From Hydrolagus colliei (taxonomy: Eukaryota), in the NCBI GenBank assembly GCA_035084275.1, contig CM068753.1, forward strand, positions 558,001-622,000: a stretch of 64,000 nt of DNA, given 5' to 3'. Position numbers and translations under genes: made by a program. Below the pieces are notes generated by a model. That model searched no databases, had not been told where the DNA came from, and saw nothing but the letters and a program-made list of their open reading frames with translations. This document shows, in pieces, positions 1-64,000 of the stretch. Within the stretch, counting starts at the first letter, position 1. Every line of letters begins with the position of its first letter.

Positions 1-62
1 AACATCTTAGCTAAGTACCCTTGGTGCGAGGTGAGCTGCGTCTCATCATTCATCGTGATTCA
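1..62 (-). CDS. Candidate first coding exon of an unidentified minus-strand gene (MNDETQLTSHQGYLAKM..., runs off the window)
   Basis: Minus strand has a pyrimidine-rich acceptor (ccattttagctttcag), then TGA-ATC-ACG-ATG (ATG at 53, A at -3, in-frame stop just upstream), open to position 1. Protein not recognised. Confidence 0.4.
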
Positions 63-2497
63 CTGAAAGCTAAAATGGATGAACATGTGAAACGACAAAG
101 ATGATGAAATTCAACCAGGCATTGGCAGGGCAACCCTTGGCCATATGTTATCAGCGCTGTAGGTAACTACATACGTAATCCCTCACTCCTAAACGTTTTG
201 TTTCTGCATATTGTTTTGATTTAAAAGGCTCTCACTGGCTCACCTCCCAAACAGCTCACAAAGTTGGCTGAGAATGCGAGCACAAACAGGTAACAGAACT
301 GCAGGAAGAAAATCTAGCCAGGATTCCCAATGGATGGCTGACAACTATAACACTGAGCCATTCAGATCTGAAGTTCAGAAATTTAATTCTGGTTCGGTGT
401 GCTTAGGTAACCTTACATTGGACACGAGTACAAGGCATCAGCAATTGGTCTCAATACACCTGGCTTGAGGTGGAAACAAATTGGAACTGCTTATCGCTAT
501 CTAGCAACTGTTGCTGGATATTGTGTGGGTTTGTGTGTATGATGGGAAGATAAGTGAGTTTTGCCAGCAATGCCAGGAATACAACAATTTTTTTTAAACA
601 AAAAATTGGCCATTTACTTCATGGCTGTTCTGGGACATTGCCGTGCGCACATTTGACTACAATTACACGGTCATTACACTTCATGGTAAAATCCTGTGAA
701 TCCCTTTGAGACATCCATTCAGGATGACGTGGTAAGGAGATATGTCAAATGCAAGGATTATTATTATTATACGCGTGATTGCAAGGACGTTGGGTGAGGG
801 CAGGATTGGGCTAAGCTGTGCAAACTCCTGAGCTTAACCATCCTCCCAGTAACGACAATGTATATGAAGTGAAGGACAAGTCTTGACTTGGCAAATGGAG
901 GAGGCCTGGTGCCTGTAGGATGTAAAGCAGCAGCAAACAGCGATTCCACGAGAGGACAGGCAGGGAAGAAACAACAACTTGTAGTTTATATAGCCACCCC
1001 TCGAGGCAGCTTTGCAAGGCAAGTCAACGTCATCATCCCCGGCAAGTCAATGCCTCACGACTTCCACGCTTCCGCACCATTCCCGCTTCACATCCGATCT
1101 CAAGCTCGCCTCACCTCGCGGATTTATCGCGTCACTCGAAGATTTAGAACGTGATGAACCGTGTGGGGGAAACATGAACACGGGGTTCAAGTATAAACGT
1201 TCCATTGGTAATAATGGGTTCTGCGGCTTCCCAGAGCTGGGCTAAGTGACTCTCAACAAAGCTAGTTGTTTACGTTTTGGAGCGATTCCAATGACATAAT
1301 TATATAATGATGCCCGAGATCCTCATGATTATAGCTAAATAAGTCCTGAGAGACGCTGTCTTGCACAATGCATTCACACTGCAGTCTCCCTATCCCTGCT
1401 AGAGTAACAGGGGCAGTAGATGGGAGTTTCCCAGCCTATAATTACTGATCAGCTACTTATACAATAAAACAGTCCTTTTCTGTTTAACTCTTTACGGGTC
1501 CAGAGAAATTTGTGAATCAGCCCGAGGAATTTACTGTGCGTCAATAATCAGCGAGATCCACCATAATTGGATGTTTTTAGTAACCGTAATGAAATAAAGC
1601 ACCAAAGGTAACTTTTCTTTTGATGCCAGTCAGTTCCCAGAGACCGGAGGTCCCCATCACAGAGGAATGAATTCATTCCGATATTCCATTGCAAAACATG
1701 TTCACCTAGGAGCCAGTCCAGGGATGCTATCCCTGTTTAGCTACAGCTGCACAAAAAATCATTTGACATTTGATAAGTCAGTGAAATACGTAACTTATCC
1801 TTATAATATTAATAATCATCCTTGCATTTGAGATAGCGCTTTTCACATCTTCTAAACGTCACAAAGCACTTCACAGAATCGACTGTAAAGTGAAATTGAC
1901 TGTACATATTGTCGGCGAAACGCGGCAGCCAACTGCACACAGCTTCCTCTTGAATAGCACAGATCTCTCTGTCTGCTTCTACCCTAGATTCCAGGAGCAA
2001 TCCTGATTGTTCTGATTGCCTGCCGGAAATGGTTCTCAATGACTTTTTAAGTTTCTACATCTAAATGTCAATAAGATCAAGAGTCTCCATCTTGACTCCT
2101 ACCAGTATCTTCTCGTCTCACAAGCTGACCACATGGACCTGGATGGATGCACAATTCATCTCACAGAGCTGGAGTGGAACCTTGTTCAACACCCAACTAT
2201 CTCTCAAACCCTACATCCAGGCTCTGTCTAGCTCAGGTTTCTCTCATCTCCCATCTCCATCATTAGCTCTCCACAGACACATCCTCCCACTATATAAGGT
2301 CATCTAAAAATATTAAGGTGTTGTAGTGATTTTGAACTGACTGATTAAATAAAAGCCTAAACGTAATTCGCTCAATCCTTCCAGCCTCACGTTAAGTGAA
2401 ATTCCATAACTGATGTTTCCCCTCAAGGATGAGCTGGACTTCATTAGGTTCCTGGGTTCAGCTTCACTTGGGGTCTCTCCCACTCCAAGTTTTAAAT

Positions 2498-2667
2498 AGT
2501 GTCAGAGTGGGTTATTGTGTCAGGGCAGGTAATAGTGTCAGGGAGTGAGTCTGTATCAGAGCTGGTGAGTGTGTCAGCCTGGTGAGTGTATCAGGACAGG
2601 TGAGTGTGTGTCATTGCTGGTGAGTGTGTCTGGGCTGGTGAGTGTGTCACAGCAGGTGATTGTGTCA
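2498..2667. repeat. About 18-bp minisatellite (core GGTGAGTGTGTCA)
   Basis: Roughly 9-10 degenerate tandem copies read directly. Confidence 0.75.
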
Positions 2668-3577
2668 ATACTGTACTTATCGAAAGTGTTAAGCGTAGTT
2701 CTGGTCTCAGTGATGGCAATAGAAAACAATATTTTTCAATAAAATTCAGCGTCAGGTTACTCTGTGATCTCTGGTGTGTCACTGTGTAAGCACGGAACAG
2801 TGGGAATCTGTGTGGTTTTGAGGGCTCAAAGCCAGAAACCCAAACTCTTGCTGTTCTCTTCTTCACATTTAATTTCAGCTCACTCACAAAAGGAGCCTCT
2901 GTGCCTTTGGGACAATGCAAACCTTTGCTGGGAATGACTTAACAAGCTTGAAGCCTGATGGAATGTCACTTAAGCCTGTTCAGAAACATTATGGGGTGCT
3001 TTGATAATAACGAGACATTCCAGTCCCCAGGTTGGTTTCAAGTTCTTTATTAGCCTGTGTTAAAAGAGTGAACTTCAAGAGAAAAGTTAATTGAACATAG
3101 CTCCTATACAGACGGCTAAACACACATGCACACAGATTAATTCACGTCTGATGTTTTATATCATAATCCATTTACCTGGCACTATGCAGAAGATGGCTCT
3201 TATACAGAAAGGTCAACCACTGACAATGTTTTTGAACCAAAACACACAGCCTGATAAGAGACACTTGACAGGTAACAAAAGAATTAACAAATGAACCAAC
3301 ATGACAGTGATTGTCCCTTGCTCCTGGGCTGGGCTACAGAAGATCTCTGGATTCTACTTGGAAAGATCTGGTTTGAAACAGCAACTTTCAACTGAAACCA
3401 AATTGAAAACACCCTGTTTTTTCCCTCCCAATCTTCAGGAAGAATGCTGGATGGGAAACAAATCTATGTTTTTTTTGGTTGGGATAGGGGGGCGGGGGGG
3501 GTGTTGATGGAGGTTTGCATTCTACAAAAAGCGGTGTGGATTGAAGTGATCAATTTGTTTTTGAGGGATTACTAGTG

Positions 3578-3666
3578 GAGTAAGGAAACTTGCCCAAGGT
3601 TTTGCCCTGGCCTGCTGGGAATTGAACCCAGGTCTCTCACTCTAACCACTGAGCTACAGGACTCCA
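3578..3666 (-). mobile_element. tRNA-derived SINE, 5' part
   Basis: Reverse complement of GGAGTCCTGTAGCTCAGTGGTTAGAG...GGGCAAGTTTCCTTACTCCAC. Confidence 0.8.
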
Positions 3667-6611
3667 GGACTTACTAATGTCGCTTCTTCAAAAAAAAATC
3701 TCTGAGGTTAGTCAAACCAGAACTACCCTTTCTGAACACATGTTCAGATGGACAATCACACTCGGATATGATGGAGCTGTGTGCCAATGCCCACTGTATG
3801 CACTCACACATGGCAAGGTTCCATGGTATGGCTACACACATCACTGTCAGGGAGGAAGTGGGGAGAAGATTGGGCAACAAAAAGAATTTCAGTGAATTGT
3901 ATGGGTGTTCTCAGCACAGCTGGCTGCTTTCAGTGGTGCAGAACAAGAAAGATGTGAAGCTCAGCTACTGGAGAGATCAGGCTGCCAGCACTCAACTGCA
4001 AGTTGTTGGCCAATAAAATGTGACCTACACAAACTCTCCCATCAGCGTTTGGTCCTTGGAACCAAGCAATCTCCAGAATAACACAAGGCAAAGATTAGCA
4101 GCTGGACAGCAGGATCAAGGGTTCCTTCACATATTCAGATCTCTCTTCTTTTCACTGCCGATCCTGCTGTAACTGGCAATGGCTTTTGAGGAAGCAGTTT
4201 TGAACAGGGACGTAGCTGCCTTGCGGGGACTGGGCAGATGCTAAGCCTTTTTGAAGCTTAATATCCAGTCACTGAATAGAAATGCATGACTCAAACGAGC
4301 TGCATAAAACTAGCATCATTTCAGAAATCACTTGTGAGGGAATAAAGCCTCACAATGTGCTTACACCCTGGGTGTGAGCCCTGTTAGGAATTACAGTTTT
4401 GTCATTTTCTATTTGCATATAGATAGACATCTAAATTACAGAATTTCTCAAGAAATGGCCTTTCCCATTTGGGCTGATTTCCCAACCACTCTGTGTTGTC
4501 ATTTATTTCACTTATTTGAATCTATGACCTCAGTTGATTAGTACGGAAGTTACTTTCTTCCCTGTGTGTGTGTAAAAAGGTCCTGTGTATACCAGCCTCA
4601 ACAGTATTGTCCATCAACCCTCCATATCATGGCATCTGTTTTTACTGCTTCATAAAAATACAAAATAAACTAAAAGCAATCCAAATTACATTAAAATCTG
4701 GAATAAAACTAAAAAATGCTGAAATCGAAAGGCGTTAAGACTGTCTGCAAACTCCTGGAGGGGAAATAAGTTGAAGGGAGGGAGAAAATTCCAATGTGCC
4801 TCTTAGGGATATCACGGCACAAAGCTAAATGAGATTTCATTTCTCTTTGGAACCAAAAGGAGACTAAAGCGCCCTCTGGTGCACTGACACTTACAGATCA
4901 GTTGCCAACACTAGATTTTGTCTGGCAAGCACCTAAGCGGTAAAACTGGGCGCTGTAAAAAAATAGGTCAAGAGTGAAGACAGTCAGTGGAAAGCTCTGC
5001 GATCAGGCTATCCTCAGGTGTATCAGAGATACAAGCCTCACATTCTAAAATAGTCAATTGTCTACGTTAAACTGTTGGTCTGACCGTGTGTTGATGTTTG
5101 CGCGATGCCGCTGTGGGCAACTGCTGGCGGCATTTCGCTCATGACATACAGTCAATCACTGTATAATATATCTGATGAAATGCTTTGAGGTGCCTCAACC
5201 ACATGATATGTCGGTGCAGCAAGTGCAAGGATTATTATTAATGCGTAGAGATCAGGGAAGAGGAACCCTTGCTGACTTTTTCTCTTCCTAATCAGCCCCA
5301 GGTGCAATGAGGCCAATGGCAGCCTCTCTGCCAGACAAGGAGCTCATCCAGGGGATCAAACCTGAGATTAGCAGGTCTGCTTGACTACTTCTGCGCAAGT
5401 CACCTCCTTCGCCTGCTAGATTACATACCGGGTGAGGAATGCTCTCCCACATTACTGAGAGGGTCAGGATTCAAAACAAATACTGAAGGTTAAATGCTCC
5501 ACTTGGACTGCCTGCAAGATAAACAAGATAATTCAGGGCAAGATTTATACTTCCCTCAATCTGTTATTTCACCCACCTCCACCCCCAGCTACCTCAACAC
5601 CAAACACAATCCAAAAATATGTTGCTGACCCAGTTGGACAAGGAAAAGTATTATCTGATCAGTACTGTACAGTAGTAGGGGAATCCCAAAAGCTGAATGC
5701 TTGGTGTGGTTTTACTTGCAATGCTCTTCGTTCACAACTAGATGGTGCCCATTGATCAGTTTGGGGCTCGGCTAAATTTTGCCCCGATCCAGGAAAACCT
5801 CAAGTGCTTTCAAAGATTCAAGTGCAAGATCACAATGAAGGGCATTTAAAGTTCATCCCATCTCATCCTTCCAGAACATTCACTCTATTTTTTCCCCGCC
5901 CGCCCACCCTATCCAGTCCCCCCACCATCACTGCATCAAGCATTTAAATTAAATTAGTCCAATGTCCTAAGAATTCTTCTAGTTTTGATCTGTTTTACTT
6001 TTTCAATCCCATTAAAAAAATTTACACACCTCTATATCATAAGATAAATCCTTGCCTTTGATGCAGCCCTTTTCATATCTTTCAGACGTCTCAAAGCTTC
6101 TGAAGGCAAAGATCAAATCGTTGCTCATAGTTTCACGGAGGCTCCGGGCGAGCATTGCGGCCTGTATCAGTTATTAAACTTTATTGAAGTACAGTATTAT
6201 GCATAACAAATACAGAAGAGTCAATCCTCGTCGTCCGTATGTAATGTGTAATATCCTGTGAAGCGCTTTGATGGCTCCTGTATTTATTTGTAAGATATTG
6301 TCGGATGCAGATTGGCAGCTACGTTCCCCTACAAATCAGGCATTGTAGTGTATCCTGTACAGTACCTTGATACATCCTCCCGATGCGAAAAGCGCCGTGA
6401 GACATCTCAATGACATGATAAGGTACTGGGTCAAAATGCAAGGTTTATTATTACTGATATTATTCAACAAGGTGATCAAATTAAAGTCGAAAACAAAGGC
6501 AGTGAGAATAATGATAATAATCCTTGCATTTGATTCAGCATCTTCTCACGTCTTCGAGACATCTCACAGGATACACTGTAAAGTGAATTGACCGAATATT
6601 CAATACACTAG

Positions 6612-6680
6612 GGAGTCCTGTAGCTCAGTGGTTAGAGCGTCTGCCTCGCAAGCGAGAGACATGGGTTCCGTTCCGGGCAG
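6612..6680 (+). mobile_element. SINE tRNA-like head only, running into a polypurine tract
   Basis: GGAGTCCTGTAGCTCAGTGGTTAGAGCG...GGTTCCGTTCC with A and B boxes; SINE body absent. Confidence 0.75.
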
Positions 6681-7270
6681 TGGGGAGAGGATTGGGGGGG
6701 TGGGGGGAGGGGGGGGGGTGGGGGGAGGGGGGGGGTGGGGGGGGGGGGAGAGAGAGGGAGGCAGGGGGGAGAGAGAGGGAGGCAGGGGGGAGAGAGAGGG
6801 GGGGAGGCAGGGGGGAGAGAGAGGGGGGGAGGCAGGGGGGAGGGGGGGAAAGAGAGTGGGGGGGGAAAGAGAGGGGGAGGGGGGGAAAGAGAGGGGGGGG
6901 AGGGAGTGGGGAGCGAGAGTGGGGGGGGAGAGAGGGGGGGGAGGGGGGGAAAGAGAGGGGGAGGGGGGAAAGAGAGGGGGGGAGGGAGAGGGAGAGGGGG
7001 GGAGAGAGGGGGGAGGGAGAGGGGGGAGGGAGAGGGAGAGGGGGAGGGAGGGAGAGAGGGGGGAGGGAGAGGGGGAGGGAGGGAGAGAGGGGGGGAGGGA
7101 GAGGGGGAGGGGGGGAGGGAGAGGGGGAGGGGGGGAGAGGGGGAGGGGGGGGGAGGGAGAGGGGGAGGGGGGGGAGAGGGGGAGGGGGGGAGAGGGGGAG
7201 GGGGGGGAGAGGGGGGGGGAGAGGGGGGGGGAGAGAGGGGGGAGGGGGGAGAGAGGGGGGGGGGGGGGGG
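6681..7270. repeat. About 590-bp G/A polypurine low-complexity tract
   Basis: Almost only G runs interrupted by AGAG; source of the spurious Pro-rich and Gly/Glu/Arg-rich ORFs. Confidence 0.95.
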
Positions 7271-7489
7271 TAACCGGCTGTGGCCGCCACCTCACTAAGT
7301 GGCTGAAGGGGGGTGGGGGGGGGGCAGTTGATTGGCTGCCTGTATAACAAGGGCCTTTGTTGCCGCTGAGGCGAGAGATGGGCAGTTGTGTAGATATATA
7401 TACACACACGCTCACACACACTCACACACACAGAGAGAGAGGGAGATAAAGTGACCAATCAATCCTGAACAAACCCAGCTCTCTCCCCT

Positions 7490-7790
7490 CCCTCTCTCCT
7501 CGCGGTGCTGGACTATGAAGGCTCAGTTTGTGAAGGTGTTGACCCGTTACGGTAAACCGGCTCCTCTTTCATTAACGCCATCTTGGGAGAGGGGGCGACC
7601 GTTGACGCTCCGCGTGCGTGCGTGTGCGTGCTCGCTCGCGTGTGACGTCAACGCGTGAGCTGGCGACGTCAATCGTTCATCACAAACCTTTGTCTCTCTG
7701 TTCAAACCCATCACCCACGTGATTGATTGATTGATTGATTGGGCGGCTTCACGCCCAATTTGGGCGTTTTGTTCTTGTTCTTGTGTGGAT
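7490..7790. promoter_or_regulatory. CpG-island promoter, probably minus-strand and possibly bidirectional
   Basis: CpG-dense. YY1-type CAAGATGGCG on minus strand (7576-7585), full CRE TGACGTCA (7643-7650), second CRE-like site (7664-7671), E-box CACGTG (7716-7721), CCAAT boxes (about 7738-7760). Confidence 0.7.
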
Positions 7791-9461
7791 GAAGATTGGG
7801 GGTGTGGAAGGGGCTTTTGGGCTACTTCCCCCCCCACCCCCCCATCCCTGAAGACCTTCCAAATCCCATTTCATTCCTGAAGAGTTTTCTCTTAACACAG
7901 TTTTAAATGTACTCCCAAACATTAATTGGTCCCTCTACTCATCACCCACATCAGGCTATGTGGGGCTACTTTCTGGGATAGTCCTTGGTAGATTTTAGAC
8001 TACAAATGTATTTTAATTCCTACAAACCCTACCAACCTCCCCCCCCCCCCCCCCCCCACTCCCCGTACCCAACCTTCAATGTTCCCCTACAAATTAGTCA
8101 TTATTCTTTCCAGAATATCTAATGCATCCTTTTGATGTGGTAGGTGCTATAAACAACGCAAGAATTAGGATTATTAATCTTTGCCTGATTGACCAGAGTC
8201 TGACAGAGGCAGCAGTGTTTGAGGGGATACCTAAAGGTTTTGTATGTATGATGATATGGTATTGCATGCACACAATAGAGTATTGTAAGAGTATTGTAAA
8301 ATGTAAAATCACAGTTACCAAGCATTTAGGTGATTATGAGCAATAACGGGCTCAGTCACTGATGAATTGAGTTGAGGCTTTTCATTATGGCTAACCCACG
8401 AAGGTAGGAGTGCATCCCTATTGTTTAAAACTGGATTAGAGTACTGAGCCGTGCCATTCTATTAACATTAAACTGACGGCACTAACTTAATAATAATTTT
8501 CAAAGCTCTGGACTTGACCTGAATAGCTTGCAGCTGTGCAACCTCTGGTGATACCAAATCACTAATCTAAGGTAGTGTTCAGAATGTGACCTATTGCAAT
8601 GGCTTGACCTGGAACTCTTGTGTAATGGTGTTCATGCACAGGGCATTGTGTAGGTGGGTCTGCTTATCTAATAGGGAAGAGCTGACTTGCTTGTTTTGTT
8701 TGAATTATTATTATGTGCCTGAAGGCACTGACTCGCAGTGAAGAATGTACAGAACTGTCTGGAAAAGGCTGTTTCAGTTCATCTGACCAGAGTCATAGTA
8801 AGTTTCTTTATCGTAGCATCAACTGCCCTCTGGTACCCTGCTCTAATGGGTACTCTTCATGTGTCAACCTAACTAGATCACTATTTTCAGTAAGCTATTC
8901 CACACTCAAAATGATGTTAATCAAGCAGCCAATCAACAGAAACAATAACAACAAACACAAAATGACACTTGTATAGCGCCTTTCACGTCAGGAGGACGTC
9001 CCAAGGAGCTGGACAGTCATTGTTTCAGGCACGGGCTGGGGTCGGGGACGGCGAGGGTGGAGGGAAAGGGGAAGATTTGGGGTGACCGATGGGACCGTCA
9101 ACCACAAACATGTTGCAAAGAGTTGCCATGATTTTAACTGGATGTTTCGGTACATATAAACAGTTATTCACTGAACATAATCTCCTGGTTAGTAATGCCT
9201 ACAATGAACTGAGTTTGTTCTTTAATTGGTGAACATCCCCCACTGTCCTGATCCCAACCACCAACTAGGGTGCGCATCCCTGACGTCCAGCATCTTGGGA
9301 CGTCCTCCTGGTTTGTGGGTGTATTCATTGTATATCTATCTCTAGGTTGGCTACTCAAGTAAAGCATTGCAGTCCACCAAAACTGAGTTTGACCTTAATC
9401 TCTGTTTTTGTTTTTCACAAGGTTTGCATCCAACCCTAACTGCTTCTTATTAAATCCTTAG

Positions 9462-9600
9462 CTCCCAGGGGCTCTATTGATGGTCAGAGCTCTGATATTA
9501 CCGCTCTGTTTCGCTCCAACTCGCCGTCTGCGGAGAAGGGCAGGAAGAAAGGGAAAAAGAAAGTTGACAAATCTGCGATTGGAACACCAGCTGACTTTCA
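9462..9600 (+). CDS. WASP-family gene exon: basic region and first half of CRIB
   Basis: ctaac branch point, ccttag acceptor, CA/gtaaga donor. Reads PRGSIDGQSSDITALFRSNSPSAEKGRKKGKKKVDKSAIGTPADFQ versus N-WASP KKKRLTKADIGTPSNFQ. The 5' boundary is uncertain: a second AG at 9421 is out of frame. Confidence 0.8.
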
Positions 9601-10025
9601 GTAAGACCAATTAACTTTAATTCCCTAATTACACAATCTCCAATGAGGGGGGGGGTGTGTGTGGTTAGAAGCAATGCGGTGACAGGCATGCCACAAGCTG
9701 TGGCATTTGGTCTGGGTGGCTAGTGCTGTTTTAAATGAGGATGAACTTTAACTTGCTCTAAACTTGATCCTTCCAGAACATCAATCCTACCATCTTCCCA
9801 TTTAGCTGCTCATGGTCATGAGTGTTAGATGTTGATTGCCCTCTGTGTGAAGAAATAGTTTTTTTTTGGTCCATCTGAAATGTTTCATTCACAACTCTAT
9901 GAACCTGTGCTCATTTGGTGTATTGATTTATTCAACATGAAGAGGAATTGATTGTGAATATATGTACAAACTCTGCTCATATAGCCTGTCCATGGATGTA
10001 ATCTAACTATATTTTTCTTTCTTAG

Positions 10026-10068
10026 GCACCGTGGTCATGTGGTGTGGGACCGAGAAAAAGGATTTGAT
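10026..10068 (+). CDS. WASP-family gene exon: second half of CRIB
   Basis: 43-bp exon ttag/.../gtaaga, HRGHVVWDREKGFD (N-WASP HIGHVGWDPNTGFD); same size and phase as I recall for human WAS exon 8. Confidence 0.9.
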
Positions 10069-10335
10069 GTAAGACCCTGAGCAGTTAATACTATATTAAT
10101 TGAATAATGTTAGACACAGGATCTACTTTCTTTGTATACAGTAATGCGACATTGAGCAGAATGTTATGAATTGTCTAGTTGAGAATACCACAAAGAAAAC
10201 AATGTACAGTATTGAATGTAGTTACAGGCTAAGGGCTGCTGTTAACACCCTAGTCTGGGTTCTGATGCCTCTTATGGAAAGTTTCCTTGCAAGAATGGGC
10301 TTGTGACTTTGTTTTTCAATATTTGGTATTTTTAG

Positions 10336-10489
10336 CTTAATAATCTGGATCCCGAGTTGGCAAAACTCTTCACTCAAGCTGGTATCAATAAGTCCCATTT
10401 GAAGGATAAAGATACAGCTAAGATGATCTTCAATGTTCTCGAGAATAATGGAGAAATAAGCCCTGTGCAGAAAGATGCCAAGCAGAAAG
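10336..10489 (+). CDS. WASP-family gene exon: GBD autoinhibitory helices
   Basis: 154-bp exon, [51 protein letters not shown] (N-WASP [40 protein letters not shown]); phase-1 donor G/gtaaag. Confidence 0.9.
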
Positions 10490-10605
10490 GTAAAGAAACA
10501 CTTTGTACTGACGCATACTGTGGCGTATCCAAGACCTAAATGACCCAATGGCCACAACAATCAAATGCATTCAATGGAAAATCATTTTATTCCTCGCTGT
10601 TTGCA

Positions 10606-11221
10606 AACAACAACAACAAATTACATTTATAGAGCGCCTTTCACGTCGGTAGGACGTCCCAAGGCACTGTACAGGAGGCGTGTGACCTGAGCTGGGAGGG
10701 GAGTGTTTGGGAAGGGGTGAAACACGAAGGGGAGGTAAAAAAGTTCGGGGTGAAACAAATGGCATGATCAAAGAGGAAAGTCTTCAAACCGGCCTTGAAA
10801 GAGGAAAGGGAAGAGACGAAACGGAGGGATTGAGGGATGGCATTCCATAGGGTGGGAGCGGAGAAACTGAAGGCCCGGCCTCCGATGGTGGGGCGGTTCG
10901 GGCGGGGGGCTTGGAGCAGGCCAAGTCCTGTTGAACGGAGGGTCCGGGTGGGCGTGTAGGGGGAGAGTAGATCGGTTAGATAGGGTGGGGCAAGGCCGTG
11001 TAAGGCCTTGTAGGTGAGGACGAGGATCTTGAACTCGATCCTCTGGAGGATGGGGAGCCAATGGAGACGGGCGAGGGTGGGGGTTATGTCGTTGCGGAGG
11101 CGGGTGCGGGATAGTACATGGGCTGCAGAGTTTTGGATGGCCTGCAGCCTGTGAATGGAGGAACTGGGGAGGCCGACGAGGAGAGAATTTCCATAGTCCA
11201 GCCGTGAGGTGATGTATGCAT
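10606..11221 (-). mobile_element. L2-clade LINE, 5'-truncated young copy
   Basis: Open ORF2 C-terminus (SRLDYGNSLLVGLP...LHWLPILQRIEFKIL...GGRAFSFSAPTLWN), 3' stem-loop GGGACGTCCT..GACGTGAAAGGCGC and (TTG)n tail. Confidence 0.92.
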
Positions 11222-11346
11222 GCATAGAATTCCAAAGAAACAAATCTGTGCTTTGTTGCAGTTAATATTCTCGCCTCGACCACTGCTTCAGGGCGAATGT
11301 GTTCATGGCATTATCAATTGATTTTATTGGAATGAAAATACCAGTT

Positions 11347-11630
11347 AACAACAACAACAAAATTGCATTTGTATAGCGCCTTTCACGTTGGGAGGACGTC
11401 CCAAGGCGCTGGACAGTAGGTGTTTCAGACCCAAGCTGGGGTTGGAATCGGGGAAGGGTGGGAAAGACGGGGGTGACTGATGGCACTGTCGAAGAGGAGG
11501 GTCTTGAGGTGGGACTTGAAGGAGGCAAGGGAGGAGGTGAGGTGGAGGGATTGCGGGATGGAATTCCAGTGGTTGAGGGAAGAGTGGCTGAAGGCTCGCT
11601 GGTCGATGAGTAAACAGCGGGAGGAAAACA
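11347..11630 (-). mobile_element. L2 3' fragment
   Basis: Same 3' end and (TTG)n tail; SLASFKSHLKTLLF motif. Confidence 0.8.
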
Positions 11631-11726
11631 TAACAGCAGGTTTTTTTTTCCAACGCCTTGGGACGTCCTAGTGACATGAAAGGCACTGTAGAAGTGTCTT
11701 TTTTTTATTTTCCTTTTCAATTCTAG

Positions 11727-12009
11727 AATTAAAATTACCACACAAGACTGTCGAACCAGGTGCCCGACTAATGGGACCTCAATCATTTGCAGCTCAAAGA
11801 TCACATCCGCTGCTATTCCTATTCCCGCTGCTCCCCCATTACCTGGCAATGCACCTCCTCCGCCTCCACCACCACCAACACCGTTGGAAACAACTCCCTT
11901 CGGTGCGAGCAAACCAAGCAAGTCTCAAGAAGATTCTGCTAAAGGAACTGAATCTGGTGGCAGAGGTCAACTCCTTGCATCGATTCGACGAGGCTTTTCA
12001 TTAAAGCCA
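11727..12009 (+). CDS. WASP-family gene exon: proline-rich region and WH2, with apparent frame break near its 5' end
   Basis: ttctag acceptor, CCA/gtaagt donor. AAIPIPAAPPLPGNAPPPPPPPPTP...GGRGQLLASIRRGFSLKP is a WH2 motif. 283 bp is 1 nt short of keeping frame from the phase-1 upstream exon. Confidence 0.8.
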
Positions 12010-13065
12010 GTAAGTATTGTTTAATGGAAACACGCCTCGGTTTATCTGCTTCAAATATTCCTGGGTTCAGAGTTTTAAAATCCGCTTTCAGTGTCTATTT
12101 GTAGATGACACTCTCTGCCCGAATGTTGAACTCTGCAAACTTGTGTTATCCTCTGTGATCTGTTTAGCAGATTATCACCAGGCACAGTGTTGTATGATAT
12201 ATCCTCTGGAGGACATGGTATTCAGTATGCCAGTGCCAGAATTATTAATAATACTACAGCTTTCACCCAAATGTTCTCTTCTGAATTGCTCCAAACAAGA
12301 TCATTTCAAAATGCTATTTAGCACAATTGCCTGGTTATTCATTTTATGTCAACCATGTTGAGATGGAATACATAGATTAAAAAAAAAACGAATGTCAATC
12401 TAATTATACTGGCGGGATGAGCGGAACTGGGGAAATCGGTAGCCCTTCATGATGGAGTCATGCTTTTTTTGTGTGTATCTTGCGTCAGTTTCTCTGTTTT
12501 ATTTGGCACTTGGGAATATCAAGATGGATATTATTTATGTGTACTTGTATTTAAAAAAAAACTGAGATGGCCCAGAGTTAACCCTTTTCGTTGACTAAAT
12601 TGAATAGTCATTAGGCTCAGCTATAATCAACAACAATACAATCACATTTGTAACACGCCTTTCATGTCAGGAGGACATCCCAAATCACTGACAAGTTGGG
12701 GATCAGGATGCAGATGGATAGTTGGAGATTAATCCCTCAAATATAGTGTAGAGCTGTGCCAGTGGCTAGATTATCAGCTATTGTATAGTCAACGGAAAAT
12801 GACGGACTCAATTTGTGGTAACTGGTGAGATTTACACCTTCAGAATGGGATTCATCGCGAAAGGACAAAATCAGCAATGTTAATTTCATTTATTCCCTGC
12901 TATTACTTTAACCTGCGTTTATTACCCCTTCTCCACCCCACCCCCCATCTCGATTCCACACTTTAACTTAGACGCACATGCGGAGGGTTGGGACATCACA
13001 CTTGCTCATGTGCTTCGGCAAACTGTCTATTGGCAAAGCTCTGCCTACATTTGAGGGATTATAAC

Positions 13066-13340
13066 AACAACACCAAACAACAACTTGGATTTATACAGCG
13101 CCCTCCACGCCAGACTGCGTCTCAGAGCGCTTCCTGATAACGGATCCCGGGGCCGAGCCAGGAGGACTGGGGAAAAAACGTGACCAAAAGCGTGGTCAAA
13201 AAGAACGGTCTTTAGCTGTGACCTGAAAATAGGAAAAGAGGGGGCGAGGTGAACGGAGTTCCAGAGCCTCGGGGGGTATAGTGGCTGAAGGCACGGCCGT
13301 CGAAGGTAGAACGGAGGATTCGGGGACAAGGAGGAAGCCA
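13066..13340 (-). mobile_element. L2 3' fragment, second subfamily
   Basis: FRSQLKTVLFDHAF motif; tail GAGACGCAGTCTGGCGTGGAGGGCGCTGTATAAATCCAAGTTGTTG; related copies at about 27357-27525 and 34138-34197. Confidence 0.75.
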
Positions 13341-13418
13341 GACAAGGAGAGTGGATTATGGCTGAGTGTAATGATTTTAACATAATTTTTTTTAAATGGA
13401 CCATTTTGAATTTTTCAG

Positions 13419-13521
13419 GTATCTCGTGATTCAAAACCACCTACAATTTCTGCTGAAGATGATATTGTGGGAGCCCTTAAAGACGTCATAGAGAAGAGGG
13501 CTAAAGTCCTTCTCACTCCGG
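13419..13521 (+). CDS. WASP-family gene exon: central (C) region
   Basis: tttttcag acceptor, G/gtgagc donor. VSRDSKPPTISAEDDIVGALKDVIEKRAKVLLTP (WASP GLVGALMHVMQKRSRAI). Confidence 0.88.
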
Positions 13522-13946
13522 GTGAGCCAATTATGTTCTTTTTTTCTTTTGGTTGAACCCTATATGTTTACCTGGGGTTCTGATGAATGTATCTGTTGGA
13601 GGAAAGCTTTATCTCCCCTCTCCCCATTCGCCAGCTCATCGCTTCTGAAGTGTATTGTCGTCCGTGCAGACCTGAGATTGGCTGTCTTTCCTGTCTTCAT
13701 AGCACAAAAAGTGCGTCGGAACTTCACATCGACTGAGTCACTCGAGTTTCACAGTTATCCTTATAATAGTGAAACTCAATATAATAGTGGTTTGGTGGTA
13801 TACCAGAACAGCAACATAGTCTGTTGTCATACCCATAGAACCAGCAAGCGAATACAGAGGCTTCTCATGAAATACTAATTGTGCCCTTTAACAGTACCTT
13901 ATGTCCAAATACTGTACACTGTTTCACAGCCAGTTTACTATCAAGT

Positions 13947-14437
13947 GAATCCTGTAGCTCAATGGTTAGAGCACTTGCCTTACAAGTGAGAGACCTGGGC
14001 TCCATTCCAGGTAGGTCAGGGCGAAACCTAGGGCAAGTTTTTCCTGACTCGACATGCCTGGGGGAAAAAAAATTAAATACTAAATCGGTCACTTCAATCC
14101 ACGACAAAACACAAAATACTACAGATGCTGGGAATCTGAGACAAAAACAAAAGTTGCTGGGGAAACTCAGCAGGTCAGGCAGCGCCCACAGAGAAAGGAA
14201 AAAGAGTCAACGTTTCAGGTCTGCAAACCCAAACGCCTGCAACCCGAAACAACTGCAACAGTCGTGGATTGAAGTCGTGGTTTTCAACTCACGACTGTTT
14301 GTGGGTCAGTGCAGCGTGCAATTGTCTGCTGCATTTCTCCCATAAGTATACAGTCGATTCACATTATATTCTGTGAAGTGCTTTGAAACGTCTAGAAGAC
14401 GTGAAAAGCACTGTATCAAGCACAAGGATTATTATTA
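13947..14437 (+). mobile_element. Full-length tRNA-derived SINE interrupted by a Penelope-like fragment (about 14106-14260)
   Basis: Head, body and (ATT)n tail present; insert CAAAATACTACAGATGCTGGGAATCTG...CAGCAGGTCAGGCAGC matches the element at 44853. Confidence 0.8.
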
Positions 14438-14952
14438 CTATATTAGTTGGCCAATACTGCAGCTAGTTGTACAAGCAGAGTCTCGCCAAGAGGTGACTCA
14501 CTAATTCTTCTTGAGAATTATTCACGAAGAGACTGGTGGAAACATCCTTCTCCTTTGTAGAATCTTTAACGCTCACCTGGACGTGCAAAGGGACCTCAGT
14601 TTTTGATCAATATCTGAAAAATAACCATATGAACTGGAATATTGGCATTTAAATAATCTCTGCTCTAGGTATGGGGCTTGACGACGATGATAATAATAAT
14701 CCTTGCTGTTGATATTGCTAGTCACATTGTTCAGAGGTCTCGATACACAGAATATATTGGGGCAAGTGGATTGATTGACTTTTATGCGCAAAACACGGCC
14801 GTCAATTGCACACTGAAGTTTTCCCATTAACAGTCAATGTGAAAACAAATGAGGATTTCTCACAGATTCTTGGAATGAAGTGGGGAGAGCAGGGGGAAAA
14901 AAAAACGCAGTCCCATTTTAAGTTGAAGTTAATCTATTTTTCCTTCTTCCAG

Positions 14953-14987
14953 ATGATGTCTCTGACGATGAGGAGTGGCACGTTTAA
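14953..14987 (+). CDS. WASP-family gene last coding exon: acidic region with the Arp2/3-binding Trp
   Basis: cttcttccag acceptor, (D)DVSDDEEWHV-stop, phase 1 matches the previous exon. Confidence 0.88.
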
Positions 14988-15463
14988 ATTTACGTCTCCT
15001 GGTCATGGCGTGATTGCAAGGCGAATGCCTTTTTGGAATGTTCCAACAACTTTGCATAGTTTGTATTTAAAACAGTCCTTGTATTTGTGTTGTTGAACTA
15101 GTACTTTGTTGGTGGGTAATCACTTTGAGGCCTGACAGCAGAGTGATACTATCCACATTGTACAATGTTTTGCTGCTGTGAGTGTAGAAAGGTAGAATCT
15201 TTCAGTTTGACATTTGAACTTTATTGACTTGTTAAGGCAAGCCTGGATGTTGTGTCACTGCAGAAAGCAGAATTGACATGTTTGAAGTGCTTAGTGATTT
15301 CCAGGGGTGGGGGTCCTCTCCTTCAACTATTATCTTCTTCTAGATGTTCTGGAATTTCTGTTGGGTTGTCTGTTTCTGATGGTAAATGTTTTTTTTAAAT
15401 GGAAGTAACTACTGTGGTGTCTTTTTATAAATGGACGTTAATTATGCTTGTATTTTTGTAAGA

Positions 15464-15469
15464 AATAAA
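15464..15469 (+). terminator. Polyadenylation signal of the WASP-family gene
   Basis: AATAAA about 480 nt after the stop, preceded by TGTA and T-rich elements. Confidence 0.6.
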
Positions 15470-15614
15470 GAAATGCTTATTGGTCAAGGACATTTATTTT
15501 CACTGCTTTCCCATGGGATGCACTATTTTCCCTTTTGATAATTTTTAGTCCTGCCAGGAAAGATTCGTGAACCTGAAGTTGCTTTTGTGGCTCATCCGGT
15601 TTTAATCTGCAGTA

Positions 15615-15990
15615 GATAGTAATCTTGCATCTGAGTCAGAAGATTGTGGGTTTCAGTCTCATGTGAGATCTTGACCTCAGTCTAGGCTCCTAATCCAGTA
15701 CAGTGCTAGGTGTCTGCTTATTGTTGGAGGTGCCTAAGTCAGATGTTAAAATGAGGTCCCTTCTGCTTTTTCTAGTGGACATTTAAGATCCAATTCAGAG
15801 AAGGCAATTTCTCCTTGAGACCTGGTCAGCAACACCCCAAGATAAAAATTAAACATTCACGCCAATCTGTTTGTGGGATATTGATGTGTCAAATTGGCTA
15901 CTGTCTTTGTCCACAAGTAGTTACTGCGCTTTACTGTAAAACAAAGTGTTTGGAGACTCACATGAAGTTAAACAGAACTTGTTTGTTTTC
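15615..15990 (+). mobile_element. Old DeuSINE (SacSINE1/AmnSINE-like), near full length
   Basis: CTGAGTCAGAAGATTGTGGGTTTCAGTC head, TGTTGGAGGTGCC...GATGTTAAAATGAGGTCCC...GTGGACATTTAAGATCC central domain, TGTTTGTGGGA...CAAATTGGCT 3' part. Family assignment from recalled consensus. Confidence 0.65.
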
Positions 15991-17980
15991 CTGGAACTTC
16001 CAAGGCAAGTAAGTTGACCATGTTCCACCGGTTTAATTAGACATTATTGCAGATTTTTAAAAAAATTATATTTTGCTCTCCATAACCGTTTCTTCCCATT
16101 AAGCAATCCAATATTGCTTCTGCGGCTTCTGGTTTGTTGCAATCCCCATCTTCAAACCCGATGGAATTTTTTTTTAATTAACGTTTAACCAATTTAGATG
16201 TAATTTTAAGATTGTTCCTTTTGTTTTGAAAATTGTTGCTTTGGAACCTGTTGCTTTTCTTCTGGCATGTGTTTTTATTGCATAAGTTGGCCAGTTTTTT
16301 TAAAAAAAACACACACGTTTGTGATTGTTCCCTTCCACTGCAAATTGCCTTGTGGGAGAGGTGACCAGAATCGGCTAAGTGGTGAGGTGTGTATCTGTAT
16401 ATTTTTAATGGATTGGAGAGGAAGTTGAAATGCTTCCCTACGGGAGAATTCAAAACCAAGGAATGTCATCTGCATACATGTTCCCAGATCACCAAAAGTA
16501 ATCCAAGTTTAAATTCAAAGTATTCATCACTGATGTGTACTAACCTGTATGATGCAGGCAACACAGCAGCCTGGCCTCCTGTCAACACCTTCATCCTCTG
16601 AGGTCAAACCCTGTAAAATATGGAAATTGTTCAAAGGAATGGAAGACTGGAGGAAAGAGAGGAATGCCACGTGTCTGAGCAAAGTCCTGCCCGATGCTTG
16701 GGTCAGATAACATTTACTGTTCGAATTAAATGCTCCCATTGAAATTGATCTCAAGAGCCTAAATCCAACTGTGTCAAACCATTGCTGACATAAATCAGAA
16801 GATTGTTGTGACATTTTGGCTAAACAAGAGTATATATTCTTGGCCCTTGATGCATTGGTATGTTTCCAAACACAGCTATTTTTATTTGAGCTTCATGGTC
16901 AGGTTTGCTGGTGGGCGGGTTATCACTCATATCATTCATATTACTCATGAGCACTTGGTGGTAGGAAAAATTTGCAGAGAAACGGAGACGAGAAGGAAAT
17001 GGATATTTGCAATGGATAGTTAAATCCAAATGAAGGAGCCATTGCCACTTCAAGGACGCTGAGACTGGTTCCTGGCATCTATCGAATAGGCTTCTCTCCC
17101 GATGCTCCTTCAAGCAGCCTAGATCATTGATTGCTGGTTGGATGTGTGTCCAGTTTCACCACTGGACAGGAGTGAAGAATCCTAAATCCCAATGACTGGT
17201 GTGCTTCACAAAGGGCCTGCTTTGAGTTGTGTAATGACCCATAAAATAATCTAATCCAGTTGTTAACTGTTTTTTTTAAAGAATTTTTTTTGGGTCTGGA
17301 CTTCTTGTGGGAGGGAGATGTGTGGCCAAGGGATTGGAGAGGGTGGAGTTGGCAGGTGAGATCCCCTGGCTGAAGGAGGGGTAGTGGATATCTGGGGGTC
17401 TGATGGCTGACATTTTGACATGCAGAATCCTACCCTCCTGCTTAAGAACATCCAAAACCTACAGCGTTCCACACGTACATGGGCACATCCCTATGCCCGG
17501 AATAGAAAATACATCCCTGGGAAGAGGTGTGGGATGGAATACATGTTGTCTGAGGTGTTGCACCCCGCTCATTTCATTTCAGTAGGTGACCAGAGGAACC
17601 GATAGTCTGTGTGGGATGTTGCCGTGAAAGGCGCTGTACAAATGTAATTTCATTGTTGTTGCTAAAGCGTTCAACTTGGGAGAACCGAGAAGTTTCACTC
17701 CGCTTGCCCACCGAGGTCCACCCTAGGTGTTTCATCTGGGCTTCAGCTTGCAGAGGTGAACCAGGAACCATGGTCAGGCGATTCTAGAGGACTGTAATCA
17801 AGAGACTTGAGCACCAGGGAGAGAAGGCGTCGAGCAACTTGAGGAGGGATTGGGAAGAAGGAAGAGGAGAAGTGAACAGGAAGGGCAGGGAGGATGGATT
17901 CAGAAGGTTGGAAGAAGGGACTCCATCCTGACTCACGCACACATCACACGTGTGTTTTGTTTATTTCCTTGTTGTGTGAG

Positions 17981-18250
17981 TGGCCCCGCCCCCTCACGGG
18001 GGTGGGGAGGGGAGCGTGTGATTGACAGCCCGGCCCCGCCCCCACGGGGGAGCGGGTGATTGACAGCCCGGCCCCGCCCCCACGGGGGAGCGGGTGATTG
18101 ACAGCCAGGCCCCGCCCCCACGGGGGAGCGGGTGATAGACAGCCCGGCCCCGCCCCCACGGTGGGGAGCGGGTGATTGACAGCCCTGCCCCGCCTCTCCC
18201 CCCCCCCACCCCCCGCGATGAGTGGGAGCGTGTGATTGACAGCCCTGCCC
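17981..18250. promoter_or_regulatory. 38-bp tandem array of TGATTGACAG plus GC-box in the distal PFKFB4 CpG-island promoter
   Basis: Unit GGAGCGGGTGATTGACAGCCCGGCCCCGCCCCCACGGG; decamer starts at 18019, 18057, 18095, 18133 (variant TGATAGACAG), 18173 and 18233. Confidence 0.85.
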
Positions 18251-18555
18251 ACACGCGGAGGCTACGCCCCGTCAACGCCCACCGCTTAGTCAGTGGCCCC
18301 ACCCACCCCGCAGAGGCCACGCCCCCCACAATCCAACAGACCGGTATCCGGGCCCCGCCCTACGTAGAGACCACGCCCCCCAAACCGCGCACTGACCCCG
18401 CCCATGTCCGTCGCCCCGCTCCCCCCTGCCTTGACTGACTGACTGACTGACAGCAGCGGCGCGCGGGGCTGTGCGAGTAAGTGAGTGAGTGAGTGAGTAA
18501 GCGCGTGCTGCTGTCTCCCCCCCCCCCAACCGTCACCCGCCGTCGCCCCTCCGGT

Positions 18556-18601
18556 ATGAGGGACTGGAGGTCGGTCACGTCCGCCTACTCTTCGAGCAGA
18601 G
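18556..18601 (+). CDS. PFKFB4: PFKFB4 distal alternative first coding exon (MRDWRSVTSAYSSSR)
   Basis: ATG in a CpG island, strong donor GAG/gtaagg, phase 1, in frame with exon 2 at 50327 (gives ...[14 protein letters not shown]). Confidence 0.65.
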
Positions 18602-19217
18602 GTAAGGGAGAGAGTGGGGGAGGGGGGGGGAGGGAGGGAGGCGATGGCCGACCGTACTGACTCCAAACGGTTTTTTTTAAAAAAAGAGAGCCAGGTTCTG
18701 AAGTAAACAAGTGCGGTTAAGAGGACATGGGGGGGGGGGAGCTCCTGAGAGAGGGGGCAGAGGCCATTCCTGAAGGAGGGGGGAGTGTGTGTGTGGGGGG
18801 GGGAGGGGAGTGTGTGTGGGGGGGGGAGGGGAGTGTGTGGGGGGGGGGGGAGTGTGTGTGTTGGGGGGGGTACCTCCTGAGGGGGGGGGGAGAGGAAACG
18901 GATGAATGAGACGGATTTCTTGAGTGGTGGGGGGGGGGGGGGGGGGAGAGCTCCTGAGTGAGAGAGATGGGTGGGGGGGGGGGGGGGAGATTTCCTGAGG
19001 GAGTGGAGGGGGGGGGGGGGTGAGGGGTGAAGCCACACTTGTGTGAGGGTGGGGGGGGGGAGCGGAGCTGGAGGTCGTGGAGTTCATGTTCAGGGTCAGC
19101 CTGTGACGTTGACTTGTTGTGAGTGAGTGGGGAGGGAAGGGGGGGGGGGGAGTGGAGAGGAAGGAAGGAAGGAGATGCGTGGGCCGAGGGGTTGGTGGTG
19201 GGTTTGTGTGTGGAGGC

Positions 19218-19680
19218 GGGGGGGGGGAGAGAGGGGGGGGGGGGATAGAGAGGGGGGGGGAGAGAGAGGGTGGGGGAGAGAGAGGGTGGGGGGGGGGGGG
19301 AGAGAGATTGGGGGGGGGGGGAGAGAGAGAGAGTCGGGGGGGGGGAGAGAGAGGGGGGGGGAGAGACAGAGGAGGGGGGGGGGAGAGAGAGAGGGGGGCG
19401 GAGAGAGAGGGGGGGGGGAGAGAGAGGGGGGGGGGGAGAGAGAGGGGGGGGGAGAGAGAGGGGGGGGGAGAGAGAGGGGGGGGGGGAGAGAGAGGGGGGG
19501 GGGGGAGAGAGAGGGGGGGGGGAGAGAGAGGGGGGGGGGGGAGAGAGAGGGGGGGGGAGAGAGGGGGGGGGGGAGAGAGGGGGGGGGGGGGAGGGAGAGA
19601 GACAGAGAGGGGGGGGAGAGAGACAGAGAGGGGGGGGAGAGAGAGAGTCGGGGGGGGGGGGAGAGAGAGACAGAGAGGGG
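19218..19680. repeat. About 460-bp G/A polypurine low-complexity tract
   Basis: Repeated G7-11 runs separated by (AG)3-4. Confidence 0.95.
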
Positions 19681-20343
19681 GTTCTGGGAGCGGGAGGAGG
19701 AAATGAGGGTGGAGTTGGCAATGGAGGTCTCCGGGCTTAGGGAGATGTGAAGTGTGTGTGTGGGGGGGGGGGGGGGGGGGGGAGTCTGGTGGCTGGGAAC
19801 AGGCCCCGTCCCTCGGTAAATAACTTGTCCCGGTATTGTACGAGCCCGTGTGTGTGTGTGTGTTGATTTAAACTCGGGGCCCAGGTCTCTCTCTCTCTCT
19901 TCACCCCACCTCCACCAACTGGTTCCCAATACAATGTCTCTCCTCCCCTCCCCCCCCGCTTTAATCCTTGTCCAAGAGACACCCCTGGGATCCCTCACTC
20001 ATTCTGCTTGAATTTAAGTTTTTCTCTCACCCCCCCCCCCCCTCCCGTTTTTATTTAAACCTCAAACCAGTCAAACCAGAGCTGTCAGTGGGGTCACAAT
20101 CACGTTTTACGCTTCATCAGGGATTGAAGCAGCGGCCAGGCACTCACCGTGGGCTGTGTGTGTGTCAGTGAGCTTTTAATCAACCCTTGTCACCGATTCC
20201 AGCAATCAAACCCGCAGTAGTGGTCAGCAGCAGACAGGCAGGCAGCGTGTTTTATTATTGTATATATATATAGTGTTTTATTATTGTATATGTATATATA
20301 TATAGTGTTTTATTATTGTGTGGGATAATACTCTCGACGTGAA

Positions 20344-20498
20344 NNNNNNNNNNNNNNNNNNNNNNNNNNNNNNNNNNNNNNNNNNNNNNNNNNNNNNNNN
20401 NNNNNNNNNNNNNNNNNNNNNNNNNNNNNNNNNNNNNNNNNNNNNNNNNNNNNNNNNNNNNNNNNNNNNNNNNNNNNNNNNNNNNNNNNNNNNNNNNN
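20344..20498. other. Assembly gap (155 N)
   Basis: Run of N. Confidence 1.
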
Positions 20499-22214
20499 CA
20501 AACACATACATTAATTAGAAGGCAGTTCCAGGGTCGAGATCACTTAAATCTCACTTCCTGGTACAAACTGTTGCAAGGAATGTAGCTCTTTTTTTATTTA
20601 AAAACAAACCCAAACCAAACGATTGTTAACCGGCGGCAGCTCCCTGTTGTGGGGTGGAGGAGTGTTTGTAAACACGTTGAGGTTTGTTTTCCCAATCGCT
20701 GATGTCACCCACATCCCTTCAGTGCTCGGTAGCCTTGTAATGAGCTCCCAGCGTCTGTTGTTCTGCATCTTAATCCACTCAAGGGATAGGAGATTAGCTC
20801 CTAAATCTCTTTGAGTTTCGCCATCACGGTTTTGTAATCTTAAAATGCTTGTAGGTGTTGGTGAATTGCAATGAACTCTAGGTCATCTATTTCACGAACT
20901 AAATCACCTGGAAGATAAATAAATAACCCCTATCATTCAGACTAAAAAGTTTGCAACTGATCCTGAATGCAGCACGGGCGTTGGCATCCATGGGTTTGAG
21001 TGCTTACACAGTTTTTTTTAGACAAACTCCTTAAACAATCTGATTTAATGCAAGCCATTGATCAGTCTACTGTGCATTTCTGATCATCTCTTCCTGCCCC
21101 CTCATGTAATATTTAGCGAATAAGTTGTACAATTGGCCTTTTCACTTTCCTATTTGTATGCTGCTGAAAATGAGAAAACTTACAATTCCAAAATGTGAAG
21201 TGAAATATTTAGTGAATAAGCAAATTTAGCGAATTGGTCATTCTGGCCAAATTGAAGGAATTATTCGGAATAAAGCATTGACTTCATATATGGATCATTT
21301 GTATTTGTAATACACATCTTGTATTTATCAATAAATACAAGATGTGTATCAGCATTACAGTGTGCTGCCACTCTTAAGTCATTTTAAAAAAAGCTACGTT
21401 ACTGTTTGTGGGTTTGCCCCCAAAATCAATTCACTTTGCATTATATTCTGTAAAGCACTTTGAGATGTCTTGAAGATGTGATAAGGTGCTATTATCAAAT
21501 GCAAATATTATTTATATTTAAATTCTTGAGCTAATGGGTTTTCAAATCTCTACAAGCTAACTGTTAAAAATATTGATTTAGAATAAATATCCTGCTGCTG
21601 CTGCTGCAGAAGTGCATTTGCTTGTTGTGGTTCTGTTATAACAGTTCACAACTTTTTAGATAGTACAGTACATATGTAATGATTTTAAAAGAAAACTTGG
21701 TTAGTTTCAGCAGATTTGGCTACAGTTCTAAAAGCAAATTTGCCCTCATATTTTTGAAACCTGTAAAGTTAATATCTCACACTAGTGTACATTTTGTGCA
21801 GGTCAAGTACAGCCTCCATCATTCCTCCAGTATTCTGCCCCCATCATAGATCAGTGGTTGAGTTGGGGATGTCTGTGGCCCTTGTGGCTCTGTACCATAC
21901 TGTCCTCATTCACTGGGCTATTACGGTAGCAGACTTGCCTGTTGACAGTAAAACATTCTCCAATGACTGATTTTCCTCTCCCCACCAAAAAAGTTTCCAA
22001 AGGATTTCTGCTGTGTCTGTTCTGTTCCTGTCTTACTTGCAAAACTTCCTCCTTGGTAACTAAATTTCTTTCAAGCAAAAATTACAATAGTGAACCCTGT
22101 GATCTCTTCTATGCTGTATGAATCTTCCAAAAGCTCCACAGCTGAACTTGATGCTGGTATGAGGGCTGTTGCCCTGGATATAGTACTCAAATTGTTGTCC
22201 GTTCTGCTTTGTAA

Positions 22215-22960
22215 TAACAACTTGCATTTATGTAGTGCCCTTCATAAAGTATAATGTCTCAAAGCTCTTTACAGAGCCATCGGCCACCAAATAGGGGAGA
22301 GGGGAAAGATGACCAAAGACAAGGAAGGCTTTAAGATGGGGTTTAAACTTGGGTAGAAAGAGAATGAGACAGAGGAGTAGAGGAAAGAAGTTCCAGAGGT
22401 TAGGGGTGTAGAATCTGAAATATTGGCCACCAAATGGACAGGGAATGCAAGCAAGCTAACGAGCAGCGGGGCGAGTGGAGTGGTCAAGGTTCCAGGTGAA
22501 GAGATTTGTGGGTGAGCATGAGGACCTTTAAAATGGCTCTGCAGCAAACTAATGGAACTTGGTGAGGGGTGATTAAAAGCACTTTAGTTGCATTTCCATG
22601 GGCTGTATGTTGGTGCAGGTGAGATTGTGAGCAGTGGAGATTTGGATAAGTTGCAGTTTATAGGTGGAATTACTTGGGAGACCAAATGAGAAGCACGTTT
22701 GAAAAATTTCAGACAAAAGACGTTTTGTGGATTGGTTGTGAAAAAAACAAACTTGGTCAGGGACCATGCATGGGGAGAAAGGAGAATTGTGGATTGAACC
22801 ATAGGCCAAGATTGCATATTAATTCAGTGAGCTTTAGAGAGAGAGAGACGCTACGGATGTTTAGGAGGTCAGAGATTGGAGTGAGGAGATGTTGGTGGGA
22901 GTAAAGGAGGATGGCTTCTGCCTTGCATATATAGTTGCAAGAAATTGCAAGAAAGGCTTT
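22215..22960 (-). mobile_element. Old degenerate L2 fragment
   Basis: L2-like tail at 22215; degenerate GLPSNSTYKLQLIQISTAHNLT motif on the minus strand. Confidence 0.55.
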
Positions 22961-23799
22961 GATGTTTGACAGGGAAGTAGACAGAAAATCAACATGTTGT
23001 TGGAAGCATGAATCAGACAGTCAGGACATTCTGGTATTGTTTCTGTTAGACTAATTATAATATTTTAATAATCTAATTTTGTGTTGAAATCTAATTGAAG
23101 TGTTTTTGATTTCATTGCAAGTATTTCAGTGATATTTAAAACCTTGAAACCTCCTATGCTGAGGAATCAATTAAAATAAAGTTTCCATGGGCTGTGCTTG
23201 GTGAGTGATCTCAGCAAGTTGGCAGGATGAGTGCTCCAGTTGGCCTCAACATTTTTCAGATGGAGAGGGGAAAAAGTAGCCAACATTTCTACTCCTGTTT
23301 GCAATGCAAGGTATGCATAAGTGGCCATCCCATGAGGTCAGCATGGGAATAGCCTATGGCTGACAAAGTTGCTTGTAAATCAAACCAGTCAGGATCCAAG
23401 TACCAACACTGATACCATAGGTCAAATGGCCTCATTCTGTGCTATAAACATTCTATGACTTGCTCTTCTCAATGTTTGAGCTCATTTATGAAGAACTAAC
23501 ATGAATAAGGGACTCGAGGCAGCTGACAGCCATGCATTTTTTCCCAGTTTCAATCGGTGTGTACTTCTAGCAGAAGAATATTTTTTACTACAGTAAGCTT
23601 AGGGCACAGACATCAGTTAGGAGGACTTTTATATTTACATAGGATTATTATGGATTAAGCACTGACAGCTTGTGAATTTTATCCTGGCAAATCACCAGGG
23701 TCATTTTCAGAGCACCAAAATTAGACCCCTTCTTTTTTTGTTTATGTTTGAAAACAAAGTGAAGTGTCAAAACTTGGCTTCTCACTTCACATTGCTGTA

Positions 23800-24451
23800 C
23801 AACAACAACAACTATTTAAACTTATAAATTTAAACTTATAAAGCACCTTTCACGTCGGGAGGATGTCCCAAGGCGCTGTACAACAACAACAACAATTTAC
23901 ATTTATAGAGCGCCTTTCACGTCGGGAGGATGTCCCAAGGCGCTGAACAAGAGGCGTGTGACCCGAGCTGGGAGGGGAGTGTTTGGGAAGGGGTGAAACA
24001 CGAAGGGGAGGTAAAAGAGTTCGGGGTGGAACAAAAGGCACGATCGAAGAGGAGAGTCTTCAAACCGGCCTTGAAAGAGGAAAGGGAAGAGACGAAACGG
24101 AGGGATTGAGGGATGGCATTCCATAAGGTGGGAGCGGAGAAACTGAAGGCCCGGCCTCCGATGGTGGGGCGGTTCGGGCGGGGGGCTTGGAGCAGGCCAA
24201 GTCCTGTTGAACGGAGGGTCCGGGTGGGCGTGTAGGGGGAGAGTAGATCGGTTAGGTAGGATGGGGCAAGGCCGATAAGGCCTTGTAGGTGAGGACGAGG
24301 ATCTTAAATTCGATCCTCTGGAGGATGGGGAGCCAGTGGAGACGGGCGAGGGTGGGGGTTATGTGATCACGGAGGCGGGTGCGGGATAGTACACGGGCTG
24401 CAGAGTTTTGGATGACCTGCAGCCTGTGAATGGAGGAACTGGGGAGGCCGA
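23800..24451 (-). mobile_element. L2 LINE young copy with duplicated 3' tail
   Basis: 23880-24451 is nearly identical to 10606-11176; an extra copy of the 3' stem-loop and tail lies at about 23800-23880. Confidence 0.92.
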
Positions 24452-25266
24452 CTATGCCACTCATGACATAGGTTTTAGCTAATGCTTTATTTAGTTTACA
24501 AACTACAGGTATCTGTGAATTTGTTCAGGTGAACCAGTTAGTTCTCAAGGATTCTTTGGCTACAAGTTCATGAAATTCACTAAATTTTATGGGATACCAA
24601 ACACTACTTAAACCATACAAACTGTAGAATCTCTGCTGTTTCTATATCTCTAGTTGCAATTTTTATTTTCTGGCTAAAATGCTCTAACCTTTGATCAGAC
24701 AGGCCTTTAATGCTGGAAAAAACACGATGGTAGTCATGTATCTAGACGTGCTAGACGTCTTTGCATCTTTGTAGGTTATGTATTGCAAACTTTCTGGATT
24801 CAGATTTTGAAGACATTAAATTTTTTTGGCTCTAGGTGTAATTTAAAGCACCAATAAGTGTGGTTTTATCATTGTGAGTGATTTTGAACTGTTTCATGTC
24901 ATCCACTCGGAAGGTATATTTTATGTTTATAATTTGCTCCTTTACCTTCTTATGTCACTTATACATTTGCTGCATTAGTACAGTAGTTTGTTTCCTATTG
25001 GATTGAGGAACCTGATTGAGAATCAAAGGTAATTTTATTATTCATATAGAGTGACATTTTCATTGTGATATTGTACACCGTGCTGAGTAATCTCATTATT
25101 AGTGCCCAAAGGGTTAAAATGTTTATTTTCCCGAAAGGTCCCAGAATAAATTTCTCAGCTGTGATTAGAGGAAATTGTTTTGGTTGAGATTTGAGTATGT
25201 GGGCCATTATGCTATTGATCAGTCACCCTGTTGATATGCAAGTTTACATTTTTACATTTACTGTGC

Positions 25267-25577
25267 TAATAATAATCATAATAATCCTTGCTTTTGATCT
25301 GCGTTTTCACATATTCTGGACGTCTCAATGCACTTCACAACATATACTGTAAAGTGAGTTGACTGTATTTGTGGTTGAAACATGGCAGCCAATTACACAC
25401 AGCAGTGCCCCACAAACAGTCGTTGCTTGAAATGATTAATGTATTTTTTTTTTCTTGAGGGATTATTATCAGGCATGTGGAGAAAGGAAACTTGCCCAAG
25501 GTTTCACCCTGCCTGGAATCAAACCCAGGTCTCTTGCTTGTAAGGCGAGTGCTCTAACCACTGAGCTACAGGACTCC
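25267..25577 (-). mobile_element. Full-length tRNA-derived SINE
   Basis: Complete head, body and tail on the minus strand. Confidence 0.88.
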
Positions 25578-26862
25578 ACAAAAATGATGAATGCTGGAGA
25601 GGCGTTGGCAGGAACTAAAATAAAAACGGTGTAAATCCACAACAGATTGATCAGCATCTGAAAGAAAAATAGATTAACATTTTGGCTGATTATTTTCTTT
25701 TTACTTGCTAAATCTATCAGTTGTATATTTTCAACATACAATATATTACTTTTTATTTCAGATTTCCAACATTTGCAGTGTTTTCTGTTGACTTAATTTA
25801 AATTGTCTTTAAAACAAATTTCCCCCTCGTCAAGTCTGTTTATATCTATATACAGTATTTCTATTTGAGCTATGTTGTGTTTACTGGTGTGTAAACGTTT
25901 TTTAAAAAACAAAGCTTGACAGAGTTGCCTTAGGGTGGGTCACACTGATTCACAATGTAGTCGATTAGGGCTCACACTAATTCACAAAATACAGTGCAGT
26001 CTTAATAGGGCAGCCAATTAATGCAACAAACAGCCACAAATTGAATGACTGAATTTATTATAAAAGAGCAGGCGAAACATAAATTGATCCAAAACAATTT
26101 CTGCTGGAATATGTGCAGTGTTTCAAAGCAGTATTAGATACAATTTCTATTTGTATTGAGATCCACTTCACAAATCAAATAATTCCTATGAACACTGTAG
26201 TATACAATATTCTCACTGTTCACACTCCAAACTGCATTTTGCTTTTGAAGACTTACATACAAGAAACAAATTGACAGCAGCAAATTTAGTTAATATTTTT
26301 TGAATTACAGTACTGTTCCTATGTAGCATCTGAGTAACATTCTTAAGGTTAAACCATTTTCAGTTCATTAGAATTATATATTACATTTTGTAAGTTTAAA
26401 AATGTTCCAAGTTGAATTTTGCAAACACATCTGGCCTGCGTCACGTTCCCGACCCACCCGCCGTCCTAAGCTCAGGTCTGAAGTAGTAACTGTCCAGTGC
26501 CTTTGGACGTCCTTCTGACGTTACAAGTGTAATGTTGTTGCTTGATAGCTGGGGAGCACTGGAATGCTGAAGTTATAGATTCTGACATTGGACTGGTTTT
26601 ACCTGCTAATCATATACTAATAGACCAGGTGATTATTTTATCAGATTTGCTACAGCTGAACAAAGTTGAAAAGTTAGGGAGAATTTTAACAAAAACAAGG
26701 TAATTCTGAAAATGATTAACATGTAATCAACATCTGAAAGGAAAAGATTTCAAAGGTGAAAAGGTTATTTTGGAATGTGGTACAGCACTGTTCCACCTAA
26801 ACTATACTGGTTCCACTGCAGCATCTCAACCAGACAAACCAAGAAGGCTCTGCTGCAAACGG

Positions 26863-26997
26863 AGTGGGACTTTAAAGCCTTAATAACGGCAAGCCGATAA
26901 CCCTAGCCGATAATTCAAATTGTTGCACAGGTGCAGTATTTTGGATTGCCGCTAGTAAAGTCTAGGGTTATCGGCTTGCCGCTAGTAAAGTCGCGCT
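26863..26997. mobile_element. Small palindromic MITE-like element
   Basis: Perfect 20-bp inverted repeat (26887-26906 and 26962-26981) within outer imperfect arms AGTGGGACTTTA / TAAAGTCGCGCT. Confidence 0.55.
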
Positions 26998-29324
26998 GCT
27001 GTTTTTTTCACCCCCTTGGCGTCCTCCATTTAAAAAAAAGAATCACTGGACTGTAAACCTCTTATCGACATCTCAAAGCGCTTTATATTTTATATTTATC
27101 TTCCCTGATAATGGACTTTCCAACCAGCGGAAACATCCTATTTGTATAATAAATTGGTCAATTTCAATCCATAAATGTGTATGGGACACTGCAGGGTGCA
27201 ACTCGCTGCTGCGTTTCACCCACAAATATACAGTCAATTTACTTTACAGTATATCCTGTGAAGTACTTTGAGAGTCTAGAAGACATGAAAGTACGATATT
27301 GAATGCAAGGATTATTATAGTGTGAAGAACAGAATTGAACACAATACCCCAAATGTCAACAACAACTTCGATTTATATAGCGCCCTCCACGCCAGACGGC
27401 GTCTCAGAGCGCTCACAGTAGCGGATCCCGGGACCGAGCCAGCGGCAGGGGCAGGAAGGTGATCAAAAGCTCGGTCGAAGAGAAAGGTCTTCAACTGTGA
27501 CCTGAAACTGGGAAGAGAGGGGGTTTAAGGTTTTGTATCAATTCAACATCACCTCCTCACTTTTATATTATATTTCTCTGGATATAAAGCCTGTTGGCTA
27601 TTTTATTGCCTTACCCACCTGCAGCTGTATTTAGGCCTTTGTGGTTTTGAATCTCAGGGTTCCTATGAAACTAGCCATATATTTTGTTCACTGCTATTCT
27701 GAAAGCTACGGGCAACAGCCACGTTGTCAAGAACTGTAAGTGTAAACCTTACAGAGACACCACTTGTATATTCCAGCTGCTGTGGAATCTGACCTGCAAT
27801 ATACGCAATCTACATTCATGGTTTGTAACTCATAGGCTTGGCTCAGAGTTGTATTAAAGGGTGGAGTTTCATTGATTATGTGGTATCACTGCCTACATTA
27901 TTCTGAATGTGTATTTGTAAGTGTCAGCCTTGGAGTTTCTCCCAATGTTTTGGCCAACAATCTCCCAGATAAAATTGGTCATTCATTTCAATGGATATTT
28001 ATGGGACTTTGCTGTATGCATACAAAATACACACTCATTACACTCTATTCTGTATAGCATTATAAGACATTCTCCAAATGTGAATGGTGCTGTATCAAAT
28101 GCAAAGTTTATAATAATAATCCTTGCATTTGATGTAGCACTTCATCATGCCTTTGAGACATCTGTGGTGGGCAACTTTATATTATTTAGCGCAGCACTAC
28201 ATCGTCTGATTTTTGTTTATCCAAGTTAGTGTCTGGTCTAGATTTGGTAAACTGGTCATTAAGGAGTGCATATGTGGCTTAGTCATTGCCTCTTTGGGAG
28301 AGCCTGGCTAAAATGGGAAGAAGTTCCTTGTGTGTGAGGGAATGACACATTTTCTGGTTATTAAAAAGGTCACATTGTTAGGATGGCGTAATCAAGTTTT
28401 TCATTGATTGTATTGGCAAATCAGGAAGGCAAGGGTGACAGGGTGCGAAACATTAATTTCCAAGAGTGTGTAAAGTTTGCTGGCAACCTGCTTCCAAAGT
28501 AACAATCTGCTGTTTATAATTATTCCAAATTATTGATGTGTCCAGGAGCACTTAATGGGAGGGATAACAATAACAATGAATACTTTTAGATGATTCTGAT
28601 ACATACTTTATTCTGTATACTTACAGTAAATATGAGAAAAACATCAGTATCCTTTACACAGAATTACATTGAAACCAGCATAACTATTTTGAAAATACAA
28701 GCCTAGATCTTGTTTGAAATCAATTGAATGGGTTATTTTATAATTGAAGACGCTTTGCAAACTATTATAATGCCTTGGTCAACGCCTTGAGACGGCTTCC
28801 TGGTATAAAAGATGCTATTCAAGTGTAATTTTGTTGTTGTTATAACTATAATACTGCACCTGAACAATACTGTACTCTGCTATACACCCAAAATCAGCTT
28901 ACTTTTGTTTAAATAAAAGCCACTCTTAATCCTGAAAGAAATTGAATAAATTATTGGCTTGTGTCTTAATTATTTTTACAATAACAACAAAATTACATTT
29001 ATAGAGTGCCTTTATCATGTCGGGAGGACGTCCCAAGGCAATTTAAATAGACAATGGAATTTAGAATATTATTGTAAAATGTGTCTACTTTATTACTTTA
29101 ATGCTGTTTTAAAACCAGTTCAAACACAGCAGTTAAAGCTTTAGTTCAAGAATCATTTGTTTTGTGTTTATAATACTTGGCATCGTCCCCAATCTAAATT
29201 TTATTATTCATGTTGTGTGGACAATGTCGTCCTGTTTGTTCAGACTAAACGTTTAATTTAAAATTGGAATATAGAATATGTTTTTATATACATATGTTTG
29301 TACGTATGCGTGTCTCCACCGCTT

Positions 29325-30216
29325 CTAATTAGGGACAAAGACGGAAATCTTATTGTGGATGCAGAGGGCATGTTTGATGTACTGGAAGAATACTTTGCAT
29401 CTGTCTTCACAAAACAAGAGGATGCAGCCAATGCCACAGTATCAGAGGAGAGGTTAGAGGAATTGGATGGGATAAATTTCCCCACAAATGTACAGTCAAT
29501 TCACTTTACAATATACTCTGTGAAGCGCTTTCAGACGTCTAGAAGACGTGAAAAGCACTGTATCAAATGCAAGGATTATTACTAGGTTTTATAAATAGGG
29601 GCATAAGAGTACAAAAGTCAGGAAATTATGATTAACCTATATAAAACGCTGGTTAGGCCTCAGCAGGAATTCTGTGTTCAGTGCTGGGCTCCACGCTTCA
29701 GGAAGGATGTTAAGGCATTAAAAGGGTGCAGAGGACATTTACTAAGATGGTAACAGGAATAAGGGACTTTGGTTATGAGGAAAGGCTGGAGAGGCTACGA
29801 TTATTCACATTGGAGCAGAGAAGGTTACGACGAGACCTAATAAAGGTTTTCAAAATCATGAAGGGATTTGATAGGGTAAACAGGGAAAAACTGTTTCCAG
29901 TGGTGGGTGTGTCAGTGACTCGAGGTCAAAGATTTAAGATAGTTTCTAAAAGAAGCAGAGGGAGGTAAGGAGAAATGTTTTCACTCAGTGAGTTATTCAA
30001 ATCTAGAATGCATTGCTTGAAAGTGTGGTAGAAGCCGATTCAATAACAACTTTCAAAAGAGAGGTGGATGGTTATTTGGGGAGGAAAGTTTGGGGGGGTT
30101 ATGGGGAGAGAGCTGGGGAGTGAGATTGACTTTGAATAGCTCTTTTCAAAGAGCCGGCACAGACACGATGGGCCGAATGGCCTTCTTTTATGCTGTAAAA
30201 TTCTATGATTCTATGA
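29325..30216 (+). mobile_element. CR1 LINE remnant with internal deletion and SINE 3' half at the junction (about 29478-29583)
   Basis: LEEYFASVFTKQE motif; C-terminal YEERLERLRLFTLEQRRLRRDLIKVFKIMKG; 3' end GGGCCGAATGGCCT...(TTCTATGA)2. Confidence 0.9.
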
Positions 30217-31902
30217 TTTTTCTCATGAATCTATTATTTGTTAACTACCAACAATGGTAAAGATTGAATCTATTTCAGTTGTTTTCATTTCAGAATTGTA
30301 ATCCGAACCAGTGGGATAAGTTTACACTAGCTCTTGGTTCTGGACATCAGACTGCAAATGATTTATGCAATCTAAAACTGTCAACAGGGATTGTGGAGCT
30401 AAATTTAAAATGGTGATGTTTTAGCCCTATTCTGGGAGGAATGTGGCCTTTTCTTTGTGCTGGGCTACAGTAAATGTTGTGCACACTTGTATGAAGAGAG
30501 GGCAGAACAGATCTACAACAACAACAACTTTGATTTATATGCCACTGTTCTACCTCAGATAACTCCTGTGTTTACTGTAAACTGCCATGTTATATATCTG
30601 CCAACAGTTCTTGGACTGATGAAAATGGTGTTATTTGTCATCTGCTGATAGGCCAATCAATGTAGCAACACGATAAACCTTATTCAGAGACATTAGATTT
30701 ATAGAATTATTTCTAAATGACCCCTCTCATTTGGAAGTTGACACAAACTACATTTAGCTCCCAGGAGTTTGTATCAAATACTTAAAAATACCCTTTATTT
30801 GCAATACCTTTGAGAATAGCACAACTGGTACTAATCTTTGGTGCATTCTTTATTTGTTAATTTGTAAGATGTTGAGCTTGATACCGTGGCACCTGACTGC
30901 TGCCCTCAATCTCGTCTTTTTGTATCTGGTGTTTGAGCAAAGGGATAATGCTTAAGCAATCACTGTGGCAATATTATTCTGCAAAGCAATGCTTGAATAG
31001 AAACAGTGGCACTCTCCAGTGGAGAAAATGACCACATGGCAGCACATAGTTCAGGGTCTATTGCAGAGAATTTTGTCAGAAAGTAAACATTATTGTTATT
31101 AATTTGTGGCAAGAGAACTTCAGTTGACCTTAGCTGTTGCTCCTGGCACAGTAAGAGTCCTGCTGCTCTATATTTAGCCAATCAGCTGGAAAGAGCATTT
31201 ATGTATGTTGGGGCCTTGAGGATTGAGCATGGTTGTGATCCCTAGACAATCAAGCATCACTGTCCTGATTTATGGAAGAAGAATGACTGTATTGCATCAT
31301 ACTTCTGTTCCCTATTGGATAGTGGCCAATCCACCATCCAATGTGGAATTGGAATCCCAGCATTGAGTTAGTGCTATGTACAGGAAGTGATGCTTGTATA
31401 CAGGCCATCTTTGTATCAAAACTTGCAAAATCTGAAAGTAGTTAAAAGTAAAATAACTTGAATAATTCCTGGCTAAATTGTATCAAATGAAATCAGCAAG
31501 TTTCTATACAGGTAGTGTTGTCTTTCCTTTTTGACTTAAGTTTTTGAAGCCATGCTTGTAATAATTGTTGGAATAATAAAGAGGTCATATTTTAGGGTCT
31601 TGTGATTTATACAGGGTCACAGAACTGCCACGAAGTAGTACAACCGCAATTTGCATTTATATAGCTCCCTTCATTTGGGATAACGTCTCGGTTAGTTTGA
31701 CAGTGGTGCAGTCTGATGCCGATAGTAACTAAGGTTTGGTGTGGGATCTAAACTGTAAGTATAGTATGTTTTACTGGGGGACCTAATAGCTGTCTGAATA
31801 TAAAATTTTAGACGTTTAATTAAGCTGAAGATTTACTTCAATTAACTTCGAGCCTGGCAGTCAGATGACAGACTGATAAAAACAATTAACAGCTTAGCAG
31901 TC

Positions 31903-32085
31903 ATAATAATAATAATAATAATAATAATCCTTGGTTTTGTTATAGCGCTTTTCATGTCTTCTAGACATCTCAAAGCTCTTCGCGGAATATACTGTAAAGT
32001 GAATTGACTGTATATTTGTGGACAAAATACAGCAGCCAATTGCACACAGCAGTGTCCCACAAAGAGTCATGGATTGATGTGACAA
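31903..32085 (-). mobile_element. SINE 3' half with (ATT)n tail
   Basis: Matches the SINE body and tail. Confidence 0.8.
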
Positions 32086-32642
32086 TTTATTATTGTTTTT
32101 TCCCTGTGAGATTATTAATTGTCAATATCATGACAAGATATGAATTGCAAATCAGTAAGGAAGTAAGGAACAAATCTGTTGAACTTGTAACATTTTGACT
32201 ATTTTAAGGCAGAGCTGCTTCAAATATGTTGAAGAATTGGTAGAAGCAACAAAGAAAATTGTTTCCAAGTTGTTTTCAAAATGATGATTCAAAGCGATTA
32301 AACAGCAAAGCTATAGCACCCTTCACGTGGGTAGCATCTTGGAATGCATAAGTGGTGGAGCTTGTCGCCAAGCTGGGGAGAGAGGGGTGGTGACTCTAGG
32401 CATAGATAAATAGGAAGGTCTTCAGGTGTGACCTGAAGATGGGCAAGGAGGGGTCAAGGCAGAGGCATTGAAGTAGGTTGATCGGGTTGTAGTGGCTAAA
32501 ACCACAGCTACACAGAAGGTGTAGTGAAAGGTTTGAAGTGATCGGGCAGTGCCAGCAGAAACAATAAGATAGTCTTTACTTTGCTTCCTCTGGAGGTGTA
32601 GAGGAAAGCATCTCTAATGATGGTTACTCCATGACTTCAGAG

Positions 32643-33063
32643 TAGTGTCCGGCGATATCGATATATCGGTTATATCGGTATAATTTTTCATATCGATATG
32701 CCGATATTGGAAATTTAAATATATTGGTATATCGAAAAATTCGGTATATTTTTAAAATCGATATATCGCAAGTATTGGTATATCGTGTCTGGCGATATAT
32801 CAATATATCGGTTATATTGGTGTAATGCAAACTTTTTCAACTTACCTTGCATTACAAAACTCCTGGGCCTAGAGCACGGAATGCGCACATATCAGAATAC
32901 GTGTGCACACTGAAATCCGCGCGCACCTCTGAATGCGCGTGCACTTCCGAATGCGCGCGCACGCGCAGTACAAAAAAAACCGGCAATATCGATATGTTGG
33001 TATATATCGAAATGAGCCCACCGATATATCGACAGCGGAAAATTTCCATATCGACAGACCCTA
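32643..33063 (+). mobile_element. Non-autonomous hAT-type MITE (421 bp)
   Basis: Ends TAGTGTCCG...CAGACCCTA, perfect 8-bp TSD CTTCAGAG, many subterminal CGATAT/ATATCG motifs. Confidence 0.9.
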
Positions 33064-33494
33064 CTTCAGAGGTAGTATTGATGTTTCATTTCTGGCACTA
33101 AATTTACTCAGTGGATTGAGGAAGTTATGTTTTATTGCATTTACTATTCAGTGCTTTCTCCAATGTAAATCCTGATGTTTGGCAACAGTGCTGGAAAGAA
33201 AATATGTCTTTAGTGAAGGGTGATAGATAAGGCAAACATTATTATAGAGAGTATTTATTTAAAAAAAGGAGAGAAATTAGGGAAATAGCAGAAAAGATTC
33301 AACTGGACGAATGACTTACTCCTGTTCTTATAGTTCTTGAGAGGTAATTTTTGCTGATGCTTCTAGAGGCTTTGGCGACCCTGACTAGAGTATAACCTGT
33401 AGCGCCCAAAGCATTCTTTCTGGTTCAATGTATATTCATCTTAATCTAGAGGGAGAATTCTAAACATTCCTGCATAATTTTAATATCTTTCCAG

Positions 33495-33712
33495 ATTTAC
33501 AAGTGAAATCTTAAGGAATCAGCGGGATTCTTCACAGATCTTTGGACAAAAATGTCTCCTCTGGTGGAAAGAACTGAATGTAACTTTGCAAGAGCTCAGT
33601 CTTAGACAACGTTTGATTTTAAAAATTCTTTAAAATCGAACATACACCATTGATTTCCCTGGTATATGGAGTCTTGCCCTCATCTGAAAAATGATAACCA
33701 TCACACCCAAAG
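33495..33712 (+). other. Candidate additional PFKFB4 5' exon (ATG at 33691 gives MITITPK, phase 1)
   Basis: tctttccag acceptor and strong AAG/gtgagt donor; in frame with exon 2 only from the last ATG. Confidence 0.4.
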
Positions 33713-34364
33713 GTGAGTGATTGAACTTTATATTAAAATAATTTATAACAACCCTTGTGGACAATCATATTTGTGATTAAATTATTAGTTAATTAAAAAT
33801 CTGCAGTTTGTCTTAAAGTGAAATGGAAATGAGACTATATTATGATAGTAGTGATAGTATCATTACTATCATAATGTATCATTATGAGACATTGTAAACA
33901 GCAGTGAATTTGAAAGCTGATTTCTTTTCTCCCTCCTTTCCCTCATGTTTTGTACTATTTGCTTGGCTGTGGCATCACTGTGGTTGATGCAGTTGCCATT
34001 GCTAAGTATGGCAATAATGGTTCCCATAGCAATGAGGTTTCAGTACCTGTTCTGTTGCTCCTTCGTTTTTGTATTGTTAGATTGCTGAGGTATATGTGAA
34101 GATTTAGTTGTGCGTTGTGATTAACTGGTACAGTGGAACAACAACAACTTTGATTTATATAGCGCCCTCCACGCCATACGGCGTCTCAGAGCGCTTCAAC
34201 TCTGCAAGGGCCCAGTCTTAGACTACGTTTGATTAAAAAAATTCTTTAAATGGAACATACACCATTGATTTCCCTCCCTGCATTTCTCTCTGATTCATGG
34301 TATATGGAGTCTTGCCAGTAGGTGATGGGCTTTACATTTCACATCTGGGAGCTCCATTATGTTA

Positions 34365-34625
34365 ACAACAACAACAACATTGCATTTGTAGAGCACCTTT
34401 CATGTTGGGAGAATGTCCCAAGGCACTGGACAATCAGGGGTCAGGACCCAATCATGGTGCAGTGAGGGGTGGGAATGAGATGAGGGAGTCCAGAGATGTG
34501 AGTGGGTGGTTGAAGGCACAGTCGAAGAGGAGGGAATTGAGACCGGACTTGAAGGAGGCAAGGGAGGAAACGAGGCGAAGGGATTGTGGAATGGAGTTCC
34601 GAAGTGTAGGGGCAGAGAGACTGAA
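34365..34625 (-). mobile_element. L2 3' fragment
   Basis: L2 tail and 3' ORF remnant. Confidence 0.75.
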
Positions 34626-36094
34626 CCTACTACAACCAGAGCAGTTATCGTGAAATTACTATAACCTTCTAACTCCAGAGTGCCACCAACTGAGCCAGGT
34701 TGTCACCTATGCAGGTTTACGGCAGTTTACAGTGCTTATTTTCCTTTGGAAAAACAAACAAGTCAGTGGGGAGAAGATGAGAGGGGTGGGTGCGTTTGCG
34801 GGAGAAATCGCCCGGTACGCCAACCTTAAGGCTGAAGATAATTAATAGCTCTTAGAGTAACTCTGCCCTTAATCTATTACAGCAATGTTTTACTCATCAG
34901 AATGATGCCACCTGCTGTCCACATCTGAGTAAAAGCAACAATAAAAACAGGGTAGCCGACACTGACCATATATGTTGTGCACAGGAATAGCATGTACAAA
35001 ATATACAGTATGTAATTATAGTTCATTTATTTCAATAAAGAGATGTTTTACTTAATAAATAGATGGCTTTGTTATACTGTATCTGTGACAATTTAATCTT
35101 AATTTCATCATATTTTTGTGGAATATTGCATGTTTCATCATAATCATTTCACATCCACTTTCTCACAATGTTACACCATTTATATAGAAAACGGTTCATT
35201 GTCACATATACACTACTTATTACTCATGAGCACTGCCTTATGCAATAACCAGTGTTAGAAGGTGAGAGAAAATTGGGACATGTGTCTCCACCAGGAGGCA
35301 CTCATGCACTTACTAGTGTCTGGCCAAAGAGGGACCTTGCCTGAAGTCTGCAATGAAGAAAGTAAATGATGTGCAACAGAAGTCTGATGATACATGGCGG
35401 TTGTTGGAGGATAACTACCTTTTTAATCAAACACAGTTGAAAATGTGTTGTAAATGTGCAAATGTCATGGGTGCCAATCACCCAACCTTCTTTATTCTAC
35501 TGAATTGTGAGTGTCACTATATCTGTCTGGGAAGTATCTTTCAATAATTCTTGCATTTGAAAGAGCGCTTTTCACTTCTAGACATCTCAAAGCACTTCAC
35601 AGAATGTACTGTAAAGTGAATTGACTAGATTGACTAGAAAAGCGCTAAATCAAAACGTAAGGATTATTTATTATTATAAATCCAGTGTCTTGGTGAGGTC
35701 CTGGCATCATGTTTGTTGTTAATTACATCTAATAGATCTTGCCATCTGATGTGCATTTCTAGCACTTTTGGTAGAACATGCATTCATTTGAACATGAATA
35801 AATATTTAATGTAATTACTTACAATTGGAAGATAAATTGAGCTTAACACGTTGAGAGTTGAAATTTAACTATGGCATGAGGTAGTCAAGCACTTTAAGGA
35901 TCATTTGAAAGTTCATTGTGTGGGTAAGTAGATGACCTTATTTGGAAATGATTTGAACTGCGAGTGTGCTATATGTGCGTGTGTAACTGAAGCCTAATTT
36001 ATTCAGTTCTTCGTAGTGGTTTAACATCTGAAGTTGCTGCATTCTGTCCTTCAGAAATATTGTAAAAGGGCAATATCCTAATTAAATGCTAAAA

Positions 36095-36353
36095 GAGTTC
36101 TGTAGCTCAGCGGTTGGAGTACTCGCCTTACAAACGAGAGACCTGGGTTCGATTCCAGGAAGGACGAAACTTTGGGCAAGTTTCCTTACTGCACACGCCT
36201 AATAATAATCCCTCAAAAATAAAACAATAATGAATTGGTCATTTTAATCCATGACTGATTGTGGGACACTACTGTACATAATTAGCTGCCATGTTTTGTC
36301 TACAAATATACAGGCAATTCACTTTACAGTATATTCTGTGAAGCACTTTCAGA
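36095..36353 (+). mobile_element. tRNA-derived SINE, tail truncated
   Basis: Head with A and B boxes and body. Confidence 0.85.
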
Positions 36354-36477
36354 CCAATAAAAATATACAGTGTACAATAGAGGAGAAAAAGCTTCACAAA
36401 ACAGATTGAAATTAAAAGTTCGATATGAGAGGGTAGAATTGCAGAAAGATACCGTAAATGCGGCATTCATCATGATT

Positions 36478-37128
36478 CAATTCAAGATCCTGGTCCTCAC
36501 CTTCAGTGCCCTCCACAGCCTTGCCCCACCTTAACTCTGTGACCTCCTAACCCCCTTCCTTGTTGAGGAAACATTTCCTCACTCAGAGGGTAGTGAATTT
36601 ATGGAATTCACTACCCCAGAAGGCTGTAGATGCTCAGTCCTTGAACATTTTCAAGGCTGAGACTGATAGATTTTTTTTAAATAGAGGGATTAGGGGATAT
36701 GGGGATAGGGCATGTAATTAGAGTTAGGTTAGAAGATCAGCCATGATCTTATCAAATGGCGGCTCGAGTGGCCGAATGGCCTACTCCTGCTTCTAATTCT
36801 TATGTTCAATCTGCCCACCCCCTCCACTCAGCAAGCTCCGGCCTGCTCTATGTCTCCCAACCCACCTGCCCCACCTTTGGACGGCAAGCCTTCAGCCACC
36901 CTGCCCACCAACCTCTGGAATTCAAACCTCACAGTCGCTCCACCTCACCCCCTCCCTGGCCTTCTGCAAGTCCCGCCTCAAGACCCTCCACTTCGATCAC
37001 ACCTCATCCCCTCCTTTCCCTCCACCCTCCCCAAACCTGATCCTAGCTCGGGTCTGAAACATTCTGTCTAATGCCTTGGGACGTCCTCCTGACGTGACAC
37101 GTGCTAATCAAGTGTCATTTTGCTGTTG
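36478..37128 (+). mobile_element. L2 3' fragment with nested CR1 3' end (about 36560-36803)
   Basis: L2 FKILVLTF motif, then CR1 ACTCAGAGGGTAGTGAATTTATGGAATTC...GGCCGAATGGCCTACTCCTGC, then L2 resumes to its tail. Confidence 0.8.
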
Positions 37129-37410
37129 AGGGTACAATGGATGCTTCGTTTGATTTTGATCAAACTAAAGTTGAGGTGTCAGTATGGATAGGATTGTGTT
37201 GGAAAAAAATCACGTGGGCTGCATTCTCTTCATAAAATAGTTTTAGGGTCCAGAATCGAACCCGGATCTGGCTGCAAACTCCTCCATTTAAAACGCTACT
37301 GGGTGAAGCAACTCACAGGTAATTGCTAAAGTCAGACTGAGCACATTCACATGGTAATAACATTGTGGTTATAGAGTGGTTGATTCAGCACGTTTTGTTA
37401 CACTGATAAA

Positions 37411-37745
37411 TAGTGTCCGGCGATATATCGGTTATAACGGTATAATTTTTCATATCGATATGCCAATATTGGAAATTCAATATGAAAAAAAAATTGGTAT
37501 ATCGGTATATCGTGTCTGGCAATATATCAATAATATCAGTATAATGCGAACTTTTTCGACTTATTTTGTCGCCGACATTGCAAACCTCCTGGACCTAGAG
37601 CATGGAATGCGCGCGCATATCGGAATGTGCGCACACCTCCGAATGCGCGTGCATGCGCAGTATAAAAAAAAGACAATATCGGTATATATCGATATGAGCC
37701 CACCTATATATCGATATTGGAAAATTTCCATATCGACGGACCCTA
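37411..37745 (+). mobile_element. hAT-type MITE, second copy (335 bp)
   Basis: TAGTGTCCG...CGGACCCTA with perfect 8-bp TSD CTGATAAA; homologous to the 32643 copy. Confidence 0.9.
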
Positions 37746-38689
37746 CTGATAAACAAGTGCGCCTATAAAAAACACTCCTAGCCGCTGCAGTCTGGCTTTC
37801 TTCCCGTCTGTGAACTTATAGTAATTTTGTTGTTGTGGCTTTTCTAAGAAAGCCATAGAGGTAACACTGAAATATAGGGGAAAGAGCAGTGATAACAGAT
37901 GTTTCTGTGATTTCCATGATGAAGGTTAACTATAATGGTAAATGCACCTTTGCTCACTGCTGCAGGGAACCGTCCCAATTGTTCTCATTATGTATGTAAT
38001 GCATCATCGACTCCTCTGGTTTCATCATCTAATGTACTCCACCTATTTCTTTCCTTTGTCTTACATTTCCCGCAAATCCCTCCAAAATAAATAATAAATT
38101 GATCAACAACTTGGATTTGACAGTAACCGAGACATTTTGACACAAGATCTTTTTAAAACTGTTTCTAAACTTTTGTTAAGAGTAACAATCAAACAACGAC
38201 AATTTTCGCTGCAAAGATATTTTCGAAATGTTTAAAATTCGTCTGACTACTCGATTGCACACAGTACGTTACAAAGTGCACATTTTGTTTTGGTAATAGT
38301 AGCTGTGAAAGTACAGGGATGTGTTTACCAGACTGAATGCAGTGATGCGTCACAGCGTAGCATTTTACCTGTCTCCTTGTTTCGATGCTTGTCAGTAATT
38401 GCCCCGCAAATGTTCACAGTGTTCTCGCTTCTCGCATGCTGCCTGTTTTTGCAGTAGCAGGTTTCCTATCGTGTGTGCACCAGCGCAGTTGATTGGTGAA
38501 CGCTAGCACACTCTCCACTGATTGGGTGGGTCACTTTATAACAGCCACTAGCCATGATTTCTACATGTGATTCCCTGAATATGTTTACCAGGCCAGAAAG
38601 AAATTGAATAAAGAGTCTTGTGGGTCTCATCTCTTTTTTTTTATATGGGTTAAGAATAGGGGAGGTGAAAAACAAGAGTTCAATGTCCA

Positions 38690-39014
38690 CTCAGTGGGTT
38701 AGAGCGCTCGCCTTACAAGCGTGAGACCTGTGTTCGAATCCAGGCAGGTCAGGGCGAAACCTCGGGCAAGTTTCCTTACTCCACACACACACACGCGCCT
38801 AATAATAATCCGTCAAAAAAAACCCACAATAATAAATAAAATTGGTCATTTTCAATCCCTGACTGTTTGTGGGGGACGCTGCCGTGCGCAATCGGCTGCC
38901 GCGATTCGCCAACAAATATGCCGTCAATTCACTTTACAGAACATTCCGTGAAGCGCTTTGAGACGTGGATAAGATGCGACAAGCGCTATATCAAGTGCAG
39001 TGATTATTATTATT
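38690..39014 (+). mobile_element. Near full-length tRNA-derived SINE
   Basis: Head, body and tail; many CpGs retained. Confidence 0.88.
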
Positions 39015-40003
39015 GCTTTTTTTTTGTTTCTCTTGTGAATTGTAAAGTCCTTTCTTTTCAAATAGCACTGTGGGATCTTCACCTTACCCGAGCAGGGAAA
39101 TGGTGCCTTGGTTTAAAATTTCATCAGACTGCACTGAGTTGCAGTGTCAACCGAGAATGAGCACAAAGTCCCTGCCTGCTACTCGGGCTCCCGCAAAAAG
39201 TGAGACAAACTGAGCCAGGCCCACGCATACTAAACAATAGCAGGGAGATTGAGACAAGAGCCATTTGAAGTGGAGTTGAACCTGATAAGAGAGTTAACGC
39301 ACAGTACTTGGGTGGCTTTTTCTTCAGATTTTTATATTTTAAATGTTTATATTTATGTCTATGATAACTCAGTGATGTCCCATGTGAGAATCAGTGCTGC
39401 TGTGAAATGACACCCCAGTCTGGGTTGTTCAATGCCATGATTGTTGCCGGGCCTGGCATATTTCCTTGTCATTTAAAAAAAAAGGTCAGAACATTGGTTA
39501 GTAAAAATACAATAATTATCCTTATTTTCGATACAGCGCCTTATCCCATCTTCTAGAGGTAATAATGATAATCCTTGCATTTGATATAGCACTGTTCACG
39601 TCTTCTGGACGTCTCAAAGCGCTTCACAGAGTATACTGTAAAGTGGATTGACTCTGTACTTGTGGGCGAAACACAGACAGTCGTGGGTTGAAAATGACCA
39701 TTTTACTATTGTTGTTTTTTGAGGGATTATTATTATTATTATTTTTGTTATTATTGTTGATGTATTAAATGTGATTGTCCCTGATTCCGGAGCTTTACGG
39801 TAGGGACCTCATCTCCCCCCCCCCCCCCCCCCCACTCTCTCTCTCTCTCTCTGCCACGTGCTGTCTCTCCGTCTCAATCACATTGCCGGCGAGTGACACG
39901 GCAGAGCCGCAGCTCTCGGGGTGGGGGGGGGAGAGGGAGAGGGGGGGTCAGGGAATGGCAGTGTGGACATAACACAAGCTACAGTCACCAGGGAAGCGGA
40001 GAA

Positions 40004-40103
40004 ATGGCGGCGTCGCCTCTGGAGCTGACACAGAACCCGCTGAAGAAGATCTGGATGCCGTGTAAACATGGCCTGATTGAGATCCACACCGCGCAGAGGA
40101 AGA
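40004..40103 (+). CDS. PFKFB4: PFKFB4 canonical exon 1
   Basis: MAASPLELTQNPLKKIWMPCKHGLIEIHTAQRK (human MASPRELTQNPLKKIWMP); donor A/gtaggt, phase 1. Confidence 0.95.
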
Positions 40104-43100
40104 GTAGGTCTCTCTCTGTGTGTGTGTGTGTGTGTGTGTGCTGCAGGACAGACACTGAGTCTCCCTGCCTGAGTGCTCAGGTTTGGGATGGAGTCTCTCT
40201 CTCTCTCTCTCTCTCTCCCTCTTTGTCACTGTGTGTGTTTAGCTCAATTGTAGAGATTAAGTTGGGGGGGGAAATACACCTATTTGGAAATTAAGCTGCA
40301 AAATTGTGTGTGTAGATATTTGTGTGGGTGGTGGGGGGGATATGTGTGTGTGTGTGTGTGTGTTAGTGGGGGGGGGGGGGGGGGGGGAAATGAAATCCGA
40401 CGAATTTGCCGGCGACCTGCCTAATAAACAGAGCTACAGATACCTGGCAATGTCTTGGAATATGTCATATGTAATGTAAAGATGGTTTTGGTGAAACCTG
40501 CTGATCGGGTGGGTTTGTTGTAGGGCAGGGTGGGGGGAGTATTTTGCCCGCTGTGTTACCTTCGGTTGCTCTTCACGGGCTGGGATACTGATGGAGTTTT
40601 TATTATATTAAAATGTAATTATTTGCTAGTGATTTTGAAGATTGTTTGACTGTGTTATCACGGTGGAGTGTGGTATTGAAACCTGATCCATTTCTTTCAA
40701 ACTACGTGGTGAATAGTTGATGGAATTCTCCCCCCCCCCCCCCCCCAGTTTTGCTTCTTGTTGCCAGTGGCTGTACACATGATTACACAGTTTGGTTTGA
40801 TGGTCTTATTGCAGTTTGTGATAATGTAGTGATTTTGTTCCTTCTTGTAAATTTGGTCTCCGACCTTTTTGTCCGGCAAAGTCTTCACAAAAACACTATT
40901 TGAGGGTTGGAACAATGCAAAAGGCACCAGCAGAACCCAGGGTATTCAGGACACAATCACTGTATCTGGGGCATAGCGGGGTTTTTTTTTTGGGGGGGGG
41001 GGGGGGGTGGGGGGGGAAAGCACAAGGGGCTTTTGTTCAAGGTTGGTGTATAAATACAAATATTGTTTGCAATTCTGTGTCATTCTCTAATTATTGATGA
41101 GATGATTCCCCCCCCCCCCCCCACCTCCACACACACACAAAAAAAAATACGTCTTGTAATCGTGAATATTGGTGCTCATAGTACCTTTCTCTCCCCCCCC
41201 CCCCCCCCATCCCCCAGTCTATTGTTTTGGGCTATGATGATGATGATGATAATAATCCTTGCATATGCTAATGTAAATTAAAATTTGTGCTATTCCCATG
41301 GATATAAACTACCATTTTGAGTGTCCCACCATTTAGCTTCACAGTGCTGTCTGTCCCTCTCTCTTTCTCTCTCCTATCCCTCCTCCCCACCTCCTCCTCC
41401 TTCCTACCCCCTCCTCCCGTCACCCTCCTTTGGGGAATCTTTGCTCAGTGATCTTGAGTTGCATGTTTGAGAATGGTATGGAAACAAAGAGCCGTTAACA
41501 CTATTTAGTTGATATTCATACACCATTTTTTCCCAGAAGGATTCAGTAATTGGTTTCTTAGTACCTGTACAAGGATATCATACTTTATCCTATAGATTAA
41601 CCCTAAAACTGGTTGAAAAAGTCAGATGATTTAATAAGAATAAAAGCAAGGAATTTCCTCATTAACAGACATGCTGTGTGGTTTTTTTTTCTTCCCCACT
41701 TACCATAATATTCATTGCATGACAGATGATAGGCCCATCAAACACTTGATCTGGATGATGAGAAGAGAGTCCAATGAAGGGGGGAAATATGTTTGTTTTC
41801 TCTGACATTAATAATATTTGTGCAGAGATTGATTTGTGTTTGATTATTCCAGCCCGGTATTTTCTGGAGCTCCAGTCTGTTATTCTTACTGCTGCATTTG
41901 TCAACCTTTCTTGATAATTTGTATCATCCAGTAAAGCAGACTGCAACAAAGAAGAAATATTTTTGCCTACATGGCATTTCTCTTTGGCTTCCTTACCCTT
42001 CAAGTATTGCTTCCCAGAGCTTAACTACGATGAGCTATATAAATAGCGACATATTTTAAAAAGGCTAATTTTTTCTGAATAATGGAAAACTGAAATAATT
42101 CAAGGCTGGAATTTAAGCCAGGGCTGCAAATGCACAGTTATTTATTAATCAGCCGTTTCAAACCAGAGGTTCAGACAAGGTAATTTGTTGATGCTGAAGA
42201 GGTCTCGATGAAGTATAGCTTGTAGTGGGAATGTGCGTGATTCAGATAAAATGATTTAGGTGCTGGATTTTAATGCAATTTGCCTTTGGAACCCCCAATT
42301 GCAACTATCAACATTGGTTAATTTTTCATTTACCTACAAATACACAGTCACTTCAGTTTACCATATATTCCGTTAAGGGTTTTGAGACGTCTCAACGATG
42401 TGATGAGGAACTATATCAAATGCATGGATTATTAGATATAACTATTCTTAGTTGGTGTCTTCACTCTTTTCGGCTTTGTTGCCCTATCCTTTCTTTCATC
42501 CCAACTTTCATTGTACCATAGATCCTTTGTTACCTCGGCCTTTGCTGCTTCATTCCCTGGTATGCGTTTTGGGCTCTTTGTCGTTTTTGTGTCCTCTTAC
42601 ACATACTTTTCAGTCTTTTCCCCCAGTTACTCTTACACTAATTCTTTTTTTTTTGCCAACTCAGTTGAGCAGAAACTCAAATCATGGCTCACCCAAATTC
42701 CAGCCATTTCAAGAGAGCGGAGCAGGTGCAGACAAACAATTTTCAATTTAGAACTGTCAGCCAGGGCTGCAAATACACAGAGAAGATATATTCAAACCTA
42801 AGGGTTTTTAGCTTTTTGCATAAAGACTTGCGTACGCCAGGCTGACTGCAGTCGGTTATTTGGAAATTCCAGTTTTAGACGAATGTCAAATGTTTGACCC
42901 AACACTAATATCTGAAGCAGATTTGACAATAATCCCTCCAAAATAAACAGATAATAAATTGGTCATTTCAGTCCATGACTGTTTATGGGACACTGCTGTG
43001 CCTCAACTGGCTGCTGCGTTTCGCCCACAAATATAGTCAATTCACTTTACAGCCTATTTCTGTGAAGCGCTTTGAGATGTCTGGAAGACATGCAAACAGC

Positions 43101-44852
43101 TACATCCAATTCAAGGATTATTATCAGAACTTTCAGAGAAGTGGTTTACTGGAAATAATTAAGTGTTGGTGGGTTACACCCTTATTTGTAACTTGAGCGA
43201 TTGCAGTCATTTTCTGACCCCGACAGATCTTCTTTTGCCATCTTTAAGTGTCTCGGAAAATGTACCCTTTTCCTCAGGGTACATACTCAGACTATCTGAA
43301 TCCCGGTTTGTGTAGTCATTTTCTGTTTACACAATAAATTTCACTTGCATGTGGACATTTGCCCCGATACTGTACACACTGATTCAAATGTCCAAACAAA
43401 TGATTCTGTGAGCTGCTGCCTCCCCACCCCATCAAAAAATGTTATTCAATGATACTGTGAATAATACAAATGGCGAACACTTTCTTTAATGTTCAAAGTA
43501 GTTTTATATCTAAGTTTCCATTCTGCATGGTGGTTGCCTCCTCCAAGTCCCGTCTCAAGACCCTCCTTTTCGATTGGGGGTTTGGTCACCCTCCTACCCT
43601 TACCTACTCTTCCTGATCCCAACCACCAGTTTGGAGGTCGATTCCCTGACTGTCCAGCGCCCTCCTAATGTGAAAGGCGCTATAAAAATACAAATTCTTG
43701 TTGTTGGAATTGTCTTGGTCTGGGAGAGTTGTATAGGGATTGTATAGGCAGGCTAGTTAAGCATTAACAGTGCTGCGGATTGCTTCAGACTTTGCTGGCT
43801 TTTTCCAGGCGTGAATCCTGGGTTTCAGCCAGCTCAAAAGAGACCGTGCTTACCTCTTCAAACAGGATGAAAGCCTGACCACACTGATGCGCTTCCCGCT
43901 AGGAACAGGGAGAGCATCAGCTTAGAATGACTCAGGCTTTGATAAAATTAGGTTGACAAAATGAGAACCAAGCTAAACATATCAGCGAGGACTCTATTGG
44001 GTTGGCCGGATCCAAGGATTCATTGAGTTACATATATAAAATTTAGTAACAAATCTACGCACAAGCGATACGCAGCATTATGATTCAACAAAATCATATT
44101 TATAGAGCACCTTTCACATCAGGAAGACGTGCCAAGGTCCTGGGTATGATAGGTAATCATATTCTAAACCTGCTAGATCCCTCGAGGCACATTAACCAGC
44201 ATCTATGCAGGACGTAGTTCCTACATGTTACTTCAAACTCTGATTTTCTGAGTTTGTCATTAATAACTGAGGAGTTTTCACACTTTTGAGCAGATGCTGT
44301 GACTCAATGTGGCCTTGTGTGCACCAGCCCAGCTTGGTGACTGGAAGAGAGTTTAGAGGCTTCTGCCGTTTGCCAGTTCAAAAACAATTCTGAAATAAAT
44401 TGTACATTGATGAAGGCTACCGATTGCGATCTGAGAAGGAATAGTTCTCATATAGCTTCTCGATGACAGGAGTTGTGCAAAATTGGTATTGTTGATAGAG
44501 AATGTTCTAAAGCCGAGCGGAATTCAGTTTTGCGCATAGGTGAATTCTGAAATACCTATAATAAAAATAATACTGATGATAATCATCCTTGCATTTGATA
44601 TAGTGCTTGGAATTCCATTCCGCAGGCCATCCACCTCTTCCGTAGCCTCCTTCAAGCCTGAAAACCCTCCTCTTCGATGGTCCCATCAGTCCCCCCCTAA
44701 TCCCCTCCTTTCCTTCTTACTGCCCTCCCCGATCCCGACCCCATCTTGGGTCTGAAATACTGACTTTCCAGTACCTTGGGTTGTCCTCCTGATATGAAAG
44801 GCGCTAAACAATTTTGCTGTTGTTTGTTGTTGTTACATCTGAGACTAAAAAG

Positions 44853-45250
44853 GCAAAATACTGTAAATGTCAGAAATCTGAAATAAAACAGAAGTTGCTG
44901 GGAACACGCAGCAGGTCAGGCAGCATCAGTGGAGAGAGGAAAATCAGTTAACATTTAATGTCAATCACTTTTCCTCAGAACTGGTGGGTGGGTGAAGCCA
45001 AAAGATGATAAAGTCGAGCAGAGAAGAGAGTGGGAAAGAAAGACAAAGGAAAAACATAGGTGGGGGTGGGAGATGACGTAAGTATTGATGGATGCAGGAC
45101 AAAAAGGAGGCAAAAGTGGGAGATTATTGAATCCAGAGGATGTGTGAATGGTTGTAGAAGAGAGGGAGGGCAGGTTGAGAGATGGTGGGAATTGTGTTTA
45201 AGATCTGAAGTGGTTAAAATCATTGTTGTGGCCAGAGGGCTGTAAGATCG
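44853..45250 (-). mobile_element. Penelope-like retroelement 3' end
   Basis: Minus strand encodes LQPSGHNNDFNHFRS, resembling the recalled PLE ORF end LQPxGLNxxF; followed by the CTGATGCTGCCTGACCTGCTG repeat also seen at 14110. Confidence 0.6.
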
Positions 45251-45681
45251 ATTGCTCTCCCAGTCTTTGGCCATTTATATATACCTGATGGCTTTCACAG
45301 CTCCGACAATAATTTTCTTGGTTCTTCGTTGCCCTTCCCACTGACGTTTCTTCACCATGGACTCTTAAAAAAAAATCTTCTTTCAGTGTAATGCGGGAAC
45401 CTCTCTCTTTAATGCTTCCAGTGAGGGCTTTCGAACACTTTTGTTTGGTCTTATTTGCATATCAATTTAAGAACTGAACAGTCTTGGCCATTGGGGAAAC
45501 AGCTCTGAAAATGGTGCAGAATAATTTGCCATGAAACTCATCAATTTTGTACACACTGGCACATTTGGCAGCTTTGAAAGGAACTGAAGCTTGGGAGAGT
45601 GTCTCTTAGCAATGAGCCTGCAGGGTTGTAACACTGTATTTTCAATGCAAATGAATCTTAGTGTAAGAAACTTAAAGCAGT

Positions 45682-45992
45682 TAATAATAATAATAATAAT
45701 CCTTGCATTTGATATAGTGATTTTCACGTCTTGAAGACGTCTCAAAGCACTCCACAGAATACCCTGTAAAGTGAATTGTGGGCGAAACGCGGCAGCCAAT
45801 TGCGCACAGCAGCGTCCCACAAACAGTCGTGGAGTCAAACGACCAATTTACTACTGTTTTATTTGAGGAATTATTATAAGGCGTGTAGAAAGTAAGGAAA
45901 CTTGCCCAAGGTTACACCCTGACCTGTCTGGATTTGAACACAGGTCTCACGCTTGTAAGGCGAGTGCTCTAAACACTGAGCTACAGGACTCC
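45682..45992 (-). mobile_element. Full-length tRNA-derived SINE
   Basis: Complete head, body and tail. Confidence 0.88.
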
Positions 45993-46372
45993 AGTTTCTT
46001 TGTTCAGACAACAACAACAAAATGACATTTGTGGAGTCCCGTTCACCTCGGGAGGACGTTCCACGGCGACAAGTACCATTGTTCTGACCTCGGTTACTAC
46101 TAGTGGGCTTTTTCAAGATCACCAACTTCTTGCCAGTGTATTGGAAGCTCTTGCGTGTGAGCAGCCACTCACTCCACTATTTAATGACCCAGACTAAAGT
46201 ACAATTGCTGTTATAAATGATAAACTTTCTTGATATAGCAGCAACCTGGAACTTTTAACTTTTATATCATTTAGTTGCTTGAACTCGTAGTTATGTAAGA
46301 ATTAAAGTTGGTTCTATTTCGTAACCCAATCTAAACAAAATGCAATTGCGGTTGTAAATGATAAACTTTCTT

Positions 46373-46617
46373 TAATATTATCCTTGCATTTGGTATAGCG
46401 CTTTTCACATCTAGATGTCTCAGAATATACTGCAAAGTGAATTGACTGTATATTTGTGTGAGAAAAACAGTCGTGGATTGAAGTGACCAATTTATTACTG
46501 TTTGTTTGTTGAGGGATTAGTATCAGGTGTGTGGAGTAAGGAAACTTGCCTAAGGGAATCGAACCCAGATCTCTTACTTGCAAGGCGAGTGCTCTCACCG
46601 CTGAGCTACAGGACTAC
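46373..46617 (-). mobile_element. tRNA-derived SINE with internal deletions
   Basis: Head and tail present. Confidence 0.82.
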
Positions 46618-47148
46618 ACATATTGAGGCATCTTGGTACTTTGAACTTCCTTTCATTTAGTTGGTTGCATTCATATTTATGTGAGAACTAAAGCTGGTTG
46701 TATTCCTGTCTAAATTGAGGTAGGCCTAATTTTGTTTATTACAATCCTTTTCCCTATTGTAGGCACCAAGGTTGTGAAGGGTTTTGGGAAGTCTCAAAGA
46801 CATGATAAGACGCTATATCAAATGTAATGATTATTATTGTTATACTAATAGAGAAACTATGTAGTCCTTAAAAGAGCCTTTTTGAAATGTAACTCCATTC
46901 AGTTGCTAATCAGAATAATGTTTTGCTATAGGAGACCTAAAGCTGTCTCTGTGTAAATGAAAGTACTGTAGGTTTATATGTGGTGATTACAAATTATTTT
47001 GCCTGTTGTAAGTATCAAGGTTGGATACTTTTTATTTGTATGAGAAAATTGTATGAGAGACGAAACAATCTGTGATCTCTTTAAAGTTTAGAGTGCTCCA
47101 GACTCACATTTTGTGAGCTGTCCAAAAGGGAAACAGCAACATTTATTT

Positions 47149-47179
<31 letters not shown>

Positions 47180-47181
<2 letters not shown>

Positions 47182-47442
47182 GGCAGACCTTGCTTAACGT
47201 TGATTCGGTCAACGTTGTTTCGTTATTACGTCGCTGGTACATAGGGACGAAATGCATATTTATTTAACATCGCGACGTTCACTATTACGTAGTTTGCCCG
47301 GGTAAAAACAAACTGCTTTAGGTAGCGTAGGCATATGTAGACATTGAACATCCAGTATTCTTGCACGGGTTCGCTTAACGTCATTTTGCTTAAAGTCGCA
47401 CTTTTCGCAAACACAACCGCGACGTTAAGCGAGGAGTAAGTG
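47180..47442. mobile_element. Tigger/pogo-type MITE (MER82-like)
   Basis: Imperfect TIRs CAGGCAGACCTTGCTTAACGT / ACGTTAAGCGAGGAGTAAGTG in TA-rich flanks; internal TGCGACTTTAAGC resembles recalled MER82. Confidence 0.7.
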
Positions 47443-49557
47443 AATATATAGCACTCTTCAGGTAGAGTAACATTTTGCAGTTCTTCACAAGGACCGGGTC
47501 AGGTGCTGAATGGGGAAGAACACACATTCAAAGAGCTAGACTTAATTAAGATTGTGAGGAGGGGGCAAGTAGAAATTTAGAAAATCATGAAACTTTGCTC
47601 ATATTTTGGAGAGATTAGAAATATGAAATTCAGATTTTTTTTAGAGAAAGTGGCTGAAAAATTTAAACAGAGAACCTTAACATTGTATATGGAGTTGAGG
47701 CAATTCCTGCAAGTACGCGGATTAATAGACCTGCTGTAATGAACAGAAATGAAAGGTTGGGCTTTTAATATCTGAAGAGAAGTGCTTTGACTTATTGATT
47801 GTTCCTGTAAGAGTCTCAGTAGTTAGCTGAATGCCATACTTTGTGAAATTGTGAAATTGGGTCTTTAGTGCTGAATGTTGGAAGAAATCTTCGGAGCATT
47901 GCAGTATTTGAATGAGAACGACAGTGTAGCTATTCATCAAAGCTATCGAACAATGCTATCTTGTGCAAGATGGAGCCAGTGAATATCATTTGTGCGAAAG
48001 CCTTTTGCTTTAACTCGACCAATTTTCTGGTTTTGACTGAAGCGGATTGAGGTTGCTTGATATTTCTATGTAAGGAAAGGTGACATTGGAATCGTTTTGG
48101 TGCAGTGTTGGGGGAAAAAAGAATGACGCACGTTGTTCAACAGGATTCCTGATTTAAATTACCAGTTCATGCTATCGTGCTGTGTTTTGTGCTGATTTCT
48201 GAAGAATCGTGAACATTTGCTTTTCAACATGAAATGGCTGATGGTGGATCTCAAAGGGCAGCTCTCTCTCTCTTTCTCTGTCTCTCTCTGTTTTTTTAAA
48301 TAAACATTTCGCCCACAAATATACAGTTAATTCACTTTACAGTATATTCTGTGAAGCACTTCTAGACGTCTAGAAGACGTGATAAGGCACTATATCAAGT
48401 GCGAGGATTATTATTATAACAATGTGAAGTTGTTGGTTCACAGAAGTGTATTTGTTTTCATAACTTATCCATAGTTCTTTCCAGCAAAAGAGCCTAAATA
48501 AATAAGAATAGATTATTCTAACCAGACGCTTACTCTGATTAGGGAAAAAAGGTCACAATATTCTGTGTATTTACTCTAACCATTTCCCCAATATTTGCTA
48601 TTCATGCAAAGCCTTGAAATACCATAGTTCATATTAAAACGCAGCTAACGAACAAGCAGTCACCTCGACAGTGATGCAGCGCTGCTCATGTTATTAAAGA
48701 TTGCCATCTCAAGGAGAGAATTACGTGAAGAAAATGTAAAGGAAGTGTCTGGGGACTTGAGAAGCAATTTAGGAAGGGGATGGCGTACTGGAGCACTTCA
48801 AAACCTCCAGCGCCTTGGGACGTCCCCCTGACGTGAAAGGAGCTATCATACAAGTCGTTTTGTTGTTTGTTGTAGCAAGAGGCTTGAGTGCTCATTTGTA
48901 GAATTGGAGTTTCTGATTTAAGTGTTATTTAAGATCAGCCCACGTCGCTCTTCATCCCTTTGGGAACAGTGGGCCAGGCTGCCATTACCCACTCTGACCA
49001 GACTCTGCCAATGATTTTATTACTGCTTTTTACTAGGTAGTGCATCTGCCTGTTCACACGCTGTAAATAAATAGGAAAGGAGCACTTGAATACAGTGCTG
49101 CATTTAACTAGACAATTTGCATCAATTAACTTTGTTGCTGTAACAGACTGATAGATTATATTGTGATGTGTTATTGAGTGTGTTATTAAGCACTCGGGCA
49201 TCTTGTAATGTTGAGTTTTCACATGAGTGGAATGGTTTACTGAAGTATGTGGGAGAAGGTGCTTGTTTGTGACCATGGAGACAGACTTCAGACTCTTGAT
49301 AACTTGATCCTGGCTTAGCTTAACTTGTCACTATTGCTGAAGTCATCATGTCCATCAATATCCCGGCTCCATTTATTTATGTAAAGATACACATGCTTAA
49401 CTTGCCACTCCAGATAACTCGTCACGAAAGCCTTTTCCCTTAGAGTGATGTGATATGATGCGGTCTGAGACGCTGTCCAGCATGGAGGGCGCTATATAAA
49501 TCACAGTTATTGTTGAGTTACCTGGAACTATAATTAATGCATATGTTTCCATCATAT

Positions 49558-49860
49558 GCTCAGTGGTTAGAGCACTTGCCTTACAAGCGAGAGATCTGGG
49601 TTCAATTCCGGGCAGATCAGGGTGAAACCTTGGACAAGTTTCCTTACTGATAATAATTCCTAAAAAAAAATTTGGTTATTTCAATCCATGATTGTTTGTG
49701 AGACCCTGCTGTAGGCAATTTGTCACCGCGTTTCACCCACAGATATACAGTCAATTCACTTTATAGTATACTCTGTGAAGCGCTTTGAGGTGTCTAGAAG
49801 ACGTAAAAAGCGCTATATCAAATGCAAGGATTATTATTAAATGCAAGGATGATTATTATT
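49558..49860 (+). mobile_element. tRNA-derived SINE with duplicated tail
   Basis: AAATGCAAGGATTATTATT motif occurs twice at the 3' end. Confidence 0.85.
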
Positions 49861-50265
49861 TTTAATAAATGATAATATTGAGAGGTATTGAGGTATTCGC
49901 CCACAAAATATACAGTCAATTCACCTGGCAGTATATTCTGTGAAGACTTTGACACTTCTCAAAGATGTGATAAGGCACTATGACAAATGTAAGGATTATT
50001 ATCATTGCTTCTCATCTCTATTAGAGGTTTCTGATTCTACAGCAAGATCCTCCCTGGTGCCTAATGGTAGAAATTAAATATGGAACAGTATGTTGTAAAC
50101 TGGATCAATGCAATCTATTTTGAGATGAGGCCATTCAACACTACGGCATTTAATCATCGAAGAATATGCCCTTGAAAAATCTCACTCGTGAATTTCGGCA
50201 AAAATGTTTTAAGTTATTTGCAAGATCTTGAGACCCTGCAAATTAAGTCAACAAAAAGGTTTTAA

Positions 50266-50658
<393 letters not shown>

Positions 50659-50977
50659 TGACCAGGTCCATGCCTCCATTTTCTAGCAGGTTTCGCTCAA
50701 TATTAAACAGAAGTGGGAACATTGTCTAATTCTTCTTCCTCCCCTCCCTCCACCCCTATCCATTGGATCTGGCCAATGCCGGTTAAAGCAAATGCCGGAT
50801 ATTTGGACGAAAATGAAAAAATATATAATAATTGCAATGCATTTTTACAGATAAATTCTGGTTAATCGAATGCGGACCTTTTTTTTTGCAATGCTGGTTA
50901 TATGGAATTTACGGTTGATCGGTGTGCCGGATAAACTGGCTTTTACTGTAACACAATCATTATTTTACTCCTCACAG

Positions 50978-51074
50978 CTTTTAATGTTGGGCAGTATCGT
51001 CGTGACCTGGTGAAGACCTACAAGTCCTTTGAATTTTTCCTCCCTGACAATCAAGAAGGTTTGAAGATCCGAAG
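50978..51074 (+). CDS. PFKFB4: PFKFB4 exon 3
   Basis: [31 protein letters not shown]. Confidence 0.97.
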
Positions 51075-51134
51075 GTAATTCACATACCTTAGTGGAAATG
51101 ATACTCACCACTTGCTCCCTTGACTCCCATACCC

Positions 51135-51612
51135 ACCTCCCTCCTCATCTTCCCCCATCCTCGCCAGATTCCATTGGCTCCCCATCGTCCAGAGGATTCA
51201 ATACAAGATCCTGGTCCTCACATTCAAAGCCCTCCATAGGCTCCCTTTGCCCTACATCTGCGACCTACCTACCTGCCCGCCCCCTCCGTTTTTCAGGCTC
51301 CAGCCTGCTCCGCATCCCGACCTACCCCCCCCACCACCACTGGTGGGCGAGCCTTTAGCCATTCTGCCCCCAACTTGTAGAACTCCATCCCGCAGTTCCT
51401 CCACCTTGCCCCCTCCATGGCCTCCTTCAAGTCCCACCTCAAGACCCTCCTCTTCAACGGTCCCATCAATCACCCCAAATCCCCCCCCCCCCCTTTCCTT
51501 CCACCATCCCCAACCCCAGTTTGAGTCTGAAACAATGACTGTCCAGCATCTTGCGACACCCTCCTGACATGAAAGACGCTATACAAGTGTAATTTTGTTG
51601 TTGTTGTTGTTG
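51135..51612 (+). mobile_element. L2 3' fragment
   Basis: HWLPIVQRIQYKILVLTFKAL remnant and (TTG)n tail. Confidence 0.85.
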
Positions 51613-51688
51613 TAGATGACTTGTCTGTTTGCTTTTTGCAGAGTTGCTTAAAGCGTTCATTCCTTTCCCAATTGTTTTATTTTTGCAG

Positions 51689-51755
51689 ACAATGCGCATC
51701 ATTGGCATTAAATGACGTTAAGAAATATCTCAATGAGGAAGGTGGTCAAGTAGCC
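51689..51755 (+). CDS. PFKFB4: PFKFB4 exon 4
   Basis: QCASLALNDVKKYLNEEGGQVA. Confidence 0.96.
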
Positions 51756-52327
51756 GTAAGTTGAATATTGCCATCTATTGATAGGTGAATATTGTTTGAT
51801 GTGCTGGTAATGCTTTGAGGTTGAACAGTCTGAACAAAATCGTGTATAAGTGTCGCACTTTAAGGGGTGGGAAGCATGTAAGCTTTTTTTTGTTGACTCT
51901 TTGAATGGAAAATTCTCTCAACTGGTTTAAGCAGAAAATATGTCAGAACTGATGTTTGTAATTGCATCTTCTGAAACTGCTGGTCTTGAAACCAACAGAA
52001 TGTTTTTCCCGATACACTCCGCACATTGCAGTTTGTCTGATGCAGGTAGGGAAGGAACGGTTATGTTTTCAGTCTTTGACCACAACAGCAAGGCCCCAGT
52101 CCTGATTGTTTCACCCACAAAACACACAGTCTATTCACTTTACAGTATATTCTGTGAAGCGCTTTGAGACGTCTGGAAGACATGGTGAAGCGCTATATCG
52201 AATGCAAGGATTTTTATTGTTGCTTGACTATAAAAACACAAATCCACTCTTTGATAAATATTTATCGATGAGTTGCCCTTTGTATAAAAGCAGAAGATTG
52301 TTCTAATGAGCAGTTTGTTTTGAATAG

Positions 52328-52426
<99 letters not shown>

Positions 52427-53066
52427 TGATGTTTGAGCTTTGTGGGACGAACCCTCATATTCCCAACATGCAAGGAAGAGAAGCCAACTCTGTTCAGCTC
52501 TGAAAGAGTTATTGACTGAGAATTTTTAAATTTAAAAAGAGTTGAAATGTACCGAGGTGCCTTTTCTGACCATTTGATAGTAAGATCACCCCTCTCTCTC
52601 GAGGTATGATGTCTCTTGATAAAACACTTTAAAAAAAAAAAATCTTCGATTGGTGAAATGTATAACCACAACAAAATTACATTAAGAGAGCGCCTTTCAC
52701 ATTGGAAGAATGTCCTGAGGTATTGGGATAAATACACTTTGGTGTTTGAATGCTGCCAATTGAAAGTGTTAAAAAGATTGACACAATCACGTTGGACAAT
52801 CTATCACATGTATGTACACACATTAAAATAAATTGAAATATACTAAACTGAGTAGTTCAAAGCCTGACCTTGGATTGGTAAACACTAGTGTGTGGGATAG
52901 AGGGTGGAAGCTATATCAAATGCAAAGATTATTATTGATTGAGTTTGCTTTTAAAGCTTTATTTTGAAACCAATTTCGAGACAATGGCATGATTCATTTG
53001 TTTTGTTTTTCTGCCCTCACTTTTCATGATCAATCCTGGGTACTCTTCCCCGTCTTGATGATGAAG

Positions 53067-53123
53067 GTGTTCTTTGTAGAATCTGTGTGCGAAGATCCAG
53101 AAGTCATCGAGACAAACATTGTG
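53067..53123 (+). CDS. PFKFB4: PFKFB4 exon 6
   Basis: VFFVESVCEDPEVIETNIV; AAG acceptor. Confidence 0.95.
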
Positions 53124-53294
53124 GTAAGTTGTAAGTTGGTAGTGACGATGGAGTCATAATCCATTGCGGTCTTTAAAATCAAAATACATAATACTGCAGA
53201 TACCACTGATTGTTGTAGAGAAAAATATATTTGTAGTGATCTCTGGAGTATCTATTTAACGTACATTATTCACCTCATTACTTTATTCAATTAG

Positions 53295-53416
53295 CAAGTG
53301 AAGCTCGGCAGCCCAGACTACAGCGACTGTAACAATGATGAAGCTATATCTGACTTCCTGAAAAGGATAGAGTGCTACCAAAATACATACGAGCCGTTGG
53401 ATGAAGTCTTTGACAA
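53295..53416 (+). CDS. PFKFB4: PFKFB4 exon 7
   Basis: [40 protein letters not shown]. Confidence 0.97.
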
Positions 53417-53490
53417 GTAAGTAAATTAGATCATTTCTACAAGCTGGCCAGCTACACACATGCGCAGTGGGTGAGGTCCACATCACAATA

Positions 53491-53778
53491 TCCTTTAGTT
53501 CAGTGGTTAGAGCACTCGCCTTACAAGCGTGAGACCTGTGTTCGAATCCAGGCAGATCAGGGCCAAACCCTGAGCAAGTTTCGCCTAATCCATCCTCCAA
53601 AAAACCCACAATAATAAAAATTGGTCATTTCAATCTACGACTGTTTGTGGGGACGTGCTGTGCGCAATTGGGTGACACGTTTCGCCGACAAATTAAGTTT
53701 ACAGTATATTCTATAAAGCGCTTTGAGACATCGGTAAGATATGAAAAGCGCTATATCAAATGCAAGGATTATTATTAT
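53491..53778 (+). mobile_element. tRNA-derived SINE
   Basis: Head, body and tail. Confidence 0.85.
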
Positions 53779-53839
53779 CATTCTAAGTAACCTCATTATA
53801 TAAGAAACAGTGTTTTAATGGGCTGCGCTGCACCTGTGA

Positions 53840-54343
<504 letters not shown>

Positions 54344-54511
54344 TGACGTCCTCCTGACGTGAAAGGCACTCTTATCAATGTAATTTTGTTGTTGAATCAA
54401 TTGGTTGGCTGTGTTTTTCAGCGGCCACAGCAAATATTGTTGCCATAAATGCTCGCGGCATCTTGAGTTGTAAAAGACAATTCCACATATAATCAAAATG
54501 TAGTGTCTTAA

Positions 54512-54685
<174 letters not shown>

Positions 54686-54893
54686 TGACTTCTGTGATTT
54701 TTACTTAGGGATTCGGGGAAAGCAGAAGGAGCGGGAGAGAGATTCAGGGCAGGGGAGATACGCTCAAATTGACAAGTGGATAATTGATGTGACGGGACAA
54801 CCAGCGTTCAATCAAACTCATTCAGTTTATCTCAGCAAATTTCTGTCTTAATTCTGTCTTCAATTTATTGACCTAATCTGGCATTCGCAGCAT

Positions 54894-55211
54894 GGAGCTC
54901 CTGTAGCACTCGCCTTACAAGCGTGAGCCCTGTGTTCGAATCCAGGCAGATCAGGGCGACACCTTGGGCAAGATTCCTTACTCCACACACACACACACAC
55001 ACACACACACTTAATAATAATCTGTCCAAAAGAAACACAATAATAAAATTGGTCATTTTCAAACCACGACTGTTTGTGGGGATGTTGCTGTGCGCAATTG
55101 TTTCACCCACAAATATAAAGTCAATTTGCTTTACAGTATATTCTAAGAAGCACTTTTTGAGATGTCGATAAGATGTGAAAAGCACTATATCAAATGCAAG
55201 GATTATTATTA
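54894..55211 (+). mobile_element. tRNA-derived SINE with internal (CA)n expansion
   Basis: A-box region deleted; body and tail present. Confidence 0.85.
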
Positions 55212-55372
55212 TGATAGGTACAATATCGAATGCAACAATTGTTAACTTGGGTGCATAATTCTGATGAGCTGTTTAGTTGCCCTCTGCTGTATATCCTCTC
55301 CAATATCAAGGTAGTTTCTAAACGTAGATTTTAGCGGTTCTTATTTTTCCAATTCTTCCAATGTTTTTATAG

Positions 55373-55498
<126 letters not shown>

Positions 55499-56233
55499 TG
55501 AGGACCCTGTTTAGCCGGCTTACCCCTCAAAATTGGCAGTTTTGTAGCAAATCACTGAGCGTATTTCCACACTCAGCTGAAAGGATGTCACGCTTTTTTA
55601 CCGGTTTCCATCCGGTAGAGAAGTACAGAGATTATTTTTGAATTCATTTGTTAAAACAAAATGATTTTACAGATCAAAGCTTTAAATAGCGTGAAAGCCT
55701 GAAAATATGATGCGCTATATTCGAACCCACATCTGTCTGGTTCATGAGTTACATAAATATCTTTGGAGTCAACAAATTGTGTGTAATGTTCTGATGCACA
55801 ACACACATGGTGTGAGCAGATTATACCCATAGTGGAGAAATCCTAGCTGTAATGGTAAGGTACATTTCCAGTCATTCTTCACATAGTGTCTCTGGACATG
55901 CAATAATAATGATACTCCCTTAAGTATTTGATATGTAAGCGAAGACTGGGTTTCTTGGTACTATATAGCCTTCCCCTGAACGACTGAAGGCTCAAATTAA
56001 TGAACTTTATCTGGAGAAACCTGCAATGGAAATAGCTAGAGAGCTTGTTGACGAGACTTAAGCACATTAAAAAGCATTGCACTACATCAGCAATGGGTCA
56101 GATGGTCGGTTGTCTTGTTGTGAGCTGACTAGATTTATTAGCATACTTCAGGTGCAGGTTAATTACACCAGTTTTCAGTGCAGCGGAGAAATATTTGAAG
56201 GGCTTCAAGACGAACAGTTTGTTCCTTGACCAC

Positions 56234-56432
56234 TAGGGTCCGTTGATATTGAAATTTTCCGATATCGATATATCAGTTTACCCATATCGATATATACCAA
56301 TGTATTGATATATCACCGGACACGATACATTGAAAAAAAATTATATCAATGTATTTTAGATTCCGATATCGGCATGTCGATATGAAAATTATATCGGATA
56401 TAACCGATATATCGATATATCGCCGGACCCTA
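56234..56432 (-). mobile_element. hAT-type MITE, third internally deleted copy (199 bp)
   Basis: Perfect 9-bp TIR TAGGGTCCG / CGGACCCTA; degenerate flanks TTGACCAC / TTGACAGA. Confidence 0.85.
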
Positions 56433-56654
56433 TTGACAGATAAGAATCGGGTTAATCTCACAATCATTCAGGTCCTTTTGCGAAAGGCAAATTCCACAAT
56501 TGGAACATTTGTATTTGGCAAGAACAGTCTGTAGTCTTGCTGTGCTGCACAAAATAGATGTGGTCAGCATTCTGTTTCACTTTACTATCAGCTGTAATCC
56601 TCGATTATTAATGGTGATCTGCCTCCACCTCATGACATTTTGAAGATTAGTTGT

Positions 56655-56989
56655 GGAGCTCCTGTAACTCAGTGGTTAGAGCACTCACCTTACAAGTGTG
56701 AGACCTGTGTTTGAATTCAGGCAGATCAGTGTGAAACCTTGGGCAAGTTTCCTTACTCCACACACACGTCTAATAATAATCCATCCCCCCAAAAAAAACA
56801 TACAATAATTTTTAAAAATTGGTCACTTGCAATCCACGACTCTTTGTGGGGGACGCTGTTGTGCGCAATTGGCTGTGCATTTCACCCACAAATATACAGT
56901 CAGTTCACTCTACAGTATATTCTGTGAAGCGCTTTGAGATGTTGATAAGATGTGAAAAGCACTAAATCAAATGCAAGGATTTTTATTAT
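56655..56989 (+). mobile_element. Full-length tRNA-derived SINE
   Basis: Complete head, body and tail. Confidence 0.88.
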
Positions 56990-57484
56990 GATTATTAATA
57001 TAGTAGATTGGTTTCACATTATAAACTCTATACAGTACTAGTTTTCTGTGAATTCTCACTCACTGGTGACTTTACTTGTCTCTTCCACGTTCAGATTTGT
57101 TAGCTTCCAGCTCCTGTATATTGGAATTTATTTACACACTTACCCTCTGGATCTCCTGGGCTCTATCCCTCCAGCTCAACCCCTCTTTATCTTTAAACCC
57201 CTTCTTAAGACTTAACACTTCAACAGTATAGTCCTCCCCCACTTCCATCTTCCTCCCGTTGTCTAACCCCACCATTGTTTTCTGGGTAAAGGGTGCGATA
57301 TAAATGCGAGTTTTGTATTTACAAGCACATTTGCTATTTATCACATGTCAGTTGGGGGGTGGGGGGGGGGGGTGCAGGCTTACGACCCCCCCCCCCCCCC
57401 CCCCCCCACTTTCCTCCCTCTCCCCCAATCATAATTTTTGGGTAATAGGGTAATAATAGGTAGTAGGGAGATTCCTTTAAATGA

Positions 57485-57706
<222 letters not shown>

Positions 57707-58234
57707 TAAGAGCTGAACACCCCCATTCATTTTACTGTTGGTTTACAATGCATCAACCAGATTGAAACAGCACTGTCATTCTTACTGGATGTTTCAGAAA
57801 AACAACAGCATTGCCTCTCCCCCATTACTTCTCTGCTATATCCTCCGATTGTGCTAAGAGCCCATAATTTCGAGCGCGGTCACCTTCCCCCCCCCCCCCC
57901 CCCCCGGCTCGGCCTCGCGCTCCACCACTGTGAAGCGCTCTGAGGCACTGCCCAGTGTGAAGGGCACTATATAAATCCAAGTTATTGTTGTCGATTCTTC
58001 ACAAAGTTTGACAGGATCTTAAGAAAGTCAATTTTCATCCAAACCTCTTCTTGTGACCCTAATGTGTGGTTGATGGCAATTGCTTTTTAACATTGGTCAC
58101 TCCACTTCCACAGCTGTTTGTGGTACATTGCTGTGTGTAAATTGGCTGCTGCATTCGCCTACAAAATATATGGTCGTTTGACTTTACAGTAGGCATTGAG
58201 ATAAAGTGCTATATCAAATGCACGGATTATTAGT

Positions 58235-58659
<425 letters not shown>

Positions 58660-59050
58660 TAGCTTCAAAGCTTCCTATAACACAGCAAAGAATATGGTGC
58701 TTTAATATAGTGTACATGAGTTGGGGGAATCATGTCTCAAGGCTTATATTGTTCATTAATAGCCGCTGATAATCAGTGGACCTTTCATATGTGGACATGT
58801 GCAGTTATTTTCAGATTGCTGTACAAATATAAATATTTCCATTTAACTCCAGTAATTCAGTGATTCGATAAACTTTTTTTAAAATTTAACTTTTATTAGT
58901 GTGGGGAATTATTTTGAGGCAATTTCAAACGCTTGGCTAATCTGTCATTGTATGAGCTTTCGAAGTTTGAGTTGAATTGCGTCCTCCCGACTGGAAAAGC
59001 ACCGTAAATTGTAAAATTGTACTGAGTGTTTTATTTGTTTCCACCCTTAG

Positions 59051-59115
59051 GCTGCAAAGTCGAATCCATTTTCCTGAATGTTGAAGCTGTCAACACACAC
59101 CGGGAGAAGCCAGAG
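59051..59115 (+). CDS. PFKFB4: PFKFB4 exon 13
   Basis: [21 protein letters not shown]. Confidence 0.98.
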
Positions 59116-59276
59116 GTAAGCTGAGAAACCAAAATATATTTTCTAAGACTAGAAGAATTGTTTTTAAAAACTCCATTGGCTTCAAAACGAGGCAGAGATG
59201 TTCAGGTTCATTGTGGAAAGTGTGCAGTCTACATTCTCCTCCTTGTCTCCATACACATGCTCTTATGCCCACTGTT

Positions 59277-59692
59277 ACAACAGTAACAACATCACATTTA
59301 TAGAGCGCCTTTCACTTTGGGAGGATGTCCCAAGGCATTGAACAGTGAGGTCGGGACCTGAGCAGGGGGGGAAGAGTTGGGGTAGGGGGAGGAGAGTAGG
59401 AGAGGGGGGAGAGTTAGGAGGTTGAGCAGAAGGCACGGTCGAAGAGGAAAGTCTTGAGTCCGGCCTTGAAGAAAGAGAGGGAGGAAGTGAGGCAAAGGGA
59501 TTGCAGGATGGAGTTCCAGAGTGTGGGGGCAGAGAGGCTGAAAGCCCGGCCACCGATGGTGGGGCGGTTCTGGTGGGGGACGTGGAGCAGAGCAGGCCTG
59601 AGGCTGCTGAACGGAGGGGACAGGGGAGGCTAATAGGGAGACAGTAGGTCAGAGAGATAGATAGGCGGGGACAAGGCCGTGAATGGCCTTGA
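59277..59692 (-). mobile_element. L2 3' fragment
   Basis: Homologous to the 10606 copy, more diverged. Confidence 0.85.
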
Positions 59693-61854
59693 AAATGTTA
59701 CCTCAAACACCACAAAAGTCGTTACTACCCAAATGTGGTTTGTGAAAATAAAAGTAAATGACATATTGAAGGATATGTATCCCTCTTGATGTTTATGTGA
59801 CACTCATTTATTTATAATGAGTGCTTGAATACTAACATTATACCATTTGAAATATTGCATACAGCTGCTTTGAATGGGCTGAAAGCATGTTATCTGCCCT
59901 GTGAAGCAATAGAAAAATATTTGTGTTGCCGCAAGCAAAATTGTTATGCAGGTGACTGGTTTATTTTCATATACAGTACTAAATGAAAGCTGTCTCATTG
60001 AGGCATAGTTTTAACCTGGGTCCAAGTCAGTTTGCTTATCTTGCTGCTGTGAGGAAGAGCGAGCGAATAGCTTTCTGTTCCTAAGATGCATTTTTGATCC
60101 TTTGCAAGACATTACGAGAACTTTACAATTACTGTTGACTGTATTTGAGATTCAAGTCTGGGTAGTGAACCGCATTCAGATACCATCAGGTCCAAATAAT
60201 AGTTTCTGAAAGATTGCCTTTAGGATATTTACGCACATTACTTTTCATCTCTGCAATTTGATTTCGAAATCATTGGATGTAACTGATGTCAATCTTGCAT
60301 GTACACATTAGATCTCAAGGCACCCGGGCACTCCTTGTTATGGCACACTATCATGATATAGTGTGTCTATAATCCCTTTAAAACAGAGTGTTTATTGTGT
60401 TTTTGCCCCCATTGTTATGATGTTTCAGTGTCCAGGGTTAAAAGTATCAGCCTGTAATCTAATCGTTCACAAATATGTTTCTTGTGGTTCACTAAAATGA
60501 GCTGCAAGTGCAATAATGTAGTATTTTCACCGACCTCTAAGTCTGTGAGTAACTCTGGTGAACTGCACTGGTTTGAAGAAAAGTCCTGGTGACCATTTTA
60601 AACTTTGAACACATCGTTAGTTAACTAGAACTACTGTACGGCCTTGGACACATCTCGGGCAGGAATGAGGGAGTAACTAGAAATATGCAGATTGTAATTA
60701 TGAAGTGATACGATTTATGTTCAAAGTATTTTTTTCTTTAAATCGAATAAGGAGCAAATAGAGACTGGAAATGAATACCATAACAGCAGAATATATATAT
60801 ATATATATATATAGAGTAAAAACAAGTAAAAAGCACTATAGCCATTATATGCTGATGAATGTTACATTTGGAGTAGAGGTAACAAGGAGGTCTGTGTAAC
60901 ACTAGGCTTGTGAGTACTGCACTGTGCGGGAAGATTAAACATTGGTATGCACAGCATGAAATGGCTTTATCTCACCCTCAAACAGACTTTCTCAGTTTCT
61001 CAAAAAACATTTTCAGCGCGGTGTTGTGAAGTAACTTTCGAAAGAATGCTTCCAGAGTAAGAGAGAGACAGAGACTGCAAGATACAGTGTGTATAGAAAT
61101 GGATGATTAGATTGTACTGTAAGAAAAACAGTCTGATTTTTGCTTTTGGATGCTGTACAAAAATGTTGTTGTGTGGTTTAGGATTGAAGTTCAGTGCTTG
61201 GAAGATTAACAATGGGAAGTATGAGGAATGTGCCTTTAGCTGTGCGTGTTCAGTTGATACTTCCACTTGTTAGTCATGCAGAAAGTACTTTAGAGGGCAG
61301 TTTAGTGTAGTAGTTCTCATTCGGTGGAAACCCGTTTGATGATAGCTGCAGTGTGTTTACTAATTTAATGTGGACTTCTTGATGTTTATGTGGTACTGGT
61401 TACTGGTGGAAGGAAATGTTTCATTTCTCAATCTTCATCGCTAAAGCAATATAAAGCTAAAATATTGCCATTAAATTTCCAATTCATAGTTGATAGGGAA
61501 TCTATTTGACATCTTTGGAAAGGCCTATGTGATTACCTTGAGGTGCCATTGTGTTATTAACTGTAATCATGCCTCCCTAATGGTGATAAACCATCAGTGT
61601 TTAAGACCCTCAGGGAGATTTATCAATCATCGCATCTGTGCTGTTTGAGGAACTGGCCAGTCATTCAGTAAAGAACCCAACAACCGAGACTGTGGCCGGT
61701 TGCATGTTTTGGTCCCTGCCATCTGTCGGTGACATGAAACACTTTAGTTTGGCTGCTTGCATTATTCAGTGTGTGTTTCTTTTTTCGTCAGCCGGATGTA
61801 CTGAAATTATCATTAAAGAGAATCCAAACCACACTGGGGAGTTCCACATACGTA

Positions 61855-62050
61855 TTAGAGAAGGGAGTCTCTCCCAGTGTCCTGGCCACAATCCCCCAGA
61901 TAAAATGTGTCGTCACAGCTATTTGTGGGATGTAGCCATGCGCAAATTGGCTTGAACGCTTGTCTACAAATGCACATTCACTGCACTTCACAGTAAACCC
62001 GTGAATTGTTTGAGGTATCTCGAAGATGTGATGGGATGTAATGATTATTT
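61855..62050 (+). mobile_element. Degenerate DeuSINE 3' part
   Basis: GGGAGTCTCTCCCAGTGTCCTGGCCA...TTTGTGGGA...GCGCAAATTGGCT. Confidence 0.6.
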
Positions 62051-62892
62051 TGTTTGCCCGCCACACCTACATGTGGAAAGTTGACCTTTAGTGCATGCTT
62101 TTTCATGGCTGGGGAAGCGATTGAATCATCAAAATTTCATCACATAAGGAGGTCATGAGGCTTGCACAACAGCTCTCATAAAGTGTAGTGTTCACTCACA
62201 GCTATTGCATCTTATCTTTATACCCCTTCATACACCTGTCTCCTTTCCTCTTGAATCAAAATAGACTCTTATCCATACAGAGAACGAGCGATAGCTTATT
62301 AATATACATTAATGGCTGTTCTTCTCAACGGTTTTCATCATGTTACTAGTTTGGCAGAACCGCGGATTAAAATTGCTTTCCATGTAACAGAGAAGTTTAA
62401 CATGAGGTCTGAGAATTCATCGCTTTGGCTTTGAACATTAGATATGTGGAGGCAATTGCTGTTTTTAGCTAATGGTTTTGAACCATTTTTAATGGTTTAA
62501 TATCATTTCTCTGCACTGTAGTCTGTGATGTGCTTTCCTTTGCTTTGCCTGTTTAAGCATTCCTATGATGTGAAGGCTGGTTAACACCTGGATCAGAGAG
62601 CTCCTGAACCAGCTGCTCGCCAGCCTTCATTAACCCTTATTAATAATATAAAATATGATTTACCAAATCTCAAAAGCGATTGTAATTTGAGCGCGTACAG
62701 ATTTTGTTTCAAAGTGTCCAGTGCAAAAATTCAGTAACGGTTGTGAAAATAGATGAACTTTTGAGTCCGTCCGCCTACAAATGTCAAACTGGAGCACATT
62801 ATCACCCACACAACGTTAGTCCCTTGTCGGCCTGCGTTTGCTTTGTGTTGCCCTGTGTTATTCTTCACAATTTCTGTTTTGTTGTCATGCAG

Positions 62893-62952
62893 AATGTAGA
62901 CATTTCAAGACCACCCGAGGAAGCACTTGTAACAGTCCCAGCTCACCAATGA
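62893..62952 (+). CDS. PFKFB4: PFKFB4 last coding exon (3' UTR continues towards the window end)
   Basis: NVDISRPPEEALVTVPAHQ-stop, the PFKFB4-specific C-terminus. Confidence 0.98.
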   Translation, partial: NVDISRPPEEALVTVPAHQ

Positions 62953-64000
62953 GACCTGCTGCTGCCCTGCTGCCTGTTAGACTAACCCTAGGGTGACTGA
63001 CTGACTCCCTTCCCATTTCTAACCGCGTGCCACAACTCGGTTTTTAAACCCCAAAACAATCCTGGAATTGAGCGTCTTGTCTTCTTTCTGTTTTTATTAA
63101 TGTGTGTAAACTTTTGATACTAAGGTTAAAAACAAGCGACTTCGGTACAGTACAATGCAACTGTGATTTTTAATTCTCTCCGAACGGGAGAACCGACTAT
63201 GAGTAAACACGAGGCTGCACAAATTTCTGTACACACTGAGCCCTAACTACTGTATGCACCTTCAATGCCTGATGTAAAATGTATTTTTTTAACCATTTGT
63301 AACTGTTATGCATCTTCTACACGAATACAAAGCTGGAATGATCGTTTACTTCTGTTGCTGTATCTACCTTAAGCGTCTTTCGAAAGGGAGGAGGTCGATT
63401 GATGTGCGTATTATTTTTAAAAAGAGAAAACAGGACTGAGGATATATGAAGGGAGGCAGGCAGACAGTGTTTTCAAACTGTTTACATTTTGTAGCTCTTC
63501 CTCTGCATGTCTGTGTGACTTCTTCAAGCCCGGGTGTACATGTACATAATGTTAGGGGGGAAATTGTCTTGTGCATCGAATGGAACGTATTGATGTAAAA
63601 TAATGCTTTTTACCTAACACTAATTTTAGAGGAAAGTATTACTATAAGCAATAGTAAACTGGATCTAGTCTTTTTCAAGTGCCCCTACCTAACTTTTCAT
63701 AAGCATTCATGCCACACTTTTCTGTGCAAAAGTCAGACATCTCCTTGAAACTTCATTAACTTAAATTAAAATGGCCATTTATGGGTAAAGAAATCCACTG
63801 CAGTTAATTGAGGTCAAATTATGTACTTTTATTTGCAATTGGCTGCACAAACCTCACTATTGTCAGTCCCTTCTCTGCGTATTTCAGACCGAAGGAGTTT
63901 ACCCACCCTCATCATTTTATTCTGATTACCAGTGTTATTGTGGTATATTGCACTACATTAAATCATTCTAATTCTGCTAATTAATGCGGAGGTTTGGGAC

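Follow-up and report, generated by a model that had tools for sequence, protein, structure and literature searches.

The question raised by this locus is which member of the WASP family it encodes, and whether the copy found here still works. The preliminary description of the window, i.e. the whole stretch of 64,000 nucleotides of chimaera DNA analysed here, had proposed a fast-evolving third paralogue of WAS and WASL without WH1 domain, either active independently of WIP or truncated at the 5′ end. Our analysis favours, with some confidence, a third jawed-vertebrate WASP gene beside PFKFB4, which is N-WASP-like without WH1 and whose chimaera copy is probably disabled or decaying.

All features are located on the forward strand. 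The closest match of the window gene is Callorhinchus milii XP_007888605.1 (P0001, ‘wiskott-Aldrich syndrome protein-like isoform X1’), a direct orthologue of 291 residues that also lacks WH1 and shares 72% identity over 145 domain columns. The entry is an automatic annotation, in which function and family are unassigned. The six AG/GT exons reported earlier were all confirmed. The basic region and the first half of the CRIB motif are encoded by exon 9462–9600 (139 nt; 71% to P0001 residues 35–79). The second half of CRIB is encoded by exon 10026–10068 (43 nt), where two residues otherwise invariant in the family are altered, G to V and P to R. The autoinhibitory GBD helices follow in exon 10336–10489 (154 nt; 75% to P0001; Pfam PBD, E 0.0027), in which the conserved GBD Tyr is replaced by Phe. 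Exon 11727–12009, 283 nt from a strong acceptor, contains the linker, a short poly-Pro tract and a single WH2 motif, for which the downstream frame gave the Pfam WH2 hit (E 1.8e-6); the frame of the exon is broken. The central (C) helix is encoded by exon 13419–13521 (103 nt), the short acidic tail with its Trp and the stop codon by the last coding exon (14953–14987), and the AATAAA signal described before was found at 15464–15469. The lengths of the 43-nt and 154-nt exons presumably agree with those of WAS exons 8 and 9.

The Pfam PBD and WH2 hits, together with matches of the Callorhinchus orthologue to the GBD and VCA of WASP/N-WASP in the PDB, bear out the assignment of the basic, CRIB, autoinhibitory WAID/GBD and WH2 regions. 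Like WAS and WASL, the window gene has basic, CRIB/GBD, poly-Pro, WH2, C-helix and acidic-Trp regions, and its GBD is about 45–55% identical to theirs. Different from them, it has no WH1, its poly-Pro and acidic tracts are very short, and it contains one WH2 instead of the tandem pair of N-WASP (WASL).

The six exons are not the entire coding region, as had been assumed; two further ATG-bearing exons lie upstream. The CpG promoter noted earlier corresponds to a CpG-rich stretch at 7480–7780 (GC 0.55, CpG o/e 1.18), a putative promoter and first-exon region with CCAAT-like boxes upstream of the ATG. It contains the first coding exon, 7515–7551 (37 nt; 12 codons plus 1 nt; phase-1 GT donor), which encodes MKAQFVKVLTRY. 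Compared with four WH1-less N-termini, this exon ranked first among the 1172 ATG-started 12-mers of the window, scoring 31 against 23.75 for the next (mean −4.4, sd 6.6). An alternative candidate first coding exon, 8713–8797 (85 nt; phase-1 donor), matched P0001 residues 1–29 by tblastn (69% identity, E 1.5e-8) and is the counterpart of the annotated isoform X1 start; as an internal exon, it would depend on weak in-frame acceptors (7–8 of 20 pyrimidines).

As claimed before, the window holds no recognizable WH1 exon. A profile of 142 sequences, run on both strands of the 64 kb, gave a best E of 1.0 among 3308 six-frame fragments, whereas all 12 of the held-out WH1 pieces of exon size were recovered, none with an E above 7e-7. 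In tblastn of 120 proteins against the window, the best E outside the known exons was 0.09. These results bear on whether the gene is a 5′-truncated relic, or whether WH1 exons are located left of the window edge and spliced in. The sequence visible upstream of the basic exon is 9.4 kb only, and WH1 is kept in some proteins of the third lineage (P0136, P0137, P0140 and P0141). However, the ATG exon shared with sharks sits inside the CpG island, agrees in sequence with the shark N-termini and is in the phase required; the truncated-relic reading is therefore unsupported. WH1 is absent from the RefSeq protein of Callorhinchus as well, and none of the 122 open reading frames of at least 32 residues at 1–6700 gave a Pfam hit (E 0.01), so that no left-hand neighbour was identified there. 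We regard both the relic and the distant WH1 exons as very improbable.

Two ideas on the N-terminal peptide were tried. As a remnant of WASP exon 1, the window/shark first exon was rejected (tail fraction 0.44–0.73 among 1054 null peptides), whereas likeness to the final part of WASP exon 1 does hold for six of seven amphibian-type starts (0.004–0.03). As an amphipathic helix, the peptide had a hydrophobic moment of 0.45, a value reached by 9% of null peptides, and the four shark-type starts had 0.29–0.38; such a helix would thus be a lead at most.

The gene has relatives of the same architecture. WH1-less proteins with their own start codons are present in cartilaginous fish (Scyliorhinus, Chiloscyllium, Rhincodon and Mustelus), in six frogs and in lizards; Pelobates and Hymenochirus each have WASL plus a WH1-less gene. 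No mammalian or bird member was present among the best 120 or 150 matches listed. One protein, P0144, belongs to a chordate cluster of 59 members, of which 98% have PBD and for which no WH1 is listed.

In trees based on about 150 alignment columns, the window gene grouped with the sharks (93/87) and, as had been proposed, fell outside both the WAS and the WASL clades. In the 53-row tree, the chondrichthyan group joined WAS in 0 of 200 bootstraps and WASL in 0 of 200. Its union with the third group of bony vertebrates was less certain; it appeared in 113 of 200 bootstraps with all 53 rows, and the strong third-clade support (98/93) was seen only in a 46-row tree, from which seven rows had been removed post hoc. 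The members of the third clade are long branches, which possibly attract each other. The AU tests did not firmly exclude a WAS or WASL placement: for the chimaera pair, p was 0.084 with WAS and 0.069 with WASL, and the chondrichthyan group with WAS was barely rejected (p 0.046). A third WAS/WASL-type lineage without WH1, as proposed earlier, is supported by the WH1-less relatives, the separate position in both trees and the PFKFB4 neighbour, yet not proven; the AU values for the chimaera pair leave it short of firm. One point against it is that P0140, which carries WH1, was placed within the rows of cartilaginous fish (97/87), so any account of how WH1 was lost is tentative.

Instead, the cartilaginous-fish gene might be an orthologue of WAS or WASL that has degenerated, or a duplicate of one of them that arose within its lineage; its likeness to the tetrapod WH1-less proteins would then come from long-branch attraction and convergent loss of WH1. 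The AU values and the modest union with the bony-vertebrate group would allow this; the single WH2 is as in WAS, and the N-termini differ, the frog but not the chondrichthyan starts being like the end of WASP exon 1. The bootstraps, which never placed the group with WAS or WASL, and the third clade of the trimmed tree argue against it, as does the neighbouring gene: it is PFKFB4 and not PFKFB1, the gene that shares Xp11 with WAS. We consider this origin improbable, and a third lineage remains the preferred reading.

The PFKFB4-type gene spans 40004–62952, with a first exon at 40004, 12 internal exons at 50327–59115 and a last exon near 62893–62952; the 12 exons join into 1262 nt without stop. 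Three of the five exons tested scored best against 1BIF–3BIF, two of them by a wide margin, whereas the other two narrowly preferred PFKFB2 or PFKFB1. The 1BIF structure is presumably that of the rat testis isozyme, PFKFB4, and the earlier naming of this neighbour holds. The neighbour also distinguishes the window gene from both WASP (WAS) and N-WASP (WASL), which have different PFKFB companions. According to PMC2857956, PFKFB1–4 mark the four GATA123 paralogons. The window gene sits in the PFKFB4 paralogon, with PFKFB4 as the single neighbour that places it, because no Pfam hit was obtained at 1–6700.

The function of the chimaera copy is doubtful because of a frameshift relative to the Callorhinchus orthologue, at 11804–11815 inside an imperfect repeat with an 18-nt period. 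The exon at 11727–12009 has 283 nt, where the frame would need 2 mod 3; its 5′ part fits Callorhinchus residues 145–170 in one frame and poly-Pro/WH2 lies in another, so the six exons do not form a single reading frame. All parts of poly-Pro and VCA are present, out of frame from the strong acceptor and in frame from a weak one. Through the strong acceptor, a premature stop is reached at 12002–12004, 108 nt before the last junction, giving a product of 216 residues without VCA. Through the weak downstream acceptor, the exon is 11747–12009 (263 nt), the frame is kept, and the predicted protein has 257 residues and includes VCA. The acceptor at 11747 is the sole in-frame AG among seven between 11690 and 11900; it has pyrimidines at 9 of 20 positions and A at −3, whereas the acceptor at 11727 has 17 of 20 and T.

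The chimaera copy has also changed fast. Its end branch is 0.32 in the full tree against 0.045 for Callorhinchus, and 0.36 against 0.034 in the 46-row tree, i.e. 7–10 times longer. At majority-conserved columns, 14 derived changes were counted in the chimaera copy and five in Callorhinchus (p 0.064, two-sided, borderline); 12 of 13 outgroup comparisons, which are not independent, pointed in the same direction (p 0.0015 to 1.0). Between the window and Callorhinchus, the GBD gave no clear signal (44 of 57 conserved and 20 of 27 variable columns identical, p 0.79). Callorhinchus retains the open poly-Pro frame, the CRIB Gly and Pro and the GBD Tyr, on a much shorter branch. On the other side, the frameshift is the sole break, with no further stop or indel in 794 coding nucleotides; the C-helix core is near-identical to that of Callorhinchus, and the rate test is borderline.

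The third-lineage gene could still be functional here, if the frameshift were an assembly error or one allele, or if the 11747 acceptor were used, giving a WH1-less Arp2/3 activator of 257–264 residues. A single base missing from a short run of C would suffice for the shift, and the 11747 acceptor restores the VCA. The promoter, the first exon and the splice sites are intact, and so is the AATAAA signal. In the VCA, identity holds at 29 of 40 conserved columns and at 11 of 22 variable ones (p 0.099), again no clear signal. However, that acceptor only equals the weakest of 17 true acceptors, and the faster change at invariant residues does not hinge on the frameshift. The 1262 coding nucleotides of PFKFB4 contain no indel, and two repeat copies differ by 26 substitutions and one gap in 572 nt, so the assembly is not indel-rich, although a single error could escape controls of this length. 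We hold a functional copy, owing to an assembly error or to rescue by the weak acceptor, to be unlikely, though a serious alternative. Judged from sequence, the chimaera copy has probably lost its function or is losing it.

We propose that jawed vertebrates have a third WASP gene, most likely a 2R duplicate beside PFKFB4, and that the locus is its chimaera copy; in cartilaginous fish, this gene opens with a 12-codon basic exon in place of WH1. The third 2R paralogue would probably be a WIP-independent, Cdc42/PIP2-gated Arp2/3 activator, and the intact, Callorhinchus-type protein would act as N-WASP minus WH1. By homology and by the predicted model, the GBD may pack on the C helix and hold the VCA off, until it is freed by Cdc42 at the CRIB motif and PIP2 at the basic region; G-actin would then be supplied by the single WH2, and the C and acidic-Trp regions would activate Arp2/3. 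As WIP would not serve for stability or placement, the basic N-terminal peptide may, speculatively, aid membrane binding. In the chimaera copy, the strong splice path would lead through the frameshift to a premature stop ahead of the VCA, and conserved residues appear to have changed faster than in Callorhinchus. The predicted Callorhinchus model aligned with autoinhibited WASP (1EJ5) at Z 10.9 and rmsd 5.5, with 97 of 107 residues covered; this fit is not independent, as AlphaFold knows that fold. N-WASP that lacks WH1 remains autoinhibited, and Cdc42 and PIP2 still elicit a response from it (PMC2150699).

If a third, widely kept paralogue exists, it would unite the oddities among vertebrate WASPs, and the gene lists of Xenopus, lizards and sharks would need correction. 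Xenopus is a main system of WASP biochemistry, and WH1 is the target of most Wiskott-Aldrich missense mutations. Because WASP is stabilized and placed through binding of WH1 to WIP, a natural WH1-less paralogue would give an in vivo look at WASP without WIP, and at what replaces it. The copy in the window is of less consequence, because the allele may be in decay.

An architecture of this kind has been described before: it was named WAWH by Kollmar, Lbik and Enge (2012, PMC3298513), whose WAWH type I is WASP without WH1 and includes an Anolis protein. The Callorhinchus orthologue fully has this architecture, with the WASP domain order minus WH1 and its own start codon, and the window copy has it save for the frameshift. 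In that study, WAWH is defined by architecture and is mostly amoebal, with Anolis given as an isolated case; its available sections name no shark, chimaera or frog WAWH and draw no tie to a third 2R duplicate. Judged by eye, P0139/P0229 very closely resemble the N-terminal half of Anolis WAWH given in the supplement, and P0139 groups with the lineage of the window gene. Our trees included no amoebozoan WAWH row; convergence with the amoebozoan proteins would be expected, since the vertebrate group lies inside the vertebrate WASPs. Kollmar 2012 apart, no account of a third vertebrate WASP clade turned up in our literature search, which took in the elephant-shark genome supplement but not subscription journals or bioRxiv supplements.

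The teleost S-WASP of the same study is another divergent vertebrate WASP, with the opposite loss to the window gene: it keeps WH1 and is without the basic and CA regions. OrnWasp_C of the Kollmar supplement resembles, by eye only, the WH1-bearing third-lineage P0137/P0141. A wider reading, to which we give about as much doubt as conviction, is that the third 2R WASP beside PFKFB4 was dismantled variously. In cartilaginous fish, WH1 would have given way to a novel basic exon of 12 codons, and in frogs and lizards, including Anolis WAWH, to an exon-1 remnant; the Arp2/3-binding end would have been lost in teleost S-WASP, and the gene would be dying in the chimaera lineage. The result would be a natural WIP-independent, Cdc42-gated Arp2/3 activator, often without the Tyr switch and present in Xenopus.

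The WASP-type gene includes six forward-strand exons, at 9462–9600, 10026–10068, 10336–10489, 11727–12009, 13419–13521 and 14953–14987. All six have AG/GT ends, as the preliminary description had it, and the AATAAA that it placed after the last exon lies at 15464 (+). The third exon (154 nt) encodes the GBD, the autoinhibitory region beside CRIB; the fourth (283 nt, strong acceptor) encodes poly-Pro and WH2. Used as query, the 154-nt exon identified a single protein out of 11 candidates, Callorhinchus milii XP_007888605.1 (P0001; 291 aa), with 75% identity. This points to a chimaera-like fish, but not C. milii itself, as the source of the window. Pfam detected PBD and WH2 in P0001, but no WH1. 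Likewise, a WH1 profile derived from 142 retrieved proteins detected no WH1 across 3308 six-frame fragments of the window (best E 1.0). The control recovered 12/12 exon-sized pieces taken from four held-out divergent WH1 domains; therefore, WH1 is truly absent from the window, as had been claimed.

Residues 1–29 of P0001 match 8713–8799 (69%, E 1.5e-8), giving a candidate first coding exon at 8713–8797 (+) that the original exon list lacked. It starts with Met-Cys and has a second Cys at position 12, as does P0001; such a pattern also occurs in lipidated or Cys/N-degron proteins, e.g. RGS4. One ATG exon, 7515–7551 (+), lies in a CpG island. Scanning 1.84 billion representatives with a profile gave 784 matches; among the best 150 were further WH1-less WASP proteins, three of which start much like this exon. 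Among the best 120 of 335 matches from a second search (8000 candidates scored), two of these three proteins could be assigned to Scyliorhinus and Chiloscyllium, and proteins of Rhincodon and Mustelus appeared as well. Compared with four shark-type starts, the window peptide MKAQFVKVLTRY ranked first of 1172 ATG-started 12-mers, and its exon is followed by a GT donor in phase 1, compatible with the next exon. This likeness argues that the gene has its own start, with 7515–7551 and 8713–8797 as candidate first exons, and is not the 5'-truncated relic once considered. The Mustelus model starts differently and rejoins the other relatives directly after the 12-codon exon point, as would be expected if the exon boundary is shared.

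In twenty WH1-less proteins of vertebrate type, selected by eye, CRIB lies 20–89 residues from the start; Met is first in 19 of them, and some are fragments. Those with a species come from Callorhinchus, four sharks and six frogs (Pelodytes, Spea, Pelobates, Xenopus laevis, Hymenochirus and Ascaphus); in Pelobates and Hymenochirus, the gene is additional to WASL. Trees were built from GBD and VCA (WH2, central helix and acidic tail), about 150 columns, with rows that lack a species name labelled WAS-like or invertebrate by likeness. Of 57 rows chosen (P-numbers denote fetched relatives), P0134, P0195, P0229 and P0234 were left out before the first tree. In the resulting 53-row tree, the window and Callorhinchus copies form a group (93/87) with the sharks and with P0140, which bears WH1. 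This cartilaginous-fish group was placed with WAS in 0/200 bootstraps, with WASL in 0/200, and with the frog/lizard group plus P0136, P0137 and P0141 in 113/200. Post hoc removal of seven long or partial rows (P0164, P0170, P0191, P0217, P0225, P0235 and P0260) gave 98/93 for a third clade, comprising 18 rows, beside WAS (98/95) and WASL (89/90); it is made up of fast-evolving rows, which counts against this support. The 53-row AU test also weighs against the proposed third WAS/WASL paralogue: p was 0.084 for the chimaera pair with WAS, 0.069 for the pair with WASL, and 0.046 for the chondrichthyan group with WAS. Among the matches listed, we found neither a named WAS or WASL of cartilaginous fish for comparison nor a mammalian third-lineage member. 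Taken together, the gene is probably a third WASP paralogue, so far unrecognised, whose window copy is likely damaged.

RefSeq already lists the genes themselves as 'WASL-like', and their architecture is a named one: Kollmar 2012 (PMC3298513) describes WASP minus WH1 as WAWH, mainly in amoebae, with one in Anolis. By eye, the visible part of the Anolis WAWH is very like P0139 and P0229. In the open literature (subscription papers and bioRxiv supplements aside), no account was found of a third vertebrate WASP clade that brings the Anolis gene together with those of frogs and cartilaginous fish.

Four third-lineage members (P0136, P0137, P0140 and P0141) keep WH1. By their scores, amphibian-type starts (frog proteins P0180, P0230, P0235, P0243, P0272 and P0324) are what is left of the last part of WASP exon 1, to which chondrichthyan starts show no likeness; more than one loss of WH1 is therefore probable, with separate events in amphibians and chondrichthyans. 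By eye, the WH1-bearing members resemble teleost S-WASP (OrnWasp_C), which keeps WH1, suggesting that S-WASP is a third-lineage gene with the opposite end lost. The conserved GBD Tyr, a Src-family switch in WASP, is kept in 4/4 WH1-bearing and 4/19 WH1-less third-lineage rows (replaced in 15/19). Six further proteins (P0168, P0159, P0163, P0182, P0183 and P0187) are WAS-like and of GC-rich type, avian by guess; WASP is reported lost in birds by Kollmar 2012 (PMC3298513).

The window copy evolved fast, as had been proposed, and did so independently of the frameshift described below. In the 53-row tree, its end branch is 0.32, compared to 0.045 for Callorhinchus. At majority-conserved columns it has 14 derived changes vs 5 (p 0.064), including family-invariant Gly and Pro of the CRIB region; 12 of 13 related outgroups point toward a faster window copy, five with p < 0.05.

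Since the 154-nt exon ends in phase 1, keeping the frame requires a following exon with a length of 2 mod 3, but the strong acceptor gives 283 nt. Within 11727–12009, the 5' part matches P0001 145–170 in one frame, and poly-Pro and WH2 lie in another. The frame switches near 11804–11815, where an 18-nt unit is imperfectly repeated and the first copy is one C short of the second. Acceptor 11727 yields 216 aa with no VCA and a stop 108 nt upstream of the last junction, an NMD target by the usual rule; skipping the exon yields 127 aa. Only one of seven acceptors tested is in frame, at 11747 (257 aa with VCA), and it is weak (9/20 pyrimidines, equal to the lowest among 17 true acceptors). As controls for an assembly error, the 12 internal PFKFB4 exons are open (1262 nt), and a comparison of two repeat copies shows 26 substitutions but one gap in 572 nt; neither control is long enough to rule out one isolated error. 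We consider real decay somewhat the better bet. Two retroposon 3' fragments, presumably L2-like and 95% identical (10610–11230 and 23880–24450), have a long minus-strand open frame; one sits in the intron preceding the frameshifted exon.

The Callorhinchus protein, modelled from an 80-row alignment, gave mean pLDDT 63.6 and pTM 0.43, with GBD and C helix at about 90. Against autoinhibited WASP (1EJ5), 97/107 residues aligned (Z 10.9, rmsd 5.5), with the GBD and the C helix both in the aligned part; this agrees with autoinhibition, though the evidence is non-independent. According to PMC2150699, N-WASP minus WH1 is largely autoinhibited, and Cdc42 and PIP2 activate it via the basic region. Given this behaviour and the fit of the model, the intact gene would most likely encode an Arp2/3 activator independent of WIP (the WH1 partner) and gated by Cdc42/PIP2, predicted to have few SH3/profilin sites. 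The N-terminal peptide has an ordinary hydrophobic moment, and a part for it in membrane binding is speculative.

The downstream gene splices cleanly, and its identification as PFKFB4 held up. Three of five exons matched 1BIF-3BIF best in the PDB (28.5 vs 14.7, 57.9 vs 38.1 and 117.5 vs 115.7 bits), and the other two narrowly favour PFKFB2 or the 1K6M enzyme; we take 1BIF to be the rat testis enzyme PFKFB4 and 1K6M to be PFKFB1. In mammals, WAS and PFKFB1 both lie on Xp11. PMC2857956 includes PFKFB1-4 in its list of families that mark the four GATA123 paralogons. Left of the WASP-type gene (window 1–6700), a Pfam scan of ORFs found no gene. A candidate alternative first exon of PFKFB4 lies at 18556–18601 (+), 21 kb upstream of the usual one and within another CpG-rich region; it is 46 nt long, begins with ATG and has a GTAAG donor in phase 1. 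Long G/GA-rich low-complexity tracts, with one 155-base N gap, occur at 6694–7270, 19213–19667 and 20344–20498, just upstream of both CpG regions. The PFKFB4 introns contain three related CpG-rich ATATCG/CGATAT repeats (32640–33070, 37410–37750 and 56240–56430), probably a small DNA transposon.
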